A stretch of DNA of 58,953 nt from assembly GCA_035583445.1 (NCBI GenBank), contig DATEYD010000041.1, positions 1 to 58,953 on the forward strand, in the 5' to 3' direction. The DNA comes from Minisyncoccota bacterium (GTDB taxonomy: Bacteria; Patescibacteriota; Minisyncoccia; 2-02-FULL-40-12; GWA2-44-9). Made by a program: the position numbers and the translations under genes. How positions within the stretch are numbered: the first letter of the stretch is position 1; every line of letters starts with the position of its first letter. This document shows positions 1-58,953 of the stretch, piece after piece. The notes under the pieces were generated by a model. It was not told the origin of the DNA. It worked only from the letters and a program-made list of their open reading frames with translations, and did no database searches.

Positions 1-78
1 CCCCACCATGTCGACCGTGGCACTGAACGTCGGGACCTGCGCAGCCACGGTCGCTGCGAACAGGATCGGAATGAGCAT
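1..78 (-). CDS. 5' end of a CDS running off the left edge (hydrophobic N-terminus MLIPILFAATVAAQ...)
   Basis: ATG (cat at 76-78) is preceded by AAGGAGGGGGG (rc of 89-99). The frame is open to position 1. Too short to appear in the ORF track. Confidence 0.4.
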   Translation of the reverse strand, partial: MLIPILFAATVAAQVPTFSATVDMVG

Positions 79-148
79 GGAAAAGATCCCCCCTCCTTGA
101 GGCGCAGGTATACCACGGATCACACCTATACACAAAGGGACGCCCGAC

Positions 149-559
149 TCAGTAGTCGGGCGGAGGCGGAGGCGGGAAGATCGATTCCTTCTCCGTGCGG
201 TCGGTGATCGTCACGAGGACCGAGTCCGGATACTCCACGATCCATGAGTCGTTGCAGTCGTACCGGTCATTGGGGAACGTCAGGACATCGCTCAGTTTCA
301 GCACCAGAACGGACACGGTCCCGATCGGGAATCGGCGATCGCCCTGGGGCGCTTCGATGCGGATGGCATCGAGCTGCTGGGCGTACACGTCCTCGATCTC
401 GATCTCGTGCCGGTTCACTGTGGGGTGCCACACGAGGTACGCCACCCGGATGTGGTACCGGTACGGCAGCTGCAGCTGATGCATCTGATCGGGCACCAGT
501 CGAATCTGCTCGAGCGGATGCGACGCGCAGGCACAACCGAGGAGAAGTGCAAGGAGCAT
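149..559 (-). CDS. putative lipoprotein, function unknown
   Basis: Internal ATG at 557-559 of ORF 149..796, preceded by GGAGG. N-terminus MLLALLLGCACAS looks like a lipobox signal peptide. Pro-rich C-terminus. Confidence 0.55.
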   Translation of the reverse strand: MLLALLLGCACASHPLEQIRLVPDQMHQLQLPYRYHIRVAYLVWHPTVNRHEIEIEDVYAQQLDAIRIEAPQGDRRFPIGTVSVLVLKLSDVLTFPNDRYDCNDSWIVEYPDSVLVTITDRTEKESIFPPPPPPDY

Positions 560-605
560 GGGACCTCCAGTGGCGGAACGATATCCGACGTGATAGTTTT
601 TGCAA

Positions 606-1133
606 ATGCGATTCCGCGATCGGTCCTTAGCCATCACCGACATCGAAACTTCGGGATTGGACGCATCCGTCCACGAGATCCTCGACCTCGCCGTCCTTAT
701 CGTCGACCAGTCGACGCTCAAACCGATCGACGAATACCATGCGCGGATCCGCCCGCGGAACGTCGCCACCGCGGCCAGGCGCGCCCTAGAGGTCATCGGC
801 TACACTTCGCGTGGCTGGGCGGACGCGGTGGACCTTGAGACTGCGCTAACGGTGTACTCCCAGAAAGCCGCCAATGCGGTGTTCTGCTCATACAACATGT
901 ACCTGGCGTACTCGTTCCTCGACGCGGGATTCAAGGCCACGGGCGTAGAGGATCCCACCGACTACCATCGCCTCGACCTGTTCTCGCTCGCTTGGTCGCG
1001 CTTGGGCATGGGATCCATGAACCTGGATACGATCTGCAAGCGCCTGGACATCGTGCCGGAGCCGTTCCCGCATCGGGCAGCACAAGGAGCCGCCAAGCAG
1101 CTGCAGGTACTGCGCGCACTCCTGTACCGATGA
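606..1133 (+). CDS. DnaQ-like DEDD 3'-5' exonuclease domain protein
   Basis: ORF 600..1133. The ExoI-like motif AITDIETSGLD lies near the N-terminus and an H-x4 motif (HRAAQGA) near the C-terminus. ATG at 606 (a TTG at 600 is also possible). Confidence 0.6.
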   Translation: MRFRDRSLAITDIETSGLDASVHEILDLAVLIVDQSTLKPIDEYHARIRPRNVATAARRALEVIGYTSRGWADAVDLETALTVYSQKAANAVFCSYNMYLAYSFLDAGFKATGVEDPTDYHRLDLFSLAWSRLGMGSMNLDTICKRLDIVPEPFPHRAAQGAAKQLQVLRALLYR

Positions 1134-1672
1134 CCACGCGCCGCACTGTCCGGCTCTTGATCGCCATCCTCCTGGTCGCTGCCGGGTTCTCCTCCCAACG
1201 GCTACTGGACCGTCCGCCGGCAGAGATCGTACCCGAGCTAGCCGGCACGACCGTTCCCGACGGTTTCGTGCTGGTCATCTCGGTCGTGGACGGCGACACC
1301 ATTGAGATCGTCGATCCTGCGACCCCCGATCGGACCGTCCGCGTCCGATACATCGGCGTCGACACGCCGGAAACCGTACATCCTTCGAAACCGGTCCAGT
1401 GTTTCGGAGAGGAGGCATCGACATACAATCATGTGCTCGTGGACGGCCTCCCGGTGCGGCTGGAGCGCGACATCTCCGACACCGACCGGTACGGCCGGCT
1501 CCTGCGCTACGTGTATTCGGAGGATGGGACGTTCGTGAACCTGGAGTTGGTGCGCCAGGGGTACGCTACCGTCGTCACCTACCCGCCCGATGTGGCGCAC
1601 GCAGCGGAGTTCCAGGCTGCCCAGCAGGAGGCGCGCGATGCGGGACGCGGCCTCTGGACCGCATGCCGCTGA
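1130..1672 (+). CDS. membrane-anchored thermonuclease (staphylococcal nuclease/SNase fold)
   Basis: ATG at 1130 overlaps the upstream TGA (ATGA). N-terminal TM VRLLIAILLVAAGF. SNase motifs DGDT, RYIGVDTPE, DRYGRLLRYV and NLELVRQGYA. Confidence 0.8.
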   Translation: MTTRRTVRLLIAILLVAAGFSSQRLLDRPPAEIVPELAGTTVPDGFVLVISVVDGDTIEIVDPATPDRTVRVRYIGVDTPETVHPSKPVQCFGEEASTYNHVLVDGLPVRLERDISDTDRYGRLLRYVYSEDGTFVNLELVRQGYATVVTYPPDVAHAAEFQAAQQEARDAGRGLWTACR

Positions 1673-1676
1673 ACCC

Positions 1677-1705
1677 TTGGCAAAGGCGGATTGCCATGGT
1701 ATCAT
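1677..1705 (+). promoter_or_regulatory. sigma70-like promoter of the infC operon
   Basis: TTGGCA (1677-1682), 17-nt spacer, then TGgTATCAT extended -10 (1697-1705), about 24 nt upstream of the infC start. Confidence 0.45.
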
Positions 1706-1728
1706 GAAGCCCGTCCAAATATCCTGCA

Positions 1729-2280
1729 TTGGCTACCCGAGAACATCGCGTCAATCAACAGATCCGCATCCCTGAGGTCCAGGTCATCGACCAGGACGGC
1801 AAGCAGTTGGGGGTCATGAAGACGTTTGACGCGCTCCGGCTTGCCCGAGAGCGGGATTTGGACCTGGTGGAGGTCGGTGCGCACGCGCAACCGCCCATCA
1901 CCAAGATCATGGACTATGGGAAATACATGTACCAAAAGTCCAAGGAAGCGAAGTCCCGTCCGAAGCTGAAGGAGCGCAAGACCAAAGCTGTGCGCGTCGG
2001 ATTCAAGACCGGCGAACACGACCAGGCGTTCATCGCCAAGAAAGCGGAGGAGTTCCTCAATGAAGGCCACTGGGTCCGCGTGGAATTGACGCTCCGTGGC
2101 CGTGAGAAGGCGGTCGCCGAACGCGGCCTGGAACAGCTCAAGAAGTTCCTGGCCCGACTGACCGTCCCCTACACCGCCCAGGGAACCCCCCAGCGCGGAC
2201 CGTACGGATGGATCATCATCATCCAACCCGAGAAGAAAAGCATCGTAAAGCCTGCTGATTCCAATGCCGAACCTGCATAA
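1729..2280 (+). CDS. infC: translation initiation factor IF-3
   Basis: 183-aa ORF with typical IF-3 sequence (INQQIRIPEVQVIDQDGKQLGVM..., LDLVEV..., KITKIMDYGKY). The first in-frame start after the upstream TGA is TTG at 1729. Confidence 0.93.
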   Translation: MATREHRVNQQIRIPEVQVIDQDGKQLGVMKTFDALRLARERDLDLVEVGAHAQPPITKIMDYGKYMYQKSKEAKSRPKLKERKTKAVRVGFKTGEHDQAFIAKKAEEFLNEGHWVRVELTLRGREKAVAERGLEQLKKFLARLTVPYTAQGTPQRGPYGWIIIIQPEKKSIVKPADSNAEPA

Positions 2281-2476
2281 GTCCAACCGGTCGCTGGCAA
2301 AGCGCATCAAGGTGACTGCCTCCGGCAAGGTCACCAAGCGTAAGCCGCGTCAGAACCATTTCAACGCCAAGGATTCCGGCGTTGTTGGCCTGCGCAAGCA
2401 TGGCTCCATGAGCGCGCCACAGGAGTACAACAAACAGTTCCAGAAGCTCCTGCCGTCCGAGAATATTTCCTCATAA
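2264..2476 (+). CDS. rpmI: 50S ribosomal protein L35
   Basis: 70-aa basic ORF MPNLHKSNRSLAKRIKVTASGKV... in the conserved infC-rpmI-rplT order. Overlaps the infC end. Confidence 0.9.
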   Translation: MPNLHKSNRSLAKRIKVTASGKVTKRKPRQNHFNAKDSGVVGLRKHGSMSAPQEYNKQFQKLLPSENISS

Positions 2477-2486
2477 CCCTACCCCT

Positions 2487-2828
2487 ATGACCCGAGCCAA
2501 ACGAGGAGTCGTCGCCAGTCAACGCCGCAAACGGCTCTTGAAGCACGCCAAAGGCTTCAAATGGACGCGCAGCACCAAGTACCGCCAGGCAAAGGAGGCG
2601 CTCCTGCATGCCTGGTCGTTCGAGTTCGCCGACCGCAAGAAGAAGAAGCGTAACTTCCGCCGGCTCTGGCAGATTCGCATCGGCGCTGCTGCCCGTGCGA
2701 ACGGCATCTCCTACTCCAAGCTTATCGAACAGCTCAAGAAGGCGCAGATCGAGCTGGACCGTAAAGTGCTCTCGCAGATCGCTGCCCAGCATCCCGAACT
2801 GTTCTCAAAAATCGTCGCGACGAAATAA
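2487..2828 (+). CDS. rplT: 50S ribosomal protein L20
   Basis: 113-aa ORF MTRAKRGVVASQRRKRLLKHAKGF... with RRLWQIRI, typical of L20. Confidence 0.93.
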   Translation: MTRAKRGVVASQRRKRLLKHAKGFKWTRSTKYRQAKEALLHAWSFEFADRKKKKRNFRRLWQIRIGAAARANGISYSKLIEQLKKAQIELDRKVLSQIAAQHPELFSKIVATK

Positions 2829-2841
2829 CCTGTCGCATCAC

Positions 2842-2872
2842 GAACGCCCCCTTGCGGGGACGTTCTGTTTTT
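2842..2872 (+). terminator. intrinsic terminator after rplT
   Basis: GAACGCCCC-cttgc-GGGGACGTTC hairpin followed by TGTTTTT. Confidence 0.6.
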
Positions 2873-2900
2873 GACAGCGTGAAGCGTCCGGAGGTGTCCT

Positions 2901-3419
2901 TTGCCAATACGGATCCTGCGGGACGACCCGATCTACCAGGCGTGCCTGGACGAGGCGCGGAAGTCGCCGTGCCAGAAGAAGAAGGTGGGGGCGGTCCTGG
3001 TGTTTGATGGACGGCCGCTGGTCGCGGAGCACAACCGACCCACCGAAGAGCCCAAGCGGCTCTGCGACCCCGAGTGCATCAGGCTGATCGTCCCGAACTG
3101 CGACAGCGCCCTGAGCGCGTGTGACCACGCCGAAGAGCGGCTCCTACTCGAGCAACTCAGGCAGGGGCGCGGACCATTCCTTGCCTACCATGATCTCTAC
3201 GTGGCCGCCTTGAATGCCGACGGAACGCCGGAGCGCCGGGTCTTCGGACAGTTCAACTGTCTGCGATGCGCCCGCATCATCAACGCCTCAGGTGTGCGCA
3301 TGGTCTACACGGCGTGGCTGGGAACGTACTGGGTGTCGAACACGCCACGGGACACGCTCATCTACGCCAGTGACTACGCCCTGCGCAGGCTGCTGCACAG
3401 CCGAAAGCCCCGCCCGTGA
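2901..3419 (+). CDS. CMP/dCMP-type zinc deaminase-like protein
   Basis: TTG start. Carries a C-DHAEE (HAE) motif and a downstream CLRC pair, resembling the cytidine/deoxycytidylate deaminase zinc site. The second motif has N in place of the usual P. Confidence 0.5.
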   Translation: MPIRILRDDPIYQACLDEARKSPCQKKKVGAVLVFDGRPLVAEHNRPTEEPKRLCDPECIRLIVPNCDSALSACDHAEERLLLEQLRQGRGPFLAYHDLYVAALNADGTPERRVFGQFNCLRCARIINASGVRMVYTAWLGTYWVSNTPRDTLIYASDYALRRLLHSRKPRP

Positions 3420-3434
3420 GGACGGGGCGCTCTC

Positions 3435-3932
3435 TTAGTCGAGGATCTCGAACCCGAGTTCGCAGGCCCGCTTGATGCGATCAGGTTCAAGCCGTGCATC
3501 GAATCTGGCGAATTGAACGGTGCCATCGGATAGAACCTTGTACCGACTAATCCCGCCATTGCCATAGATGGTGTAGACGATGTGTGGATCCTCTGCGAGC
3601 TCCTCGGGACTCAAATTGTGCAGATGGGTGAGCGCCCCGATGACGCTGAATCCCGCGACATCTTCAATGGCAGCGGGCTCGGTAATCCCTCTTTCAAATA
3701 CGATCCGCTCTGCATCCGTCTGTTGATTCAGCCAAGCCGGCCCTTCGATGAAGGCCATCGCCCGGATGGTCGGCCCGGGATTCTTCAGGAGATTCCGCTC
3801 TTGAAGGTCCCGCTCGAGTGATCCTTGTGTCGGCGCGTCTTCCATGCCTCCCATCATATCGTGCCATTTCGATGCGGCAATATTGAACAAACCGGCAATT
3901 CTGATAAAATGCGGTACTGTCAACGGCGCCAT
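3435..3932 (-). CDS. hypothetical protein
   Basis: 165-aa ORF with no motif I recognise. The annotated start overlaps tRNA-Glu by 8 nt, so the true start may be an internal Met (3857, 3854 or 3845). Confidence 0.45.
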   Translation of the reverse strand: MAPLTVPHFIRIAGLFNIAASKWHDMMGGMEDAPTQGSLERDLQERNLLKNPGPTIRAMAFIEGPAWLNQQTDAERIVFERGITEPAAIEDVAGFSVIGALTHLHNLSPEELAEDPHIVYTIYGNGGISRYKVLSDGTVQFARFDARLEPDRIKRACELGFEILD

Positions 3933-3999
3933 CGTCTAGTCTGGCCTAGGACACAGGATTTTCATTCCTGGAACGCGGGTTCGAATCCCGCTGGCGCTA
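3925..3999 (+). tRNA. tRNA-Glu(TTC)
   Basis: Cloverleaf read by eye: acceptor GGCGCCA/TGGCGCT, anticodon arm CAGGA-TTTTCAT-TCCTG, T arm GCGGG-TTCGAAT-CCCGC. CCA not encoded. Confidence 0.88.
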
Positions 4000-4000
4000 C

Positions 4001-4492
4001 ATGGAATTCCGATTCACGAACGATTTTGCGGTGTCCCGGTTGGACGAGATCGTCTCTTTTCTCCTCGGTCCACGCCTCTGGATACCGCGCGATGATTACC
4101 CCGATTTTCTGGCATGGGCCGATAAAACGCATCGCGAGCTTCGGCGAGAGGCCAAACGTGCCATGGTCGCTTTTCGCGGCACTGATATTGTCGGCATCAC
4201 TGTATATCAGCGGCACAAGAAGGATTCGGATGCGCTCGAGATAAAGAATCTCACTGTCCGGCCTGATGCGCGCGGCCGGTACATCGCGAGTTTCCTGATA
4301 CGCAACACGGAAATCGAAGGCGTCCGAGAATTCGGGTCTTCATCCGTGGTATGCGATGCGAAGGCGAACAATCTTTCTGTCCGATATTTTTTGGCAAAGC
4401 ATGGGTATCGCATCCTTGGACGGCATGACTTGTACGGATTGAGGTCCGGCGACGACCTGGTCTACGCCAAACGCACGATCCCTCTCGCATGA
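4001..4492 (+). CDS. GNAT family N-acetyltransferase (RimI-like context)
   Basis: 163-aa ORF. Acetyl-CoA pocket-like VRPDARGRYIASFL. Lies immediately upstream of tsaD and overlaps it (ATGA), as rimI often does. Confidence 0.6.
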   Translation: MEFRFTNDFAVSRLDEIVSFLLGPRLWIPRDDYPDFLAWADKTHRELRREAKRAMVAFRGTDIVGITVYQRHKKDSDALEIKNLTVRPDARGRYIASFLIRNTEIEGVREFGSSSVVCDAKANNLSVRYFLAKHGYRILGRHDLYGLRSGDDLVYAKRTIPLA

Positions 4493-5544
4493 ACATACTA
4501 GCCATCGAGACGTCGTGCGACGAGACGGCAGTGTCAGTCGTCGAAACAACCAATACGGGTTTTTCGGTGCACTCGAACATCGTGTCGAGCCAGGTTGCCA
4601 TACATGAACGGTTCGGGGGCGTCGTGCCGGCGCTTGCTGCCCGTGAGCACGCGGAAAACATCGAGCATGTGTTCGCCTCGGCGCTCCGAGATACCGGCAT
4701 CTCCGACCCTGAGCACGAGATCGACCTGATTGCAGTCACTCGCGGTCCGGGACTCGGGCCCGCCCTTCTGGTTGGACTGATGTTCGCACGCACGCTCGCA
4801 TGGAAATGGCAGAAGCCCTTGGTGGGTGTGGATCATATGGACGGGCATATCCATTCGAACTGGCTCGGGCGGTCGATGCCCACCGACCTCTTCCCCGCTC
4901 TGAACCTGGTGGTCTCCGGCGGACACACGGAGCTTGTGCTGATGCGCGACCACGGCGACTACGAGATCCTCGGCGAGACTCGCGATGACGCGGTCGGCGA
5001 AGCGTTCGACAAGGTCGCTCGTCTTCTGGAGCTCGGGTACCCTGGCGGGCCTCGCATCTCGAAGCTCGCACTAGGAGGCAATCCCGCCGCGTACCCTCTG
5101 CCGCGTCCTATGCTGAGCAGCGGTGATCTTGATTTCTCATACTCCGGGCTCAAGACCGCGGTGCTCTACCTCATCCGCGACCTCGGCGGGACGTTGAGCG
5201 CGCAACAGAAAGCCGACATCGCTGCCTCGTTCCAGGAAGCAGCCGTCGACGTGCTCATCCAGAAGACCCGGACCGCAGCGCGAGACCATCACGTCCGGTC
5301 CCTGCTGCTTTCCGGCGGGGTCAGCGCGAACACGCTCCTGCGGGAACGTCTCCAAGCGTTGGGATCCGAGCTTCGGCTCCCGGTCCACATCCCGGATCTG
5401 GCATTCACCGGTGACAATGCGGCGATGATCGCGGTCGCCGGATATTTCGTATTTGAAAAAGACCAGACCCCCTTCTCTTGGGAGTCGGTCCAGATGGATG
5501 CGAACTTGCGGCTGGGCGGATCCTCCGAGCTCGTTCAGCATTGA
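4489..5544 (+). CDS. tsaD: tRNA N6-adenosine threonylcarbamoyltransferase TsaD (Kae1/Gcp)
   Basis: 351-aa ORF MNILAIETSCDETAVSVVE..., GGVVPALAAREH, HMDGHI, SGGHTEL, SGGVSAN. Confidence 0.92.
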   Translation: MNILAIETSCDETAVSVVETTNTGFSVHSNIVSSQVAIHERFGGVVPALAAREHAENIEHVFASALRDTGISDPEHEIDLIAVTRGPGLGPALLVGLMFARTLAWKWQKPLVGVDHMDGHIHSNWLGRSMPTDLFPALNLVVSGGHTELVLMRDHGDYEILGETRDDAVGEAFDKVARLLELGYPGGPRISKLALGGNPAAYPLPRPMLSSGDLDFSYSGLKTAVLYLIRDLGGTLSAQQKADIAASFQEAAVDVLIQKTRTAARDHHVRSLLLSGGVSANTLLRERLQALGSELRLPVHIPDLAFTGDNAAMIAVAGYFVFEKDQTPFSWESVQMDANLRLGGSSELVQH

Positions 5545-5599
5545 ATCAGCTGCGTTTTCCGAGTACGATGAGCCTCGTACGCATGATACTTCTACACTG

Positions 5600-7666
5600 A
5601 TGTCGAGCATCGAGCTCCCCAAGGCATACGACCCTGCTGCCACCGAAGACCACATCTACCAACGCTGGACGGACAGCGGATTTTTCAATCCTGACAACCT
5701 TCCCGGCGAACGGACGAAGAACTTCGTCACGGCCATCGCTCCTCCGAACATTACCGGCGAGCTCCATATGGGACATGCGCTGGAGACTTCCCTAGAGGAC
5801 ATCCTCGTCCGCATGCGTCGTATGCAAGGATACCGGGTGCTCTACCTGCCCGGCACCGACCACGCTGGCATCGCCGCACAGAATAAGGTTGAAAAACAAC
5901 TCGCTAAGGAAGGGACAACGCGTCAGAAGCTCGGCCGTGAGAAATTCCTTGAGCGCATGTGGGAGTGGAAGGAGAAGTACGGAGGCATCATTCTGAGCCA
6001 GTTCCGCAAGCTCGGCCTCTCCCTGGACTGGAGCCGCTCCCGCTTCACCATGGACCCCGCATACCAGAAAGCCGTCGAGACCGCGTTCAAGGAATACCAC
6101 TCGCGCGGATGGATCTACCAAGGCGAACGGGTCGTGAATTGGTGCGCCCGCTGCGCCACGTCCATTTCCGACCTCGAGGTGAATTATGTGCCGGAGAAGA
6201 CCAAGCTCTACTACATCACCTACGGACCGTTCACGCTTGCTACCACGCGCCCCGAGACCAAGCTGGGTGACACCGCCCTGGCAGTTCACCCGGATGACGA
6301 CCGGTACCGGCAGTATGTTGGACAGGAATTGGAGATCGAGTCCGTCGATCCCTCGGTTCCGCAGGACCAGCCGCCCCTGAAGAAGACGATCCGCATCACG
6401 GTCGTCGCTGATGAGGCGGTGGATCCGAAGTTCGGCACCGGCATCGTGAAAGTGACACCCGCGCATGATGTGACCGATTCTGAGATCGCCCAACGGCACG
6501 CTCTGCCCTCCGTGACCATTATCGACGAGCACGGTCGGATGAATGACAATGCGGGCGTCCGCTATGCGGGGATGAAGGTCGCCCAAGCTCGTGAGCACAT
6601 CGTCCATGACCTCGAACAGCTCGGACTGCTCCCGAAGACGGAAGAATACGAGCACAACATCGGTCGGTGCGACCGATGCGACTCGGTCATCGAACCACTG
6701 CCGTCCAAGCAATGGTTCTTGAAGATGAGCGAGCTCGCGAAGCTCGCGCTTGAGGCGCTCGACCGCGAGGAAGTCCGCGTGCGGCCTGAGCGTTGGGGCG
6801 TCGCGCTCCAACGCTGGCTTGAGAATGTGCGCGATTGGAACATCTCCCGACAGCTTTGGTGGGGGCACAAGATCCCGCTGGAAGGCGTGGATGACGTCCT
6901 GGACACCTGGTTCTCATCAGCGCTCTGGCCGTTCGCGACGCTTGGGTGGCCGGAGAAGACACCCGATATGGATCAGTACTACCCGACCCAGTTCATCACC
7001 TCTGACCGTGGCATTCTCTTCCTCTGGCAGGCGCGAATGATCTTCTCGGGGAAGTTCTTCACCGGCAAAGCGCCGTTCAGTGACCTGTACATCCATGCGA
7101 CCGTGCTCACCAAGGACGGAAAGCGGATGTCCAAGTCATTGGGCACAGGCGTGGACCCGTTGGTCCTCATCGAGAAATACGGGGCTGACGCCCTCCGGTT
7201 CGGTCTGGCATACCAGACGACACTGGGGCAGGACATGAAGTTCGGCGAGGACACGAGCCTCATGGGCAAGAAGTTCGCCAACAAGCTCTGGAACATCGCC
7301 CGCTACGTGCTCGGAAAAGTCGGTGACGTGCAACCGTACCTTAAATCAACAAGTGTTTCGAGTAATTGGACTACAAAGATCGATGCGCTCGCTACAGCAG
7401 TTACGGCGCATGTCGAGAGCTATCAGTTCGGCGAGGCCGCCCATGCGCTGTATGACTTCGTCTGGCACGACATTGCCGACACCTACATCGAGGAAACGAA
7501 GAACCGAGATGACGAAGAGACCAAAAAAACCTTGGTCTACCTGCTTCTCACCTCCCTGAAGCTGCTCCATCCGTTCATGCCGTTCGTCACCGAAGAGCTC
7601 TGGGGCCGGATCCATGGAACGGATGATCCGGCCACGATGCTCGTGGTGCAGGCGTGGCCGCGCTAG
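5600..7666 (+). CDS. valS: valine--tRNA ligase (short form, 688 aa)
   Basis: ATG at 5600 inside ORF 5453..7666 (MSSIELPKAYDPAATEDHIYQRW). HIGH-type PPNITGELHMGH, editing-domain TRPETKLGDTALAVHP, KMSKS as GKRMSKS. Confidence 0.9.
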   Translation: MSSIELPKAYDPAATEDHIYQRWTDSGFFNPDNLPGERTKNFVTAIAPPNITGELHMGHALETSLEDILVRMRRMQGYRVLYLPGTDHAGIAAQNKVEKQLAKEGTTRQKLGREKFLERMWEWKEKYGGIILSQFRKLGLSLDWSRSRFTMDPAYQKAVETAFKEYHSRGWIYQGERVVNWCARCATSISDLEVNYVPEKTKLYYITYGPFTLATTRPETKLGDTALAVHPDDDRYRQYVGQELEIESVDPSVPQDQPPLKKTIRITVVADEAVDPKFGTGIVKVTPAHDVTDSEIAQRHALPSVTIIDEHGRMNDNAGVRYAGMKVAQAREHIVHDLEQLGLLPKTEEYEHNIGRCDRCDSVIEPLPSKQWFLKMSELAKLALEALDREEVRVRPERWGVALQRWLENVRDWNISRQLWWGHKIPLEGVDDVLDTWFSSALWPFATLGWPEKTPDMDQYYPTQFITSDRGILFLWQARMIFSGKFFTGKAPFSDLYIHATVLTKDGKRMSKSLGTGVDPLVLIEKYGADALRFGLAYQTTLGQDMKFGEDTSLMGKKFANKLWNIARYVLGKVGDVQPYLKSTSVSSNWTTKIDALATAVTAHVESYQFGEAAHALYDFVWHDIADTYIEETKNRDDEETKKTLVYLLLTSLKLLHPFMPFVTEELWGRIHGTDDPATMLVVQAWPR

Positions 7667-7683
7667 GTGTATACTGGAGGGAC

Positions 7684-8409
7684 ATGTTGTCATCGTACGC
7701 ACTCCTCATCGGCATCGGGCTGACGCCGTCATTGATTTGGCTGGCGTACTGGCTACGCAAGGACTGTCACCCCGAGCCGAAGGTCCTCATCACCAAGGTT
7801 CTCCTCCTTGGGATTATCCTTTCTCCCCTTGCGATCGCCGCTCAGCTGTTGTTCGTACAGGCAGCATCGGATCTGTTCGGTCTGAATGCCGACGCGTTCT
7901 CGGATTCGAGCTGGTTCTTCCTGGGAGCGGCGCTCATCGAGGAAACGGTCAAATGGCTGGCCGTCTGGTTCATCGTTCTGCGCAACCCGGAATTCGACGA
8001 ACCGGTGGATGCCATGATCTACATGCTCACAGCGGCGATGGGGTTCGCGGCCATGGAGAACATCCTGGTCATCAACCGGGTCATCGGCGACGGAGTTACC
8101 GCCACGGTGGGCATCTGGGGGCTCCGCTTCGCCGGCGCGACCCTCCTGCACGCCCTCTCGTCCGCTCTCCTGGGCTACTTCATCGCCCTCTCCTGGTTCG
8201 CTTACCGGCACCGCCAGAAGCTGTTTTGGACCGGTTTAGCGCTGGCAACCGTGTTCCATTGGGTGTTCAATATGTTCATCAGCCAGATGCAGCACTCCCT
8301 CTCCCTGATGTTCTCCACGCTCCTGTTGATTGTCATGGCATTCCTGATATCGGCATTGTTTGATAAAATCAAAGAGCGGGATGGCGCCATCCGCGCCAAC
8401 GTCTGCTGA
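7684..8409 (+). CDS. PrsW-family intramembrane metalloprotease-like protein
   Basis: ATG at 7684 preceded by GGAGGG. Polytopic membrane protein with EETVKW, AAMGFAAMEN and LLHALSSAL motifs, as in PrsW/CPBP-like proteases. Confidence 0.6.
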   Translation: MLSSYALLIGIGLTPSLIWLAYWLRKDCHPEPKVLITKVLLLGIILSPLAIAAQLLFVQAASDLFGLNADAFSDSSWFFLGAALIEETVKWLAVWFIVLRNPEFDEPVDAMIYMLTAAMGFAAMENILVINRVIGDGVTATVGIWGLRFAGATLLHALSSALLGYFIALSWFAYRHRQKLFWTGLALATVFHWVFNMFISQMQHSLSLMFSTLLLIVMAFLISALFDKIKERDGAIRANVC

Positions 8410-8414
8410 CATCC

Positions 8415-8804
8415 ATGGAACTCCCCGACGAACTCGATATTCGGCTTGCAGCGAAGAAGGAACCCGAACCCGAAGAGGGCTCGCTGACCGTCGACGTCTT
8501 CAAGGAAGACGGCGAGATCGTCATCCAATCCACGATCGCCGGCACGACCGCCCAGGATCTGGACATCTCGATCCTCAACGACATGGTCACGATCAAGGGA
8601 TCCCGGAAGCCAGACACGGACGTGCAGTCCAAGGACTACTTCTACCAGGAGCTCTACTGGGGCGCGTTCTCCCGGACCATCATCCTCCCCGAGGAAGTGG
8701 ACGCCGACAGCGCCCGCGCCAGCATGAAGAATGGCATCCTGACGATACGCCTCCCGACCATTCAGAAAGCGAAGACCAAGAAGGTCATGGTCGAATTGAA
8801 ATAA
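8415..8804 (+). CDS. Hsp20/alpha-crystallin small heat-shock protein
   Basis: 129-aa ORF. Alpha-crystallin domain signature ...GAFSRTIILPEEVDADSARASMKNGILTIRLP. Confidence 0.85.
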   Translation: MELPDELDIRLAAKKEPEPEEGSLTVDVFKEDGEIVIQSTIAGTTAQDLDISILNDMVTIKGSRKPDTDVQSKDYFYQELYWGAFSRTIILPEEVDADSARASMKNGILTIRLPTIQKAKTKKVMVELK

Positions 8805-8847
8805 CCTCGATTTCGTGGTATTGTATGGCGGCCGAAAGGCCGTTTTC

Positions 8848-8932
8848 GCTCCCGTGGAGGAACTGGCAGACTCGCCGCCCTTAGGAGGCGGTGCCGTAAG
8901 GCGTGGGGGTTCAAATCCCTCCGGGAGCACCA
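8848..8932 (+). tRNA. tRNA-Leu(TAG), CCA encoded
   Basis: Acceptor GCTCCCG/CGGGAGC, anticodon arm CCGCC-CTTAGGA-GGCGG, long variable arm TGCCGTAAGGCGT, T loop TTCAAAT, 3' ACCA. Confidence 0.88.
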
Positions 8933-8935
8933 AAC

Positions 8936-8964
8936 ACAAAGGACCCGCTGTGCGGGTCCTTTGT
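8936..8964. terminator. 13-bp hairpin between tRNA-Leu (+) and the pilin operon (-), likely a bidirectional terminator
   Basis: ACAAAGGACCCGC-tgt-GCGGGTCCTTTGT. Confidence 0.55.
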
Positions 8965-8981
8965 CATGAATCGATGGGATA

Positions 8982-9344
8982 CTAGCCGATCTGACCGCCG
9001 CGCTCCACTAACGCTGCGATGGAGTTGACAATCAAGCCAACGGCGAGGATCGCGGCGATGCCGATCGCTGCGTTCTTCATAATCTTACCGCCCTCCTCCG
9101 GCTGGTTCATTGCATACCGGATGCCGCCGTACACGAAGTAGGCGACGCCAAGGATGACTGCGACCGTCATGATCCAGTTCACAACTTGTCGGATGATCAC
9201 CAGTACGCTGGAGCCGGTCAGGACCGGGCCTCCGCCGAACGGATTCACCGGGTTGAAGAATTGGGCCAATGCAACTGCCGGAACCAATACAGCCGCCAGG
9301 GTTGCACCCGTCACTAGCACATTCTTGATGGTTTCTCGTTTCAT
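8982..9344 (-). CDS. VirB2/TrbC-like pilin-type small membrane protein, paralog 1
   Basis: 120 aa. Signal peptide ...VPAVALA-QF, then two hydrophobic helices separated by a short charged loop (YGGIRYAMNQPEEGGKIMKN). Strong AAGGAGGTG SD. Confidence 0.6.
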   Translation of the reverse strand: MKRETIKNVLVTGATLAAVLVPAVALAQFFNPVNPFGGGPVLTGSSVLVIIRQVVNWIMTVAVILGVAYFVYGGIRYAMNQPEEGGKIMKNAAIGIAAILAVGLIVNSIAALVERGGQIG

Positions 9345-9359
9345 GGGTGCACCTCCTTT

Positions 9360-9623
9360 CTAACGTAATATCCGCGTGGGATTCTCTCCAATGGCTGCCA
9401 GGGTATTCACGATGATACCAACCCCGAAGATGACCAGACCGCCGATGATTGCCTTGATGAGGGCCGACTTCGCGGCCGCGAATTCGGTGTCATTGCCCCG
9501 CGACATCACCATCCGGACGCCGGCCCAGACGATGAACCCGATGACAATCAGGGTGGCGGCGACCCAGAAGATGTCGACGATATCGCCGATGAGCCGAACG
9601 ACATTTTGGAGAGTGATGACCAT
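9360..9623 (-). CDS. VirB2/TrbC-like pilin-type small membrane protein, paralog 2 (no signal peptide)
   Basis: 87 aa. Same two-helix core (FIVWAGVRMVMSRGNDTEFAAAKSALIKAIIGGLVIFG), clearly similar to paralog 3. Confidence 0.55.
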   Translation of the reverse strand: MVITLQNVVRLIGDIVDIFWVAATLIVIGFIVWAGVRMVMSRGNDTEFAAAKSALIKAIIGGLVIFGVGIIVNTLAAIGENPTRILR

Positions 9624-9656
9624 GTCTAGGGCAATAATAGCATATAGGGCGCAATA

Positions 9657-9983
9657 TCAACCCCCAATGCTTTCCACAGCTCCCTGCACCGAATCGACGA
9701 TGACGTACGCCCCGAAGATGATGACCGCTCCCAGGAGGGCCAGGAGCAACCCTTTGCGGGCAGCACTGAACTTCGTCGAATCCCCCTTCGACATCACCAT
9801 CCGTAAGCCGTACCAGACAATGAAACCGACGGCCGCAAATTCGCCCACCTGGAGCAGGATCTTCACGAGCGCATAGACAATCGCAATGAGCCGGTTATAG
9901 GAAATGCCGCCGGTCTCCCCCAGGGGCGTCGCTTGCGCGAGCATGAGCGGAGCAGTTGCCCACATGCGTCGGAGGGTCTTCAT
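9657..9983 (-). CDS. VirB2/TrbC-like pilin-type small membrane protein, paralog 3
   Basis: 108 aa. Signal peptide ...LMLAQA, core FIVWYGLRMVMSKGDSTKFSAARKGLLLALLGAVIIFG. Confidence 0.6.
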   Translation of the reverse strand: MKTLRRMWATAPLMLAQATPLGETGGISYNRLIAIVYALVKILLQVGEFAAVGFIVWYGLRMVMSKGDSTKFSAARKGLLLALLGAVIIFGAYVIVDSVQGAVESIGG

Positions 9984-10342
9984 TGTCCCAGGTTCAGAAT
10001 GCTGCGGATCAGGTCCACAAACCCTCCACCAATGAAGATGACGACAAGGCCGATCGTCGTATAGAGGAGCGCCTTCTTCGCCTTTTGGATATTCTCCGGC
10101 TTTGCGCCAGCGGTCAGATACAGAAATCCGGCATAAATATAGAGGACCGCGGCAATGGGAATCGCAAGCCGCTCGAGCTGGCCAGCAAGCTTCTGAACAA
10201 GTTGTCCGAGATCTTCGACGCCGAGGGGGTTGTCTATCTTATCCGAAAATCCCTGTGCGGCGGCAACGACCGGCAGGAGCGCGGTCATGAGAATTGCGTG
10301 TGCTTTGAGTCGTCGCATTGATGGCATTATCTTATGCGCCAT
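9980..10342 (-). CDS. VirB2/TrbC-like pilin-type small membrane protein, paralog 4
   Basis: 120 aa. Signal peptide ...VVAAAQG, core IYAGFLYLTAGAKPENIQKAKKALLYTTIGLVVIF. 4-nt overlap with the next gene. Confidence 0.55.
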   Translation of the reverse strand: MAHKIMPSMRRLKAHAILMTALLPVVAAAQGFSDKIDNPLGVEDLGQLVQKLAGQLERLAIPIAAVLYIYAGFLYLTAGAKPENIQKAKKALLYTTIGLVVIFIGGGFVDLIRSILNLGQ

Positions 10343-10922
10343 GCCGTCTGTCCAGGAGAAGGCTTACGCCGCGGATGATGAGGATCCCCGTTGCCGCCAG
10401 CGCCAGACCCATCAATGCCGCTCCTATGCGCTTCCCGATGCTGCCCCCTGCGGCAATAGAGGCTGTCTGCTGGACCGCAGCGTACGAGCCACAGTCAACG
10501 GGACAATTCGATGACATCTCACCGTACTGGCTTTCACAGACATTGTCTTCATCACAAACGCGGCTCCCTTGCAGATCGATCGTGAGTATAAGCGCTCCTT
10601 GCGGGTCAATGACCTGAGCCGCCGTCCCATTGGGCTGATACCGTACGGGAACGTTCGTGGCGGTACCCGACAGGTCGAAGTATTGATGCGCAACGGATTG
10701 GTCGCGGGGTCCAAGAATGATGACACTCCATGATCCGACGCCGCGGGGCTCGTCGCCGGTCGTGAGCTCATATCTTCCGACTATTGGCGACTCCCCTTGT
10801 TGCGTGAAGGTGAACTGGTAGAGGAAATTATGATTGGCCCAAAACTCCTCCTCGGTCACCTGCGCAAACGCGCCGACAGGAACGAGCAGGATCAGGAGGA
10901 ATAAAATGATTCGGAGGCTCAT
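10332..10922 (-). CDS. secreted protein with C-terminal membrane anchor, unknown function
   Basis: ATG at 10920-22 overlaps the upstream TGA (ATGA). Signal peptide MSLRIILFLLILLVPVGAFAQ, Cys cluster CDEDNVCESQYGEMSSNCPVDCG, C-terminal TM plus basic tail. Confidence 0.6.
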   Translation of the reverse strand: MSLRIILFLLILLVPVGAFAQVTEEEFWANHNFLYQFTFTQQGESPIVGRYELTTGDEPRGVGSWSVIILGPRDQSVAHQYFDLSGTATNVPVRYQPNGTAAQVIDPQGALILTIDLQGSRVCDEDNVCESQYGEMSSNCPVDCGSYAAVQQTASIAAGGSIGKRIGAALMGLALAATGILIIRGVSLLLDRRHGA

Positions 10923-12067
10923 GGTTTGAGTATTGCTGCACATGCGGCAACTTTCGGGGCATATTTCCGAGTTTCAGAATATCCGCCGCCGTCTCGTTTT
11001 GCATTACATACCGTATGCCCACGATCATCCCATAGGCACTCCCATTTCCTTAATGGGCCACTTCCGCAGGTATTGGTTTTCCCCTGACAGCTGACGCTGA
11101 CAAGGCACGCCTCTCTCCCGTTGTAGTTCGCAGCAAGGTGCCGGGGATCTGAACCGCACGTTCCAACTAAGGAATTCAGGTAGGCGGCGGCGAGGCAAAT
11201 GCTTTTTTCCCAGTTTGCCTCGCTCAGCAGCCAACCAGCATCGATATCCGTGAGTTTCTGCGTGCCATCAGGCTGTTGCGTAAATATCCCACACTGGTAT
11301 CGATACATATTCGCCGTGCTTGGTAGTAACTGCATCGGCCCATACGCGCCCTTCCCACTCTCGAGGTTCGATCCGCAGCTCGACTCATGGATCATGATCG
11401 ACTCAAGGAGTCCGGCAGTAGCGACGCCACCGGCATATTTCCTGAAGATGTTCTCGTCCTTCAGGAGCTTCCGTATGTTGTTGCACGGTTTGCACGCCAC
11501 GTTGAGGTTCGCGGCTGTACCACAGAGAGGGACACTAGCGTCGGAGCATGTTTTCCCGAATTCCGCTGACATGGCGGGTGCCCCTGCCGGTGGTTGGATT
11601 GCAGGTTCGGACGAAAATTCGGTATCGATCTGACTGATCGTCGCGAGCCCTGCAGGGCAGGTCAGCTGAAACCACGGATCCCCTTCGGTACCCCCACCCA
11701 GCCCCTTGATCAGGAAGTTCGTCGCCGTCCAGGAGATGAGGATGATCCCGACGCCGATGAGGGTGTTCTTCAGATACTGCTTGCCTCGGGAGAACATCAC
11801 TGGATTCCCACCGCCCAGGAGCATCATGCCTCCCGCGAGGACCACCATGAACGCCGCGATGGGACCGGTGACGCCGAACAGGACGAGGTCGATGATGTTC
11901 TTCCCGGTCTGGAACAGGTGGCACGGTGTACACAGGTCAGTATCCGTCTTGCCACACGGCACGACCGGGATCCATGAAACCGCGGACGCAAACGTCGGAA
12001 GAAGGAACAACACCGCGAGCATCGCGGCGAGCATCAATCGTGTGGTTGTCGACGTTGGAAACCGCAT
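10919..12067 (-). CDS. fusion protein: N-terminal VirB2-like pilin module plus C-terminal lytic transglycosylase (SLT/VirB1-like)
   Basis: 382 aa. Signal peptide, PCG..C..C motif and two TM helices resembling the neighbouring pilins. C-terminal SLT motifs IMIHESSCG (catalytic Glu-Ser), AYGPMQL and AANYNG. Confidence 0.7.
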   Translation of the reverse strand: MRFPTSTTTRLMLAAMLAVLFLLPTFASAVSWIPVVPCGKTDTDLCTPCHLFQTGKNIIDLVLFGVTGPIAAFMVVLAGGMMLLGGGNPVMFSRGKQYLKNTLIGVGIILISWTATNFLIKGLGGGTEGDPWFQLTCPAGLATISQIDTEFSSEPAIQPPAGAPAMSAEFGKTCSDASVPLCGTAANLNVACKPCNNIRKLLKDENIFRKYAGGVATAGLLESIMIHESSCGSNLESGKGAYGPMQLLPSTANMYRYQCGIFTQQPDGTQKLTDIDAGWLLSEANWEKSICLAAAYLNSLVGTCGSDPRHLAANYNGREACLVSVSCQGKTNTCGSGPLRKWECLWDDRGHTVCNAKRDGGGYSETRKYAPKVAACAAILKP

Positions 12068-12080
12068 TGCATGCTCCGCC

Positions 12081-13415
12081 TTAACGGCGGGACGACATCA
12101 GCACTGAAACCTTCGCCTCGGCATCTTCAAGAGCATCGCGAACACTGGATCTGCCAAAATTCACCGCATCGATCATGTCGGCAAAGATGGTCTCGAGCGC
12201 GATATTGTCCACCTGGTACCACGAGCGCGCATTGAGCGCCTGCTCAGCGAAAACGCCGATCGCGGGATCCGCCTGCTGCTGCTGGATGTAGTCGCGCCGC
12301 GCCGACGGGCGTCCGGCCAGCCCGATGTAGAAACCAGCACCCTCCCCTGCGGTCAGGTAATGGGCGAGTCTCCATGCGGCATACGGACTCGGGGATCCCT
12401 TGGAGACGGTGAATGCCCAGTAGTTCGCGTACGTGCGTACGTCGCTCGACGTGATCTGTGGTACCGGTGCGACGCCGAAGTCCATGCGCGGCGCCTTCTC
12501 GCGGATCATTTCCGCTTGGTGCTGGTAGTTGATGATCATCGCCGTCTTTCCCGAGGTGAACGCGTCGATGTTGTTGTCCTGGCTGTCATTCCAGGTATAG
12601 ACCTCCTTCTGGGGATTCGCAAAATCCGTATAGAAGGTCAACGCGGTCGCCCCGACCGGCTGGTTGTCCACGGAGCGGCTGAAAGTCGCTTCGGTCCGCT
12701 CGTCATCGGTCATCCGCACGCCCGATTGGAGCATGAGCATCATGAGGATGTCGGTCGAGCGGTTGATGTTTCCCGTTGTCCCCATCGCCACGCCCGAGCG
12801 CGTGATGTTGCGGCTCTGGTCATACAGCGTGATCTTCTTCACCGCATCCTGGAAATCGGTCCAGAGCCTGGGCGGCGTGGCGACGCCCGCGCCGGACAGC
12901 ATGTCGCGGTTGTAGTAGAGCGCGAGCGTGTCGACGTACAGCGGCATCGCATAGATATCCTCCCCGGCGACCAGGTCCGCATAGGCAACATCGACGAACA
13001 AGTCCCGATACTGACGTACGGTCATAAGCGCCGTGTTCGTGTCTGGGAACCGATTCGGTAGCGGTTGGATCTTGTCCGCGTACCGCGGCAGCCAGGTGTT
13101 GTGCATCATGAACACATCGGGTCCCTCTCCTGCCGCCTGCGCATTGAGCAGTCGGCGCTCATAGTCGGCGAACGGGATCATCTCATAGGTCACGTTGACA
13201 TCCGCATTCGCTTTCTCGAAAGCGGTGATGGCGTCGTCGAATACGGCAAAGTCATCGAACACGCCCCATACCAACAATTCTGCGGGCTGTCCGCCTCCCC
13301 CACCGCCGGACTGGCTGATGATGAAAATGATGGCGATGAAGACCGTCAGCGCGATGAACCCACCGAGGATGTAGGTCATCTTCCGTGAGTCGGTCAGGAA
13401 TGCGGCTATGTTCAT
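12081..13415 (-). CDS. ABC-transporter-type extracellular solute-binding protein (family 1), no permease or ATPase nearby
   Basis: 444 aa. N-terminal TM anchor plus Gly-rich linker. LLVWGVFDD..., MMHNTWLPRY... typical of sugar-type SBPs. Confidence 0.7.
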   Translation of the reverse strand: MNIAAFLTDSRKMTYILGGFIALTVFIAIIFIISQSGGGGGGQPAELLVWGVFDDFAVFDDAITAFEKANADVNVTYEMIPFADYERRLLNAQAAGEGPDVFMMHNTWLPRYADKIQPLPNRFPDTNTALMTVRQYRDLFVDVAYADLVAGEDIYAMPLYVDTLALYYNRDMLSGAGVATPPRLWTDFQDAVKKITLYDQSRNITRSGVAMGTTGNINRSTDILMMLMLQSGVRMTDDERTEATFSRSVDNQPVGATALTFYTDFANPQKEVYTWNDSQDNNIDAFTSGKTAMIINYQHQAEMIREKAPRMDFGVAPVPQITSSDVRTYANYWAFTVSKGSPSPYAAWRLAHYLTAGEGAGFYIGLAGRPSARRDYIQQQQADPAIGVFAEQALNARSWYQVDNIALETIFADMIDAVNFGRSSVRDALEDAEAKVSVLMSSRR

Positions 13416-13957
13416 GGCTTGGTGAAGATCAATACGATGTAGTATGGGCCGCCGTCGACTTCCCGATCGAACGTCGCCCCCTGTTCTTCGGCCAATTGCT
13501 GGAACTCCTCCTTCGTCGTGCGGAAATCATCAGAAGGCCCAAATCCTACTGCCCCCTTCTTCCAATCCATGATCACGAGCCTCCCGCCCGGTTTGAGGAT
13601 GCGCACCGCTTCACGGATGATCGTGTCCTTCTTCTGCGATTGGAAGAGGATGTTTGCCAAAAGCGAGAGATCGAGTGTCCGGTCAGCGATCTGCGTGCTT
13701 CCAGCGACCTCAAGATCCGCGCGGATCGTGCGGATGTTCCCCAATCCCTGCGCTTCGCTCTTCGTCATCACCGACTGCAGCGGTTCCTGCATGACGTCGA
13801 CCGCCGCGACGGACCCCGTCGGCCCCACCGCACGGGCAAGCTCGATACTGAAATATCCCGAGCCGCAGCCCAGATCGGCCACGTGCATGCCCGGAGTCAC
13901 CCCGAGAGCCGCGACGACTTTTCGCGTATCCAGAAAACCACCAGGACCGGTAACCAT
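13412..13957 (-). CDS. class I SAM-dependent methyltransferase
   Basis: 181 aa. Motif I VADLGCGSGYF. ATGA overlap with the SBP gene. Confidence 0.8.
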   Translation of the reverse strand: MVTGPGGFLDTRKVVAALGVTPGMHVADLGCGSGYFSIELARAVGPTGSVAAVDVMQEPLQSVMTKSEAQGLGNIRTIRADLEVAGSTQIADRTLDLSLLANILFQSQKKDTIIREAVRILKPGGRLVIMDWKKGAVGFGPSDDFRTTKEEFQQLAEEQGATFDREVDGGPYYIVLIFTKP

Positions 13958-13963
13958 GCCCCC

Positions 13964-13992
13964 ATTCTAGCACACGCAACTCCCTTGATTAA
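13964..13992 (-). promoter_or_regulatory. candidate promoter of the methyltransferase-SBP-pilin operon (possibly leaderless mRNA)
   Basis: On the minus strand, TGcTAGAAT extended -10 (rc of 13964-13972) lies only 6 nt before the ATG at 13957. Weak -35 TTAATC. Confidence 0.35.
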
Positions 13993-14016
13993 GAAAAGCG
14001 GGGGTTGTGCCCCCGC
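13991..14016 (-). terminator. intrinsic terminator after the 84-aa ORF
   Basis: Minus strand GCGGGGG-cacaa-CCCCCGC followed by TTTTCTT. Confidence 0.6.
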
Positions 14017-14025
14017 GACCTCGGT

Positions 14026-14280
14026 TCAAACGACCCTCCCGTCCGCGAAGATCTCCTTCCTGACCGGCGCGTGCTTGGGTTGGTCGAGTACCCAGGTCGA
14101 GCCCGCCCTCTCGAGCTTGTCTAGGAAGTGACGGATCCTCTTGGGGTCCCGGAACTGGAACGAACTGTTCCTCAGGTTCACCGCGCCCTCGGCCGTGACG
14201 CAGTAGAGCATGAACATCTCCCACTGCGTCAGCCCCTCCAGATCGAACGTACCCGGTTTCTTCCCTTCCACGATCCGCAT
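14026..14280 (-). CDS. hypothetical protein (84 aa)
   Basis: ORF with its own terminator. No recognisable motif. Confidence 0.45.
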   Translation of the reverse strand: MRIVEGKKPGTFDLEGLTQWEMFMLYCVTAEGAVNLRNSSFQFRDPKRIRHFLDKLERAGSTWVLDQPKHAPVRKEIFADGRVV

Positions 14281-14304
14281 ATCCCTATCCTCCGATTGTG
14301 AACG

Positions 14305-16776
<2,472 letters not shown>

Positions 16777-16788
16777 CGGAAACGAATG

Positions 16789-17121
16789 CTACCGCGAGAG
16801 CGGCAGCAGATGAACAGTATCGTATTCTGTCCGGGTTTCAAAGCCCGCTTCCTTATCGAACCCGATCAACGACCCGATACTCGCGGCCAGGGAACCGATG
16901 CCCCTGCCGATGGCTGCCAGGGGTTGCGGGATCCGCTCTTCCTGCTGTGCGATGAATTCGGCGCGGTCCGCGGGATCCTCGTGGAGCGCGAAGTACGCGT
17001 CCCGCTCGAAATCCGTGAACCAGGCGAGTCCTGCGGCGGAGAGCACGACGAATGTCGACAACACGAAGAGTGTGTAGCGGACGATGGGCTTCTGCCGATG
17101 GATTTCGTCGATGATGTTCAT
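16789..17121 (-). CDS. hypothetical single-pass membrane protein
   Basis: 110 aa. One TM (YTLFVLSTFVVLSAAGLAWF). 4-nt overlap with the upstream gene. Confidence 0.45.
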   Translation of the reverse strand: MNIIDEIHRQKPIVRYTLFVLSTFVVLSAAGLAWFTDFERDAYFALHEDPADRAEFIAQQEERIPQPLAAIGRGIGSLAASIGSLIGFDKEAGFETRTEYDTVHLLPLSR

Positions 17122-17759
17122 GCCGCGAGTGTGATGAGGAGGGTCTGGTCGACGGGGAGCTTGCTCCGCTGGATGCGCAATGTTTCCTCCTTCTGGACCG
17201 GCAGCCCGATCTCCTTCGTGAACTTCTCGAGCTTCTCTGCCTCGTAGGATGCGCCGGAGAACGCGTACTGCACGGGGATGATGATCTTCGGTTCGATCTG
17301 CGTGGCCAGTGCCGCTGCAGCCTTCGGGTCCAGGGCGCTCTGACCGCCCACGGGAATGATCAAAATGTCGGGGTCTCCGATATCCTCGAGTTGCTGGTCG
17401 GTCAATTTCTCCGCACCAAGCGCGCCGAGATGGCAGATCGAGATGTCGTCAGCGACGATGCGCCAGATCGCACAGAGACCGAGCTCCTTGCCCTGCTGCG
17501 AATCCTGGTGCGCGAGGATGCCCCGGACCGCGATCCCCTTCATCTCGTACTCTCCGGGCCCGCGCACGACGAGCGCGTCGGGATTGATGCGTTCCAGGAC
17601 CGATGCGGGCTGCTCGTACGCGCTCAGGAGCACCAGGTCGTCCTTGATGACCGGGCCGCGCAGGCCGACTGCCTTGGGGTCGTACGGGTCGATGAGGGCA
17701 CTGCCCTCCTTCGACTCGATCCGCACGCATCGGTGACCGTACCAGGAGATATTCATCAT
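17118..17759 (-). CDS. MBL-fold metallo-hydrolase (UPF0173-like)
   Basis: Start MMNISWYGHRCVRIE... at 17759/17756 inside ORF 17118..17792. Typical beta-lactamase-fold N-terminus. The canonical HxHxDH motif appears degenerate. Confidence 0.55.
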   Translation of the reverse strand: MMNISWYGHRCVRIESKEGSALIDPYDPKAVGLRGPVIKDDLVLLSAYEQPASVLERINPDALVVRGPGEYEMKGIAVRGILAHQDSQQGKELGLCAIWRIVADDISICHLGALGAEKLTDQQLEDIGDPDILIIPVGGQSALDPKAAAALATQIEPKIIIPVQYAFSGASYEAEKLEKFTKEIGLPVQKEETLRIQRSKLPVDQTLLITLAA

Positions 17760-17793
17760 GCGTATTCTAGCAGGAAATACCGATATTTTCAAC

Positions 17794-17822
17794 TTGCGTT
17801 ATTGCTCCGTTTCCGGTATATT
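17794..17822 (+). promoter_or_regulatory. candidate promoter of rpsA
   Basis: TTGCGT, 17-nt spacer, TATATT. Confidence 0.35.
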
Positions 17823-17875
17823 CCTCCCTGTCTCAGGAGTCGCCAAAGCGCGACGGAGAGACGTTTTTGTTACGT

Positions 17876-18949
17876 ATGGAAACGAGCACTACCGCCGCAA
17901 AAGGCATGAAGGACCTCCTCGCCAAGGAGGAGTTCCGGCTGCCCAAGACCGGCACTATCCTGTCAGGGTCAGTGATTTCGGTTTCGAAGTCCGGGGTCAT
18001 CCTGGACCTGGGCGCCGCAGGTATCGGGATCGTGTATCCCGGCGAGTTCTACGACAATCCGGACCGCGTCCGGTCGCTCAAGCCCGGTGAGGAGGTCGCC
18101 GCGGTATTGATGGAGCTCGAGAACGAGGACGGCTACCGCGAGCTCTCCCTGAAGGCCGCGCAGATGACGACCGCCTGGCAGCGCATCAAGGAGCTCAAGG
18201 ATACGGGCACGGTCATCACCACGACCATCATCAATATCAACAAGGGCGGACTCATCGTCACCGTGGAGGGCGTGCAGGGATTCCTGCCGCTGTCCCAGCT
18301 GGCGGCTGAGCACTACCCGAAGGTTGAGGGCGGCGACACGACCAAGATCGTGCAGGCCCTGCAGAAGTTCAAGGGCACGGAATTCCGGGTGAAGATCCTG
18401 GACTACAGCGAAGCGGAAGGAAAGCTGATCGTCTCAGAGCGCGCCATTGAGGAGGAAGCGGCCAAGGGCGAGATTTCCAAGCTCGCGGTCGGCGAGATCG
18501 TCGATGGCATCATCACCGAGGTCACCGACTTCGGCGCGTTCGTGAAGCTCTCCGACCATCTCGACGGGCTCATCCATTCATCCGAGATCGACTGGAAGTT
18601 CATCGAGGACCCACGGCAGGTGCTGCACACCGGTGAGCCTGTCAAAGCGAAGATCATCTCCCTCGAAGGAGGCCGTGTCGCATTGTCCCTGAAGGCATTG
18701 CGCCCGGACCCGTGGCTGACGGTCACCGATGTGTTCTCGGTCGGCCAGAAGGTGACCGGCACAGTCGAGAAGATCCGCTCCAACGGCGCATTTGTCGCGC
18801 TCAACGAAGACATCGTCGGCATCGTTCCGACGGCAGAATTCGGCGGTAAATCTCCCGCCGAGGTCCTTGCGATCGGTCAGGACGTATCCTGCGCGATCGT
18901 GAACATAGATCCTACCGACCACAAGCTCATCCTGACGTTGGAGCAGTAG
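17876..18949 (+). CDS. rpsA: 30S ribosomal protein S1 (short, four S1 domains)
   Basis: ATG at 17876. Repeated S1/OB motifs (GTILSGSVISV..., GTVITTTIININKGGLIV, GEIVDGIITEVTDFGAFV, GQKVTGTVEKIRSNGAFV). Confidence 0.85.
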   Translation: METSTTAAKGMKDLLAKEEFRLPKTGTILSGSVISVSKSGVILDLGAAGIGIVYPGEFYDNPDRVRSLKPGEEVAAVLMELENEDGYRELSLKAAQMTTAWQRIKELKDTGTVITTTIININKGGLIVTVEGVQGFLPLSQLAAEHYPKVEGGDTTKIVQALQKFKGTEFRVKILDYSEAEGKLIVSERAIEEEAAKGEISKLAVGEIVDGIITEVTDFGAFVKLSDHLDGLIHSSEIDWKFIEDPRQVLHTGEPVKAKIISLEGGRVALSLKALRPDPWLTVTDVFSVGQKVTGTVEKIRSNGAFVALNEDIVGIVPTAEFGGKSPAEVLAIGQDVSCAIVNIDPTDHKLILTLEQ

Positions 18950-18983
18950 CTCCGCGGCTGGGGGGCTGTGGTACCCTGAACGT

Positions 18984-20822
18984 ATGCGGTCCATTCTCCG
19001 CTCGCTCATCATCGTCACGTCGATCCTCTTCTCGATCATCCTCATCGCGGGCTATTTCGGCACGTTCGCGACCGCCCCGGAGACCGTCGGCATCAGCCAG
19101 CTGGTGCAGATGATCAACAACAGCACGGTCACCGAGATCACCGTGCACGGAGACACCCTGACGATCGTCGGCACCAATGAGGTAGCGTACGAGGCACGTA
19201 AGGAAACCGGCGCGTCCGTGTTCGAAACCCTCGTGAACGCAGGCGTCGACGCGAAGAAGCTCGCCGCCGTGACCATCACTGTCGAAGGCCCGACCTTCGG
19301 GGATACGTTCCTGACGGGCGTGCTCCCGTCGCTCCTCCCCTTCCTGCTGCTCGTCGGCCTGTTCTGGTTCATGTTTCGCCGCGCGCAGCAGGGTTCCATG
19401 CAGGCGTTCTCCTTCGGCAAGTCCCGCGCGAAGCTCGCGGGCATGGGTCCCAACGACCGACGCATCACCTTCCGTGACGTTGCCGGGCTCGAAGAAGCCA
19501 AGGAAGAGGTGTCCGAGGTCGTCGAGTTCCTGAAGGACCCGAAGAAGTTTCGCAAGCTCGGTGCGCGCATCCCGCGCGGCATCCTTCTGGTCGGATCCCC
19601 GGGCACCGGCAAGACGCTCTTGGCAAAAGCGGTCGCCAACGAGGCGGACGTCCCGTTCTTCTACGTGTCTGGTTCCGAATTCGTGGAGATGTTCGTCGGC
19701 GTCGGCGCGAATCGCGTCCGTGATACGTTCGAGACTGCCAAGCGCGCAGCTCCGGCGATCATTTTCGTCGATGAGATCGATGCAGTCGGCCGCCAGCGCG
19801 GCACCGGCATCGGTGGCGGCCATGACGAGCGCGAGCAGACCCTCAACCAGATCCTGGTGGAGTTGGACGGATTCGACACAGGCGATGCGGTCATCGTGAT
19901 CGCCGCAACCAACCGTCCGGACATTCTCGACCCGGCGCTCTTGCGCCCTGGCCGATTCGACCGCCGCATCATCCTGGACGAGCCGTCGCTCAAGGACCGC
20001 GTGAGCATCCTGAAGATCCATGCCGAGGGTAAGCCGATGGCTGCGGACGTGAATTGGCAGGTGGTCGCCGAGCGTACCCCGGGGTTCTCTGGCGCCGATC
20101 TCGCCAACCTCGCCAACGAGGCGGCGATCCTTGCCGCCCGCAAAGGCCAGACGCGCATCACGCAGGTCAACCTCCTGGAGTCCATCGAGAAGGTCATGCT
20201 CGGTCCCGAGCGACGCAGCCACGTGCTATCCGCCAAGGAGAAGAATGTGACGGCGCATCACGAAGCCGGACACGCGATCGTCGCCGCGTCGATCCCGGGT
20301 TCCGACCCGGTGCACAAGGTCAGCATCATCTCCCGCGGACGCGCGGGCGGATACACCCTGAAGCTCCCGTCCCAGGACAAGTACCTCAAGACGAAGTCCG
20401 AGTTCGAGGCGGAGCTCGCGGTGTTCATGGGCGGGTACACCGCCGAGCGGTTGATCTTCAAGGAGCTCACGACCGGCGCGGCGAACGACCTAAAGGTCGC
20501 GACCGACCTGGCGCGTCGTATGGTGACCCAGTACGGCATGTCCGAGAAGCTCGGACCGTTGTTCTACGGCGAACATGACGACATGCTCTTCCTCGGCCGC
20601 GAGCTCATGCACGAGCGCAACTACTCCGAACATATCGCACAGGTCATCGATGCCGAAGTACGCGTCCTGATCGATGCGGCCTTGGTTAAAGCAAAGACGG
20701 TGCTTACCGAGAAGATGCCGACCCTCACACAGGTCGCCGGCGTGCTCGTCGAGAAGGAGACGTTGGAGCAGGAAGAGTTCTACAATCTGATAGGACAGCC
20801 GGTGCCGACGCAGGCGGTCTAG
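18984..20822 (+). CDS. ftsH: ATP-dependent zinc metalloprotease FtsH
   Basis: 612 aa. Two N-terminal TMs, Walker A GSPGTGKT, Walker [31 protein letters not shown], zinc site HEAGHAIV. Confidence 0.96.
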
Positions 20823-20830
20823 TTCCTTCG

Positions 20831-20903
20831 GGGGGAGTAGCTCAGCGGTTAGAGCACGAAGCTTATACCTTCGCGGTCCTAGGTTCGAATCCTAGCTCCC
20901 CCA
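20831..20903 (+). tRNA. tRNA-Ile(TAT)
   Basis: Acceptor GGGGGAG/CTCCCCC, D arm GCTC-AGCGGTTA-GAGC, anticodon arm CGAAG-CTTATAC-CTTCG (positions 34-36 = TAT), T arm CTAGG-TTCGAAT-CCTAG, discriminator A. Confidence 0.8.
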
Positions 20904-20907
20904 CCCG

Positions 20908-21153
20908 ATGCCGTGGTTTCTATACATCCTCCGGTGCGGCGACGGGACGCTCTACACGGGCGTCACCTCGGACGTCCGTCGGCGTCTCCGGGAACATCGC
21001 GCAGGCATCGGGGCGCGGTATACCCGTGGACGCGGTCCCCTGCGACTCGTGCATCGGGAACGGTTCAAGACCCGGAGCGCGGCGCAGAAGCGCGAGGCAG
21101 CGATTAAATCGTCGTCGCGAATCCGGAAGCTACAACTCATCAAGGGCGCTTAG
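20908..21153 (+). CDS. GIY-YIG nuclease domain protein (UPF0213-like, 81 aa)
   Basis: WFLYILRCGDGTLYTGVTSDVRRRLREH...RERFKTRSAAQKREAAIK. Starts 4 nt after tRNA-Ile. The last 10 nt overlap tRNA-Val. Confidence 0.8.
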   Translation: MPWFLYILRCGDGTLYTGVTSDVRRRLREHRAGIGARYTRGRGPLRLVHRERFKTRSAAQKREAAIKSSSRIRKLQLIKGA

Positions 21154-21215
21154 CTCAGTGGTAGAGCGACTCGTTTACACCGAGTAGGTCGGGGGTTCGA
21201 TCCCCTCAGCGCCCA
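21144..21215 (+). tRNA. tRNA-Val(TAC)
   Basis: Acceptor GGGCGCT/AGCGCCC, anticodon arm ACTCG-TTTACAC-CGAGT, T loop TTCGATC. Confidence 0.85.
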
Positions 21216-21218
21216 CCC

Positions 21219-21908
21219 ATGACCCTCTCCGTCATCTACGAGGATGCCGACATCGTCGCCATCAACAAACCGGCTGGATTGACCGTGCACAAGACCGGTC
21301 CGAACGACCAGCAAACCACGCTGGCCGATCTGGCCGTCGAGCGATGGCCGCAGATGAAGGATGTCGGCGAGGATCCGCTCCGCCCCGGCATCGTGCATCG
21401 CTTGGATCGGGATACCTCCGGGATCATCGTGCTCGCCAAGACGCAAGAAGCGTTCACGTACCTGAAATCCCTCTTCCAGGAGCGCACCATACGGAAGACC
21501 TACCTCGCCTTGGTCCATGGCTCCCCGAAGGAACCCTCCGGCACCATCGACCTTCCCGTCGCTCGCATCGGTGCCAAGACTACCACGCGCACCAAGGGAA
21601 CCCGAGAGCTCGTTGAGCGCAGTGCCGTCACCGAGTACCGCACCCAGAAGCGCTACGATGGGTACACGCTCTTGGAATGCATGCCGCGGACCGGCCGCAC
21701 GCACCAGATCCGCGCGCACCTGAAGGCCATCAACTGCCCAATCGCCGGGGATCCGCTCTACGCGTCCGGAAAGGCTTCCCCTGCAGGGTTGGATCGCCCG
21801 TTTCTGCACGCCTGGAAGCTCGAGCTGGTCGCACCTTCGGGCACGACCTTAGCTCTGGAGGCCGACCTCCCTGACTCTTTACAAAAGGTCCTCGATGCGC
21901 TAGAGTAA
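21219..21908 (+). CDS. RluA-family pseudouridine synthase (no S4 domain)
   Basis: 229 aa. Catalytic motif GIVHRLDRDTSGIIVLAKT, C-terminal GRTHQIRAHL. Confidence 0.88.
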   Translation: MTLSVIYEDADIVAINKPAGLTVHKTGPNDQQTTLADLAVERWPQMKDVGEDPLRPGIVHRLDRDTSGIIVLAKTQEAFTYLKSLFQERTIRKTYLALVHGSPKEPSGTIDLPVARIGAKTTTRTKGTRELVERSAVTEYRTQKRYDGYTLLECMPRTGRTHQIRAHLKAINCPIAGDPLYASGKASPAGLDRPFLHAWKLELVAPSGTTLALEADLPDSLQKVLDALE

Positions 21909-21924
21909 TCCGGCGTTTGCATCC

Positions 21925-22356
21925 ATGTCCCAGCAACTCATCCAGGCCTTCGCGGCCAAACACAATCCGAAGAACCGCTGGCCCGAGCTCAAGCCCGGGA
22001 TGACCGTTCGCGTACACCAGAAGCTTAAGCAGGGCGAGAAGGGCAAGGCGAGCGTGTTCGAGGGCATCATCATCGCCCGCAAGCACGGCGACGAGCCGGG
22101 CGCGACCATCACCGTCCGCCGCGCAGTCGGCGGTTACGGCGTGGAGAAGGTCTATCCCCTGCGCCTGCCGACCATCGAGAAGATCGAGGTTGTCAAAGTC
22201 GGCCGCACCCGCCGAGCGAAGATGTACTACCTGCGCGGCAAGTCCACGCGTGAGATCCGCAAGAAGACTCGTGCCGAGCAGGCTCAACTGAAAGTATTGA
22301 CCGCTGTGCCCGCTCCAACCGAAGAGCCGGCTCCCGAAGAGGAGAAGGCCGAGTAG
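21925..22356 (+). CDS. rplS: 50S ribosomal protein L19 with an acidic/Pro-rich C-terminal extension
   Basis: PELKPGMTVRVHQKLKQGEKGKASVFEGIIIARKHG...RRAKMYYLR. Confidence 0.92.
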   Translation: MSQQLIQAFAAKHNPKNRWPELKPGMTVRVHQKLKQGEKGKASVFEGIIIARKHGDEPGATITVRRAVGGYGVEKVYPLRLPTIEKIEVVKVGRTRRAKMYYLRGKSTREIRKKTRAEQAQLKVLTAVPAPTEEPAPEEEKAE

Positions 22357-22357
22357 C

Positions 22358-22381
22358 AAAAACCGCCCGAAGGCGGTTTTT
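22358..22381. terminator. hairpin terminator between rplS (+) and the intron-containing tRNA (-)
   Basis: AAAAACCGCC-cgaa-GGCGGTTTTT. Confidence 0.65.
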
Positions 22382-22388
22382 GCATCTG

Positions 22389-22662
22389 TGCCGCGGGAGG
22401 GAATTGAACCCCCGACGCCAGCCTCTTCCGAAGCTGAGTTGGACTATATCATCCTCCGTTCCGGAGGTCGGGCGCTGATGTGGGGTTATTGTTGGGACTC
22501 ACCCACTAGTCTCTACACCTTCTCCGCCACCAATGCCCGGCGGAGCTTGGCTCGGGATTGCTTCGTTCGAAGGTTTCCCCGAGTTCACCCGATTTTCAAT
22601 CCGCATTCCTGCGGAAGGCCCCAAAGATTTAGGGCTGCGCTCTACCACTGAGCTACCGCGGC
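22389..22662 (-). tRNA. tRNA gene interrupted by a group I intron. After conceptual splicing it reads as tRNA-Phe(GAA).
   Basis: 5' exon 22662-22631 (GCCGCGG TA GCTC AGTGGTA GAGC G CAGCC CT). 3' exon 22428-22389 (GAAGA GGCTG GCGTC GGGGG TTCAATT CCCTC CCGCGGC A). Joined, they give a 72-nt cloverleaf. Confidence 0.75.
22429..22630 (-). ncRNA. group I self-splicing intron (IC3-like, 202 nt, no ORF)
   Basis: P1: GCCCU at the exon end pairs with GGGGC, with G.U at the splice site. P10: UCUUU pairs with GAAGA. The intron ends in G. Core strings ACUCGGGGAAACCU, GCAAUCCCGAGCCAAGC, GAAGGUGUAGAGACUAG (rc of 22506-22522) and AUAGUCC. Confidence 0.75.
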
Positions 22663-22736
22663 CTGCATATATACTATCATGGAATCATGGCGCTCGCAAC
22701 GTATGTCTGGTAGAGCGTAGTGTGCTATACTCAAAC

Positions 22737-23111
22737 ATGCCGATCTGCAAACTCTGCCGAAAAAAATACGAGGATTATCAGGGCAAGATGCGGGCGCGGT
22801 GCGGAGCGTGCAACACCAAAATCCGTAGATATCGCGCCAAGGCTGCGGCCATTAAGTTATTGGGTGGCAAGTGCGCCGATTGCGGATGGCGCGGGAATCA
22901 GGCGGCTCTCCAATTCCATCATCGGGCTCCGGAACATAAGGATTTCACGCTTGGCAATGTCGCGAACAAGAGCTGGGACTTCATACGGACCGAACTGAAG
23001 AAATGCATCCTCCTATGCGCAAACTGCCATGCGACGAGGCACTCCTCAAAAGAGGAGAGGAGGTTCCTGCTCGAGGCATCCCGATACCGAGGGAGAAAAC
23101 TACTCTTCTAG
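22737..23111 (+). CDS. free-standing HNH endonuclease (124 aa)
   Basis: ATG at 22737 inside ORF 22533..23111. N-terminal Cys4 (CKLC...CGAC) and HNH core QFHHRAPEHKDF...LLCANCHATRH. Confidence 0.8.
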   Translation: MPICKLCRKKYEDYQGKMRARCGACNTKIRRYRAKAAAIKLLGGKCADCGWRGNQAALQFHHRAPEHKDFTLGNVANKSWDFIRTELKKCILLCANCHATRHSSKEERRFLLEASRYRGRKLLF

Positions 23112-23114
23112 GTG

Positions 23115-23188
23115 TGGGCGGTATAGGACTTGAACCTATGACCTCCTCGACGTCAACGAGGCGCTCTAGCCAACTGAGCTAACCGCCC
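23115..23188 (-). tRNA. tRNA-Val(GAC)
   Basis: rc: GGGCGGT TA GCTC AGTTGGCTA GAGC G CCTCG TTGACGT CGAGG AGGTC ATAGG TTCAAGT CCTAT ACCGCCC A. Confidence 0.88.
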
Positions 23189-23204
23189 GATTGTATCAGA
23201 TCTG

Positions 23205-23288
23205 TGCGCGGGAGAGGATTTGAACCTCCATGCCCTTGCGGGCGCTACCACCTCAAGGTAGTGCGTCTGCCAGTTTCGCCACCCGCGC
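23205..23288 (-). tRNA. tRNA-Leu(GAG)
   Basis: rc: acceptor GCGCGGG/CCCGCGC, anticodon arm CTACC-TTGAGGT-GGTAG, 15-nt variable arm, T loop TTCAAAT. Confidence 0.88.
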
Positions 23289-23377
23289 ATATCCAGGCTC
23301 ACGCGTCTGCATATGGTACCTCATTTTGCCATGAATTTCAAGGTGCCGATCGTGAGCTGTTCTGGTAGGGTTCCCGT

Positions 23378-23980
23378 ATGTCTCCCGTTTCAATTCTTGC
23401 CGTTTCGGCATCTGTCCTGAATCTCACCGGCTACGCCTGGTACATCCGCGATCTTGTTCGGGGCACGACGCGGCCGAACGTATCTTCCTGGATGGTCTGG
23501 ATGGGGGTGACCGTGGTCAGTGTGTCCAGCTACGTCGCTGCGACCGGAGATCCGGTGAAATCGATCTTCTCTTGGTCCATCCTTGCGGCGAATATCATCA
23601 CTTTCTTCTTCATCATCCGACGTGCTCGATTTTCAACATTATCGCGTCTGGACGTTTGGGCTCTCTGTGTCGGCATCGCCGCCGCTGTCGCGTGGGCTTT
23701 CACTAAGTCTGCGTGGTGGGGTAACATGCTCATCCAGATCGCCATCGTCACGGGTGGAATCCCGACATATTTCTCGGTATGGCGGAACCCGAGCAATGAG
23801 CGTCCGTGGCCGTGGCTCCTCTGGGGTGCCGCCTTCATCTGTCAGACCCTGGTCATCGTGACCAAATGGACGGGGCAACCGCTCGAGCTCGTCTACCCGA
23901 TCATCGGCATTCTTCTCTACGCCGGCATCGGCCTCCTCGCGCTCCGGAAGAGCGCGCCGATATCAGAAAACCGCCCTTAG
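23378..23980 (+). CDS. hypothetical polytopic membrane protein (about 6-7 TM)
   Basis: 200-aa hydrophobic ORF. No family recognised. Confidence 0.5.
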   Translation: MSPVSILAVSASVLNLTGYAWYIRDLVRGTTRPNVSSWMVWMGVTVVSVSSYVAATGDPVKSIFSWSILAANIITFFFIIRRARFSTLSRLDVWALCVGIAAAVAWAFTKSAWWGNMLIQIAIVTGGIPTYFSVWRNPSNERPWPWLLWGAAFICQTLVIVTKWTGQPLELVYPIIGILLYAGIGLLALRKSAPISENRP

Positions 23981-24354
23981 GTGGTTTTCTGACTCTCTAC
24001 GAGCTTCCGAAAATCCCCGTCGGGGACGTGTGACCAGGTATCGGAGGCGAACATGCGGTCGCCACCGAGGTAGATGACGGCTTTCGTGCCGTCCGCAAGA
24101 TCGGTGTCCTGTTTCACGTAGAGCTGGCCTGAGACCTCCTCGACGACGTCCAGATTCTTCAGCGTCTCGTCGTCTACTTCGTATGCTTCTCCCACGATAC
24201 TCTCGCTCCCCGGCCGGGCCGCCGGCACGGAGCCGTTGTACATGAGCTCGAACTCCGGCTTTGTCTTCGCCGGACCTATGAATGTGGCCTTCTCGAGATG
24301 AAGGTGGTTGCGCATCCCCTGCATCAACGTGCCGTATACAAAGATGGTGGTCAT
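23977..24354 (-). CDS. gamma-glutamylcyclotransferase (AIG2/GGACT-like)
   Basis: 125 aa. N-terminal IFVYGTLMQGMRNH motif and conserved GEAYEV. Confidence 0.75.
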   Translation of the reverse strand: MTTIFVYGTLMQGMRNHLHLEKATFIGPAKTKPEFELMYNGSVPAARPGSESIVGEAYEVDDETLKNLDVVEEVSGQLYVKQDTDLADGTKAVIYLGGDRMFASDTWSHVPDGDFRKLVESQKTT

Positions 24355-24378
24355 ATGCTCAGCGTATCAAAACGTCTT

Positions 24379-24406
24379 AAAAAAAGGAAAGGGGCTTCAC
24401 AGCCCC
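24379..24406 (-). terminator. intrinsic terminator overlapping the deaminase stop codon
   Basis: Minus strand GGGGCT-gtga-AGCCCC followed by TTTCCTTTTTTT. Confidence 0.6.
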
Positions 24407-24927
24407 AGGCATAGGCAAACGAGCGGGTTGTCCGGATTCTGCCAGAACGTGTTCCCCGTGGTCTTGAAGTACTGCCGGAACAGGTCGACGGACTGCTCCC
24501 GCATGAGCCCGCCGTTGATGTTGGGGTACTCGTTCTCGTGGCGCGGCGGTCGGCCGGTCTTCAAAAGCCCGGTTCCTCCGCCGTACGGATCCTCCAGGGC
24601 GTAGACGACCCGGGGAATCCGACAGTTCATGATGGCGCCGATGCACATGACGCACGGCTCCAGGGTCGTGTAGAGCGTCAGGCTGGCCAGGAAGTCGTCC
24701 GCGGCGCTCCGGCTAGCGGCCGGATGCGGCTGGACGGCGGTGCGTAGGGCGACCATCTCGGCATGGTCGAGACGCCAATGCGCATGAGGAGATTTTGCTC
24801 CCCTTCCCCATACGGTCCCCGCACGGTCGGCGACGACCGCTCCCACGGGCAGCTGGTCCTGTGAGAGCGAATAACGCGCCTCATGCAGGGCAAACGCCAT
24901 GAGGTCACGGTCGAAAGGCGATGTCAT
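24397..24927 (-). CDS. nucleoside/tRNA adenosine deaminase (TadA-like CDA fold)
   Basis: 176 aa. LDHAEMVAL (HAE) and EPCVMCIGAI (PCxxC) zinc motifs. Confidence 0.75.
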   Translation of the reverse strand: MTSPFDRDLMAFALHEARYSLSQDQLPVGAVVADRAGTVWGRGAKSPHAHWRLDHAEMVALRTAVQPHPAASRSAADDFLASLTLYTTLEPCVMCIGAIMNCRIPRVVYALEDPYGGGTGLLKTGRPPRHENEYPNINGGLMREQSVDLFRQYFKTTGNTFWQNPDNPLVCLCLGL

Positions 24928-25091
24928 GGTACCTCCAAAGATCGAGCCGTCAGACTAGCAGGAACCAGACCCAATAACAACACCTTTTGCGACGTTGGGT
25001 TATCCCCGGCAAGAAATCCACACCTCCCTACCCCGATAGCGATGTTTTGCGACATGATTATTGTGCGAAGTGATAGGGTCTCAGGGGGCCG

Positions 25092-25119
25092 TTGAAAGGG
25101 GTCCCGTTTCTGGTATAAT
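25092..25119 (+). promoter_or_regulatory. promoter of tRNA-Gly
   Basis: TTGAAA, 16-nt spacer, TGgTATAAT. The tRNA starts 16 nt downstream. Confidence 0.6.
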
Positions 25120-25134
25120 GCCCCTACCTTTCAA

Positions 25135-25205
25135 GCGGGTATCGTATAGTGGTAATACGTCACCTTGCCATGGTGAAGCCAGGGGTTCGATTCCCCTTAC
25201 CCGCT
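25135..25205 (+). tRNA. tRNA-Gly(GCC)
   Basis: GCGGGTA TC GTAT AGTGGTA ATAC G TCACC TTGCCAT GGTGA AGCC AGGGG TTCGATT CCCCT TACCCGC T. Followed by a 9-bp hairpin at 25220-25246. Confidence 0.88.
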
Positions 25206-25293
25206 CAAGATGACCCCCGGAAACCCCGCCTTTTGGACGGGGTTTCTGACCAAAAAGACTAGATATTTTGCCATTTTAGGCCCTTTTTGCCTA

Positions 25294-25322
25294 TTGACTT
25301 TTCGGGGCTGGTTTGCTATAAT
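25294..25322 (+). promoter_or_regulatory. near-consensus sigma70 promoter
   Basis: TTGACT (25294-99), 17-nt spacer, TATAAT (25317-22). Confidence 0.65.
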
Positions 25323-25491
25323 GGATGGACAATCGGATCAATAGGTGTAGGGTGCGCGGGAATGGCTGGGTAAGCCATTTTTTCGTCCCCTCCCGTACTA
25401 AGGATCCCGGTTGCAACGACACCTGATATTTCGACCCAGGACTGCCCGGCGAAAGCTAACAGCGGACCTGGAAGGAATAGAGGGTATCACC
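25323..25491 (+). promoter_or_regulatory. long structured 5' leader of the 3D-domain gene (candidate cis-regulatory RNA, class unassigned)
   Basis: About 165 nt lie between the promoter and the ATG. Terminator-like hairpin AATGGCT-gggta-AGCCATT plus a T run (25361-25383). Long-range pairing of ATC..AGGTGT (25337-48) with ACACCTGAT (25421-29). Confidence 0.35.
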
Positions 25492-26046
25492 ATGAATACG
25501 CGCAAGCAGACTATCGTCGCCGTATCCGTGCTCATTGCCATCGTCATTTCCGCCGTCTCCCCTGTCCAGGCAGGCATCATCGACTGGTTCAAGACCATCG
25601 GTGCCAAGTCTGACCAGGCCGAGAACGGTTCCTTTGACTCCCTCTACGCCACCGTTCTTGCCGAGCGCTCGAACGAGACCGAGGAGTCTCCGATGCTGAT
25701 GGCCAACGCCGTTGCACCGCTGAACTCCCCGACCGGTGGTACCGCCAAGACGCTTCGTCGGACCTATTGGGTCCAGGTGTCCGGGTATAACTCGGAGGTC
25801 GCACAGACCGACGATTCCCCGTTCATCACCGCCAAGGGTACGCACGTTCGCTGGGGTATCGTCGCGTCCAACATGTTCCCGTTCGGTACCGTCATCAAGA
25901 TCCCGTCGCTCTTCGGCGACCAGATCTTCGTGGTCGAGGACCGTATGAACACTCGGTATCAGAACAACGTGGATATCTGGTTCGAGTCCAAGGCCGATGC
26001 TCTCAAGCTTGGCCGTCGGACCCTCCAGATCGAGGTCATCCAGTAA
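25492..26046 (+). CDS. 3D-domain (MltA/RlpA-like DPBB) cell-wall protein, secreted
   Basis: ATG at 25492. Signal/TM IVAVSVLIAIVISAVSPVQA. C-terminal 3D-like region YWVQVSGYNS...QTDDSPFITAKG...VVEDRMN...VDIWF. Confidence 0.75.
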   Translation: MNTRKQTIVAVSVLIAIVISAVSPVQAGIIDWFKTIGAKSDQAENGSFDSLYATVLAERSNETEESPMLMANAVAPLNSPTGGTAKTLRRTYWVQVSGYNSEVAQTDDSPFITAKGTHVRWGIVASNMFPFGTVIKIPSLFGDQIFVVEDRMNTRYQNNVDIWFESKADALKLGRRTLQIEVIQ

Positions 26047-26052
26047 TGGATG

Positions 26053-26084
26053 CCAAAACACCCCGCGAGGGGTGTTTTGGTTTG
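26053..26084 (+). terminator. intrinsic terminator
   Basis: CCAAAACACCCC-gcga-GGGGTGTTTTGG followed by TTTG. Confidence 0.7.
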
Positions 26085-26088
26085 TATG

Positions 26089-26164
26089 TGGTCCGCCCGG
26101 TAGGATTCGAACCTACGACCGTTTGCTTAAGAGGCAACTGCTCTACCAGCTGAGCTACGGGCGG
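26089..26164 (-). tRNA. tRNA-Lys(CTT), CCA encoded
   Basis: rc: CCGCCCG TA GCTC AGCTGGTA GAGC A GTTGC CTCTTAA GCAAA CGGTC GTAGG TTCGAAT CCTAC CGGGCGG A CCA. Confidence 0.85.
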
Positions 26165-26177
26165 GTATGGGGTTTCG

Positions 26178-26252
26178 TGGCGTCCCCGGAGAGAATCGAA
26201 CTCCCATTAACAGCTTCGAAGGCTGCTGCTCTATCCGTTGAGCTACGGGGAC
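26178..26252 (-). tRNA. tRNA-Arg(TCG), CCA encoded
   Basis: rc: GTCCCCG TA GCTC AACGGATA GAGC A GCAGC CTTCGAA GCTGT TAAT GGGAG TTCGATT CTCTC CGGGGAC G CCA. Confidence 0.85.
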
Positions 26253-26305
26253 AGGGAGCACCGACTCCGGCACGCATTGTAGCACGGAATCGAAGGTTTT
26301 TCAAG

Positions 26306-27451
26306 TTATGGCCGACGTTTGCGAACCGTGTTGACGACGCGCGGAAGCACGCGCAACAACTGCTCTATGTCCGCTTTCCTCGTATCCCTGGATAGCGAGA
26401 ATCGAAGGGCCCCTGAGAGGTACTGGCCGGGAACCTTCATGGCGACCAGCACATGGGACGGTTCAACGCGGTGCGCCGTGCAGGCGGAACCTGCGCCTGC
26501 CCGGATGCCAACCTGATCCAGGGCCAGGAGTAACTCTTCGCTTGAGGCGCCAGCGATGGAGATGCTGATGATATTAGGAAGTCGTGGACCGGTCTGTGGG
26601 CTGTTAATGCGCACGTCTGAGAGGATGGTCGGGAGTTGGACATAGAATTGATCCCGGAGAGCTGCGACGCGTCCTGAATCCGACTGCTTGATCAGGGTCA
26701 GCGCTGTGGCAAATCCGACTGCCCCCGGAACATCCTCGGTCCCCGCACGGCGTCCGAGTTCCTGGTTACCCCCAGAGACCTGTGGCGTTATCTGGATCCC
26801 TCGCCGCACATACAACGCAGCGATTCCCCGGGGACCGTGCACCTTCGCACCGTTGAGCACGAACAGGTCGGCACCCAGTGCCTGGACGTCCATCGGGAGC
26901 CACGCGGAAGCCTGACAGGCATCGACGTGCAGATACGGCAGTGAGGTTCCCCTTTTCCGTCGCCACTCGCGGATTGCTTTCGAAATCTGATGGATGGGCT
27001 GCACCGAGCCCGTCTCATTGTTCGCGTACATGACTGAAACAATCACGGTATTCGGTTCGATGGCGGCAATCACCGCATCAGCGGATACCCTCCCCTCGCG
27101 ATCCGGCCTGACCACTGACACGCTGGCCGGAGAGCCTCTGAGCGTTTCGAGGACGGAAGGATGTTCGATGGCGGTCGTGACAGCATGTGGGAGCCGTGCA
27201 GAGGCAACGACTCCTCTGAGCGCAAGCGTGTTCGCCTCCGATCCGGACGCGCAGAACACCACCTCGTCGGAACGGGCATGGAGGAACGCAGCGACCGACG
27301 CTCGGGCATCATCCAGGAGCTTGCGCGCGCGTCGGCCGGCATCGTTGAACGCCGAGGGGTTCCCTTGTTCGCGCGCTGCCATACCCATCGCTCGAGTGAC
27401 CGCTGGGTGGATCGCTGTTGTCGCTGCGTTGTCCAGATAGATCTCGCGCAT
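26306..27451 (-). CDS. cysteine desulfurase (class V aminotransferase, NifS/IscS family)
   Basis: 381 aa. IYLDNAATT, SGSEAN, PLP-lysine region LNGAKVHGPRG, active-site loop AGSACTA. Confidence 0.88.
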   Translation of the reverse strand: MREIYLDNAATTAIHPAVTRAMGMAAREQGNPSAFNDAGRRARKLLDDARASVAAFLHARSDEVVFCASGSEANTLALRGVVASARLPHAVTTAIEHPSVLETLRGSPASVSVVRPDREGRVSADAVIAAIEPNTVIVSVMYANNETGSVQPIHQISKAIREWRRKRGTSLPYLHVDACQASAWLPMDVQALGADLFVLNGAKVHGPRGIAALYVRRGIQITPQVSGGNQELGRRAGTEDVPGAVGFATALTLIKQSDSGRVAALRDQFYVQLPTILSDVRINSPQTGPRLPNIISISIAGASSEELLLALDQVGIRAGAGSACTAHRVEPSHVLVAMKVPGQYLSGALRFSLSRDTRKADIEQLLRVLPRVVNTVRKRRP

Positions 27452-27512
27452 GATATGCGAAGCGCCCTGGTCGGGCGCGTGAACGTACTATGCCACAACA
27501 GTCCGCTCACGC

Positions 27513-27887
27513 CTAGACGTAGGTTCGTTCTGGCCAGAGCACTAATGAGACAAGCCCGGCCAGGAGTCCGACATCCCGGATCAGTACTTCATTAAAACCA
27601 TTGATGATCGAGACGCCGATGAGGAACACCGCCCCGGCGATCGCGAAGTATCGAAGAAAGAATCCAGTCGCCAGCGACAGTCCGACCAGGATTTCGAAGA
27701 TGCCGTTCAGGTGGATGAGGTCGCGCGGCATGACGCCGATGCGTCCGACCGTGTCCTGGATCGCGGTCGGTACCCAGGCATCCAACCAATATTGCGGTTG
27801 GATGAATTTATCGATCCCGAACCAGAGGAACACAATCGCCAGTCCGATGCGAAGAACGAGTTGAGCGGTGCGCGGAGAGGCGAACAT
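27513..27887 (-). CDS. DoxX-family membrane protein
   Basis: MFASPRTAQLVLRIGLAIVFLWFGIDKF... The start is uncertain: ATG at 27887 or TTG at 27932. Confidence 0.65.
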   Translation of the reverse strand: MFASPRTAQLVLRIGLAIVFLWFGIDKFIQPQYWLDAWVPTAIQDTVGRIGVMPRDLIHLNGIFEILVGLSLATGFFLRYFAIAGAVFLIGVSIINGFNEVLIRDVGLLAGLVSLVLWPERTYV

Positions 27888-27932
27888 GCCCTCATTGTGT
27901 GGCGAAGCGCCTATCCGCGCAATGGTGCACAA

Positions 27933-29213
27933 CTATGCAATCGCGCACTCGCGTTCGACGAGCGCCAGGAGTCGGTCGCGTACGATACGTTCGGCAATCA
28001 CGCCGCGCAATTGGGAGACGTCAATCTGCTCGGCTTCCTGTCCCTGCTTCACCAGCTCGGCGATTGCTGCCTGCGCGGTGGTATCGATCTCATCCGAGCT
28101 CGCCTGGACGTTCCGGTCCTTCGCGAGCTGCCGGAGGACGAGCGTGATGCGGACCTGCCGCTCCGCATCCTTGCGCCATCCCTCTTTGACCTTCTCTTCG
28201 GTCGTGTTCATGCGCGCCAGGTAGATGGGAAGCGCCATGCCTCGCTGCTGCAAATCCCGTCCGAACCGGGCCAGCATGTCGTTAAGCTCCCGGTCGATCA
28301 TGAAATCGGGTGTCTCCGGCTTCGCAGCCCCAGCGATCGCATCGAGGATGGCGAGCTGGAGCCGCTGATGCTCCTTGTCTTCCTTTTCCCGTCGTAACCC
28401 ATCGGCGATCGAGGTCCGCAGCGCCGCGAGATCAGCGAACGATCCGGCCGTCTTGGCGAAGGCGTCGTCGATCGCGGGCTTCAGGACCGCCTGCACGCGG
28501 CGCATCGTGACCTTGAACACGACCTCCTTGTCCGCAAGCTTTGGTTCGTAATAGTCAGCGGGAGCGGTCAGGGTGAATTGCTTCTCCATACCGACCGCCA
28601 AGCCAATCAAGTGCTCCTCGAATCCCGGCATGAACGATTTGCCACCGATGATGAGCGGGTGGTTGCGGCTAGACCCGCCCTCCAGAGGCTTCCCGTCCAA
28701 TGTCGCATCGAAATCCACCTCGACACGATCCCCTTCCGTCGCCGTCCCCGTCTTCTCAAGGAAGGTCGCGCGGAGGCCGCGGACGGTTTCGATTGTCTCG
28801 TCGATCTCGGCATCCGCAATAGTAACCTCTTTGCGAGGTACTTTGATGGTCGCGAGGTCAGGGAGTGTCACCGGCGGCCAGAGCTGTACAGACACCGCGT
28901 AGGCAAGCCCTGCGTTATCGTTGCGCTTGATGCTCAGGTCCGCCGTGCCGGCGACATCCCATCCTTCTTGCGCGACTGCTTTCGTGAAGCTCTCTTCTAG
29001 GGCGTGCTGCAAGGCCTCCTCCCGCACTGCGGCGTCATCGAGCGCCTGCTCGGCACGGTCCTTCGGAGCTTTTCCTTTTCGAAATCCGGGAACGGTCACG
29101 CTGCCGGCCATGGCGCCGGATACGTGTTCCACGTATGCGTTCAATTCCGCGGCATCGAGTTCGATGGTCGCCTCAAGCGTGTACGGTTTTGTGTGCTTGC
29201 TGCTGACGTTCAT
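27933..29213 (-). CDS. tig: trigger factor
   Basis: 426 aa. N-terminal ribosome-binding signature [10 protein letters not shown], central PPIase-like region, C-terminal arms. Confidence 0.9.
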
Positions 29214-30496
29214 TATTTCTCGGTTGCAGTAGTCTCGGGGTCGGTTTTCGGTACGCTAGCATCTTCCGTTGCCGGCACAGACTCCACCCCCTCTTCCGAG
29301 GTGGCAACCTCACGTGGGCTGCGGACATCGATCTTCCAGCCGGTCAGCTTCGCGGCCAGACGCACGTTCTGCCCGCCTTTGCCGATGGCGAGGGAGAATT
29401 GATCGTCTGCGACCTCGGCGAGCGCGACCTTGTGTTCATGGTCGGTCAGAGTGACCTGGAGGATCTTCGCGGGCGATAGGGCGTTCGCAATGAAGCGAAT
29501 CGGATCCTCGTCGTGCTGGATGATGTCGATCTTCTCCCCGCCCAGGTCATTGATGACGGTCTGCACGCGGACTCCGCGCTGACCAACAAGCGAGCCGATC
29601 GGGTCAACACCCTCTTCGGAGCTCGCGACCGCGATCTTCGTTCGACTCCCCGGCTCGCGGGCGATGCCCATGACTTTCACGGCGCCAGAATCGATCTCAG
29701 GGACCTCCATACGGAACAATTCCTGTACCAGATTCGGGTGGGCACGCGACAGGACGATGACCGGTCCACGAGCGGCATCTTCGACTTTCATGATGTAGAA
29801 GCGCAAACGCTGGCCGATGCGGTAGTGGTCGCCCTGCATCTGCTCGGAGACCGGCAGGACGCCGTTCGTCTTCCCAAGATCGATGAATACGACCGGGCCC
29901 TCGCGGCGTTGCACGAGACCGGACACGAGTCCGCCTTCTTTCCCGCGGTACTCGGCGAGCACTGAGGCACGCTCCGCTTCACGGAGCCGCTGAATCACCA
30001 CCTGCTTCGCTGTCTGGGCCGCGATGCGACCGAAGTCACTCTTCGCTTCGAGGTTCGTGACCACTTCGTCACCGATCTTCACGTCCTTGTCCTGCTTCTT
30101 CGCATCGGCGAGCGCGATGTGTTTTTCAGGATTGAACTTCACGCGGATATGTCCTTCCTCGGTAATCTCGGTTTCGGACACGGGCGCCTGACCAGCCTCA
30201 CGCTGTCGCTGAATGTCGACGATGTCGATGCGGTCTTGCGTGATCTGCTCGGGTAGCGCTCCCGTCACGTATCCGTCGTCATCAACCCCCTCCACGACGT
30301 AGTGGGTCTGGGTAATGAGCATCGAGCCGGCTTCGGGGTCCAGCTTCACCTTGATGATCTGACCCTTCTTGCCGTAGTCGCGCTTATACGCGGCAGCAAG
30401 CGCCGCCTCGACGGTCTCAAAGACGGTCTCTTGGGGGATCCCCTTCTCTTCGGCGATCTGCTTGATGGCCGAGACGAATTGCTTCATGTCGATCAT
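29213..30496 (-). CDS. nusA: transcription termination/antitermination factor NusA
   Basis: 427 aa. N-terminal [14 protein letters not shown]..., S1 and two KH regions (GSRTKIAV..., [13 protein letters not shown]). Its stop overlaps the tig start (TAATG). Confidence 0.92.
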
Positions 30497-30570
30497 GGGT
30501 TTGCGTGTTGGTTGTTAGTACGCTACAGAAGAGATGAGGCCCGCTCGCGCGGACCTCGTCTAGTGGATCT

Positions 30571-31395
30571 ATGATAGCAGGTCGTACAAATAAGTCAATA
30601 TCCCCGCCATCGCGCCCATCCGATCCAATCGGTGTCTTCGATTCGGGCGTCGGCGGCCTTTCCGTCCTTCGAGAACTCGAGAAACTTCTCCCACATGAGC
30701 GGTTCATCTTCTTCGCCGACCAAGCGTTCGTTCCGTACGGCGAGAAGACACCCGCGGAGTTGATCGATCGGACATCGCGCATCACCCGCTTCTTGCTCCA
30801 TCAGCGATGCAAGGCCGTCGTCGTCGGATGCAACACGGCTACATGCTATGCCATCGGACAGCTCCGCCAGCGATTTTCGATTCCCTTCATCGGAGTTGTC
30901 CCCGCGGTGAAGCCGGCGTGCGAACAGACCCGCAGCGGTGTGGTCGGTGTCATTTCGACTCCCGCAACAGCGCGAAGTCGCGCGCTCCGAGATCTTGTTC
31001 GCAGGTTCGCCGGCGCAATACGGGTCATCCGAATCGGATGCCCGGGGCTAGAAGAGGTTGTCGAAGGAGGCGGCACGACGGGTCCTGTGCTGGATGCCAT
31101 CCTCAAGACTAGATTAGCGCCCATTCGAGCGGCAGGGGCCGACATCATCGTCCTCGGATGCACCCACTATCCATTCCTCCGGTCTCGCATCGCGAAGATT
31201 GCCGGCGCTCGAACACTTGATTCGGGAAAGGCTGTTGCACGCCAGACTCGCATCATTATCGAGTCGCGCAACATGCTTCGTGCGTCAGGCCTTGGAACGG
31301 CAACGTTCTACACGACGAATGATCCTGTCAGATTCGCTCGCGTTGCTTCCAAGCTCCTCCGAAGGCGAGTTGTCGCCCGTGCTGCTCGAGTATAG
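30571..31395 (+). CDS. murI: glutamate racemase
   Basis: IGVFDSGVGGLSVL, VVGCNTA and LGCTHYPFL motifs. Confidence 0.92.
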   Translation: MIAGRTNKSISPPSRPSDPIGVFDSGVGGLSVLRELEKLLPHERFIFFADQAFVPYGEKTPAELIDRTSRITRFLLHQRCKAVVVGCNTATCYAIGQLRQRFSIPFIGVVPAVKPACEQTRSGVVGVISTPATARSRALRDLVRRFAGAIRVIRIGCPGLEEVVEGGGTTGPVLDAILKTRLAPIRAAGADIIVLGCTHYPFLRSRIAKIAGARTLDSGKAVARQTRIIIESRNMLRASGLGTATFYTTNDPVRFARVASKLLRRRVVARAARV

Positions 31396-31452
31396 ACCTT
31401 GTCCACACAAAATCGTTTACAAAAGGCCGCCCTCGTATATGGTACGGGCAGT

Positions 31453-33126
31453 ATGGCGTCCTCTCCAACAGATAAAACGCAAGATCTCCAGGTAGAACTC
31501 GAAAAGAAGCTCGAATCCATTGGCGCTAAGGAGCAAGCGCTCCAGTCTCAAGCATTGGCGCAGAAACTTGGACTCCCGTATCTCGAACTGACCGGACTTC
31601 CCATCGATTCTGAGGCGCTTCGCGCTCTTTCTGAGGAGGTCTCCCGCTCCAGTGGCGTCGCCCTCGTACAAGCGAAAGGCCCTGCCGGTCTGGCGGTGAC
31701 GCTCAATCCCACACAACCTGCGGCAAAGACGGCATTGGAAGAGCTGAAAAAGCAGCATACCGAGCTGAGGGTGGCGATCGTGTCCCCTTCGACGATGGAC
31801 GTCGTCTGGAAGCGCTACGCCACCATCAAGACAGTGGAGACATTCGAAGTCGGGACGATTACGATCGACGATGCCTCGTTGGCGCGCATCCAGGAGAGCA
31901 TCAAGAGCGTCGACGACATCAAGAACCTCATCGCGTCTGCGACGATCACCCAGATCCTGGAGATCCTCATTGCTGGCGCATTGACGACACATGCGTCCGA
32001 CGTGCACCTCGAGCCGGGAGCAGATACCGTCCGCCTCCGATACCGTTTGGATGGGCTTCTGCATGACATCGTGACCATCGAGCCTGATCAGTTCCGCCGG
32101 GTCCTGAACCGGGTCAAAGTGCTCGCAAAGATGAAGTTGAATATCACGCACTCCCCCCAGGACGGCCGGTTCACCATCGAGCAATCCGGCGTTCCGATCG
32201 AGGTCCGCGTCTCTTCCCTCCCCTCCGAGTATGGCGAAGGATTGGTCATGCGCTTACTCGACCCACGAACGATCCAGGCGAACTTGACCGATCTGGGCAT
32301 ACGACCGGATGTCCTCGAACAAGTCCGTTCATTGCTCCGGCAGCCGCAAGGCACGATTCTGACCACTGGTCCGACCGGATCAGGAAAGACGACCACGCTG
32401 TATGCATTCCTGAACGAGATCAACAGTCCCGACACCAAGATCATCACGGTCGAGGACCCGATCGAATACCATATCGCCGGCGTCAACCAGAGCCAGGTCG
32501 ACCCTGCAAAGGGCTACACGTTCGCATCAGGACTCCGCTCGATCGTCCGTCAGGACCCTGATGTGATCCTGATCGGTGAGATCCGAGACCTCGAGACCGC
32601 CGAGATCGCGCTCGAGGCTGCATTGACCGGACACCTGGTGCTGTCGACGATCCACACGAACGACGCTGCCGGTGCCGTTCCTCGCCTGGTGGACCTGGGC
32701 GTGAAATCAGAGACTATCGCCGCTGCGTTGAGTCTGGTAATGGCGCAGCGGCTCCTGCGTCGCTTGTGCATGGATTGCCGCGTCAAAGCGACACTCCCTG
32801 CAGCTGAGGCGGAGACCATCCGCAAATCACTTACTCCCCTCAAGGAGCGTTTCAGGCTCCCAATCATCGACACCGACCTTCCTGTGTTTGTCGCCGGTGG
32901 ATGCGCGAAGTGCAACAACACCGGATACCGGGGCCGGATCGGTGTGTATGAGGTGTTCCCGGTAAGCCGGGAGATGGAGCGCCTCGTCATTAAAAACGCT
33001 CCTGTGTCTGATATTCGTGATCTTGCGATCAAAGAAGGAATGGTGACCCTGCTCCAAGATGGCTACCTGAAGCTGGTCGAGGGAGTGACATCCCTCGAAG
33101 AGGTGCGAAGGGTGTTGGGACATTAA
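31453..33126 (+). CDS. pilB: GspE/PilB-family secretion ATPase (type IV pilus assembly type)
   Basis: ATG at 31453 (TTG at 31399 also open). GspE-N-like region, Walker A GPTGSGKTTT, Asp box, Walker B ILIGEIRD, His box, C-terminal Cys4 (CMDC...CAKC). Confidence 0.85.
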   Translation: MASSPTDKTQDLQVELEKKLESIGAKEQALQSQALAQKLGLPYLELTGLPIDSEALRALSEEVSRSSGVALVQAKGPAGLAVTLNPTQPAAKTALEELKKQHTELRVAIVSPSTMDVVWKRYATIKTVETFEVGTITIDDASLARIQESIKSVDDIKNLIASATITQILEILIAGALTTHASDVHLEPGADTVRLRYRLDGLLHDIVTIEPDQFRRVLNRVKVLAKMKLNITHSPQDGRFTIEQSGVPIEVRVSSLPSEYGEGLVMRLLDPRTIQANLTDLGIRPDVLEQVRSLLRQPQGTILTTGPTGSGKTTTLYAFLNEINSPDTKIITVEDPIEYHIAGVNQSQVDPAKGYTFASGLRSIVRQDPDVILIGEIRDLETAEIALEAALTGHLVLSTIHTNDAAGAVPRLVDLGVKSETIAAALSLVMAQRLLRRLCMDCRVKATLPAAEAETIRKSLTPLKERFRLPIIDTDLPVFVAGGCAKCNNTGYRGRIGVYEVFPVSREMERLVIKNAPVSDIRDLAIKEGMVTLLQDGYLKLVEGVTSLEEVRRVLGH

Positions 33127-33130
33127 AAAA

Positions 33131-33297
33131 GGGCCTATCTGACCTGTAGGCAATATCCGCGTCCCGAAGGATGCGGGACAGGATAATTCCGAGGAGCGAT
33201 CCAGTCGGAACCGGAACGTCCGGAGCTAAGAGATTATCCCGACCAAGCCGGCGTGCTGTTGGGCACTGACTTGGTTGCCTACAGATCAGAGCGGCCC
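33131..33297. ncRNA. 167-nt highly structured intergenic element of unknown class (candidate ncRNA or palindromic/MITE-like element), strand unresolved
   Basis: 20 of 23 positions pair between 33131-33153 and 33275-33297. Internal hairpins at 33157-33176 (CGAA loop on +, UUCG loop on -), 33181-87/33233-39 enclosing CCGGA-acg-TCCGG, and 33242-47/33270-75 enclosing GTGC-tgttgg-GCAC. A T6 run follows on the minus strand. Confidence 0.45.
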
Positions 33298-33365
33298 TTT
33301 CAACGGTTCAAAGAAAACGCCCGCCCTCCTGAAGCGTTCTTGTATGTATTCTATTCCATTTTGAT

Positions 33366-34391
33366 ATGAGTGTCAAGCCCGCCCAAACAGCCCCTCATGA
33401 GGACCCGGATGACCGGGTGTTAGACCTGACCCTGCGCCCCCGGAACTTCACGGAATACGTAGGCCAGGAGAACATCAAGGAGAATCTTCGGGTCATTCTG
33501 CAGGCCGCAAAGAAGCGCAATGAGCCTCCGGAGCATCTCCTCCTCCACGGCCCCTCTGGACTCGGGAAAACGACCCTGGCTCACCTGATCGCCCGGGAGC
33601 TCAATGCGAACCTCCGTATGACGTCCGGTACGGCCCTGGAGAAGGCCGGAGACGTCGGATCGATCCTTACCGGCCTTTCTGATGGAGATGTGCTCTTCAT
33701 CGACGAGGTGCACCGGCTGAACCGTGCCGTCGAAGAGGTCATCTATCCGGCGATGGAAGATTTCAAATTGGACATCGTCATCGGGAAAGGAAATGCCGCA
33801 AAGACGCTCCAGATCGACCTCCCCCGCTTCACCCTGGTCGCCGCCACGACGAAGATTTCGATGCTTTCTGCCCCGTTCCGGAACCGCTTCGGTGCGAGCT
33901 TCCGCCTTGATTACTACTCCCCAAAGGAGATCGGGCAGATCCTCCGCCGTTCCGCCACGCTCTTGGGTGTCAAGGTCGACGTCGATGCACTACCCGTCAT
34001 CGCCAGCTCCGCACGTGCGACTCCGCGCATCGCGAACCGTCTCCTGAAGCGTGTCCGCGACTTCGCCCAGGTCAACAGTATCTCGACAATCGACGTGGAA
34101 ACGACGACGCGGGCGTTGAAGATGTTGGAGGTAGACCACCAGGGCCTCGAAGAATCCGACCGTCGCATCCTCCTGGCGTTGGCGAACACCTTCGGCGGGA
34201 AGGCAGTCGGACTGAAGACGCTCGCCGCTGCCATCTCCGAAGAAGAGGCTACCGTTGAGGACGTCCACGAACCGTACCTGATGCGATTGGGCTTCATCGC
34301 TCGCACCCCTCAGGGTCGGGTAATCACCGACGCAGGCCGCGCACATGTCGGCGTTCCTGCCCCGGACGACCTGCGCGCGCTTGAATTCTGA
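33366..34391 (+). CDS. ruvB: Holliday junction branch migration helicase RuvB
   Basis: 341 aa. LRPRNFTEYVGQE, Walker A GPSGLGKTT, Walker B LFIDEVHRL, TPRIANRLL. Confidence 0.95.
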   Translation: MSVKPAQTAPHEDPDDRVLDLTLRPRNFTEYVGQENIKENLRVILQAAKKRNEPPEHLLLHGPSGLGKTTLAHLIARELNANLRMTSGTALEKAGDVGSILTGLSDGDVLFIDEVHRLNRAVEEVIYPAMEDFKLDIVIGKGNAAKTLQIDLPRFTLVAATTKISMLSAPFRNRFGASFRLDYYSPKEIGQILRRSATLLGVKVDVDALPVIASSARATPRIANRLLKRVRDFAQVNSISTIDVETTTRALKMLEVDHQGLEESDRRILLALANTFGGKAVGLKTLAAAISEEEATVEDVHEPYLMRLGFIARTPQGRVITDAGRAHVGVPAPDDLRALEF

Positions 34392-34433
34392 CCACCGGTA
34401 CGATTGACTGGGAGAGCGGGTTCCCGCAGCCCT

Positions 34434-35144
34434 ATGTCCGGACATAGTAAGTGGTCACAGATCAAACATAAGAAGGCGGCCGCAGACGCCAAGAAGAGCG
34501 CCGTTTTCGGAAAGCTCGCGCGGGCGATCTCCGTCGCTGCTCGTGGAAATCCTGATCCAACTACCAACCTCCGCTTGCAGGCGGAGATGCAGCGCGCTCG
34601 CGCGGTGAACATGCCCTCGGACAGCATCGAGCGAGCGATCCGACGGGTCGCCGACAAAGACGCTGTGGTCCTCCAGGAGATCCATCTTGAATTCATCGGC
34701 CCGGGAAATGCCGCGGTCGTCGCATTTGCAATCACAGACAACTCGAACCGAACCATCAGTGAGCTGAGACTCATCGCAACAAACCACGGAGGGCATATCG
34801 CCGACCCGGGGAGCGTCCTCTGGGTGTTCCGTAAATCGGGTGTCGTGCTCGCGCGCGTTGATCAGGATTCGGCTGATGCCCTCCAATTGACCGCGATCGA
34901 TGCGGGGGCTGATGATGTTGATATTTCGGATGGCGAGCTCACCGCAGTGTGTGCGCCTGAGCATCTCGATCAGGTCCGGAGGGCCCTAGGCGCTGCCGTC
35001 GTCTCGTCATCGATCACTTTCATCGCAACGAACCCGCTCCAGGTCTCAGATCAGGCGCTCCGGGACCAGCTCGGCGCCTTTATCGAAGCGCTTGATGACC
35101 ATGAAGACGTCCAGGAGGTATTCACCAACGCGACCGACGAATGA
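34434..35144 (+). CDS. yebC: YebC/PmpR-family transcriptional regulator
   Basis: ATG at 34434. MSGHSKWSQIKHKKAAADAKKSAVFGKL. Confidence 0.9.
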   Translation: MSGHSKWSQIKHKKAAADAKKSAVFGKLARAISVAARGNPDPTTNLRLQAEMQRARAVNMPSDSIERAIRRVADKDAVVLQEIHLEFIGPGNAAVVAFAITDNSNRTISELRLIATNHGGHIADPGSVLWVFRKSGVVLARVDQDSADALQLTAIDAGADDVDISDGELTAVCAPEHLDQVRRALGAAVVSSSITFIATNPLQVSDQALRDQLGAFIEALDDHEDVQEVFTNATDE

Positions 35145-35635
35145 CGATACACCTTGGTATCGACCCGGGAACCACGCGCATCGGCTACGGAGTCATCGAA
35201 GACAGCCCGACGGGCGTTCGCCCGCTTGCCTGGGGCGTGATCACGACCGAACCAGGCACCGATGCTTCACTTGCGAAACAACAGGTGCGCGCATTACTCA
35301 CGGAACTGATCGGAACATGGCGGCCTGCATCCGCTGCCGTTGAACGCCTATTCTTCATGAACAACCGACGATCGGCGATGTCGGTCGGGGAAATGCGAGG
35401 CGTGATCATGCTTACGCTCGCCGACCATTTGATCCCGACTATCGAGTTCACTCCGCTTGAGATCAAGCAGCGTGTGTGTGGCAATGGCCGCGCCCAAAAG
35501 GCCCAGGTTGAGAAGATGGTTCGCCTGGTTTTGGGCATCCGGGAACGGATCACGCCGGACGACGCGGCCGACGCCTTGGCGATCGCGCTTTGTGCGGCTG
35601 CCGCTTCCCGCCCGGCTGTGTATGGCTCGAATTGA
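35141..35635 (+). CDS. ruvC: crossover junction endodeoxyribonuclease RuvC
   Basis: 164 aa. LGIDPGTTRIGYGVIE. ATGA overlap with yebC. Confidence 0.9.
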   Translation: MTIHLGIDPGTTRIGYGVIEDSPTGVRPLAWGVITTEPGTDASLAKQQVRALLTELIGTWRPASAAVERLFFMNNRRSAMSVGEMRGVIMLTLADHLIPTIEFTPLEIKQRVCGNGRAQKAQVEKMVRLVLGIRERITPDDAADALAIALCAAAASRPAVYGSN

Positions 35636-35680
35636 CACGTACAATCCCGCCCCCTACAATACCGCCGTAACCCTTTTACT

Positions 35681-35845
35681 ATGACAAAAGAACTTGAGTA
35701 TCTTTTGCAGGAAGGAGAGAAGGAGCCGGAGTACGACGACTACGATGATGACGAGGAGCGTCGTCGGGCAGAGGGCGAGGAAGACGAGGAATCTGACGAG
35801 GAAACCGACCCAACCGACGAGGAAGAGGAGGAGGAAACCTACTAA
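35681..35845 (+). CDS. hypothetical extremely acidic mini-protein (54 aa)
   Basis: My own translation: MTKELEYLLQEGEKEPEYDDYDDDEERRRAEGEEDEESDEETDPTDEEEEEETY, ending in TAA-TAA and followed by a terminator. Below the ORF-track length cutoff. Confidence 0.4.
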   Translation: MTKELEYLLQEGEKEPEYDDYDDDEERRRAEGEEDEESDEETDPTDEEEEEETY

Positions 35846-35846
35846 T

Positions 35847-35878
35847 AACAAAACCCTCGGATCGCCGGGGGTTTTGTT
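35847..35878. terminator. bidirectional hairpin terminator between the acidic ORF (+) and tyrS (-)
   Basis: AACAAAACCC..(tcgg-atcg-ccgg)..GGGTTTTGTT. Confidence 0.65.
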
Positions 35879-37016
35879 ATTCGGTGATCTTCACGAATCT
35901 CCCCTTCCCTATTTGAATCCGGTCCCCTGACCGCACCTCGTGCTTCCATTCCTTCACGACGATGTCGTTGACCTCTACGGCACCTTGGTCGATGAGGCGT
36001 TTCGCGACTGATGTCGAGTCCGCAGCCCCAGCGGCAACGAGAACATCTGTGAGCATGCCGGGTCGTGCCTCTTCGGGAGCACGGGAAGGCGCAACCTGCT
36101 CTTTTCCGTGGAAGAGTGCCACGAGCGCGTCGCTGAGCGCCTCCTTAAATCCACGTGGATCCCCCTCGAATTTCTTCTCGAGCGCATCAATCTCGCCCTT
36201 CTCCATCGCCGTACAGAGCCCGAAGACCGACCGCACCATATCGTCACCAATGACGTTCAGCGTCTTACGCCGGATCTCTTGCGGAGAATCATTCACCGCA
36301 ATGAGCGTCCCCTCTGATTTGCTCATCTTCTTCCCGGTGCCGCTGTCGGTGAGGAGACGGGTCGCGAGCACGAGCTTGTCTTTCCCGATCAGTTCGCGCT
36401 CGAGATCGCGCCCCACCAGCATATTGAAGATCTGGTCATTACCACCCACTTCTCCGTCCACTTTCATCGCGACCGAGTCATAGCCTTGCATGAGTGGATA
36501 GAGGAATTCGCTCACATGAATAGGTTGTTCGTTCTTGAGCCGCTCCTGGAACATCTCCCGGGCGAGCATCTGCTGCACGGTCGCCATACTCGTGAGCTTC
36601 AGGACCTGCTCCATGGTAAGGCCCGAAAGCCACTCGCTGTTGTGCTCCACCCGAAACTGATTGTCGGGAACGACTTTCTTGATCTGGTCGAGGTAGGTGG
36701 CGGCATTCGACTCAACTTCGTCCTCGGTAAGCGCCTTCCTTCCCACGTCTTTGCCGGTGGGATCCCCGATGCGGGCGGTAAAATCCCCGATGAGGATGGT
36801 AATGGTGTGGCCGAGTGACTCGAGCTCCTTGAGGAGTATCAGCTGCACAACGTGTCCGAGATGCACATCGGGTCCGGTCGGATCGATGCCGTAGTAGATG
36901 GCGAGCGATTGCCCTCCTGCGACACGGTTGATCGCCTCCTCGGTCGATGGGAACGCCTGCTGCACGCGGCGCGCGAACAGTTCATGGACTCGCTGTTGTC
37001 GGTCGGCATCAGACAT
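35877..37016 (-). CDS. tyrS: tyrosine--tRNA ligase
   Basis: Met at 37014-16 inside ORF 35877..37433 (MSDADRQQRV...). HIGH as DVHLGH, GDFTARIGDPTGK, KMSKS as KKMSKS, C-terminal S4-like domain. Confidence 0.9.
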   Translation of the reverse strand: MSDADRQQRVHELFARRVQQAFPSTEEAINRVAGGQSLAIYYGIDPTGPDVHLGHVVQLILLKELESLGHTITILIGDFTARIGDPTGKDVGRKALTEDEVESNAATYLDQIKKVVPDNQFRVEHNSEWLSGLTMEQVLKLTSMATVQQMLAREMFQERLKNEQPIHVSEFLYPLMQGYDSVAMKVDGEVGGNDQIFNMLVGRDLERELIGKDKLVLATRLLTDSGTGKKMSKSEGTLIAVNDSPQEIRRKTLNVIGDDMVRSVFGLCTAMEKGEIDALEKKFEGDPRGFKEALSDALVALFHGKEQVAPSRAPEEARPGMLTDVLVAAGAADSTSVAKRLIDQGAVEVNDIVVKEWKHEVRSGDRIQIGKGRFVKITE

Positions 37017-37085
37017 GACCCTTGCATCATACCCGAGTGTAAAAGTGTTGTAAACGTTGTGTTTTTGTGGTATCGTTTCGGTCTC

Positions 37086-39206
37086 ATGCGATTCCGTATG
37101 CCCACGCGCGTACGAGTCCGTCTTCCCCGCCGCGGTCGCACCCCGTGGCGTTCTTGGGTTCGCTCGGTCCTCGGTCTTGGGCTCTGGGTCGCCGTGATCG
37201 GCGTCATCGGTGTCTCCCTCTTCATCCTCGACGCCCGTCGTTCCCTGCCCGACCCCGATTCCATCGTGTCTCGACAGGTCAAGGAATCGACCAAGATCTA
37301 TGATTATACCGGAGAGGTTGTGTTGTATGACATCTACGACGAGGAACGGCGCACCGTCGTCCCGCTCGATCGGATCAGTGAGAACCTCCGCGAGGCGACG
37401 GTTGCCGTTGAGGATGCGCGGTTCTATGAGCACCGCGGGTTCGATTGGAAGGGGTTCATCCGTTCGATCGTCACAAACCTGAAGCAGGGATACGGCGCGG
37501 GAGGAGGGTCAACCATCACCCAGCAACTCGTGGGAAACGCCCTGGTGGGCCGCCAGAAGACACTGAAGCGGAAGGTACAAGAGCTTATCCTTGCCCTCGA
37601 GGTGGAGCGACGTTTCTCGAAGAATGCCATCCTTGAGATGTATCTCAACCAGATTCCATACGGATCCAACGCCTATGGCGCCGAGGCGGCCGCGCAGACG
37701 TTCTTCGACGTCCCCGCGGCAGACCTCTCTATTGCCCGGGCAGCGCTGTTGGCAGCGCTCCCCCAACGTCCGTCATACCTCTCTCCGTACGGGTCGCACG
37801 TCGACGAACTCTTGGCGCGCAAAGACTTCATCCTGACCCGGATGAATGAGCTTGGGCTGATCACTCAGTCGGAATACGAGAACGCGCGCATCGAAGAAGT
37901 GGTGTTTGCACAAGGATCAGTCGATATCACCCCCCAGCATTTCGTTGAGATGGTCCGTGAATACCTGACAGAAAAGTACGGAGAGGACCTTGTGCAGAGT
38001 AGTGGGTACAAGATCATCACCACCCTCGATGCGGACCTCCAACAGAAGGCTGAAGAATTAGTCACGCATTACGCAGAGATTAATACGGAGAAATACAAAG
38101 CGACCAACGCTGCGCTCGTTGCGACTGATCCGCGTACCGGCGAGGTGCGGGCGCTCGTCGGGTCCGCCGATTATTTCAATGTCGAGAATGAAGGCAACTT
38201 CAACGTGGCGACTGCACGGCGACAACCTGGTTCGGCTTTCAAGCCGTTCGCGTATGCTGCCGCCTTTGCGAAGGGATATCCCGACAGCACCATCCTCTGG
38301 GACGTGAAGACTGAGTTCAACCAGTATTGCCCCGCTGATGCGACCGCAACGAAGGATCGCTTCGGATTGGACTGCTACCACCCCCAGAACTACAACGGCG
38401 GGTATAGTGGTCCGGTCACGATGCGCCAATCGCTTTCCCGATCTCTGAATATCCCGTCCGTAAAAACCCTCTACCTTGCCGGTGTCGACAATGTGGTATC
38501 TCTGGCCACACGGATGGGTATCAGCACCCTAGGGAACAACACCTGGGGCCTCTCGCTTGTCTTGGGGGGCGCTGAAGTCCGGCTGGTTGATATGGTGTCT
38601 GCCTACGGTGTATTCGCTGCAGATGGTATACGGACCCCCTGGGGCCTTATTAAGCGCGTTGAGGGACCAGATGGGGGCATCCTCGAAGAGCGTAAGGTCA
38701 ACCCTGAGCGGGTACTAGAGGCACAAACCGTACGTCTTGTGACCGACATCCTCTCCGACAACAACGCCCGCACACCAGTCTTCGGCGTGAATAGCTCCCT
38801 TTACATACCCGGAAGGAGTGTTGCCGCAAAGACTGGTACTACCCAGGAGAACCGCGATGCGTGGGTGGTGGGCTATACCCCATCGTTGGTGGTTGGTGTA
38901 TGGGCTGGGAACAACCACAACCAATCCATGACCGCAGCCGGAGCTGGTATCAGCGCCGCTGGTCCTCTCTGGAACGCATTTATGCGTGCTGCGCTAAGTA
39001 ACACTCCCGTCGAAAGCTTCCCGAAACCCGACCCTGTTGTTGTAGGGAAGCCGATGCTGAATGGGATGTGGGCCTCGCCGGAGTATCCCCAACAACACAC
39101 CGTTCTGTTTTATGTCGATCGATCGAACCCGTTGGGACCGATCCCGACATCACCTGAAGCTGATCCCCAGTTCCAAAATTGGGAGTGGGCGGTGGGGAAT
39201 CGCTAA
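37086..39206 (+). CDS. class A penicillin-binding protein (glycosyltransferase GT51 plus transpeptidase)
   Basis: ATG at 37086 inside ORF 36852..39206. TM anchor. GT51 motifs AVEDARFYEHRGFD, GGSTITQQL, RKVQELILALEVE. TP motifs SAFKPF, SRSLN, KTGTT. Confidence 0.9.
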   Translation: MRFRMPTRVRVRLPRRGRTPWRSWVRSVLGLGLWVAVIGVIGVSLFILDARRSLPDPDSIVSRQVKESTKIYDYTGEVVLYDIYDEERRTVVPLDRISENLREATVAVEDARFYEHRGFDWKGFIRSIVTNLKQGYGAGGGSTITQQLVGNALVGRQKTLKRKVQELILALEVERRFSKNAILEMYLNQIPYGSNAYGAEAAAQTFFDVPAADLSIARAALLAALPQRPSYLSPYGSHVDELLARKDFILTRMNELGLITQSEYENARIEEVVFAQGSVDITPQHFVEMVREYLTEKYGEDLVQSSGYKIITTLDADLQQKAEELVTHYAEINTEKYKATNAALVATDPRTGEVRALVGSADYFNVENEGNFNVATARRQPGSAFKPFAYAAAFAKGYPDSTILWDVKTEFNQYCPADATATKDRFGLDCYHPQNYNGGYSGPVTMRQSLSRSLNIPSVKTLYLAGVDNVVSLATRMGISTLGNNTWGLSLVLGGAEVRLVDMVSAYGVFAADGIRTPWGLIKRVEGPDGGILEERKVNPERVLEAQTVRLVTDILSDNNARTPVFGVNSSLYIPGRSVAAKTGTTQENRDAWVVGYTPSLVVGVWAGNNHNQSMTAAGAGISAAGPLWNAFMRAALSNTPVESFPKPDPVVVGKPMLNGMWASPEYPQQHTVLFYVDRSNPLGPIPTSPEADPQFQNWEWAVGNR

Positions 39207-40291
39207 CCGCGCAGCGGCATGACGATGTAGACGAGTTTTAATCCGTCGTCGGGGCGAAGTACGAACGGGCTTCCCTTTCCGGTGAATTCCAATATCACCT
39301 TTTCGGTTGGGATGATTTTTAATCCGTCCAAAAGGTAGTGGTAGTTTAGGGAGATATCGAATGCGTCCCCCTTCAGGTTCGCCTCAAGATCTGCGACCCC
39401 CTCCCCCTTTGCTGAGTGCTTCCCGGAAACCGTCAATTCTTTTTCAGTGCATGCTAGTTTGACGTCTGAGATACTTGACGAGAACAGCGAGGCTATATGG
39501 ATAGCGTTGGCAAAATCTTCGCGGCGCACCAGGACTTTTGCGAGGGAACGATCCGGGACTACCTTCTGGTAGTCTGGGAATTTCCCGTCAATCAATCGGG
39601 ATATCACATCAAGCCCTTCGTGGGTAAATAAAATTTGGTTATCCGCGATCCTTGCGGTCACCTCGCCGCGCACACCACCAAAAACACGGATCAATTCCAT
39701 GATGGTGGTTCGGGGAATAATAACCACTCGGTCTCCTTTTTGTGGTTCTGGAATGACGTGTTCGACTAACCGAAAACTATCGGTCGCAGCAATGGTGATG
39801 CCTTGCTTGTTAAAACTCAATAAGGCTCCGGCCAATTCGGGTCGTGATTCGGATGTCGCAATCGAATCCATCGCGCTCACACAAAGTGTGTGTAGTTGTT
39901 CTATAGGAAACACATACTCAACCCCAGACGTGATGGATGGGATAATGGGGTATTCCGCCGGGTCAAAACAAAGGATGGTGGTCTTTGAAGATCCTGCCGA
40001 AGCCGATAATACATTCGCTGCAACCCTCAAGGTGACTGCGTCCGACCGGGAAGCGCGCACTAAGTCGGTTAAAAGCCGTGCAGGTACCGCGACCGAGCCC
40101 TCTTTAGTCACCTTGGCTCCAACCGCGACCGTAATACCCACCTCAAGATTTGTCGCGGACAGGTGGAGTTGCCCACCTGCGGCTCTCATGAGGATGTTCC
40201 CCAAAATAGGGAGTGTTGCGTTCTTGGCCGCAATTTTCTCGGTTGAGAGAAGTGCTCGTTGTAGGTTTTCCCGATGAATGACGACGTCCAT
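39203..40291 (-). CDS. dnaN: DNA polymerase III beta sliding clamp
   Basis: 362 aa. ...AAKNATLPILGNILMRAAGGQLHLSATNLEV... Immediately downstream of dnaA/oriC. Confidence 0.92.
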   Translation of the reverse strand: MDVVIHRENLQRALLSTEKIAAKNATLPILGNILMRAAGGQLHLSATNLEVGITVAVGAKVTKEGSVAVPARLLTDLVRASRSDAVTLRVAANVLSASAGSSKTTILCFDPAEYPIIPSITSGVEYVFPIEQLHTLCVSAMDSIATSESRPELAGALLSFNKQGITIAATDSFRLVEHVIPEPQKGDRVVIIPRTTIMELIRVFGGVRGEVTARIADNQILFTHEGLDVISRLIDGKFPDYQKVVPDRSLAKVLVRREDFANAIHIASLFSSSISDVKLACTEKELTVSGKHSAKGEGVADLEANLKGDAFDISLNYHYLLDGLKIIPTEKVILEFTGKGSPFVLRPDDGLKLVYIVMPLRG

Positions 40292-40506
40292 GGTTATAGT
40301 AATAATATTATTTTATAGAATATTACTCTTATTATTATGTCTGTGGATTTGTGGATGGATACCCGAAATACTACGCCCTACCTGAAGAATGAGTGATTTT
40401 CGTTTTCGCATGTCTTGTGGATAGATTGGTGGTTGGTGTGGGTTATTTCTGTGATTTTTCTCGGATATCACAATAAATAGCTTTTCTTCCACACACGACA
40501 AACACG
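40292..40506. other. chromosomal replication origin (oriC) in the dnaA-dnaN spacer
   Basis: AT-rich unwinding-type stretch at 40293-40340. DnaA-box-like 9-mers TGTGGATTT (40342-50), TGTGGATGG (40350-58), TGTGGATAG (40416-24) and a weaker TCTTCCACA (40485-93). Confidence 0.75.
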
Positions 40507-41898
40507 TTATTCGAATGAATCATACACACGTTGCCGGATCATGGTGAGCTCGTTCTTGAGTGGCTCGTCGGCCTGTTCTTCTCTTTTAATCTTCTCGCAC
40601 GCATGGATCACAGTGGAGTGGTCGCGACCACCAAGTTTTTGGCCAATATCTGGGAAGGAAAGCTTAATTTCCTCACGAAGTAAATACATGGCGACTTGGC
40701 GTGGCTTTACCACTTCCTTCTTCCGGCTTCGCTTGGTGAGGTCGGCTGGGGAAATATTATAGAAGTCCGCAACCGTCTTCAGAATTATCTGCGGTGACGT
40801 CTTTCGGTATGGGACGGCGAGGTATGCGTTGAGGATGTTTTTGGTCTCCTTAAGGTCGGGTACACGGTTGTAGATTTGAGAAAGCGCGATAACCCGGTTG
40901 AGGGCCCCCTCGAGTTCTCGGATGTTCTTTTGTATGTGGGTGCCGATATACGAAAGCACCTCATCAGAGAAGACAACGCCTTTTTCTGCGGATTTAGCCT
41001 TTAGGATAGCGACCCGTGTTTCGAAATCCGGAGCGTTGATGTCCGCGAGCATTCCCCCAACCAAGCGTGACAAGAGGCGTTCTTCGATTGCTGGAATTGC
41101 TGTGGGTGGACGGTCGGATGTCATCACGACCTGGCGATTCTTGTTGTGGATTTCATTAAAGATGGTGAACACGATTTCCTGCATCTTCTCTTTTCCTGCG
41201 ATGAATTGGATGTCATCAATAATAAGAAGGTCGAGACCCGAGTAAAGGTTCTTGAGGTCTTCGATGGTGCGGTTGCGGATTCCCTCGACAATCGCCGATA
41301 CCATCTTTTCGCCTGATGCGTACAACACCTTCCGCTCAGGAGCCTTTTCAAGCACCGCGTTGCCGATTGACTGCACGAGGTGGGTCTTCCCTAACCCCAC
41401 CCCACCATAAATGAAAAGCGGGTTATACGGCTTCGGGAGGTTCCCGACGATGCACTGGGAAACGCTTTGCGCACACGCGAACGCCAATTCATTTGCCGAC
41501 CCCACGATAAAGGAGTTGAATGAATACTTTTTGTTAAGTGATGTCGTCTTATCGATCTCCTGGTTCTGCTCCCCGCTCGTCTGCTCCTGGAGGTCTCGAT
41601 CGACGATCATCTTCGAGAAGTCTTGGCGGATCGGTTCCGGCTTCGGCTGCCCGATAATATAGCGAACCTCACGGATCTCATTGGAGAGTTTCCGGATCGA
41701 GTAGATGATTTGCTTGTTAAACTTATTCTCGAGCCACTCCTTCACAAACCCATTCGGCACACTGACCGTGACCGAATTCTGATCCCGAGAAACGATCGAT
41801 GTATTCTTAAACCAGGTTGTGAAGTGCGCTTTTGAAAGCGAAAGCTCCATATCACAGAGCACCGCCTTCCAGATTTCTTCGGGTGTTGCCGGGAGCAT
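40507..41898 (-). CDS. dnaA: chromosomal replication initiator protein DnaA
   Basis: 463 aa. Walker [11 protein letters not shown], Walker [11 protein letters not shown]-terminal DNA-binding ...[11 protein letters not shown]. Confidence 0.96.
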
Positions 41899-42061
41899 GT
41901 GTGCGCGTAAACGGATGAATCGTGTCGCAAGTATATCCTACACCCCCACCCCCTCAAGCGCCGTTCAACACCCGATTCGTTGATAGGATGTGTATAACAG
42001 GTGGAAAAAGTGGCGTAAATATTGACGCGTAGAAGAAAGCGTAGTAAGCTGTTCCGGCACC

Positions 42062-42199
42062 ATGAAGATTACACGCTACCGACCAAAGAAGACGAAGCGA
42101 CAGCGGAAGCACGGCTTTCTGAGCCGAATGCAAAGCAAAACCGGACGAAACGTGCTCGCCCGGCGCCGCGCAAAAGGCCGAAAGCGGCTGACGATCTAG
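42062..42199 (+). CDS. rpmH: 50S ribosomal protein L34
   Basis: My own translation: [45 protein letters not shown] (45 aa). Below the ORF-track cutoff. Classic position upstream of rnpA. Confidence 0.9.
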
Positions 42200-42236
42200 C
42201 CAGAATCGCCCGCCGGGCGATTTTGGTATTTGTATC

Positions 42237-42563
42237 ATGACTACACCACACAATGACCCGAAGCGGGAGACCAGAGCAAACCGCCCGGCCGCCTCTTTCC
42301 CATTCTTCACCCTCAGAGTTCTTAAAGGTAAGGGGCGACCGACTATTCAGGTTGCGGTTCCTGTCCGGATCGAAGCTCGGGCTACGGGACGCAATCGAAT
42401 CAAGCGGCAAGTCGCCGAAGCGCTCCGGGTGATCATGACGGAACACCACATCCATTCGCATGTCGCCGTGCTGGTCCGTCGTGCCGACATTCCTCGTGGC
42501 CAGGTGCTTCGCAGCGCTATTTTTGAGCTCTTCAAAGAATCGGGTATGATAGAACAACGATGA
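42237..42563 (+). CDS. rnpA: ribonuclease P protein component
   Basis: 108-aa basic ORF with RNR motif (ATGRNRIKRQV). Lies between rpmH and yidD. Confidence 0.85.
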   Translation: MTTPHNDPKRETRANRPAASFPFFTLRVLKGKGRPTIQVAVPVRIEARATGRNRIKRQVAEALRVIMTEHHIHSHVAVLVRRADIPRGQVLRSAIFELFKESGMIEQR

Positions 42564-42781
42564 AACGGATCATCCTCGCGTGTATCTCGTGGTATCAGGC
42601 GTACGGAACTCCGGCACTCTCGTCGCTCCTTCCGTTTGGGATGATCTCCGGTTGCCGCCAAGTCCCCACCTGCTCCGTGTACGCACGACAGGAAATCGAA
42701 ACGAACGGAGTTTTCCGGGGCGGCCTCCGCGCATGTATTCGCGTTCTTCGATGTAACCCCCTTTTCTCACGTGTTCACTGA
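42560..42781 (+). CDS. yidD: membrane protein insertion efficiency factor YidD
   Basis: 73 aa. ISWYQ...GCRQVPTCSVYA. Confidence 0.88.
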   Translation: MKRIILACISWYQAYGTPALSSLLPFGMISGCRQVPTCSVYARQEIETNGVFRGGLRACIRVLRCNPLFSRVH

Positions 42782-43442
42782 AATCATCATCCGCCCCCTT
42801 CTGAACCTCACCGTCTCGATCTACGGGACGATTGGATTCGCCGATTTCGGGCTGACGGTCGTCCTTGTGACCTTGGTCGTGCGGCTTGCTGTCCTCCCCT
42901 TCTCACTGAAGACGGCGCGGTCGCAGCGCGAGATGGCGAAGCTCACTCCACAACTCGAGCAGATCAAAATACAGCATAAAGGGAACATGCAAGCGCAGTC
43001 GGAGGCGACTATGCGCCTATACAAGGAGCACGGAGTCAACCCGCTGGCCGGCTGTCTCCCGCTCCTCATCCAGCTTCCGATCCTGTTCGGGATGTACCGT
43101 GTGTTCCTCGATATCTTCAAACCAGAAACGCTCAACCTTCTCTACGGCTTTGTGCCGAATCCTGGGACGATCAATCAGATCGCGTTCGGAGTCCTCGATA
43201 TCAGCACCGCGAGCCCCGTTCTGGCAGTGCTCGCGGGTGCCATCCAATTCATCCAAGCCCGTATGACACAGCAAATGGCGGGCAGCAAGTCACCGACGGC
43301 TTCGATGAATAAGCAGATGATGTACCTCTTGCCGGCGATGATTGTGGTGATCGGATGGTCCCTGCCCGCAGGGCTTCCGTTATACTGGATTGTGACCACA
43401 TTAGTATCGATCGGAGAGCAGTTGCATGTCCGACGCTCCTGA
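42771..43442 (+). CDS. yidC: membrane protein insertase YidC (short Oxa1-type form)
   Basis: GTG start. 223 aa. ...VRLAVLPFSLK...MRLYKEHGVNPLAGCLPLLIQLPILFGMY. Confidence 0.9.
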   Translation: MFTEIIIRPLLNLTVSIYGTIGFADFGLTVVLVTLVVRLAVLPFSLKTARSQREMAKLTPQLEQIKIQHKGNMQAQSEATMRLYKEHGVNPLAGCLPLLIQLPILFGMYRVFLDIFKPETLNLLYGFVPNPGTINQIAFGVLDISTASPVLAVLAGAIQFIQARMTQQMAGSKSPTASMNKQMMYLLPAMIVVIGWSLPAGLPLYWIVTTLVSIGEQLHVRRS

Positions 43443-43918
43443 TGCATACTGGCGCCATGCAAACCCCGGAACAGAGCCTCGATACCGTCGTCCGAACCCT
43501 CCTAGGGTTCTTTGCTATCCCCTACGACGATGTAGTTGTTCATGCCGCGGAGCCCGGAGGCCGATTGACGGTGTCCCTGACCGCACCCGAAGGGAATGTG
43601 CTCATCGGCAAAGGCGGCCAGAACCTCAAAGCGCTCGAACACGTCGTTCGGATGATGATGGCTCGCCAGCACCCCGAACAAGCGCGCGGGCTCATCGTCG
43701 ATATTAACGATTACCGTCAGGAGATGGCCACGGAACTCGCAACAAGCACGCGCGTGATTGCGGAACGAGTGCGTCAGACGCGCCAACCCGAGGCATTACG
43801 TCCGATGACCGCGTACGAACGGCGGATCGTGCACACTGAATTGGCATCCTTTTCTGATTTGACCAGCGAGAGCGTCGGACAAGACCCGCATCGGCGGGTT
43901 GTGATCCGGCCCCTCTAG
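43442..43918 (+). CDS. jag: Jag/KhpB-like RNA-binding protein (KH plus R3H)
   Basis: ATG overlaps the yidC stop (TGATG). ATG at 43457 is an alternative. LIGKGGQNLKALEHV (KH) and AYERRIVHTEL (R3H). Confidence 0.8.
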   Translation: MHTGAMQTPEQSLDTVVRTLLGFFAIPYDDVVVHAAEPGGRLTVSLTAPEGNVLIGKGGQNLKALEHVVRMMMARQHPEQARGLIVDINDYRQEMATELATSTRVIAERVRQTRQPEALRPMTAYERRIVHTELASFSDLTSESVGQDPHRRVVIRPL

Positions 43919-45045
43919 AAGCTCACCATATGGACGCGGCGATCGAAGAGATCGATGAACGCCGCACGAGTGCCGGACGAGGAGATGACCGGGGAATACA
44001 CACCAACCCGGTCTTCGTGAGTTGGAATAGTATCAATCAGAACACCCGATCCCGCATCAATACTCGCGAGGGTGTCATTTGTGGCCGCAAGGGCAGATCC
44101 CTGACTCACGGAGGCGTCCTGCGGAATGCCACACACTAACGATGCACCATCAGGCGCCCATGCGCACTTGCGGGCGCTCGTCTGTTCGCTCATGGTCCGC
44201 TGCAACAAGGTCGACGGATCCAGCACGGCAACGACCCGCTTGGCGGATTGATCGAAGTACGTGGCAAGGACGGATCCCTGCCGAGAGATGGTGAATTCGA
44301 GATTTTGCTTATTCGAAAGTAAGGTGGCGATATCCCCATCGAGCGATACCACAACAAGATCGGTTGATGAGGTGCCCGTCCTCCAGACCGTGAGTATGAT
44401 CGCCTGCTCCCCTTTCCATGCCATGTCCGTGACGCCAAGACGGGTCCGGAGGATCGTCCGCTCGTCCGATCCGTCGACATCCGCAACTCGTAGGACTGTG
44501 CCGGAATCAGTTCCTGGTCCGATGTATGCGATCCGCGAACCGTTAGAAGAAACCGCCAGATGATCGGCGTTCTCGAGGGTATGCCCGCTCCCCGTCCGAT
44601 AGTCGTAGAGCTGGTAGCGTCGGCCAGAGCGTGCATCCTCGATGATCAGGAATGCCTGTTCAGCGCCAGGAACCCAGATGCCATCGGTGAATCCAGGCAC
44701 CGCGATGTCGGATATAGTCCGAATGACCCCCGTCCGAAGATCCCCCTCGTACGCGCGGCCGGATTGCACGTCGAACCAGCGCACCGAGTCGCGGCTGAGC
44801 CCGGGTGCGAGGCCGGTAGCGGCGGTGTCGGAGAGAAGCGTGTCAACGACGCGTGGAGCATCACGTGGTTCGGGCGTGGAAGAACCATCGACGTGCTCGG
44901 CGATGGTGGCGGTTCCGCCATTCCCCAAGAATGCTCCCACAATAACAGCGAGCGCGACGAACGGAATGACGAGGAGTAGAAGAAACGTTGAGCGCCGCAA
45001 GCTCGAGCGTTGGGAAAGGAGGTTCGGTTGTTGTCCGAGAAACAT
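43915..45045 (-). CDS. membrane-anchored beta-propeller-like (TolB/WD40-like) protein, unknown function. Last gene of the T4SS-like operon.
   Basis: 376 aa. N-terminal TM FLLLLVIPFVALAVIVGAF. Repetitive beta-strand-rich sequence with recurring ..DG/SG.R.A... blades. Confidence 0.5.
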   Translation of the reverse strand: MFLGQQPNLLSQRSSLRRSTFLLLLVIPFVALAVIVGAFLGNGGTATIAEHVDGSSTPEPRDAPRVVDTLLSDTAATGLAPGLSRDSVRWFDVQSGRAYEGDLRTGVIRTISDIAVPGFTDGIWVPGAEQAFLIIEDARSGRRYQLYDYRTGSGHTLENADHLAVSSNGSRIAYIGPGTDSGTVLRVADVDGSDERTILRTRLGVTDMAWKGEQAIILTVWRTGTSSTDLVVVSLDGDIATLLSNKQNLEFTISRQGSVLATYFDQSAKRVVAVLDPSTLLQRTMSEQTSARKCAWAPDGASLVCGIPQDASVSQGSALAATNDTLASIDAGSGVLIDTIPTHEDRVGVYSPVISSSGTRAAFIDLFDRRVHMVSF

Positions 45046-45047
45046 GG

Positions 45048-46028
45048 CTAGGTGGCGAACGCGATGTCTTGGGTCGTCGACATGATGGCGATCTCTTCTT
45101 GGGTGTTTTGCAGAATCTCCTCCTCGCGCTGGCGAGACAGAATGTCGACCTCGTAGTCTTCGACGATCGCGTAGCTCTCCTCGGCCTTCTGGAGTAGGTA
45201 TTGCACTTCGAAACGCTGGTAGCGAGCGAGCGCGTCCACGACTGGGTCATAGCCGGCAAACGCGAGGCGGGCGTTCCGATGCGCCGTGTATTGCTTGAGC
45301 ACAACCCGAACGACCTGACCAAGATACATAGGAAGGGCGTCAATGACCGGGACGAGCTCAGCGATCTGTACGGCAACCGTTTCCGCGATGAATGTGCGGA
45401 TATAGGCTTTATACCGATAGGCAACTGTATTCGGAATCGGTTCGACTTTTGGAGCGCCTGGGTCGCGCAGTGCCGGTCCCAGCCGTTCTAGGAGCGCCCG
45501 ATATTCCTTCTCGTACCTCTCCCGTGCTTTGTGAATGGCCTCGACGCCTCGATTGATGCGATCGATTCGCCGTGCGATGAACACGCAGATGAGCGGGATC
45601 GCCCAGGAGATGAGCCAGCCGGCGTCAACGATACTGAGGAGATCCGCGAACCCTGCAATCAGCAGGGCTCCCAGGAAAAGGAACAGCGAGGTTCGTCGCG
45701 TTTGACGGTGAAGATTGCGTCGCTCTTCTTCCCGTTCACGCGACTGCCGAAGATATATCTGGTTCGCCTTCTGGTACCGACGGTATGCAACGACGGTATC
45801 CTGCCGCGCCTCCTCGTAGGTCAGGGCCTCGCGCTGTCGTGGTTGCGCCTGTGCTCGCCGGCTCCGTGGTTGTTGAACAAGGGGTGCTGCGGTTGTCAGT
45901 ACAGGTACCCGAGGTGCCGTCGGAGACGGTGCGGGTTGTGCGACCGATACCGAAGGCGCGACATCCCGAAGCGCGGGCGAAGGCTCGCGTGGTGCCGCTT
46001 GAGGGTTTGCTTGGGGTGCGTCTGCCAT
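45048..46028 (-). CDS. hypothetical two-TM protein with a Pro/Ala-rich N-terminal region (T4SS-like operon)
   Basis: Met at 46028 lies 2 nt after the VirB4 stop (the ORF opens at 46058). TMs LFLFLGALLIAGFADLLSIV and LISWAIPLICVFIA. Confidence 0.5.
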   Translation of the reverse strand: MADAPQANPQAAPREPSPALRDVAPSVSVAQPAPSPTAPRVPVLTTAAPLVQQPRSRRAQAQPRQREALTYEEARQDTVVAYRRYQKANQIYLRQSREREEERRNLHRQTRRTSLFLFLGALLIAGFADLLSIVDAGWLISWAIPLICVFIARRIDRINRGVEAIHKARERYEKEYRALLERLGPALRDPGAPKVEPIPNTVAYRYKAYIRTFIAETVAVQIAELVPVIDALPMYLGQVVRVVLKQYTAHRNARLAFAGYDPVVDALARYQRFEVQYLLQKAEESYAIVEDYEVDILSRQREEEILQNTQEEIAIMSTTQDIAFAT

Positions 46029-46030
46029 GG

Positions 46031-47776
46031 CTATGAAGTCTGCCCTACTTTTGCCCACTCTTGTTTCGCTTTTTCGATCTCCATCAACTGGCGCGGATCG
46101 GACGTGATGATCTGATCTTCAGCGTACGATGCCAGGATCCGAATGCCGACGTGGTTCGAACCGAGGAAGAAGAGTCCGAAACCGACCCGAGCCTCGAGGA
46201 GGTAGTATTTCTCCGAATCGGTGAGATTGAACGTCTGTTGGATGACCTCGATCGCAGCCGGCGATTGCTTCAGGAGCAGTTGGAGCGACGAATTAGTGAC
46301 AATCGCCTTGCCTTGCGCCGTGTTCATGAAGTCCGGGATGTCCTGGGAGATCGTGGTGAGGCCGCAGTAGTACTTGCGGCCTCGTTTTGCGATGTTGAAC
46401 AGGAAGTCGGCGCCGACCGGGAACTTCATGACCCACCACGCCTCATCGACGACCAGCATGCGCCGCTTCCGTTCCCGGCGGATCTGCGTCCACACGTAGC
46501 TGAGCACGGTGTACATGGCGATAGGACGGAGCTCGTCCTCGAGGTCGCGGATGCCGAAGACGATGAGCTGGTTGTCGAGGGGCACATTGGTCGGGTTGTT
46601 GAGGAATCCCGCGAACGACCCGGTGGTGAACTTCTGGAGGCGCGTTGCCAATCGCTCCGCGCCGGCCATGCCTTCCAGGACGCTCTGAAGATCGGAAAGC
46701 ACAGGTGGCGGGAGACTCGAGAAGTCCTGGTCAGGGACGATATCCTTGATGGCATACGTCTGGGTGATCGCCTGGTCCAGGATCGATTCTTCCTCGGGCG
46801 TCACCTCCCCTCCCATGAGGAGACGCATCAGCCCCGACAGGCCGAGCACATGGGAAGTGAACACATCGCTCCACGACTCCTCGTCCTTGGGCGTCGGCAG
46901 ATCGAATGGATTGATGTGCTGATCGGAATTGATCGAGATCTTGACGTTCGTGCCGCCGACCGTGTCGGAAAGGTACTTGTACTCGTCTTCGGGGTCGATG
47001 ACGATGACCTGGGTGTCGAACATCAGCGAACGGAGGATTTCAAGCTTGATCGCATAGCTCTTGCCTGCGCCGGACTTCGCGAAGACCACCATGTTCGCGT
47101 TCTCGAGGGAGAAACGATCGAACAGAACGAGCGAGTTGTTCGAGGTGTTCAATCCGTACAGGATGCCGCTGTTCGAGGTGAGGTCGCTAGAGACGAACGG
47201 GAATGTGCTCGCGAGCGGCTCCGTGTTCATCGGGCTCAGGGCAAGCAGACGGTCGGCGCAGAACGGCGCGGTCGTGAGGAATCCCTCCACCATGCGGAAC
47301 GTCGCCTGTTTGGTGATGACCAGCTGACCCTCGAGGACGCCGGCGACCGACTTTTCCAGGTCATCCAGTTCCCTCACGCTGTTGCCGTAGAGCGTCAGGT
47401 ACAGGCCGAGCTTGAAGAATCGCTCGGTCCCCTGCTGTAGCGAGTCTCGGAGGGCTTCGATGTCCGACACGGCCGTCTCGAGCTGCGGGTTGCGCACCTT
47501 GCCGGCCGATTGCTCCTCCATGATCTGCGCTTGGAGACGGGCGAGCTGGTCGCGGAGCTGCTTGAGGACGTCGCCGGTAGGCTGGGATTGGATGAACAAG
47601 GCGATATCGAGAACCCGGTCAAGGTTGATGATCGGAGAGAGCCAACTGGTGTTCAGGTAGCGCGGATATGACCCGACGAACAGCGTTCGCGCGTACTTGT
47701 CCCCGATCTGAATGTAGCTGGGCGTTACCGCCAGTGCGCCGGGGGCAATGAGTTGCGTGAGTTCGTCGGTCGTCAT
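46031..47776 (-). CDS. virB4: VirB4/TrbE-type type IV secretion ATPase (C-terminal ATPase part)
   Basis: 581 aa. Walker A FAKSGAGKSY, Walker B MLVVDEAWWVM, ...GLTTISQD... ATGA overlap with the upstream ORF. Confidence 0.8.
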   Translation of the reverse strand: MTTDELTQLIAPGALAVTPSYIQIGDKYARTLFVGSYPRYLNTSWLSPIINLDRVLDIALFIQSQPTGDVLKQLRDQLARLQAQIMEEQSAGKVRNPQLETAVSDIEALRDSLQQGTERFFKLGLYLTLYGNSVRELDDLEKSVAGVLEGQLVITKQATFRMVEGFLTTAPFCADRLLALSPMNTEPLASTFPFVSSDLTSNSGILYGLNTSNNSLVLFDRFSLENANMVVFAKSGAGKSYAIKLEILRSLMFDTQVIVIDPEDEYKYLSDTVGGTNVKISINSDQHINPFDLPTPKDEESWSDVFTSHVLGLSGLMRLLMGGEVTPEEESILDQAITQTYAIKDIVPDQDFSSLPPPVLSDLQSVLEGMAGAERLATRLQKFTTGSFAGFLNNPTNVPLDNQLIVFGIRDLEDELRPIAMYTVLSYVWTQIRRERKRRMLVVDEAWWVMKFPVGADFLFNIAKRGRKYYCGLTTISQDIPDFMNTAQGKAIVTNSSLQLLLKQSPAAIEVIQQTFNLTDSEKYYLLEARVGFGLFFLGSNHVGIRILASYAEDQIITSDPRQLMEIEKAKQEWAKVGQTS

Positions 47777-48414
47777 GATGCGGGGGTCTTTGCAGGTTCG
47801 GGCAGGTTGGGGTTGTAGAGGTCGCGCAGGAGCTTCGAGATCTCGGCATCGTTCAGCACGCTGCCGGTCAATCCCATACCCGACAGCCCGCCGATGATCA
47901 GATCGGCGCGTTGCATCATCTGCGTCTTTGCGACCGCAAGCTGTTCGGGAGAGAGCGTCGAGGTGGTGACAGCCTTCTTCTTGCCCAAGAACGACTGGAA
48001 GAATCCCCCACCCTTTTTTCCCGTGGGTAATTGAACGGTGAACGGCAGCACCACATAGAACTGTTTGGACATGATGTTCGCAAGCTCGGAAAGCTCGCCG
48101 ACGAAGCGCGCGTATTCACCGGCCTGGACCTTCAGGAGTTCGTTCGTTTGCTTCTCTGCGGCGCTTCGGGCCAATGCGATGTATGTCGATACGTCGAATC
48201 GGCGGGACTGTATGACGATCTGGAACGGGAAATCTAACGAATTCAGGAATCCCTGGAACTGCTGGATGATCGCGTTCTGTTCGTCGGTCGAACGCAGCTC
48301 GAAGTTGATGGCGCTGATGCGGACAATGGCGCGCAAGGTGCTGTCCTTCAGGGTGATGACGCCGCTCCCGATGTCTGCGACGGGGACAAGCTCGGTTGTT
48401 GAGGGGGGTGGCAT
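47773..48414 (-). CDS. protein resembling the VirB4 N-terminal domain (apparent split VirB4)
   Basis: 213 aa. ...VPVADIGSGVITLKDSTLRAIVRISAINFELRSTDEQNAIIQQFQGFLNSLDFPFQIVIQSRR resembles the start of Gram-positive-type VirB4 proteins. Confidence 0.45.
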   Translation of the reverse strand: MPPPSTTELVPVADIGSGVITLKDSTLRAIVRISAINFELRSTDEQNAIIQQFQGFLNSLDFPFQIVIQSRRFDVSTYIALARSAAEKQTNELLKVQAGEYARFVGELSELANIMSKQFYVVLPFTVQLPTGKKGGGFFQSFLGKKKAVTTSTLSPEQLAVAKTQMMQRADLIIGGLSGMGLTGSVLNDAEISKLLRDLYNPNLPEPAKTPAS

Positions 48415-48416
48415 GG

Positions 48417-48725
48417 TTAGGGCTTCGGGAATTGCTCAGGGACCGTCTGCTTCGGGGTGAACTGGTACCGCTTGGCGCCGAAGATGTACGCGAGGAAGTA
48501 TGCGAAATAGTTCAGGAATGGCTGGTCATTGACCTTCAGGAACGCGAGAGCCGCGAAGAATCCTGCCGTCAGGAGCGCCAGAACGACGAAGAACAATCCG
48601 GGCAAGAGCATATACTCGACAACAACCATGCTAATGCCACCTGCGACGAAGAGGAACTGCTTGAGCGTGAACGGCCCAACGACCTTCGTTTCCGTCTCGA
48701 TGAATTGAGGAACCTGGAATCTCAT
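48417..48725 (-). CDS. PrgI/VirB3-like two-TM protein
   Basis: 102 aa. MRFQVPQFIETETKVVGPFTLKQFLFVAGG..., then two TM helices. Sits directly upstream of VirB4, as VirB3/PrgI genes do. Confidence 0.55.
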   Translation of the reverse strand: MRFQVPQFIETETKVVGPFTLKQFLFVAGGISMVVVEYMLLPGLFFVVLALLTAGFFAALAFLKVNDQPFLNYFAYFLAYIFGAKRYQFTPKQTVPEQFPKP

Positions 48726-49270
48726 GACGTCTTGCGTAGATCAATGATATTACGAGACGGCTGATTTGGCACTGGCGGGACGTCGGTCGTCGATTCGGAC
48801 TGCGGTGGTGTCGCTGAGGATTCCGGGGCAGCGGTCGTCATCAAGGGCGGGATCTCGCGAAGCTCGGTAGTCTCCCCCGCTTCGGGGTCGAGGACGATGT
48901 CGGGAACCTCCTCAGGGGTGATTGACAGGTATGGCACAACAAGCTGGCGGATGCTCCCCGCGAGGCTCGGAGCCTGTTCCTGGGAAAGGCCGATACGCTG
49001 GAAGAGCTCGTCGAGCGATTCCGGCTTCACCTCACCAAGCGCGGTCAGCATGACTGTCTTGGCGACTGCGGTTCGATAATTCTCCGGGAAGAGTCCACTC
49101 TGCTCCAGGTCGGCGATGAACTGGGCGGTTTCGGGTGCGACTAGGAATTTTCGGAACTCATCCGGGAGCGCGACGAAGCGATTGTAGATGTCCATCTGCC
49201 CGGCCTCATCACGGCCGATGATCGCGTTCTCGAGCGGGCTGTATTGGAGGTATTGCTGGATGCTTTCCAT
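48722..49270 (-). CDS. hypothetical protein with a Pro/Thr/Ser-rich tail (T4SS-like operon)
   Basis: 182-aa ORF. 4-nt overlap downstream. No motif recognised. Confidence 0.45.
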   Translation of the reverse strand: MESIQQYLQYSPLENAIIGRDEAGQMDIYNRFVALPDEFRKFLVAPETAQFIADLEQSGLFPENYRTAVAKTVMLTALGEVKPESLDELFQRIGLSQEQAPSLAGSIRQLVVPYLSITPEEVPDIVLDPEAGETTELREIPPLMTTAAPESSATPPQSESTTDVPPVPNQPSRNIIDLRKTS

Positions 49271-49273
49271 GGT

Positions 49274-51916
49274 CTAAGGGGTGGGTGGTGCTGCTGGCGC
49301 CGCCGCCGCTGGTTGCGGACTCGGGGGCTGCCCGGACGATTGGAACGTTGGTTTTTCGGTGATCGCGCGCAGCTCCTGGTCCACGAGCTCGATCTGCTGC
49401 TGGATGCCCCGGACATTCGCCGTCGGGTTCGCCTGCAGTGTTGATCGTCGCTGACTCTCCAATTGCGCCTTCTGCGCTGACAGTTGCGCCACGAGGGTCT
49501 GGATTTGGGATTCAGCCTGCGTGATGCGGGCCAGTTGCTGGGCTGATGCGTTCGCCCGCATTTCCGCGAAGCTCGAGACATTGTACAAGAGCCGCGTGTA
49601 CCTGTTGTTGAGCTCCTCAAGTCCCTGCTGCTGCCGCCATTGGATGCCCATGGTTTGCTGGTAATGATCCTCGGCTTTGAGAATGTCCGTAGCATTGAAC
49701 GTCCGCGCTTCCCGCGAGATCGCCTCATCCACGGTCAGCGGTGTCTTGCCGTCCGCCCCCATGATTAACTTCAGATCAGCGCCCACGATGATGGCCGGCA
49801 CCTTGTTCTTGCCGGTCTTGGCACTGTCGACGAATTTGCCGGCCTGCTTCTTGTCGGTGATCAGACGGAGGAATGACTTGAGATCGTCAACGCCGTCGTA
49901 CTTCCGTGTGCCGGCGTCTTTCTGTAGTTGCTCATCCCGTTGCTTGATGAAGCCCTGCAGTGCCGCCGCGGACACTTTCGCGTAGCGTTCCTGGAGGTCC
50001 ATCAGTTCGCTGCTCGTGATCTTCTGTGTCTTGAGCAGAATATTCCCAGCCGCGATCGCGGTCTCATTCGTGACCGGTAGTTTGCCTGTTCCTGTTACGA
50101 GTTTGTGCAGCTCGTTTGCCTGCTTCGTCTGCAGGTCGGTCAACGCTTGTTCTGCCTTCGCACGAGCTATCTGCGCGTCGTGGAGTTCGATGACGGAGGC
50201 TCTTCCCGCACTCATTGCGTCGCTGGCACGGGCCTCCGCTGCCGTTGCTTGTTCAATGCGGATCCTCGCACGGTCGAGTTGCTTTTGAAGCTGCTGGTCC
50301 AAGCGTTTGGTGCGGTCATCAATACGTGATTGCAGGTATTTCTGGCGAGCTTCGCCCCCAGCGACCATCGTCCGGACGCCTGCCTCAAGCCGCTCCTGGC
50401 GCGCAGCGAGCGGCTTCTGTACGACGCGCTCGTACCGTTCTTTTGCGCCCTCTCGCAATCCCCGGGTGGCCGTGGTCGCGCCGGTGATGGCGCCGAGGCC
50501 GCGACCGACGGTACGGACGCCGAAGCCGGTCTTCTCGCTGACGCCCAGCGCGCCCCCGATGGTGCCGAACACCGATCCGGCCAAGGGGCTCAAGCGGAAT
50601 GCGAACTTCGTGACCATTCCGGCGCCCCCGATGAAGATGAACGCAGCGATGATCGTGAAGAATGCGGTGCCGAACAACGAAGAGATGAGCGGAAGATCAT
50701 TGATATCGGCCCCAGCCGAGATCAATGTGCCCTGCGTGCTCAGAACGAAGAGCCCCAGATAGATGACCATGAGGTACAAGGGGCCGAACGCACAAATGCC
50801 AACAAGGTTACCGAACCATCGCATGAACTGCGGCTTGGCGGGCGGTACGGCGAGCGCGAAGAATGCGGCCGGCGAGACCGCAAGCAAAAACCACACGATC
50901 GGGATACGGACGACCATGAACAGTACGATAGCGATGAAGGAGAGTGACATGACGAGAAGCAGGAAGAAGCGAACGAGTACGTGCGAGAACTGGGAGAGCG
51001 ACGTACTGAGGCCGGAGGAGCCATACACCGCATCAAACGCAGCAAGCGCTTCATCGCTCGCCTGGGCGCGCCACACCGTCTCAGCGATTCTATTGCCGAT
51101 GTTCTTGAGTAACGACTGGTGCTCATCCAAGTATTTTGTGGCGGCAGCGCCTTGTGCTTTCAGTGCCTTTGTGTAGCAATCGATGGGTAGCTGGTTCGCC
51201 TGTAGGCAGGACTGAAGAACAGTCAAGGCACCACGCGATCCTGCGCCTTCAGCGCTATCCTCGGCTGCCTTTGTCTGCCAGGCCACGACAGCCAAGCGTT
51301 GTCCTGGGGGCAATTTATCCAGCGGGATCGAACCACTTGGTGCCGCAAGACTCGGAACCTTACCCGAAGTCCCGGCGGCAACCCCAATGACCTGCAATTG
51401 GGTTGCTATTTGTGCGCCCACATCTTGCGGCATAAACCCAAGGACGAGTTGCGTGGCGCGATTTCCGGTCCACACGATTGTCTGGCCGACTGCAAGGCTC
51501 AGGTTAATCAGGATCGCAGCAGCGATGAACATCGCAATCGATTGACGCGCGTGGAATGCATTGGGCTTCAATGTGTTGAAGATCGTGCCGAACGAGATAA
51601 TGATGAGAACGACTACGAAGAACATCGAACACAAATCACGGATCCAATCCCACATTTTGTATACTGTGGCCCCGCCATACGTAATGTTCCATGAAATTAC
51701 ACTTTGCAGATTTGTCCCAAAGAATTTAAGAAGACTGATAAGGAGGTTCGAGAACGCATCGAATATCGCGGCGCCAATGTCCATGAAGACGCTGCCGAGC
51801 GTTTTACTCGTCTCTTGCATCATACTCAACAGTCCCGCGTGAGCAGGGATTGGAATGAGGGCGACGGTCAGAACGATGACCAGGGCCGACGGGATGATGA
51901 AACGCCGGAGGTCCAT
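49274..51916 (-). CDS. VirB6/TrbL-like polytopic membrane protein with a roughly 400-aa C-terminal coiled-coil extension
   Basis: Met at 51914-16 lies 1 nt after the upstream stop (the ORF opens at 51964). At least 8 predicted TM segments, then a Q/A/K/E-rich heptad-like region and an APAAPPTP tail. Confidence 0.55.
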   Translation of the reverse strand: MDLRRFIIPSALVIVLTVALIPIPAHAGLLSMMQETSKTLGSVFMDIGAAIFDAFSNLLISLLKFFGTNLQSVISWNITYGGATVYKMWDWIRDLCSMFFVVVLIIISFGTIFNTLKPNAFHARQSIAMFIAAAILINLSLAVGQTIVWTGNRATQLVLGFMPQDVGAQIATQLQVIGVAAGTSGKVPSLAAPSGSIPLDKLPPGQRLAVVAWQTKAAEDSAEGAGSRGALTVLQSCLQANQLPIDCYTKALKAQGAAATKYLDEHQSLLKNIGNRIAETVWRAQASDEALAAFDAVYGSSGLSTSLSQFSHVLVRFFLLLVMSLSFIAIVLFMVVRIPIVWFLLAVSPAAFFALAVPPAKPQFMRWFGNLVGICAFGPLYLMVIYLGLFVLSTQGTLISAGADINDLPLISSLFGTAFFTIIAAFIFIGGAGMVTKFAFRLSPLAGSVFGTIGGALGVSEKTGFGVRTVGRGLGAITGATTATRGLREGAKERYERVVQKPLAARQERLEAGVRTMVAGGEARQKYLQSRIDDRTKRLDQQLQKQLDRARIRIEQATAAEARASDAMSAGRASVIELHDAQIARAKAEQALTDLQTKQANELHKLVTGTGKLPVTNETAIAAGNILLKTQKITSSELMDLQERYAKVSAAALQGFIKQRDEQLQKDAGTRKYDGVDDLKSFLRLITDKKQAGKFVDSAKTGKNKVPAIIVGADLKLIMGADGKTPLTVDEAISREARTFNATDILKAEDHYQQTMGIQWRQQQGLEELNNRYTRLLYNVSSFAEMRANASAQQLARITQAESQIQTLVAQLSAQKAQLESQRRSTLQANPTANVRGIQQQIELVDQELRAITEKPTFQSSGQPPSPQPAAAAPAAPPTP

Positions 51917-51917
51917 A

Positions 51918-53609
51918 TCAATCCTGGATTCCTGCGGGGCACGCGGCGATGAGTCCGCCGCCATCCGTACGGAGTGCCCCGGCAGGAGTGATTACATCCA
52001 CCGAGATGGTGGTCGATCCGAGGATCACAATACGGTCGTCGTAGAACGGGCTCGTCTTGCAGTTGCTTCCTGATGAGCACAGGGTATCGAGAACGGTCCG
52101 ATAGCTTACGCCCGCGGCGATTTGGTTGCTCCCTGCTGGCGAGAAGAATTCGGGGTGCTGTGCGATCGTATTCGCGATGGCAGTCGCAACAATGGGGAGG
52201 ATCGCACCTTTGAACGACGCGTCGTTCGTGATGCAGATGCATTCTGGGTTGCCACCAGTACATGCCGGGTCATCAATATCCCCTGATCCGGGTACGGGTG
52301 CGGGGGTTGGTATCGGGGTTGGGGTCTGAGTCACCCGATCGTCATCCCACGGACTGAGGCTAAAACGGAGCGGGATCGGTTGAGATGCGAAACTCAGCAT
52401 CCGTACCGCGATGCGCGCCCCGATGTCGTCCATGATCTGCTTGCCTGCGTTCGCTTGTTGAACCAATGAATCCGTCTGAGTCTTGATGGAATCCGTATAA
52501 ATATTCTGGAGGGCGCCCGGTGCCTGGACGAGTGAACCGTCAGCGACACAATCTTTGTCCCCGTTCGGGCCAGTGACGCACGATTGGTATGCGCCGAGGA
52601 AACCGCCGCCTGCAACCAACTGGTATTGCCGTACCTCAGAAAGAGCCGCCACCTGCTTTTCGAATTCCGCGTCGGCAAGAGAGATGAAACCGGCCGGATA
52701 ATTCTGCTGTTCACTGACGAGTCCGAGGAGGTCGAATCCGCCATTCGCGATGAACGAGTCAGCGGTAGCGATGGCTGCGGGATTGAAGTCTTCCGGTAGC
52801 GTGCATGCAGCGCGAAGCTCGAACGGCGTATCCCCGTCGACCGAGAGCTCATTCGGGTCAATATCGGGTGGATCGGTCCGATAATTCTCGGGTACGTCAT
52901 AGTAATCAAGTACTGCATCTTTGAAATACGGGCAGATCGGAGTGTATACGAGCATGGTCCAAAGCCGGCGTTGCGCCATGCGGTAGGGTGCCTTGTTCAG
53001 CGTATCCAACCAGTCGGTCGCAACCGCCGGTCCCCCGTCGGGGCCCATCTGTTGGATCATCTTGTCGATGCGGTCAGTCAGGTCCTTCAGTGAGGAGTCC
53101 ACGACGCACTGGGCAATATAAGACTGCTTCGCGGATTGCTTGAGAGACTCTTTTGCAATTTCGCTGAAGTTCGCCTCAACGGGGATATTGCACTCAGGAA
53201 GCGGGTTGTCAAAGCAGTTGCCGAGGACACATATCTGTTGGACGCCTGCGAGCTTGCAATATGTATATTTCGTTAGGATATCGCTCACCATGTTATTCAA
53301 CGCATTGGTGATCGAGTCCTCTAATCGAGCGGCAGCGGCATCAAGTCCGCCTTGGATGAGCTGGAGGAAGTCCTGCGCGATACAAAATTCCTTCTCGTAG
53401 TCTTTGTCGAGGCCATACTGCTGGAGGATGTATGAGACGCTCAGTAACGACTCGACGGGTTGGTCAGGATTGATCACTCCGGACTGGCCGAGCAATATCT
53501 GCTGGGCCGTATCGTATTGTGCGCGTGCGCGCTGAGCCTCACTGAGTCCCTGGCCAAGCATCAACGCCAGGATTCCGATAGCGACGACAATAGTAAATAC
53601 TCTCCTCAT
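51918..53609 (-). CDS. secreted Cys-rich protein (563 aa), unknown function
   Basis: Signal peptide MRRVFTIVVAIGILALMLGQGLSEA. Many paired Cys. PT linker TQTPTPIPTPAPVP. Confidence 0.5.
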   Translation of the reverse strand: MRRVFTIVVAIGILALMLGQGLSEAQRARAQYDTAQQILLGQSGVINPDQPVESLLSVSYILQQYGLDKDYEKEFCIAQDFLQLIQGGLDAAAARLEDSITNALNNMVSDILTKYTYCKLAGVQQICVLGNCFDNPLPECNIPVEANFSEIAKESLKQSAKQSYIAQCVVDSSLKDLTDRIDKMIQQMGPDGGPAVATDWLDTLNKAPYRMAQRRLWTMLVYTPICPYFKDAVLDYYDVPENYRTDPPDIDPNELSVDGDTPFELRAACTLPEDFNPAAIATADSFIANGGFDLLGLVSEQQNYPAGFISLADAEFEKQVAALSEVRQYQLVAGGGFLGAYQSCVTGPNGDKDCVADGSLVQAPGALQNIYTDSIKTQTDSLVQQANAGKQIMDDIGARIAVRMLSFASQPIPLRFSLSPWDDDRVTQTPTPIPTPAPVPGSGDIDDPACTGGNPECICITNDASFKGAILPIVATAIANTIAQHPEFFSPAGSNQIAAGVSYRTVLDTLCSSGSNCKTSPFYDDRIVILGSTTISVDVITPAGALRTDGGGLIAACPAGIQD

Positions 53610-54520
53610 TGGGTATATGCCGCGTTAATACCCTCGGTTACGCTCGCGAGCAGTCGAATCTGCGTATCGCCGGCAAGCGATGAAAGAACCTGTAAAGCCA
53701 CCAGGCCGCGGACAGGATCACCGTCGATATCGCGGGCATACTGATACTGTCGCTGCAGGGAACGGAAGTATAAGAAGATCTCACGATGCGTTCCCGTCAG
53801 CGCGATGGGGACACGGATCTTCTTGATGCGTGCAACCGCCGACTCAAGGTTCCCGATTTCAGTATCGATGGCGGCTGTATACCGCGCGAAACGTTGGGCG
53901 TCGGTCTCCGGGAGCGATGCGATATCGGACATGGGGACGTCACGAATCGTCTGGATGACCGAGACGAACCCTATCGACGCCGAGGCGAACGCATCTTTGA
54001 GTGCGCGAACGGTCTGCGTGGCGTAGGTCAGCGTTGCGTCTCGCCCGCTCTGGCCAAGAAGCGCCTCATCGGTCGCTATAACCCCCTCCCCCTGCCCCGA
54101 GAGTATGTCGTTGACCAGGTCCTCAAGCGTCTGCGCATACAACGGACTTTCGGGATCCAACTCCCCGGACGACAAGCTGCCAGCTAATAGAAGTGCGGTG
54201 AGTTCAGTGAGATTCCGATTCGAGGTCAGCAGGTCGTTCGGTCCCGGCACGGTCGGATCGTGCCCAGAAAGCACCTCTTCCCCATCCAAATATCCGTCCC
54301 CGTCGGTGTCGGGGTTCTTGTAGTTGGTCTGCCAATACGTCTCTTCGGAGTCCGGAAGCCCATCGCCGTCCTGATCCTTTTCGAAGTCGGCGATGAGATC
54401 TGAAATGCCGGAAATGTTCGCCTGGGAGTCCCGATCCGTGAATAATCCGCCGAAACGCCAAATCGACGCCAACGCGCCCACACACAAAACGGCGAGCAAG
54501 ACCTTAATTCGCGTGCTCAT
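53606..54520 (-). CDS. secreted protein with thrombospondin-type-3-like calcium-binding repeats. First gene of the T4SS-like operon.
   Basis: Signal/TM VLLAVLCVGALASIW. DQDGDGLPDSEE and DTDGDGYLDGEE repeats. Confidence 0.5.
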   Translation of the reverse strand: MSTRIKVLLAVLCVGALASIWRFGGLFTDRDSQANISGISDLIADFEKDQDGDGLPDSEETYWQTNYKNPDTDGDGYLDGEEVLSGHDPTVPGPNDLLTSNRNLTELTALLLAGSLSSGELDPESPLYAQTLEDLVNDILSGQGEGVIATDEALLGQSGRDATLTYATQTVRALKDAFASASIGFVSVIQTIRDVPMSDIASLPETDAQRFARYTAAIDTEIGNLESAVARIKKIRVPIALTGTHREIFLYFRSLQRQYQYARDIDGDPVRGLVALQVLSSLAGDTQIRLLASVTEGINAAYTQ

Positions 54521-54557
54521 CTTTTCTAGAGTTTAGCACGCTTACCGATCCGCGCTG

Positions 54558-55322
54558 CTAGCCGATAGTGGATAGCCGGAGCCAGTCTTCGGGGCTCAGT
54601 TCCTGTGGTCTGGCAGCGGGTGGAATCCCTGCTGCGGAGAGGGTTTCGACGGGGATCGTCGATGTCAACTGCTTCCGCCTGTGTCCAAAAGCCGCTCGAG
54701 CCATGGCGAGCGCCTGTTTCCGGTCCCCGCTTGGGCCATCTGTCCGACGTTCAAGACGTACGACCGCCGAGTCCACCTCAGGAATGGGACGGAAACTTCC
54801 CCGCGAGACCCGCATGACCATCGATGGCCGGGCGTACAACTGCACCCCGAGCGCCAGGAGGTTCATCTGGGGCGCCTGGGCCATCAGGCGGCGGGCGACC
54901 TCCTCCTGGACCATGACCACGGTCAACGCGGGCTGCCAATCCTCGAGTGCGACCTTGATGAAATGAGAGGTTAGGTAGTACGGAATGTTACCGACCAACT
55001 TCCAGGATCCTTGTACGAGGACTGACGGATCGAACTTCAGAATATCGCCCTCGATCACCGAGGCGTTCGAGTATGGCGCGAGCAGTGACCGAAGCGATTC
55101 GAGGAGGCGATGGTCCTTCTCGACCGCGATGACCCGCGCGCCGCTCTTCGCGAGCCGTTCGGTGAGCGCGCCGGTCCCCGGCCCGACCTCGACGACGACG
55201 TCTTCGGCGTCCAGCGCAAGCTCGTCGGCGATGCGATCCAAGATGCCCTGGTTGACGAGCCAGTTCTGGCCGAGCCGTTTCGTTGCGGATGGGAGTCTAG
55301 ACATCGTAGTCGACATCCTCAT
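54558..55322 (-). CDS. rsmA: 16S rRNA (adenine1518/1519-N6)-dimethyltransferase
   Basis: LGQNWLVNQGILDRI, VVEVGPGTGALT, NIPYY. Start ambiguous (Met at 55322, 55316 or 55304). Overlaps the pcrA end. Confidence 0.88.
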   Translation of the reverse strand: MRMSTTMSRLPSATKRLGQNWLVNQGILDRIADELALDAEDVVVEVGPGTGALTERLAKSGARVIAVEKDHRLLESLRSLLAPYSNASVIEGDILKFDPSVLVQGSWKLVGNIPYYLTSHFIKVALEDWQPALTVVMVQEEVARRLMAQAPQMNLLALGVQLYARPSMVMRVSRGSFRPIPEVDSAVVRLERRTDGPSGDRKQALAMARAAFGHRRKQLTSTIPVETLSAAGIPPAARPQELSPEDWLRLSTIG

Positions 55323-57258
55323 CGTACTCCTGGAGCCTGAGACGTTGCCATGCCACGAGGTGCGCGGGCATTTCGTCGAGGAATCGCGACGGGATGTTCG
55401 TCTGACGCGTGCCGAAGATGATGCGCGACCGCGCGAGCGTCACGTACAGACGCTCTTTCGCACGGGTGATGGCCACATAGCAGAGGCGGCGCTCCTCTTC
55501 CATCTCGTGCGGATCCCATACCGCCCGGCTGTGCGGGAACAACCCCTCCTCCATGCCGACGATCACGACGATCGGGAACTCCAGCCCCTTGGCCGCGTGC
55601 ATGGTCATGAGGGTCACCGCTGCCTCCCCTTCGACAAGTCGGTCCGTGTCCTGCAGGAGCGCGACCTCCTCGAGGAAGCGCGCGAGGCCCCGGGGGCCCT
55701 CCTCGTCATATTTCGCGGCGACCGTCAGTAACTCGCGGACGTTCTCCATACGCTCATCCGCTGTTTCCCCCACCTCCGCCTTCGACGAATGCAGATGCCG
55801 CTCGTAATCGGTGCGCTTGATGATGTCGCTAATCAATGCGCGCACGGTTTTCGTCTGTGCGGTCTTCTGAAGTCGGATAAGCAGCGCGTGGAATTGGGTG
55901 AGCGCTCTGCCGGCACGTGAGGTGGGCACATGTTCGGCGGCGATGGTCTTGATGCTGGCAACCAGGTCGGTTCCAGCGGTCGCGAGGATCGGTTCGAGGG
56001 TTGCGGGACCGATACCGCGAGCGGGCACGTTCGCGATGCGCTCCAGGGATACCGAATCGGCAGGGTTGGCGACCAGCCGGAGGTAGGCGAGGACATCCTT
56101 GATCTCCCGGCGCTCGTAGAACCGGATGCCCCCGACAATGCGGTACGGAATGCCGCTGCGCACGAGCTGCTCTTCCAACGCGCGGGATTGGGCATGAGTT
56201 CGGTACAGGACGGCGCAGTCCGAAAGCGTATGGTGCGGGGCGAGCCCTCCTAGGAGGCCGACGACGTACTGCGCCTCGTGACGCTCGCTGATGCACTCGA
56301 CGGCAGTGAGCGGTTCCCCTGCCCCGTTGTCGGTCCAGAGCTCCTTGGGGATCTGGGCAGTGTTGTTCGAGATGATCGCCTGCGCTGCCGCGAGGATGTT
56401 CTTCGTCGAACGATAGTTCTGCTCGAGGAGGACGATCTTCGCTTCCGGATAGTCCTTGCGGAAGTTCAGGATGTTGCGGATGTCCGCCTGGCGGAATCGG
56501 TAAATAGATTGGGCGTCGTCGCCGATACAGAACAGATTCCGGTTCCGAGAAGCCAGGAGCGTGATGAAAGTGTACTGGTCATGACTCGTGTCCTGGTATT
56601 CGTCCACAAGCAAGTAGTGCCAGCGGTCCTGGTAGCGAGCAAGGACGTCGGGATGTTCGCGGAAGATCCGGACCGGCAGCATGATCAGATCGCCGAAATC
56701 GACCGCGTTCATTGCCGCCAGGCGGGATTGGTACGCATCGTATGCGCGCGCGAGGACCTTCTCCTTCCAGCCCTTCGGGGTGTACTCGTGTGGGGCGACG
56801 AGTGCGGTCTTCAATTCCTGCACCTGCGCCAACAACGCGGCCGGATTGTTCTGCTTCGGATCGTACCCGAGGTCTGCGACGACCCGCTTCATCAAACTCT
56901 GCTGGTCCGCGGCATCGAGGATGGTGAACGACGACGCACGGTTCGCATGCACTGCCTCTCGGCGCAGGATGCGCAACCCAATCGCATGGAACGTGCCAAT
57001 GACCGGTTGGTGTCCCGCCTTCCACTGACGGCCGAGGAGCGCGGCGACGCGTTCTTTGATCTCTCCCGCTGCCTTGTTGGTGAACGTGACCGCAAGAATG
57101 TGTTCGGCGGGTATGCCGGATGCGATGAGGTGCGCGACCCGGTGCGTCAGCGCGCGTGTCTTGCCTGACCCGGGACCGGAAATGACCAAGACCGGTCCTT
57201 CCGTTGCCGTAACGGCCTCGACCTGCTTTGTGTTGAGGTCGGCAAGGATGTGTTCCAC
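55297..57258 (-). CDS. pcrA: ATP-dependent DNA helicase PcrA/UvrD (short form, 653 aa)
   Basis: GTG start. LNTKQVEAVT, Walker A GPGSGKT, LLVDEYQDTS, VTLMTMHAAKGLEF, YVAITRAK. Confidence 0.92.
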   Translation of the reverse strand: MEHILADLNTKQVEAVTATEGPVLVISGPGSGKTRALTHRVAHLIASGIPAEHILAVTFTNKAAGEIKERVAALLGRQWKAGHQPVIGTFHAIGLRILRREAVHANRASSFTILDAADQQSLMKRVVADLGYDPKQNNPAALLAQVQELKTALVAPHEYTPKGWKEKVLARAYDAYQSRLAAMNAVDFGDLIMLPVRIFREHPDVLARYQDRWHYLLVDEYQDTSHDQYTFITLLASRNRNLFCIGDDAQSIYRFRQADIRNILNFRKDYPEAKIVLLEQNYRSTKNILAAAQAIISNNTAQIPKELWTDNGAGEPLTAVECISERHEAQYVVGLLGGLAPHHTLSDCAVLYRTHAQSRALEEQLVRSGIPYRIVGGIRFYERREIKDVLAYLRLVANPADSVSLERIANVPARGIGPATLEPILATAGTDLVASIKTIAAEHVPTSRAGRALTQFHALLIRLQKTAQTKTVRALISDIIKRTDYERHLHSSKAEVGETADERMENVRELLTVAAKYDEEGPRGLARFLEEVALLQDTDRLVEGEAAVTLMTMHAAKGLEFPIVVIVGMEEGLFPHSRAVWDPHEMEEERRLCYVAITRAKERLYVTLARSRIIFGTRQTNIPSRFLDEMPAHLVAWQRLRLQEYDEDVDYDV

Positions 57259-57260
57259 GG

Positions 57261-57297
57261 TATCGTGGTGGACCTCGTCTGTGTTAGTTGGAACCAG
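57261..57297. repeat. direct-repeat copy 1 (pcrA leader)
   Basis: tatcgtggtggacctcgtctgtgttagttggaaccag. Compare copy 2 at 57734-57776. Confidence 0.6.
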
Positions 57298-57310
57298 GTT
57301 ATGGAAGTTC

Positions 57311-57709
57311 TTATCTCCTGGATAGCCACTCCTGCAATGGCGTAGCTATATCGTCAATTACATCATATTCTATCACTAAATTAGCAATCCCTTTGGTTGT
57401 ATCTTTTATTTGTGTTCCTTTTTTCGCTGTAACAATTACTTTTTTATTTAATGCGAAAGCGATGCCAGCCTCTATTGCTCGTCCTGTCGGCTTATCGGTC
57501 ATATCAATCAACAGTGCATCTGATTTGCTGATTTCATCTTTAGCTCGTTGCATTAACTCTTGCGGGTCGTCAAACATTTGTTTGTAATTTTCAACGTCGC
57601 GAATAAAACAAAAATCTTCAAAACCAGCCTCTTTAACGAGTCCGCAAAGACGTTCTATCTCTTTTTTATTTTCTCCGTTTTTGAAACTGGCTGTTATAAA
57701 GAGTTTCAT
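57311..57709 (-). CDS. nucleoside 2-deoxyribosyltransferase-like (NDT/LOG-like Rossmann) protein in an AT-rich islet
   Basis: Met at 57709 (MKLFITASF...). ...DALLIDMTDKPTGRAIEAGIAFALNKKVIV resembles the D-x-G-T-x-x-E-x-G NDT motif. The local 60-nt line counts to about 37% GC. Confidence 0.55.
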   Translation of the reverse strand: MKLFITASFKNGENKKEIERLCGLVKEAGFEDFCFIRDVENYKQMFDDPQELMQRAKDEISKSDALLIDMTDKPTGRAIEAGIAFALNKKVIVTAKKGTQIKDTTKGIANLVIEYDVIDDIATPLQEWLSRR

Positions 57710-57776
57710 AGATATACGTAGATACAAGTAGTTTATCGTGGATTTGGTGGGCCTCGTCCGCGCCAGTTGGAACCAG
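57710..57776. repeat. direct-repeat copy 2 (composite)
   Basis: The left part matches the leader in front of the Nudix gene. The right part, tatcgtggatttggtgggcctcgtccgcgccagttggaaccag, matches copy 1. Confidence 0.6.
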
Positions 57777-57817
57777 ACAATTAAAGAGTTGTTATCTTGG
57801 CAAGAACTCGGGTTGGT

Positions 57818-58333
57818 CTATGTGTAGAAAATTCTAACCAATTTCGGAAGGTCGTCCTTGCTTTTATCGCCATTATGTAGCTTTTGGAAGAGTTCCTGCG
57901 GGGAAAGCCAGAAGTATTCCATAAAGTCGCCTTTATTAAAATCGGGGGTTTTGTCTGATTTTATTTCGTAGACTTTCATAAAAGCTGATACACCGTTTTT
58001 CTGCGGTGTCAGTTTCCCTAATTCACGAAAATCTATTTTTTCCACATCTAAATTTAATTCTTCCGTTAACTCTCGCTTAAAAGCATCTTCATAAGTTTCG
58101 CCGCTTTCTACGTGCCCGCCAAGGCTCATATCCAAACATAGTGGAAAAACTCGTTTTGTTGCCGTTCGGCGGGGAATCCAAAGTTTTTTATCTGAATTGA
58201 TAAGGAAAGCATTGATTACACGAAAATTAGAAAGATGCTCAGAATAAACTTCGGAACGTTTCTTTTTACCAACGACATTATCGTCACCATCAACTAAATC
58301 AAGAAATTCGTCAATTATATGTTGGTTAGTCAT
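57818..58333 (-). CDS. NUDIX hydrolase in an AT-rich islet
   Basis: 171 aa. Nudix box GGHVESGETYEDAFKRELTEELNL. The local 60-nt line counts to about 38% GC. Confidence 0.8.
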   Translation of the reverse strand: MTNQHIIDEFLDLVDGDDNVVGKKKRSEVYSEHLSNFRVINAFLINSDKKLWIPRRTATKRVFPLCLDMSLGGHVESGETYEDAFKRELTEELNLDVEKIDFRELGKLTPQKNGVSAFMKVYEIKSDKTPDFNKGDFMEYFWLSPQELFQKLHNGDKSKDDLPKLVRIFYT

Positions 58334-58381
58334 CGTAGATGTACGTAGATACGAATAGTTTAAAGTGGATTTAGTGGACCC
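58334..58381. repeat. direct-repeat copy 3 (Nudix leader plus the 3' end of tRNA-Ala)
   Basis: cgtagatgtacgtagatacgaatagtttaaagtggatttagtggaccc. Compare 57710-57752. Confidence 0.55.
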
Positions 58382-58447
58382 AAGGAGATTCGAACTCCTG
58401 ACCTCCGCAATGCGAATGCGGCGCTCTACCAGCTGAGCTATGGGCCC
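58375..58447 (-). tRNA. tRNA-Ala(CGC)
   Basis: rc: GGGCCCA TA GCTC AGCTGGTA GAGC G CCGCA TTCGCAT TGCGG AGGTC AGGAG TTCGAAT CTCCT TGGGTCC A. The G3:U70 identity pair is present. Confidence 0.88.
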
Positions 58448-58579
58448 TTTGCTCGATACGATAATACCGGAAAATGGCGGAAATTGCCAGTTTTGGCGTG
58501 AGGTGTAAGAATAGTATTCGTCGGTCGTCTTACTCTCTAGATGCGCCCCGTAGGGCGGTAGTTGCTAACTATATTTTAT

Positions 58580-58953
58580 ATGAAGAAGATTCTTGTAGTC
58601 GTAGCGGTATTGATCGGTCTGGTATTCACGACCGGAGCTCCGGCATTCGCACGGAACGTGGGGGTTGTCAGTCCAAAACCCTCGCCCGTTCAAAAGGGTG
58701 TTAAGGGGGAGGCTGGACAAAACCAGAGAACCAAGAACCAGCTTACCGAAAAGCACAGGGAAACCATCAGGAACTATTGGAACAAGATGGCAAAGCGCCT
58801 TGGAATGCTTGTGAAAAACGAGAAGAGGATAGCCGAGAAGATGGCGCAACGCATCGATAAGCAAGCAGCTGCAGGGAAGGACGTAACAGCAGCACGCGTC
58901 AAGCTTGAAGAGGGTAAAAAGCTTATTGGAGAAGCTGAGACGATGCTAAAAGA
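58580..58953 (+). CDS. secreted Lys-rich helical protein, 3' end beyond the window
   Basis: My own translation: MKKILVVVAVLIGLVFTTGAPAFARNVGVV...KLEEGKKLIGEAETMLK. Open to the window end, so absent from the ORF track. Confidence 0.5.
   Translation, partial: MKKILVVVAVLIGLVFTTGAPAFARNVGVVSPKPSPVQKGVKGEAGQNQRTKNQLTEKHRETIRNYWNKMAKRLGMLVKNEKRIAEKMAQRIDKQAAAGKDVTAARVKLEEGKKLIGEAETMLK

Follow-up and report, generated by a model that had tools for sequence, protein, structure and literature searches.

A conserved array of four VirB2/TrbC-like pilin genes headed by a pilin–lytic transglycosylase fusion gene in a Paceibacteria-type genome

Arrays of divergent VirB2-like pilins have been published for Patescibacteria (PMC12102498, PMC10633639, PMC12857230). 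A survey found 441 such arrays, of 2-11 genes, in 383 assemblies, with the pilin away from virB4 in ~40% of the assemblies having both (PMC12102498). [quoted passage not shown] Southlakia epibionticum ML1 contains an essential series of predicted pilins (PMC10633639), which are six according to PMC12857230. The "Sec-secreted array" of TM7x is a further patescibacterial pilin array. Since arrays are a documented hallmark of Patescibacteria (CPR), the locus described here is an ordinary new example, and the view of the first-pass annotation that multiple pilins are unusual is not sustained by these publications.

Outside this group, the pilins VirB2 (A. tumefaciens T-pilin), TrbC (RP4) and TraA (F) are small proteins with two hydrophobic helices, a short charged loop and an optional long leader. 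Conjugative pilins polymerize into a filament outside the cell, frequently with phospholipid bound, and some of them are cyclized head to tail. PrgF_B2 of pCF10, from a monoderm MPF_FATA-type T4SS, is likewise small, with two TM segments and a charged loop; this VirB2-like protein is essential and has been modelled on a VirB6 pentamer, on which proteins of its type are proposed to polymerize (bioRxiv 10.64898/2025.12.18.695078). Gram-positive systems of the PrgF_B2 type have one functional VirB2-like protein beside virB6 and are found on conjugative plasmids. In Bartonella and Anaplasma, several tandem virB2-like genes serve one T4SS and are interpreted as a recent amplification for antigenic variation.

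The window, that is, the whole stretch of 58,953 nucleotides that was analyzed, comes from the chromosome of a Paceibacteria-type genome, close to the origin. F, orf203 and P1–P4 form one co-directional gene string with five homologous VirB2-like two-helix modules, and two further genes are located upstream of it:

13412-13957, minus strand: methyltransferase gene, upstream, co-directional, syntenic in all relatives
12081-13415, minus strand: membrane-anchored SBP_bac_1 solute-binding protein, upstream, co-directional, syntenic in all relatives
10919..12067, minus strand: F, 382-aa fusion protein of a pilin module and an SLT domain
10332-10943, minus strand: orf203, 203 aa, overlapping both neighboring genes
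9980..10342, minus strand: P1, 120-aa ORF, VirB2/TrbC-like pilin paralogue
9657..9983, minus strand: P2, 108-aa pilin paralogue
9360..9623, minus strand: P3, 87-aa pilin paralogue
8982..9344, minus strand: P4, 120-aa pilin paralogue

As in the arrays defined by the survey (PMC12102498), which takes two or more pilin genes lying in tandem or with one non-pilin gene between them, the genes are in tandem, of low identity, with relatives in Patescibacteria and with VirB4 present. They also share with the patescibacterial arrays the families PF18895/PF04956, an identity between members of ~25%, a chromosomal location, a monoderm-type VirB4/VirB3/VirB6 set near oriC and no evident relaxase. On the contrary, the present array lies 34-36 kb from virB4, outside the T4SS cluster, is headed by a pilin-SLT fusion gene and belongs to a Paceibacteria/Yanofskybacteria-type genome, whereas the reported arrays are commonest in Microgenomatia and Saccharimonadia. 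Its members make up a fixed four-plus-one orthologous set, a point unaddressed by the published survey.

Compared with VirB2, TrbC and TraA, the small size, the two-helix plan with its charged loop and the optional leader are the same, P1 passes the Pfam TrbC/VirB2 model, and the order of SLT followed by pilin echoes virB1-virB2. The differences are five modules instead of one, a monoderm cell without an outer-membrane core complex, no profile-profile similarity to the six proteins compared and no significant fold match. The PrgF_B2 systems are alike in their monoderm machinery and differ from the four plus one paralogues seen here, which are chromosomal, far from virB6 and without an evident relaxase. 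In contrast to Bartonella and Anaplasma, the paralogues of the present array are ancient; they show 1:1 orthology across genera and purifying selection.

The first-pass annotation had described four consecutive small ORFs sharing one architecture, and both statements hold. All four are present on the minus strand with the lengths claimed, and hydropathy segments and loop sequences give each of P1–P4 two hydrophobic helices, an aromatic-x-G motif (YAG, WYG, WAG and YGG in the array) and a short charged loop. Pairwise identity within the array is 22-35%. P2 and P3, singled out earlier as visibly similar by peptides that were quoted correctly, are 35% identical over 79 aa (BLASTP E = 7e-19, small database), and direct repeats between them are still detectable at the DNA level. 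Among the positional groups of all five modules, the F hairpin included, hhalign probability is 94-99.5%. By these comparisons, the paralogy of P1–P4 is far above chance.

In the orthologue alignment P1 is the best conserved of the set, with a mature part running from I-x-NPLG through IGGGFVDLIRSILNxGQ. Its AF2 model is a helical hairpin (45-77/82-118, pLDDT 70.8). Signal-peptide-like leaders are found in P1, with the end AAA/QG, and in P4, with the end ALA/Q. The 87-aa protein, P3, has no leader, and a longer P3 ORF is excluded because of an in-frame TGA 33 nt upstream; the P3 orthologues of L010, L012 and L022 have a leader. For P2 a leader is doubtful, a point absent from the first-pass annotation, because the hydrophobic region is short and P2 orthologues are without one. 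Leaders are gained and lost among the orthologues of the array members.

The two Pfam families proposed earlier as a check are PF18895 (T4SS_pilin, gathering threshold 26.6 bits) and PF04956 (TrbC/VirB2, 27.9 bits). The former is passed by P1 (35.4 bits), P3 (38.5 bits) and P4 (30.7 bits); P2, with 20.7 bits, stays below the threshold and is related to the P3 group with an hhalign probability of 99.5%. The latter is passed by P1 only (34.0 bits, full model length), with 16.1 bits for P2 and no match for P3 and P4. Many P1 orthologues bear a precomputed PF04956 annotation. The pilin-like identity is thus supported by the Pfam families and, for P2, by profile-profile comparison. The Pfam scores are modest (30-38 bits) and the queries are short hydrophobic proteins, which counts against the pilin reading. 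In NCBIfam, weak sub-threshold matches of P1, P2 and P4 refer to the Mbov_0395 family and pLS20_p028, that is, pilin-like proteins of monoderm conjugation. Holins had been named as the identity that would speak against pilins, and the PHROGs search of P1–P4 returned no match, holins included.

Each positional group was also compared by hhalign with six genuine VirB2/TrbC proteins of alphaproteobacterial origin, encoded on MPF_T plasmids, and the probabilities (1-14%) are not significant. A PDB sequence search with the P1 family profile gave only noise (viral fusion peptides), and Foldseek with the P1 model found no PDB match with E<0.6; the T-pilus (8exh_A) and the conjugation pilus of A. pernix (8dfu) are reached only at E ~3, with a TM of 0.66 on the target. 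The helical hairpin is a non-diagnostic fold. Pilin identity is not confirmable by structure because the P1 fold search has no significant match.

F, with its fifth, SLT-fused pilin module, and orf203 were both absent from the first-pass annotation. In detail, F begins with a signal peptide; a VirB2-like helical hairpin flanked by Cys residues follows, and a disordered, Pro-rich linker connects it to an SLT lytic transglycosylase domain. Its N-terminus matches PF18895 with E=0.005 and the local pilin HMM with 5.6e-16, and its SLT domain scores 34.4 bits against PF01464 (threshold 21.3). In the AF2 model (pLDDT 82.4), residues 48-84/89-123 form the hairpin, 144-167 the linker and 170-380 a globular domain, and the top 46 PDB matches of the fold search are all lytic transglycosylases (MltE, Slt, MltC, MltF). 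Residues E228 and S229 are invariant across 29 homologues. The SLT part matches phage lytic tail and endolysin families of PHROGs (best 4.6e-10).

With an SLT domain, a catalytic Glu and accompanying pilin genes, F is predicted to be the VirB1-like function of the array locus. It resembles VirB1-type enzymes, pIP501 TraG and PrgK in its SLT domain with the invariant Glu-Ser catalytic motif, in directly preceding the pilin genes and in being predicted as membrane-tethered with the enzyme outside. It differs from them in its anchor, a VirB2-like hairpin with flanking conserved cysteines, and in having no CHAP/LytM domain. As read from the sequence, orf203 starts with a signal peptide and is anchored by a C-terminal TM segment, and its extracellular domain contains Cys; it is kept in most relatives, is absent from four and has no match in Pfam, NCBIfam or PHROGs.

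Homologues of F were retrieved by an alignment-based genome scan, and a query with F alone retrieved none. Among the scanned species-representative genomes, they belong to Ca. Yanofskybacteria, Paceibacterota and Patescibacteria MAGs. Among sequencing runs, the array locus was found in DNA metagenomes only, and a search for its expression gave no data, a point against the pilin reading.

F followed by exactly four pilin ORFs is found in 14/14 distinct genomes with conserved housekeeping synteny, and the context across genera is gyrA ... valS, tsaD. The best cross-genome match lies at the same position in all cases (69/69), with identities across genomes of 43-58% for orthologues and 26-33% for paralogues. 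The dN/dS values are 0.085-0.124 for P1–P4 and 0.069 for F. As judged from these alignments, each array position is an orthologous group of its own under purifying selection, and the set is ancient and fixed. The translation and transcription signals of the array are conserved position by position as well. Since the four free paralogues are kept 1:1 across genera, distinct roles are probable, and P1–P4 probably act as non-redundant subunits and not as interchangeable variants. PF18895 modules also occur fused in tandem, 3-16 to a single polypeptide.

The signals of transcription and translation around the array are the following:

13998-14016: terminator-like site, upstream of the methyltransferase gene
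10326..10354, minus strand: promoter-like TGGACA-17-GATAAT (promoter scan, 10/12 matches)
9634..9642, minus strand: extended -10-like box TGCTATTAT, with its end 10 nt upstream of the P3 ATG
9350..9360, minus strand: strong Shine-Dalgarno (SD) GAAAGGAGGTG of P4, the only strong SD in the array
8936..8964, minus strand: intrinsic terminator downstream of P4, a hairpin with a 13-bp stem and a UGUUU tail
8848-8932, plus strand: tRNA-Leu, convergent, facing the P4 terminator

The gaps in the string of methyltransferase, SBP and F genes are -4 nt and 13 nt, and the methyltransferase and SBP_bac_1 genes are therefore probably co-transcribed with the array as one unit. The terminator at its other end folds with -27 kcal/mol (z-score -4.95).

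The annotated start of P1 has a weak GGA only. The -10 box of TGGACA-17-GATAAT ends 7 nt before the ATG at 10318, and the true start is probably this Met9, giving a protein of 112 aa starting MRRLKAHAIL. In the relatives, TAGGATA(A/C)T is located 6-9 nt before the P1 ATG. The ATG of P2 overlaps the stop codon of P1 (ATGA), which suggests that P2 is translationally coupled to P1. The start region of P3 shows no SD, and in 13/14 genomes the distance from the end of TCTGATATACT, or of a close variant, to the P3 ATG is 6-10 nt. A loose -10 pattern at such spacing is found at 1.2% of random window positions, the only background used, the ORF set of the genome-wide leaderless-start control being a crude greedy one that includes shadow ORFs. 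TGCTATTAT is a candidate internal promoter from which a leaderless or near-leaderless P3 mRNA may arise; the conserved -10-like boxes before P1 and P3 suggest leaderless mRNAs. A strong SD had been claimed for each gene, which is true for P4 only; there, the form GAAAGG(A/G)GGTG is kept at the same position in 14/14 related genomes.

A joining of P2 and P3 by stop-codon readthrough was also considered, as they share a frame with a TGA and 33 nt between them. It was rejected because spacing and frame are not kept in more distant relatives, and because the GC of ~59% is unlike the known UGA-recoding CPR lineages.

The secretion genes proper are located in another part of the window:

43915..53609, minus strand: T4SS operon, adjoining dnaA/dnaN
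46031-47776, minus strand: VirB4-like ATPase (NCBIfam CD1110-family VirB4, 348 vs cut-off 325)
48417-48725, minus strand: PrgI/VirB3-like protein of the T4SS operon
49274-51964, minus strand: extended TrbL/VirB6-like protein of the T4SS operon

VirB4, VirB3/PrgI and VirB6 are the only T4SS core genes within the window; the operon also contains unannotated ORFs, and ksgA is found near dnaA and dnaN. The VirB4 passes the CD1110-type model, a monoderm one, and the VirB4/VirB3/VirB6 operon is of the monoderm type; its location beside dnaA/dnaN/ksgA matches the description of Paceibacteria (PMC12102498). The measured distance of the array, ~34-36 kb, is close to the 32 kb given earlier. A local pilin HMM run over the whole window found no pilin ORF beyond F and P1–P4, and none in the T4SS operon.

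With moderate confidence, we consider the array to be the pilin module of a Patescibacteria (CPR) T4SS and infer that a pilus is formed. Each module would form a hairpin in the cytoplasmic membrane, its two ends facing outwards and its charged loop lying in the cytoplasm, with or without a cleavable leader. The VirB4/VirB6 machine would pull them from the membrane and polymerize them on the VirB6 platform, and the polymer would be a short tube or pilus through the cell wall towards the host cell. With its flexible Pro-rich linker, F may position the lytic transglycosylase at the site of assembly, on the outer side of the membrane, where it would open the peptidoglycan. Expression would follow the position in the array, with P1 and P3 leaderless through internal -10 boxes, P2 coupled to P1 and P4 dependent on its strong SD. 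The roles of P1–P4 could be those of shaft, base/adaptor or tip, or all could belong to an obligate heteropolymer. Of the four, P1 is the leading candidate for core subunit, being the most conserved and the most TrbC-like. The fused polypeptides of 3-16 modules fit modules lying side by side with both ends outside.

The essential pilin array of S. epibionticum (PMC10633639, PMC12857230) counts for the T4SS pilin reading, as does the essential PrgF with its VirB6-based model (bioRxiv 10.64898/2025.12.18.695078). In the literature, a T4SS pilus has not been experimentally demonstrated in any Patescibacterium, which counts against a pilus. The separation of the array from virB4 and its probable co-transcription with the SBP and methyltransferase genes speak against the pilin reading and would also suit another role.

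Such a role could be that of a membrane-resident complex instead of a filament, either an anchor or regulator of the SLT (in wall remodelling, or in uptake with the SBP) or a non-polymerizing part of the T4SS inner-membrane channel. This is unlikely, even if it agrees with the distance of ~34 kb between array and virB4, with the shared direction of the array, SBP and SLT genes, with solved VirB2 pilins that give no significant structural or profile match, with leaders that are variable or missing among orthologues, and with electron microscopy, which has shown no T4SS pilus in monoderm systems (bioRxiv 10.64898/2025.12.18.695078). The Pfam TrbC/VirB2 and T4SS_pilin matches above threshold argue for pilins instead, as do the Saccharimonadia, which carry the family within an essential T4SS cluster (PMC10633639, PMC12857230). 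In addition, the window's T4SS operon offers no alternative VirB2 candidate, and PrgF labelling supports membrane extrusion in a monoderm T4SS (bioRxiv 10.64898/2025.12.18.695078).

An obligate heteromeric VirB2-type tube of a fixed set of five distinct subunits, in which F co-polymerizes by way of its pilin hairpin and the lytic transglycosylase is displayed outside the filament on a flexible linker, seems quite unlikely for this Paceibacteria clade. If true, an "enzyme-armed" pilus would drill the host peptidoglycan, and the fused 3-16-module poly-pilins would reflect the same side-by-side assembly principle.

Less credible again is an array of interchangeable major pilins that vary the pilus surface for host-strain matching or for evasion of recognition, as proposed for Patescibacteria (PMC12102498) and likewise for the VirB2 arrays of Bartonella and Anaplasma. 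The low identity between paralogues (22-35%) is in accordance with this, and the separate promoter-like boxes at P1 and P3 could permit differential expression. However, the copy number is constant at four in 14 genomes, the positional orthology is strict (69/69), and a dN/dS of ~0.1 gives no sign of diversifying selection. The duplications are also older than the split of the lineages (identity down to ~43%), and the fused multi-module polypeptides argue for co-use.

A lysis or antibacterial cassette of holin-like or bacteriocin/immunity-like two-TM proteins with a muralytic SLT, perhaps a prophage remnant, is very improbable: small two-TM proteins do adjoin a muralytic enzyme whose SLT part matches phage PHROGs, but P1–P4 and orf203 have no PHROGs match, phage genes are missing from the neighborhood, the housekeeping synteny is conserved across genera, the locus is under strong purifying selection and the small ORFs fall in Pfam pilin families.

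In the single patescibacterial species tested so far, epibiotic growth depends on the T4SS; the T4SS of Patescibacteria is without a relaxase, and no other monoderm-type system has been credited with arrays of VirB2-like pilins. The array locus does not add a new type of element, but it bears on the role of this T4SS. Within one clade, the array is conserved as a four-plus-one set of probably non-redundant members and is not a variable family, it is physically linked to a pilin-anchored lytic transglycosylase, and the family also has fused multi-module forms. The fixed set, the SLT linkage and the fused forms speak more for a heteromeric machine with a structural role than for variation of antigens or host range, and these features offer definite targets for multimer modelling and, in cultivable relatives, for genetics.

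Four consecutive small ORFs are present on the minus strand at 8982-10342, as the first-pass annotation had noted; in the ORF listing they are named P1 to P4 in transcription order and together form the array. The array makes up the last part of a longer string of overlapping genes, which ends at a strong terminator (-27 kcal/mol, z-score -4.95) facing a convergent tRNA-Leu:

13412-13957, minus strand: methyltransferase, upstream gene of the string
12081-13415, minus strand: solute-binding protein (SBP_bac_1) with an N-terminal membrane anchor, ending 13 nt before the F gene
10919-12067, minus strand: F, 382 aa, pilin module and SLT domain
10332-10943, minus strand: orf203, 203 aa, with signal peptide, Cys-containing extracellular domain and C-terminal TM anchor
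9980-10342, minus strand: P1, 120 aa
9657-9983, minus strand: P2, 108 aa
9360-9623, minus strand: P3, 87 aa
8982-9344, minus strand: P4, 120 aa
8936-8964, minus strand: terminator hairpin

The solute-binding protein gene is syntenic in all relatives, with no ABC permease or ATPase gene adjacent; its product is thus an orphan binding protein, and the gene is apparently co-transcribed with the pilin operon. orf203 has no family match in Pfam, NCBIfam or PHROGs; most relatives have it, placed between F and P1, and it is absent in four loci (L007, L020, L021 and L022).

Each of P1-P4 consists of two hydrophobic helices and a short charged loop, with an aromatic-x-G closing the first helix (YAG, WYG, WAG and YGG, respectively). 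This common architecture, already claimed from the sequence alone, was borne out by alignment and hydropathy, and the P2 and P3 peptides quoted at that time are exact. The similarity reported for P2 and P3 is real, as seen in their identity (35% over 79 aa), the hhalign homology of their position profiles and the direct repeats still shared by their DNA. P3 and P4 share 27% identity over 84 aa, and the position-by-position profiles from 14 genomes match one another with hhalign probabilities of 94-99.5%. P2 and P3 also stand in one reading frame, with TGA and 33 nt between them (9624-9659, minus strand). The common frame is found in the closest relative and is absent in more distant ones; stop-codon readthrough was thus rejected, and the frame is probably a coincidence of recent common ancestry.

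The pilin-family interpretation is supported by two Pfam models. P1, P3 and P4 exceed the gathering threshold of PF18895 (T4SS_pilin) with 35.4, 38.5 and 30.7 bits, respectively, P2 falls below it (20.7 bits), and PF04956 (TrbC/VirB2) is above threshold for P1 only (34.0 bits). NCBIfam gave only sub-threshold matches, to monoderm conjugation pilin-like proteins (Mbov_0395 family, pLS20_p028). The small ORFs have no PHROGs match and therefore the holin alternative fails. AF2 models P1 as a helical hairpin (pLDDT 70.8), for which Foldseek against the PDB found no significant match (T-pilus and archaeal conjugation pilus at E ~3). A PDB sequence search returned only noise, and hhalign against six genuine VirB2/TrbC proteins of MPF_T plasmids gave probabilities of 1-14%, so that independent confirmation of the VirB2 relationship is weak. 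Membership of the curated, Patescibacteria-rich pilin family is solid, and for homology to classical VirB2 the grounds are the architecture and the match to the broad TrbC model of Pfam.

An exhaustive profile search of the pilin family returned 64,489 representative clusters at E<=1e-3, of which 6,168 reach E<=1e-10. Its top scorers each carry 3-16 PF18895 modules in tandem on a single polypeptide. For instance, the database proteins P0163, P0164, P0172, P0174 and P0176 include a poly-pilin of 820 aa with 8 PF18895 repeats; another example has 1775 aa and 16 matched stretches. Continuous sequences were confirmed for the four retrieved (P0163, P0164, P0172 and P0176). Such fusions are topologically consistent, because each module should begin and end outside the membrane, and they suggest that neighbouring pilin modules work side by side.

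F is a fifth pilin module joined to an SLT lytic transglycosylase. The SLT domain is above the Pfam threshold (34.4 bits), and the pilin module matches PF18895 at E=0.005 and the local family HMM at 5.6e-16. In the AF2 model (pLDDT 82.4), a signal helix is followed by the hairpin (48-84/89-123), a disordered linker rich in Pro (144-167) and a globular domain modelled with confidence; every one of the model's best 46 PDB fold matches is a lytic transglycosylase (MltE, Slt, MltC or MltF). Glu228 and Ser229 are invariant in the F homologues (n=29), as are several cysteines around the hairpin; C38, C46, C49 and C137 are conserved. The F family has ~46 clusters, whose only annotation is 'transglycosylase SLT domain-containing protein'. 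In some homologues (P0148-P0159) the pilin module is retained, but the C-terminal part differs and has no SLT Pfam match. Among the species-representative genomes scanned, the F homologues belong to MAGs that bear the labels Ca. Yanofskybacteria, Ca. Paceibacterota and Patescibacteria group, and close copies stem from aquifer, sediment and soil metagenomes.

The window is chromosomal, carrying valS, gyrA, tsaD, uvrD and ten tRNAs. A group I catalytic intron (22419-22640, minus strand; Rfam 69.6 bits, gathering score 50) lies near a tRNA cluster, and the ORFs overlapping or flanking it have no Pfam match. A tRNA-Ile with anticodon UAU is located at 20831-20905 (plus strand); this tRNA is uncommon in bacteria, where AUA is mostly decoded by a lysidine-modified CAU tRNA. 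The replication origin region occupies 39203-44000, where GC content has a dip to 0.495 (40-42 kb) and the cumulative GC skew has its minimum at 42-44 kb:

39203-40291: dnaN
40507-41898: dnaA

Immediately past it, in the same origin-proximal region as the array, begins the T4SS operon, whose VirB4 passes the monoderm CD1110-type model (348 bits, cut-off 325) and which also encodes a PrgI/VirB3-like protein and an 896-aa TrbL/VirB6-like protein. The operon is flanked by ksgA, an arrangement beside the origin that is described for Paceibacteria (PMC12102498). The family HMM found no further pilin ORF in the window outside the array and F; therefore the array is the only VirB2 candidate for this machine within the window, 34-36 kb away. 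VirB2-like pilins are reported in 1,948 VirB4-bearing assemblies, near virB4 in 1,135 (Quinonero-Coronel et al. 2025, PMC12102498). A membrane-resident, non-filament role of P1-P4 keeps some plausibility, favored by the detachment from virB4, the apparent co-transcription with an orphan solute-binding protein and the lack of a significant Foldseek or hhalign match to solved or genuine VirB2 pilins.

The observation of the array is real, but the strong SD ascribed to each ORF is found for P4 only (GAAAGGAGGTG), conserved as GAAAGG(A/G)GGTG at every related locus (14 genomes). P1 has none worth naming, P3 has none upstream, and the start codon of P2 overlaps the stop of P1 (ATGA), with P2 overlapping or abutting P1 in all these loci. 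At 10326-10354 (minus strand) lies a promoter-like TGGACA-17-GATAAT, whose -10 box ends 7 nt ahead of the ATG at 10318 (Met9 of P1). Since close homologues also begin there, Met9 is probably the real start, giving 112 aa. In relatives, TAGGATA(A/C)T precedes the P1 ATG by 6-9 nt. Similarly, TCTGATATACT (9634-9642, minus strand) or a close variant lies 6-10 nt before the P3 ATG in 13 of the 14 genomes, a loose -10 pattern at that spacing occurring at 1.2% of random positions. These conserved -10-like boxes, found where no SD is present, may be internal promoters producing leaderless mRNAs for P1 and P3.

As a protein, P3 (87 aa) truly has no leader, because an in-frame TGA 33 nt upstream leaves no room for a longer ORF. 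A leader on P2 (108 aa) is doubtful, its orthologues having none. Leaders come and go among the orthologues: many of P1 begin 2-4 residues ahead of the invariant I-x-NPLG, and in three relatives the P3 orthologue carries one. A cleavable leader thus appears dispensable for these hairpins.

The locus was found again in every relative recovered, in the order gyrA, methyltransferase, solute-binding protein, F, an optional ~200-aa protein and pilins, the latter converging on hsp20, prsW, valS and tsaD. Exactly four pilin ORFs follow F in all 14 distinct genomes, and the best match in another genome is the same-position protein in 69 cases out of 69. Orthologues share 43-58% identity and paralogues 26-33%, with dN/dS against the nearest relative at 0.085-0.124 for P1-P4 and 0.069 for F. 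The four-plus-one set is fixed, orthologous and under purifying selection. Host-range or antigenic variation has been suggested for 441 arrays of 2-11 pilin genes (mean identity 25%; PMC12102498); that P1-P4 are interchangeable variants of this kind is argued against in this clade.

Assembly into a filament would proceed from hairpins sitting in the membrane, loop inside and both ends outside. The VirB4/VirB6 machine would pull them out and polymerise them into a wall-spanning tube, while F would keep the lytic transglycosylase on the outer side of the membrane where assembly takes place. P1-P4, the free paralogues, may each serve a different role, P1 being the putative core subunit. In Ca. 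Southlakia epibionticum, a run of predicted pilins is encoded within the T4SS cluster, which is essential (Wang et al. 2023, PMC10633639), and six sequence-divergent VirB2-like pilins are described as essential for survival (2025 FEMS review, PMC12857230). In pCF10, the essential VirB2-like protein PrgF is modelled as a tube on a VirB6 pentamer, and similar proteins are reported from most Gram-positive T4SSs (2025 preprint 10.64898/2025.12.18.695078). The conserved four-plus-one layout, the SLT domain anchored by a pilin module and the expression signals tied to array position refine the picture modestly and do not amount to a new system.

Follow-up and report, generated by a model that had tools for sequence, protein, structure and literature searches.

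A split tRNA-Phe gene was found on the minus strand of the window, the whole stretch of 58,953 nt that was analyzed, and a small HNH-like ORF lies beside it on the plus strand. The parts of the locus are given below, with the source of each call in brackets.

22662-22631, minus strand: 5' exon of tRNA-Phe, 32 nt (ARAGORN, intron mode)
22630-22429, minus strand: group I intron of 202 nt, without an ORF (Rfam RF00028)
22428-22389, minus strand: 3' exon of tRNA-Phe, 40 nt (ARAGORN, intron mode)
22358-22381, minus strand: terminator-like hairpin A5-CCGCC-UUCG-GGCGG-U5 (read from sequence)
22737-23111, plus strand: HNH-like ORF of 124 aa (Pfam HNH match, homologues)

The 5' exon reads GCCGCGG...CAGCC-CU and comprises the 5' strand of the acceptor stem, the D arm, the anticodon-stem 5' strand CAGCC, C32, and U33. 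It ends with the U at 22631, which takes position -1 relative to the 5' splice site. The intron starts with AAAUCUUUGGGGCC (AAAUCUUU) and ends with ...CAGCUUCG, the final nucleotide of which is omegaG (22429). The 3' exon, GAAGA-GGCUG...CCGCGGC-A, provides G34, A35, A36, G37, and A38, followed by the stem strand GGCUG, the variable loop, the T arm, the 3' strand of the acceptor stem, and a discriminator A; CCA is not encoded. Every exon and insert element was at the position given in a preliminary description of this DNA, including the insert length of 202 nt. When the exons are joined, a canonical 72-nt tRNA-Phe cloverleaf results. The terminator-like hairpin begins 8 nt past the tRNA 3' end, and a promoter/terminator consensus scan flagged neither this hairpin nor an upstream TTGCGA-N17-TAGTAT element.

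The Rfam model Intron_gpI (RF00028) matched over its full length (model positions 1-253 of 253) with 69.6 bits, compared to a gathering score of 50, and with an E-value of 1.2e-15 for the whole window; chance is no plausible source of such a match. ARAGORN, with introns allowed, called tRNA-Phe(gaa) i(33,202). These two results supported the earlier proposal that a group I intron interrupts tRNA-Phe(GAA), and the intron was free of ORFs, as also described before. The tRNA-Phe gene went undetected by both default ARAGORN and the Rfam tRNA model, and public gene callers ran a 192-aa ORF (P0001) over the 5' exon of the tRNA and into the intron's 5' part. For annotation, this means that default tRNA finders overlook the split tRNA-Phe gene and, therefore, genomes of this lineage appear to be without tRNA-Phe.

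Relatives were collected through a genome pattern scan, which returned at least 119 loci. At least 32 of these were split tRNA-Phe genes, judged by an intron-mode ARAGORN call together with an acceptor stem of 7 perfect base pairs; the remaining loci, which failed on one or both of these, were put aside as probable chance matches. Together with seven loci from look-ups of the HNH-like gene, this gave at least 39 split relatives, nearly all of them Patescibacteria, with introns of 194-287 nt. The Rfam gathering score was exceeded by 17 of the 18 relatives tested (53.6-100.1 bits).

The helices of the intron, as located in the window, are as follows.

22618-22635, minus strand: P1, exon GCCCU (22635-22631) with guide GGGGC (22622-22618, intron nt 9-13)
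22623-22627, minus strand: P10 guide UCUUU, pairing with 3'-exon GAAGA (22428-22424)
22599-22616, minus strand: P2 hairpin with a GNRA-type loop, GGAA (93.9% paired; recovered by the MFE fold)
22517-22592, minus strand: 5' strand of P3 (22592-22586) and the P4-P5-P6-P6a domain (22582-22517) (covariation, MFE fold)
22507-22513, minus strand: 5' strand of P7, G.GACUA, in the conserved GUAGAGACUA, with its partner UAGUCC at 22446-22441
22480-22506, minus strand: extra P7.1-like hairpin between P7 and P3, with stem GUGGG/CCCAC and conserved 17-nt loop UGAGUCCCAACAAUAAC
22441-22474, minus strand: 3' strand of P3 (22474-22468), P8 (22467-22453), J8/7, and 3' strand of P7 (22446-22441) (Rfam alignment, covariation, MFE fold)
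22419-22436, minus strand: 3'-splice-site hairpin, intron CAGCUUC with tRNA nucleotides 37-43 (GAGGCUG)

An alignment of 33 sequences was used to examine conservation and covariation. In this alignment, 93.0% of the cells pair, compared to 77% after shuffling and 38-50% with slid partners. Compensatory changes were seen in 49 of 82 pairs, and none of 500 shuffles attained the observed values. All 33 sequences have the U.G wobble at the 5' splice site, P1 is lengthened into the intron by A-U pairs, and two pairs of P1 show compensatory changes (GC 18 / CG 14 and CG 24 / AU 9). P10 is paired in 96.3% of its cells. A C/U position of the P10 guide covaries with G/A at tRNA nucleotide 37 (CG 23, UA 9, UG 1), and G34, the first nucleotide of the 3' exon, is paired to the guide (CG 18, UG 14). 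OmegaG is invariant across the alignment. The P1, the P10, and the final G of the intron were all present in the form that the preliminary description had inferred.

In the rest of the intron, P2 shows compensatory changes in seven of seven pairs, and the G, A, and A of its loop are invariant. P3 (99.6% paired), P4 (100%), P6 (96%), P6a (96.1%), and P8 (83.5%) also contain compensatory changes. P7 is 100% paired and invariant; since P7 and most of P4 do not vary, they provide no covariation support. The P7.1-like hairpin (27 nt) has compensatory changes in five of five pairs. Its loop motif was found in 25 of the 40 tabulated members, and about eight of the aligned sequences hold another structure at this place. 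In the tRNA, pairing is 100% in the acceptor stem, where compensatory changes occur, and 97.6% in the anticodon stem. Folding of the intron alone recovered P2, P3, P4, P5, P6a, and P8 at minimum free energy, with an unremarkable z-score of -1.67. All of the core strings quoted earlier (ACUCGGGGAAACCU, GCAAUCCCGAGCCAAGC, GAAGGUGUAGAGACUAG, and AUAGUCC) were found in the intron, and a comparison by eye finds them in agreement with the rows for classical IC3 introns in Williams' alignment.

The IC3 label that had been suggested for the intron is supported only in part. Its P3-P8 core appears IC3-like by eye. However, IC3 introns have a helix-free interval between P7 and P3 and a P9 of their own, whereas this intron carries the extra P7.1-like hairpin in that interval and has no P9 of its own, with just 12 nt from P7 to omegaG. 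Since it lacks its own P9 and contains a non-IC3 insertion, its activity should not be assumed. The 3'-splice-site hairpin, which the Rfam model aligned as P9, has a loop, G|GAA, that consists of omegaG and the anticodon, and an energy of -9.5 kcal/mol. Across all 33 sequences on the MAFFT alignment, the helix of the 3' tail is weak (67% paired); it is clear only among the members without P9, scored independently of the alignment. Most of these P9-less members have the hairpin, which varies in step with the anticodon stem. The mean longest complement was 5.07 vs 3.74 for permuted sequences (0/5000). The 3'-splice-site hairpin may substitute for the missing P9.

The intron belongs to a type that is already catalogued and common in Patescibacteria, and the window adds one more member. 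'Phe.2Ug' is listed in a preprint by Kelly P. Williams that offers prediction only (Williams 2020, bioRxiv 10.1101/2020.01.27.920355). The seed of this type, Mba55.Phe.2Ug, is identical to L085, one of our aligned relatives, and the novelty implied by the preliminary description has to be given up. Apart from this preprint, the literature searched on tRNA-Phe group I introns and CPR/Patescibacteria yielded passing mentions only. The seed and the window have in common the tRNA-Phe(GAA) host, the site after the second anticodon-loop nucleotide, U-1, omegaG, a P1 of GCCCUAA/UUGGGGC, the core, the P7.1-like hairpin with a ugagucccaacaauaa loop, and a short 3' tail. The window's intron differs from the seed in being 66% identical to it, shorter (202 vs 234 nt), and from a different lineage of higher G+C; over the whole gene, the window and L085 are 69.9% identical in 309 columns. 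In the preprint, the seed alignment draws a P7.1-like element for Phe.2Ug, Lys.2Ug, and Asn.4Ug and ends at omegaG, and no description is given of the 3'-splice-site hairpin, the covariation of nucleotide 37 with P10, the intronless alleles, or the neighboring HNH gene.

The insertion site between 33 and 34 had been called unusual, but it is site '2' in Williams' nomenclature and is shared with fMet.2Ug, the classical cyanobacterial tRNA-fMet intron (Biniszkiewicz, Cesnaviciene and Shub 1994, as cited in later work). Some copies of the tRNA-fMet intron are reported to be linked to a tRNA anticodon-region-specific endonuclease (Bonocora and Shub 2001, as cited in later work). The fMet.2Ug intron is like that of the window in its 33/34 site, its bacterial tRNA host, and its U-1 and omegaG. 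It differs in the tRNA that it interrupts and, in Williams' alignment, in having P9 and no P7.1-like hairpin. Also, any endonuclease of the fMet intron is intron-encoded, whereas the candidate endonuclease gene in the window lies beside the tRNA gene. The IC3 introns of Azoarcus tRNA-Ile and Anabaena tRNA-Leu are, like the window's intron, small, ORF-less, and located in the anticodon loop. Their P3-P8 core is nearly alike (UCGGGGAAA, AAUCCCGAGCCAAG, GGUGUAGAGACUA, and AUAGUCC), as judged from the rows for Leu, Arg, and Ile in Williams' alignment. Unlike the window's intron, they possess a P9 of their own, capped by a GNRA loop, lack a hairpin between P7 and P3, and occupy other insertion sites. 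The sites of IC3 introns in tRNA genes are 34/35 for Leu and after 36 for Ile and Arg.

The product predicted from ligation of the exons occurs in nature. The uninterrupted junction sequence was found at at least 120 metagenomic loci, and 17 uninterrupted metagenomic genes, among the matches listed, are identical to the predicted spliced tRNA at 72 of 72 positions. Since identical uninterrupted genes exist, the junction is confirmed and the intron is optional. The 33/34 junction and the loop CU-GAA-GA had been proposed before, and both these genes and the covariation in 33 sequences agree with them. Being optional among close relatives, the intron behaves as a gained or lost (mobile) element and not as an ancient fixed feature. 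The preliminary description was correct that the tRNA has G37 but tied this nucleotide to the intron, a link that is supported only in part; G37 is a lineage trait that intronless relatives have too, and not a consequence of the intron.

We therefore consider it very probable that the locus is a tRNA-Phe(GAA) gene of Patescibacteria (CPR, Parcubacteria-type), split between U33 and G34 by a 'Phe.2Ug' group I intron of 202 nt that contains no ORF. Another explanation is that the intron is decayed and does not splice, in which case the locus would be a tRNA pseudogene and a functional tRNA-Phe gene would be located elsewhere in the genome. The intron's lack of its own P9 is compatible with this, as is a view of the genome that is limited to 59 kb. 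However, the core elements are all intact and conserved in 40 members, compensatory changes occur in the exons and peripheral helices, and the joined exons have the same sequence as intronless genes that look functional. Neither the 59-kb window nor 241 kb around 39 split loci yielded a second tRNA-Phe gene, and closed CPR genomes reach complete tRNA sets only when intron-bearing tRNAs are counted (Lui et al. 2021). A pseudogene is, thus, highly improbable. There is hardly any chance of an alternative splice junction that yields another anticodon or loop, which the consecutive G residues at the 3' junction (G22429 and G22428) and ARAGORN positions of 34, 35, and 37 for relatives with introns starting in G or GAA might suggest, since CU|GAAGA is the sole junction that combines the U-1.G wobble of all 33 sequences, omegaG, and a 7-nt loop, the guide pairs with G34, the identical uninterrupted gene is found in nature, and the shifted ARAGORN calls reflect sequence ambiguity and not different biology.

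By analogy with the established group I mechanism, we infer that the Phe.2Ug intron of the window is catalytic and self-splicing. In such a pathway, GCCCU at the end of the 5' exon would pair with the guide GGGGC to form P1, with the U.G wobble at the cleavage site, and an exogenous guanosine bound in P7 would attack after U33. The guide UCUUU would next align the 3' exon GAAGA by forming P10, and omegaG would take the place of the guanosine in P7. Attack of the 5' exon after omegaG would then produce the 72-nt tRNA with its anticodon loop CU-GAA-GA.

The HNH-like ORF occupies the 451-nt spacer between tRNA-Val(GAC) and tRNA-Phe; it is oriented divergently from tRNA-Phe, and its start lies 75 nt from the 5' end of that gene. 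A structured RNA, such as RNase P RNA, was considered for this spacer and rejected, as an Rfam search with E-values up to 5 was empty and the spacer is the HNH ORF. The match of the ORF to Pfam HNH (PF01844) covered profile positions 1-46 of 47 and, at 17.5 bits (E 0.0046), fell short of the 21.4-bit cut-off. The protein has more than 400 homologue clusters, some with PF01844 or named HNH endonuclease, and the homologues share 64-81% identity over several candidate phyla, in which their presence is sporadic. Among 33 sequences, 46 columns are invariant and the mean column identity is 66%; the H-H, N, and C-x2-C-H columns do not vary. A search of NCBIfam gave nothing useful, and a PDB sequence search gave non-significant zinc-ribbon matches only. 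The predicted model has a pLDDT of 64, and its top Foldseek matches are HNH nucleases (Cap5, Gme HNH, T4 endonuclease VII, and Cas9 HNH), weak at E 0.07 or worse.

The HNH-like gene adjoins tRNA-Phe in 14 of the 14 independent loci examined. The two are divergent and spaced by 75-95 nt in the window and at L046, L006, L049, and L057. Look-ups centered on the HNH gene found tRNA-Phe adjacent in nine of nine cases, despite differing outer neighbors, and in seven of the nine the tRNA-Phe gene is split by the intron. PrsW-HSP20 neighbors are common to three HNH loci. Of 29 intron-bearing loci, 5 have the gene, compared to 1 among 100 loci without the intron (Fisher p = 0.002); the two samples differ in taxonomic make-up. 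Close intronless relatives, in which the Leu-Val genes are 88-92% identical and the tRNA-Phe exons are identical, have a Val-Phe spacer of 2-14 nt with neither the HNH gene nor the intron, whereas the window has 451 nt and both. The 456-nt Val-Phe spacer of L176 contains no HNH remnant. Given its enrichment at intron alleles and its absence in close relatives that lack the intron, the HNH-like gene may act as a homing partner of the intron.

One possible explanation for this arrangement is that the HNH-like gene and tRNA-Phe are an old conserved divergent pair in Parcubacteria that serves the cell in some unrelated way, and that the intron passes from parent to offspring, is lost now and then, and does not home. 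The invariant columns and mean identity of the HNH protein, the constant spacing to the tRNA, the PrsW-HSP20 neighbors at three loci, and the intact HNH genes that adjoin intronless tRNA-Phe at L122, L129, and L169 are all consistent with such a pair. It accounts less well for the absence of the gene at 24 of the 28 split relatives with enough upstream DNA, for the tight Val-Phe junction of the closest intronless relatives, which has no room for an HNH gene, and for the differing outer neighbors of the HNH loci. We give the old gene pair slightly less than an even chance of being correct.

Another possible explanation is collaborative homing, in which a free-standing candidate HNH endonuclease and an ORF-less intron target tRNA-Phe genes. 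The nuclease would cut intronless alleles, repair would copy in the intron together with the nuclease gene, and carriers of the intron would be protected by it. The persistent adjacency to tRNA-Phe, the high share of split genes in the look-ups, the Fisher test, the short empty spacers of close relatives, and the sporadic presence of similar homologues over several candidate phyla point to homing, and support is also cited from a 2014 paper (PMC3984707). However, L122, L129, and L169 combine an intact HNH gene with an intronless tRNA-Phe, and the anticodon arm of L169 is identical to that of the window, which is awkward for homing if the insertion site is the target. Also, with its uniform length and high conservation, the gene looks more like one kept by purifying selection than a selfish gene in decay. 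Its assignment as a nuclease is weak by Pfam score, pLDDT, and Foldseek alike, and the Fisher test compares samples of unlike taxonomic make-up. Collaborative homing is, on balance, a somewhat doubtful explanation. It would be an addition concerning the spread of the intron and not a replacement for its identification as Phe.2Ug.

At this locus, an ORF-less intron and a free-standing candidate endonuclease gene beside the host gene were found, both polymorphic among relatives. A phage protein-gene system is similar in that an ORF-less intron in a conserved gene adjoins a free-standing HNH-type gene and both are missing from close relatives. The window differs in its cellular host (Patescibacteria) and its putative tRNA-gene target; among the window's relatives, some loci hold the nuclease gene without the intron.

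A wider proposal would join these observations to the structure of the intron. The HNH gene and the Phe.2Ug intron would be a collaborative-homing pair in Patescibacteria tRNA-Phe, and the P9-less members would borrow tRNA nucleotides 37-43 as a P9 surrogate, with a GNRA-type loop of omegaG and G34-A35-A36 that opens before the second splicing step. We put this forward tentatively and consider it unlikely to be correct in full. If true, it would be the first collaborative-homing pair in a cellular tRNA gene. The HNH-like gene beside tRNA-Phe is a more interesting lead than the intron itself. Further leads are the filled-site/empty-site series for the intron and the HNH gene, the anticodon that is possibly recruited into a ribozyme helix, and the guide sequence that tracks tRNA nucleotide 37. 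Such leads could open intron mobility in the reduced genomes of Patescibacteria to experiment.

ARAGORN with default settings called 10 other tRNA genes on the window, and tRNA-Phe was absent from these calls (0/10). When introns were allowed, tRNA-Phe(gaa) i(33,202) was called, and the joined exons gave a standard 72-nt cloverleaf with the loop CU-GAA-GA.

Parts of the split tRNA-Phe gene
22662-22631, minus strand, tRNA-Phe 5' exon, GCCGCGGUAGCUCAGUGGUAGAGCGCAGCCCU
22630-22429, minus strand, intron of 202 nt, AAAUCUUUGGGGCC...CUCAGCUUCG
22428-22389, minus strand, tRNA-Phe 3' exon, GAAGAGGCUGGCGUCGGGGGUUCAAUUCCCUCCCGCGGCA

The whole window was also searched with the Rfam Intron_gpI model, which matched at 69.6 bits (gathering score 50; E 1.2e-15) over 22419-22640 on the minus strand, the full length of the model. 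The model P1, including the U and G conserved there, aligned on GCCCU|AAA...UUUGGGGC and was followed by P2 through P8. In this alignment, 30 nt between P7 and P3 form an insertion, and the model P9 falls on the last intron bases and the first exon bases. A minimum free energy fold of the intron, made without comparative input, recovered P2, P3, P4, P5, P6a and P8, with an ordinary z-score (-1.67). The preliminary description had proposed a group I intron in a tRNA-Phe gene; the strings and pairings it cited were all found in the window sequence, the observation was confirmed and the core of its interpretation was right. The window gene encodes no CCA, which is encoded in some relatives. Eight nucleotides past the tRNA 3' end lies a terminator-like hairpin, A5-CCGCC-UUCG-GGCGG-U5 (22358-22381, minus), which was not flagged by a consensus scan. 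The public 192-aa product P0001 is 100% identical to window 22533-23111 (plus); it starts inside the intron and is antisense to the 5' part of the intron and the tRNA 5' exon. It looks like an over-extended gene call, because the tRNA went undetected.

Species-representative genomes were scanned once with the pattern AUAGUC ... G|GAARA ... GUUCRA, which gave at least 119 loci. Among the matches listed, 32 loci had a tRNA-Phe(GAA) gene that an insert of 197-287 nt interrupts at the position seen in the window, all 32 with a perfect 7-bp acceptor stem. Most carried a Patescibacteria label (Saccharibacteria, Yanofsky-, Sungii-, Taylor- and Harrisonbacteria, Paceibacterota or "Parcubacteria group"), and a few had a generic or Gammaproteobacteria label only. 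The Intron_gpI gathering score was passed by 17 of 18 tested relatives (53.6-100.1 bits). The shortest intron of the family, 194 nt long, was found at another tRNA-Phe locus, L132 (1142-1408, minus); it scored below the Rfam gathering score, yet it can be aligned with the other members, and an HNH gene lies next to this locus. A hand-drawn structure comprising the tRNA stems, P1, P2, P3, P4, P5, P6, P6a, P7, an extra hairpin, P8, P10 and a 3' tail helix was then scored on a 33-sequence alignment. Standard pairs occupied 93.0% of cells; the figure fell to 77% after column shuffling and to 38-50% after sliding partners by 1-3 columns, and the observed values were reached by none of 500 shuffles. 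Both sides had changed in 49 of the 82 pairs. The U.G at the 5' splice site was present in 33/33 sequences, and P1 pairs switched between GC and CG (18/14) and between CG and AU (24/9). The anticodon stem, formed between the exons, was 97.6% paired, with compensatory changes in all five pairs.

The window is collinear over several segments, at about 75% nucleotide identity, with L046, a Candidatus Yanofskybacteria MAG, and the neighbours are ordinary cellular genes (FtsH, pseudouridine synthase, deaminase, class-V aminotransferase). Therefore, the window is a fragment of a Patescibacteria chromosome. It also carries a tRNA-Ile(UAU) at 20831-20905 (plus), a type that the tRNAscan-SE 2.0 paper found replacing the lysidine-dependent CAU type in 17 bacterial genomes only; the Ile(UAU)-Val(UAC)-FtsH neighbourhood recurs in locus L120. 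The G+C content is 0.50 at 39001-42000 and about 0.59 in the rest of the window.

Two earlier claims, novelty and an unusual position, did not hold. In a preprint by Kelly P. Williams (Williams 2020), 5292 intron-split bacterial tRNA genes were mapped and the bacterial intron types rose to 21, up from four classical types (Leu.3Ug, Arg.5Ug, fMet.2Ug, Ile2.5Ug). Its seed alignment includes Mba55.Phe.2Ug (tRNA-Phe host, site 2, U-1, omegaG), so the Phe type was already on record, there as a preprint prediction only. Site 2 in that nomenclature follows the second loop nucleotide, that is, 33/34, which is also the insertion site of the classical tRNA-fMet intron; therefore, the position in the window is not unprecedented. 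The seed is an exact substring of L085 (Parcubacteria GW2011_GWD2_38_12) and is 66% identical to the window intron. [quoted passage not shown] 2021). The window intron is a further member of the already catalogued Phe.2Ug type.

The likely order of splicing was taken from the established group I pathway (PMC3984707). P1 would present U33 in a U.G wobble, and a guanosine bound in P7 would attack after U33. The guide UCUUU would align GAAGA as P10, omegaG (22429) would then occupy the P7 site, and the exons would be ligated, after which the anticodon stem can form. Of the five nucleotides on the 5' side of that stem, three are taken up by P1, and therefore the 3' strand, GGCUG, is left without an exon partner in the catalytic fold.

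Compared to a textbook IC3 tRNA intron, the window intron lacks its own P9, with only 12 nt from P7 to omegaG. Instead, the seven nucleotides before omegaG, CAGCUUC, are complementary to tRNA nucleotides 37-43 (GAGGCUG), giving a 3' hairpin (22419-22436, minus; -9.5 kcal/mol) whose four-base loop, G|GAA, consists of omegaG and the anticodon. This hairpin was found in most P9-less members and tracks changes in the anticodon stem (AUGCUU/GAGCAU, UCGCUUU/GAGGCGG, GACGC/GCGUC). The mean longest complement was 5.07, compared to 3.74 after permutation (0/5000; 15 distinct anticodon stems). Where position 37 is A, most members carry instead a true P9 capped by a GNRA loop. We infer that the 3' hairpin partners the orphaned stem strand and substitutes for P9/L9 until the second step. 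It cannot appear in the Williams seed alignment because that alignment stops at omegaG. The second departure from IC3 is a covarying hairpin between P7 and P3 (22506-22480, minus). This P7.1-like hairpin is already drawn for Phe.2Ug, Lys.2Ug and Asn.4Ug in the seed alignment (Williams 2020). In the family studied here, its strongly conserved, nearly invariant 17-nt loop, UGAGUCCCAACAAUAAC, suggests that it may make a tertiary contact. The loop motif was present in 25 of 40 tabulated members and missing in 15, and a different structure replaces the hairpin in about eight aligned sequences.

The window tRNA-Phe has G37 (22425, minus strand), which is unusual in bacterial tRNA-Phe, where A37 is normal. 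Among the 33 aligned relatives, 24 had G37 and nine A37, and the P10 guide nucleotide facing this position was C with G37 (23 sequences) and U with A37 (nine). Intronless relatives likewise have G37. It is a lineage trait to which the intron guide is adapted, and it is not made by the intron. Metagenomes were scanned for the junction expected after ligation, AGAGCGCAGCCCUGAAGAGGCUGGCGU, and at least 120 loci were found where tRNA-Phe is uninterrupted, which confirms the junction. Of those listed, 17 genes were identical to the predicted spliced tRNA at 72/72 positions and, therefore, the inferred product is a real tRNA. Judged from these genes, the intron is an optional element in close relatives.

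A small gene fills the spacer between tRNA-Val(GAC) and the split tRNA-Phe.

Features upstream of the split tRNA-Phe
22737-23111, plus strand, 124-aa HNH-like ORF, filling the Val-Phe spacer and divergent from tRNA-Phe
23114-23188, tRNA-Val(GAC), Val-Phe spacer of 451 nt

The ORF contains C-x2-C pairs and the motifs FHH and CANCH; Pfam HNH matched below its cut-off (E 0.0046), and the best matches of a moderate-confidence structure model were HNH nucleases, at non-significant scores. Homologues form more than 400 clusters, 64-81% identical and almost all of 122-131 aa; those with an organism name are all Patescibacteria, and some bear PF01844 or the name "HNH endonuclease". The gene adjoins a split tRNA-Phe in L046, L006, L049 and L057. 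In nine of nine independent look-ups centred on homologues, tRNA-Phe(GAA) lay on the opposite strand, 76-95 nt upstream of the homologue (seven split, two intronless), while the outer neighbours varied. Altogether, every homologue examined, at 14 independent loci, stood beside tRNA-Phe. The gene was enriched at intron-bearing alleles: among the loci listed, it accompanied 5/29 intron-bearing genes and 1/100 intronless genes with enough upstream DNA (Fisher p = 0.002, for samples that differ in composition). The closest intronless loci among the matches listed (L199, L188, L202, L204) lack the HNH-like gene, and in their tight Leu(GAG)-Val(GAC)-Phe cluster 2-14 nt separate Val from Phe. Their tRNA-Phe exons are identical to those of the window, and their Leu-Val segments are 88-92% (L199/L188) and 77-99% (L202/L204) identical. 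Compared to these loci, in which Val and Phe are adjacent and there is no intron, two insertions set the window apart: one is the HNH cassette, the other the intron.

The HNH-like gene and the ORF-less intron might be a candidate pair for collaborative homing, as described for phages (PMC3984707), a possibility that we consider somewhat unlikely. The anatomy of the window matches the phage pattern, but the HNH-like protein is unusually well conserved and its gene is intact beside an intronless tRNA-Phe at three loci.

Loci with an intact HNH gene and an intronless tRNA-Phe
L169, about 5670-6230 (tRNA-Phe-oriented coordinates)
L122, 2332-2875
L129, 1340-1875

The anticodon arm of L169 is identical to that of the window. 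All three loci would serve well as natural controls when a homing model is assessed. Three side observations are open to testing: the HNH partner, the P9-surrogate hairpin and the way nucleotide 37 covaries with P10.

Follow-up and report, generated by a model that had tools for sequence, protein, structure and literature searches.

The locus raises the question of what kind of apparatus is encoded by a compact block of nine minus-strand genes, only four of which had been recognized in an initial annotation as resembling type IV secretion system (T4SS) components, and whether the other five belong to the same machine. The window, meaning the whole stretch of DNA analyzed, comprises 58,953 nucleotides from a Minisyncoccota bacterium.

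Operon layout and chromosomal setting

All nine ORFs, running from 54520 down to 43915, were recovered as originally described (Table 1). The tight joins reported between them, either by ATGA overlap or across a gap of at most 3 nt, were borne out at every junction, with adjusted starts for g3 and g8. ATGA overlaps of 4 nt were present at g1/g2, g4/g5 and g6/g7, while gaps of 3 nt (g3/g4) and 2 nt (g5/g6 and g8/g9, each) were measured elsewhere. With the longest-ORF starts only, g2/g3 overlap by 47 nt and g7/g8 by 28 nt; internal ATG starts matching the N-termini of orthologues (g3 Met17 at 51916; g8 codon 11 at 46028) give gaps of 1 and 2 nt, respectively. The nine genes form one real operon, with g3, g5, g6, g7 and five lineage-specific genes translationally coupled in a single tightly packed block (43915-54520).

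Table 1. Coordinates and assignments of the features discussed.
Feature	Position	Strand	Description
g1	53606..54520	-	membrane-anchored extracellular protein, TSP3 repeats
g2	51918..53609	-	secreted protein, 563 aa, 16 Cys
g3	49274..51916	-	polytopic 'extended VirB6'-like; start = Met17, longest ORF to 51964
g4	48722..49270	-	soluble helical domain, Pro-rich linker, NIIDLR tail
g5	48417..48725	-	PrgI/VirB3-like, two TM segments
g6	47773..48414	-	TrsD-like, free-standing equivalent of VirB4 N-terminal domain, 213 aa
g7	46031..47776	-	VirB4-family ATPase, middle and C-terminal domains, 581 aa
g8	45048..46028	-	small polytopic membrane protein; start = ATG codon 11, longest ORF to 46058
g9	43915..45045	-	extracellular TolB-like beta-propeller, N-terminal TM anchor
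VirB2/TrbC-type T4SS pilin, first gene	8982-9344	-	Pfam T4SS_pilin PF18895, 30.7 bits
VirB2/TrbC-type T4SS pilin, second gene	9360-9623	-	PF18895, 38.5 bits
VirB2/TrbC-type T4SS pilin, third gene	9657-9983	-	PF18895, 20.7 bits
VirB2/TrbC-type T4SS pilin, fourth gene	9980-10342	-	PF18895, 35.4 bits; TrbC PF04956, 34 bits
203-aa secreted protein, C-terminal anchor	10332-10943	-	no match to a known family
Pilin-like N-terminus fused to SLT lytic transglycosylase, VirB1-like	10919-12067	-	Pfam SLT, 34.4 bits; T4SS_pilin, 17.3 bits
dnaA	40507-41898		
ksgA	54558-55322	-	identity read from translation; orthologous neighbours carry Pfam RrnaAD
uvrD/pcrA	55297-57258	-	identity read from translation; orthologous neighbours carry Pfam UvrD-helicase

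Because only 37 nt separate the stop codon of ksgA from the start of g1, ksgA and uvrD/pcrA may be co-transcribed with the operon; a promoter and terminator scan yielded nothing above chance. Between ksgA and g1, some genomes carry a gene for an Lnt-like acyltransferase. At the other end, jag is convergent with g9 and shares 4 nt with it, and the distance from the operon end to the candidate origin regions is 1.9-3.5 kb, in agreement with the abutment on jag and the origin-proximal position described earlier. Counted to dnaA/oriC, the distance is 2-3.5 kb. A secreted SNase-type nuclease is also encoded in the window.

Gene order was compared across 80 related loci with VirB4 identities of 55-80%. 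The order uvrD-ksgA-g1-g2-VirB6-(g4)-PrgI-TrsD-VirB4-(g8)-g9-jag-yidC-dnaA-dnaN was kept in dozens of related genomes, and in most of the loci reaching far enough. The GC content of the operon (0.55-0.63) was, as previously noted, like that of the remainder of the window, and the window ORFs that were tested included no relaxase, coupling protein (T4CP) or integrase. The conserved order, the native GC and the lack of these genes in the window together sustain the reading of a resident apparatus rather than an integrated conjugative element (ICE). The accompanying statement that VirD4 is missing holds within the window but not as a wider claim: most Patescibacteria genomes encode T4CP homologues, usually distant from virB4 (2025 survey, PMC12102498).

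Core secretion proteins and distant pilin genes

The Walker A (KSGAGKS) and Walker B (VVDEAWW) motifs of g7 were readable directly in the translation, and its proposed identity as a VirB4 ATPase was supported by profile searches. The NCBIfam CD1110-family VirB4 model was matched with 348 bits (cutoff 325) over positions 189-733 of 752, together with the Pfam entries P-loop_TraG, AAA_10 and DUF87. For the VirB4-family profile (alignment A1), the best solved relative was a Firmicute VirB4 (PDB 4AG5, 1.3e-49), and Gram-negative TrwK was matched at 3e-7. Similarity of g7 to CedB was weak (E 3.9e-12, 45.6 bits, cutoff 700). More than 8000 homologues of g7 were found; those listed as best were ~580 aa long and 67-96% identical, and the source names given for them were all Patescibacteria-group labels. 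Among the matches listed, the closest relatives belonged to Patescibacteria MAGs labelled Yanofskybacteria or Paceibacterota.

The resemblance of g6 to the VirB4 N-terminal domain was likewise upheld, with NCBIfam matches to VirB4_plasma (positions 104-232, 7e-9), CD1110 (positions 13-118, 9e-6) and TrsD (1.6e-4). The portion of the CD1110/VirB4 model matched by g6 complements that matched by g7. Orthologues of g6 were separate ORFs adjoining VirB4 in about 70 loci, and are annotated with the precomputed Pfam family PF26593 TraC-like. VirB4 is divided between TrsD-like g6, which supplies the N-terminal part, and g7, the 581-aa motor.

The PrgI/VirB3-like character of g5 was clear (Pfam PrgI, 37.8 bits; gathering score, GA, 27), with orthologues in 69 loci. 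Less clear was the earlier VirB6/TrbL call for g3, for which polytopy and position fit but the family match was sub-threshold (Pfam TrbL/VirB6, E 4e-5, 24 bits, GA 25.9). This match was obtained for only 3 of the 35 family members (the window protein and 34 orthologues), and the family profile found no VirB6 in the PDB. At least ~7 TM segments are predicted in g3, whose C-terminal region of ~400 aa is hydrophilic and coiled-coil; g3 orthologues, with 6-10 predicted TM segments, were always located upstream of PrgI-TrsD-VirB4. No VirB8-like protein was recognized.

The pilin and SLT genes lie 34 kb from the nine-gene operon. The previously proposed link between the two proved stronger than claimed, the distant group containing VirB2/TrbC-type pilins and a VirB1-like SLT fusion.

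Proteins previously without assignment

In g4, a Pro-rich linker joins a soluble helical domain of ~110 aa to a C-terminal N-I-I-D-L-R that is near-universal (alignment A5); this motif occurs once in the whole window. The tail was present in 46 of 50 separate g4 orthologues. Nine loci lacking a separate g4 were checked for the motif, and in seven of them it formed the end of the VirB6 orthologue; outside the tail, homology between g4 and VirB6 was weakly supported. g4 probably represents a cytoplasmic part of VirB6 that has become a separate protein and bears a docking peptide.

The TSP3 repeats noted in g1 were supported by Pfam TSP3_bac (25.3 bits, GA 25). These Ca-binding repeats occupy residues ~47-92, alongside a helical domain of ~200 aa without known fold, and the matches of the family profile in the PDB were confined to the Ca-binding repeats of Bap. 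The AF2 model of g1 (pLDDT 41) was unusable. Orthologues of g1 were found immediately upstream of g2 in 51 loci, and the two are fused in P0156 and P0269.

For g2, already described as Cys-rich, 16 Cys were counted. Its conserved core (~160-410) is entirely alpha-helical and its C-terminal domain (~445-563) is of alpha/beta type; no sequence match was obtained in Pfam, NCBIfam or the PDB, even with a 32-sequence profile. Its AF2 model reached a mean pLDDT of 82, with both domains above 90; Foldseek returned no structural analogue (best E-value 1.1 in the PDB and 0.15 in BFVD). Just 170 representative clusters among 1.84 billion proteins were matched, and g2 is, on its sequence matches, restricted to the lineage with the present cluster layout.

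The N-terminus of g8, rich in Pro and Ala, is variable; it is followed by a TM hairpin and then by a third segment, which is conserved and carries an E-x-I-P...P motif (alignment A6). No Pfam or NCBIfam family was matched by g8. An equivalent protein of 130-465 aa with 2-3 TM segments directly follows VirB4 in nearly all loci examined. The suggestion of a beta-propeller in g9 was confirmed by its family profile (A3), which found TolB chains in the PDB at about 1e-13 and a WD40 protein at 2e-20. g9 has an invariant Cys pair and an N-terminal TM anchor, and orthologues were found in 51 loci. All five former unknowns (g1, g2, g4, g8 and g9) are positionally conserved; among 23 loci inspected closely, most had positional equivalents of g4 and g8.

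Operon packing, conserved position and gene fusions point to g1, g2, g8 and g9 as machine parts. It is rather unlikely that only the five-gene core (VirB6-like, g4, PrgI, TrsD and VirB4) makes up the secretion system, with the other four being unrelated envelope proteins kept in place by frozen synteny near the origin. The housekeeping neighbours uvrD, ksgA, jag, yidC and dnaA are indeed equally syntenic, the acyltransferase gene intervenes before g1 in some genomes, Saccharimonadia T4SS clusters have other accessory genes, and every g2 homologue looked up stood in the same genomic context. Nevertheless, the overlaps and short gaps bind all nine genes, the four are all envelope proteins and flank the core on both sides, in one locus (L072) g8 and g9 are separated by a gene with a T4SS pilin domain, and g2 is confined to the lineage with this layout. 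The preferred reading, to which we assign a probability of roughly 80%, is that 43915-54520 encodes a chromosomal, vertically inherited, non-conjugative Patescibacteria-clade T4SS with the accessory genes included in the machine.

Proposed function and comparison with known systems

Non-conjugative chromosomal T4SSs are typical of ultra-small Patescibacteria (CPR), as described in papers from 2023 to 2025 (PMC10633639, PMC12102498). Southlakia epibionticum requires its T4SS genes, but not comEC, for epibiotic growth (Wang 2023 Cell, PMC10633639; PMC12857230), and in archaea-parasitising Paceibacteria the most strongly expressed secreted proteins include T4SS pilins (PMC10936435). The essentiality evidence comes from Saccharimonadia, whose accessory genes are unlike those at 43915-54520. 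We infer a role in pilus building or contact-dependent transport for episymbiotic life.

A DNA-import machine like archaeal Ced or Helicobacter ComB, feeding nucleotides or genes to an organism unable to make nucleotides, is improbable. It would be in keeping with a VirB4-family ATPase and pilins without relaxase or nearby T4CP, the weak CedB similarity of g7, the SNase-type nuclease and the location of T4SS genes beside competence genes in class ABY1 (PMC12102498). However, the CedB score remained far below its cutoff, while the conjugative CD1110 VirB4 family passed its own. Moreover, competence in Saccharibacteria requires ComEC and type IV pili; comEC deletion stops transformation, yet the cells are viable and the T4SS is essential, and DNA uptake therefore does not explain this essentiality (PMC10633639, PMC12857230). 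A decayed ICE from which relaxase, coupling protein and integrase have disappeared is hardly credible: VirB4, TrsD and PrgI are homologous to genes of Gram-positive conjugative elements, but this origin is contradicted already by gene order and position, the same in most far-reaching loci of the 80 down to 55% VirB4 identity, as well as by native GC, the lack of an integrase, flanking tRNA or repeat in the window, intact and tightly coupled ORFs, and a VirB4 so highly conserved among the closest matches listed (67-80% identical), across many Patescibacteria MAGs, that purifying selection is indicated.

In the proposed non-conjugative machine, the split VirB4 hexamer would dock on VirB3 and VirB6 at the cytoplasmic membrane, and the cytoplasmic partner to which g4 would offer its NIIDLR peptide is most plausibly TrsD/VirB4. 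g8 may act as a small membrane subunit of the translocon, while the Ca-binding and Cys-rich domains of g1-g2, together with the g9 propeller, could make up the portion that spans the wall or faces the host, a role that belongs to VirB8-like proteins and adhesins in other monoderm systems. The machine would polymerise VirB2-like pilins and move proteins or other molecules between episymbiont and host rather than serve in DNA conjugation.

When compared with Agrobacterium VirB/VirD4 and R388 Trw (MPF_T), VirB1-, VirB2-, VirB3-, VirB4- and, weakly, VirB6-like functions are shared. In contrast to those systems, the window lacks VirB5, VirB7-VirB11 and VirD4, and VirB4 comprises two separate proteins and is only distantly similar (TrwK 3e-7).

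The Patescibacteria-clade T4SS appears related to the monoderm MPF_FATA conjugation machinery, from which it derives or to which it is sister. As in the MPF_FATA systems of Gram-positive plasmids and ICEs (pGO1/pIP501 trsC-trsD-trsE; CTn2 CD1110; pCF10 prgH-prgI-prgJ), a g7-type ATPase passing the CD1110-family cutoff is present and the outer-membrane core components VirB7, VirB9 and VirB10 are missing. The order VirB3-like, TrsD, VirB4 and small membrane protein presumably mirrors traC-traD-traE-traF of pIP501. Unlike MPF_FATA elements, the locus is chromosomal and vertically inherited, with no relaxase, T4CP, oriT or PrgB-type adhesin in the window and no VirB8-like protein recognized, and VirB2-type pilins, which Gram-positive systems lack, are present.

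The closest correspondence is with the Patescibacteria-clade T4SS, described phylum-wide with TrsD, PrgI, VirB6 and pilin arrays, without relaxase (Quinonero-Coronel 2025 Microb Genom, PMC12102498) and near dnaA, dnaN, ksgA, rnpA and rpmH (PMC12102498). As in these systems, including Southlakia epibionticum SEML1_0006-0019 (PMC10633639), a VirB4 of ~580 aa follows PrgI/VirB3 and a TrsD-like gene, a VirB6-like polytopic protein is encoded upstream, PF18895 pilin arrays and a VirB1-like hydrolase occur, and the chromosomal setting near dnaA, dnaN, ksgA, rnpA and rpmH, without relaxase or nearby T4CP, is shared. The gene set thus matches a published system (PMC12102498, PMC10633639), and its earlier description as that of no known T4SS subtype does not hold. 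In contrast to those clusters, the pilins and SLT enzyme lie 34 kb away. The accessory genes (TSP3 g1, Cys-rich g2, g8 and TolB-like g9) differ from the Saccharimonadia set of lysozyme-like SEML1_0006, 1113-aa SEML1_0007, NTF2/VirB8-like SEML1_0012 and a second VirB6-like protein; TolB, propeller, TSP3, thrombospondin and PD40 are unmentioned in PMC12102498 and in those of its supplementary files that were examined. The locus represents one more instance of a known system, some parts of which are lineage-specific and uncharacterised; to this, the present analysis adds the TolB-like propeller of g9, the g1-g2 fusions, a g2 model without analogue, the NIIDLR tail of g4 and the positional conservation of the five former unknowns.

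Organization and genomic setting of the operon

The nine consecutive minus-strand ORFs, g1 to g9, extend from 54520 down to 43915 and encode proteins of 304, 563, 896, 182, 102, 213, 581, 336, and 376 aa, in this order. ATGA overlaps were present at three junctions (g1/g2, g4/g5, and g6/g7), and gaps of 2–3 nt at three others (g3/g4, g5/g6, and g8/g9). The long overlaps at g2/g3 and g7/g8 vanished with internal ATG starts (Met17 of g3 at 51916 and codon 11 of g8 at 46028), leaving gaps of 1 and 2 nt; both starts agree with the N-termini of orthologues. With junctions this tight, the nine-gene operon proposed in the initial annotation was confirmed, and its genes are translationally coupled. 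Since the spacing between ksgA and g1 was just 37 nt, the transcription unit may begin further upstream, at uvrD or ksgA; scanning for promoter and terminator consensus sequences gave no signal above chance. At the distal end, the jag ORF is convergent with g9 and overlaps it by 4 nt.

The window is housekeeping DNA surrounding the replication origin (see the table below), and the GC content of the operon (0.55–0.63) is the same as that of the remainder. GC skew changes sign at about 39–43 kb, and the genes rpmH-rnpA-yidD-yidC-jag are oriented away from dnaA; a DnaA-box scan performed no better than chance. The skew switch and the gene orientation indicate that transcription of the uvrD-ksgA-T4SS block (43915–57258, minus strand) proceeds towards the origin and meets replication head-on, an orientation retained in related loci. 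In the 2025 survey, origin proximity is treated only as a gene-dosage effect (PMC12102498).

Eighty related loci were fetched, and in most of those reaching far enough the order uvrD-ksgA-g1-g2-VirB6-PrgI-TrsD-VirB4-g9-jag-yidC-dnaA-dnaN was kept, with VirB4 identity across the syntenic loci ranging from 80% down to 55%. The fast-evolving g4 and g8 were not traceable by tblastn and were followed by ORF-level inspection of 23 loci. A soluble protein of ~165 aa (g4) was located between VirB6 and PrgI in most of these loci, and a 130–465-aa protein with 2–3 TM segments (g8) directly after VirB4 in nearly all. No Pfam domains were found in the long g4 and g8 variants or in most of the extra small genes of related clusters. 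The conserved order and the positions of g4 and g8 argue that the block is resident and vertically inherited. Among the ORFs tested in the 59-kb window there was no relaxase, type IV coupling protein (T4CP), or integrase; on this basis, together with native GC and conserved gene order, an ICE or ICE remnant was rejected, in agreement with the resident, non-ICE character claimed initially.

Three other features of the window were recorded. The low-GC islet (38–43% versus ~60%) adjoining tRNA-Ala looks horizontally acquired; its genes are those for the nucleoside 2-deoxyribosyltransferase-like protein and the NUDIX hydrolase of the table. A 226-aa protein combining a staphylococcal-nuclease (SNase) domain with an N-terminal extension may be a secreted nuclease scavenging nucleotides. 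A 202-nt group I intron (Rfam Intron_gpI, 69.6 bits) splits the tRNA-Phe(GAA) gene; reading of the sequence placed the intron between anticodon-loop positions 33 and 34. ARAGORN missed the gene in its genomic form and called tRNA-Phe(gaa) on exons spliced in silico.

Coordinates of features in the window and in related loci (L012, L042, L082, and L084)
Feature	Location	Coordinates	Strand	Remarks
SNase-domain protein	window	992–1672	+	
Four VirB2/TrbC-type T4SS pilin genes	window	8982–10342		PF18895, 20.7–38.5 bits; PF04956, 34 bits
Pilin-like N-terminus fused to SLT lytic transglycosylase	window	10919–12067		VirB1-like
tRNA-Phe(GAA)	window	22389–22662	−	splice sites inferred from sequence
tRNA-Phe 5' exon	window	22662–22631	−	
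tRNA-Phe intron	window	22630–22429	−	
tRNA-Phe 3' exon	window	22428–22389	−	
PilB/GspE-type ATPase	window	31399–33126	+	T2SSE, 404 bits; between murI and ruvB
dnaA	window	40507–41898		housekeeping gene
rpmH	window	42062–42199		housekeeping gene
dnaN, rnpA, yidD, yidC, jag	window			housekeeping genes
gyrA, ftsH, PBP1, nusA, trigger factor, tRNA synthetases, ruvB	window			other housekeeping genes
Low-GC islet	window	57200–58400		
Nucleoside 2-deoxyribosyltransferase-like protein	window	57311–57727		26 bits, below GA
NUDIX hydrolase	window	57818–58333		in low-GC islet
tRNA-Ala	window	58374–58447		
Lnt-like gene region	L012	2204–3739		
Lnt-like / disulfide gene regions	L084	8341–9834 and 755–5503		
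Single ORF with TrsD and VirB4 matches	L042	5145–7292		
UvrD and VirB4 with inteins	L082	116–3439, 10395–14123		

Motor, putative channel, and pilin genes

Walker A (KSGAGKS) and Walker B (VVDEAWW) motifs were read directly in g7, which matched the Pfam families P-loop_TraG, AAA_10, and DUF87. Against the NCBIfam CD1110 family (Gram-positive conjugative VirB4) it scored 348 bits, exceeding the cutoff of 325, over model positions 189–733 of 752. When the VirB4-family profile (alignment A1) was compared with the PDB, the best solved relative was the C-domain of the VirB4 of the Firmicute Thermoanaerobacter (4AG5, 1.3e-49), and Gram-negative TrwK reached 3e-7. The closest homologues among the matches listed were 67–96% identical, and their names, where given, all belonged to the Patescibacteria group (e.g., Yanofskybacteria, Paceibacterota). 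By similarity only, g7 is placed as a VirB4 ATPase nearest to monoderm (FATA-type) VirB4 and grouping with Patescibacteria VirB4. The VirB4-type ATPase of the initial annotation was thus upheld by the CD1110 cutoff and by 4AG5.

The 213-aa g6 had likewise been taken for a VirB4 N-terminal domain, a reading supported by its alignment to N-terminal VirB4 model positions (VirB4_plasma 104–232, 7e-9; CD1110 13–118, 9e-6) and by a match to TrsD (1.6e-4, below cutoff). It takes the place of the VirB4 N-terminus, and g6 and g7 together constitute a split VirB4. The TrsD-family profile found nothing meaningful among PDB sequences. The split is not artefactual, because the g7 homologues (the best among the matches listed) measure ~580 aa and a separate ~215-aa gene is positioned directly before VirB4 in about 70 related loci. 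In one locus (L042), TrsD and VirB4 matches occur in the same frame of a single 715-aa ORF; either TrsD and VirB4 are fused here with the loss of ~80 aa, or the ORF is an artefact of assembly. In another (L082), inteins bearing LAGLIDADG endonuclease domains are present in UvrD (1107 aa) as well as in VirB4 (1242 aa).

The assignment of g5 to PrgI/VirB3 also held, with a Pfam PrgI score of 37.8 bits against a gathering score (GA) of 27. For g3, the Pfam TrbL score was 24 bits, below the GA of 25.9, and a scan of the window protein plus 34 orthologues gave a TrbL match at E<0.01 in only three of the 35; the family profile found no solved VirB6 among PDB sequences. Members of this family have 6–10 predicted TM segments, a long hydrophilic C-terminal region, and a constant place upstream of PrgI. 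This predicted topology and position fit an "extended VirB6", and g3 is weakly assigned as VirB6-like.

In g4, a Pro-rich linker joins a helical domain of ~110 aa to the C-terminal tail N-[IV]-[IV]-[DN]-L-R. The tail motif was present in 46 of 50 separate g4 orthologues, and where a separate g4 was missing, the VirB6 orthologue itself ended with it (seven of nine motif-checked loci). An HMM test for fusion of the whole g4 domain, beyond the tail, to VirB6 gave weak support. We read g4 as a detachable VirB6 C-terminal module carrying a putative docking peptide.

The pilin genes and the SLT fusion gene lie 34 kb from virB4. With their presence, the window encodes VirB1-, VirB2-, VirB3-, VirB4-, and (probably) VirB6-like functions at two loci. 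A PilB/GspE-type ATPase gene was also observed; the neighbouring window genes that were tested included no other type IV pilus gene.

Lineage-specific envelope genes

The g1 protein comprises a signal anchor, TSP3-type Ca-binding repeats, and a ~200-aa domain predicted to be helical in a low-confidence model. Searches with the Cys-rich g2 protein, including profile searches, gave no Pfam, NCBIfam, or PDB match, and a Pfam scan of all 32 family members was also empty. When 1.84 billion representative proteins were searched exhaustively with HMMER, only 170 clusters matched, and the conserved core spans about residues 160–450; an alignment-based search of a 5.8-billion-protein database yielded only three matches.

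Structure prediction followed by Foldseek had been suggested in the initial annotation. The g1 model (pLDDT 41, from 6 close homologues) was unusable for a fold search. The AlphaFold2 model of g2, based on a 70-sequence alignment, had a mean pLDDT of 82; its two domains, of which the core is all-alpha and the C-terminal one alpha/beta, both exceeded 90. No analogue was found by whole-chain Foldseek comparison (best E 1.1 in PDB and 0.15 in BFVD). A lysozyme-like fold was rejected, having no Foldseek match.

Elsewhere, a complete g1 and the g2 core occur within one and the same protein, which indicates that g1 and g2 belong together. In P0269, g1 was detected by hhalign at residues 7–306 (probability 99.9, E 6e-36) and the g2 core at 365–559; in P0156, g1 was detected by BLASTP (3e-24) and the g2 core at 391–683. 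In some related genomes (L012, L084), an Lnt-like apolipoprotein N-acyltransferase gene (LNT_N/CN_hydrolase) is located between ksgA and g1, and L084 has DsbA/VKOR-type disulfide-formation genes just upstream of uvrD. The disulfide-formation genes may have a bearing on g2, which is Cys-rich and extracellular.

In g8, the N-terminus is variable, and a TM hairpin and a conserved E-x-I-P...P segment are present. A 33-sequence family profile of g9 matched TolB chains (about 1e-13) and a WD40 protein (2e-20); g9 is a TolB-like propeller that is anchored at its N-terminus and carries an invariant Cys pair. No sequence match to a VirB8/PrgL (NTF2-like) component was obtained among the nine proteins, and g4 and g8 have no sizeable extracellular domain. 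A VirB8 role was rejected for g1 (all-helical in its low-confidence model), for g9 (a propeller), and for g2, the model of which had no Foldseek match to VirB8-like structures.

Proposed apparatus and relation to known systems

VirB6, VirB3, TrsD/VirB4, and g8 would form a translocon in the cytoplasmic membrane, with g4 tying the channel to the motor. The g1-g2 pair and g9 would be the extracellular, wall-spanning, or host-facing part, and VirB2-like pilins would be assembled with the help of the SLT enzyme. Such an apparatus could transfer proteins or other molecules in a contact-dependent manner, supporting episymbiotic life.

A more novel reading, to which a probability of about 0.35 is given, is that the five lineage-specific genes may constitute an undescribed Paceibacteria T4SS envelope module. 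The g1-g2 pair (Ca-binding repeats plus a disulfide-rich domain with a new fold) and the propeller would replace the VirB8/adhesin layer and make contact with a host that may be an archaeon; g4, as a detached VirB6 tail, would couple the channel to the split VirB4 through its invariant NIIDLR. The main rival to the apparatus outlined above, in which g1, g2, g8, and g9 would be envelope genes linked to the T4SS by synteny only, is considered unlikely. Homologues of g2 outside a T4SS context were sought as an independent linkage test, and all three look-ups returned the same synteny; a T4SS-pilin-domain gene between g8 and g9 in one related locus (L072) places g9 within the T4SS gene set. That the apparatus serves DNA import, as in Ced/ComB systems, is quite improbable: g7 scored 45.6 bits against CedB (cutoff 700), none of the nine proteins matched the ComB or CedA families, and the Saccharibacteria comEC result speaks against it (PMC12857230).

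Three leads follow from the locus: the g1-g2 fusion pair, the confidently modelled but analogue-less g2, and the conserved C-terminal peptide that is carried either by a small protein or by the end of VirB6. To laboratories with Paceibacteria–methanogen co-cultures they offer candidates for parts that contact the host or couple the motor.

The gene set had initially been judged to be that of no known T4SS subtype; this did not hold, as it is the published Patescibacteria-clade T4SS (PMC12102498). In that survey of 3,035 Patescibacteria genomes (Quinonero-Coronel et al. 2025), 2,425 of 2,474 detected VirB4 homologues formed a monophyletic clade nested in MPF_FATA, and TrsD was the commonest accessory match (1,664 copies adjoining virB4). 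PrgI/VirB3, patchily detected VirB6, and VirB2-like pilin arrays were reported in Patescibacteria, and VirB1 near virB4 in Paceibacteria; relaxases were almost absent, T4CP homologues were mostly distant from virB4, and the T4SS occurred near dnaA, dnaN, ksgA, rnpA, and rpmH (PMC12102498). In Southlakia epibionticum, epibiotic growth was shown to require the corresponding cluster (Wang et al. 2023; PMC10633639), and a 2025 review describes these systems as the first T4SS essential for their own carrier bacterium (PMC12857230). No T4SS other than that of Patescibacteria is known to be essential to its carrier. T4SS pilins are among the top-expressed secreted proteins in methanogen-parasitising Paceibacteria (PMC10936435).

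The window has in common with these systems the TrsD-like gene by virB4, PrgI/VirB3, VirB2-like pilins, and a VirB1-like hydrolase, as well as the chromosomal dnaA/dnaN/ksgA/rnpA/rpmH setting without a relaxase among the ORFs tested in its 59 kb. The apparatus proposed in the initial annotation is the published one, arrived at independently. The existing picture of the essential Patescibacteria T4SS is left unchanged: the locus is a further member of it, a clean Yanofskybacteria/Paceibacteria-like example with a defined nine-gene unit, and its interest lies in the lineage-specific, uncharacterised parts more than in the system itself.
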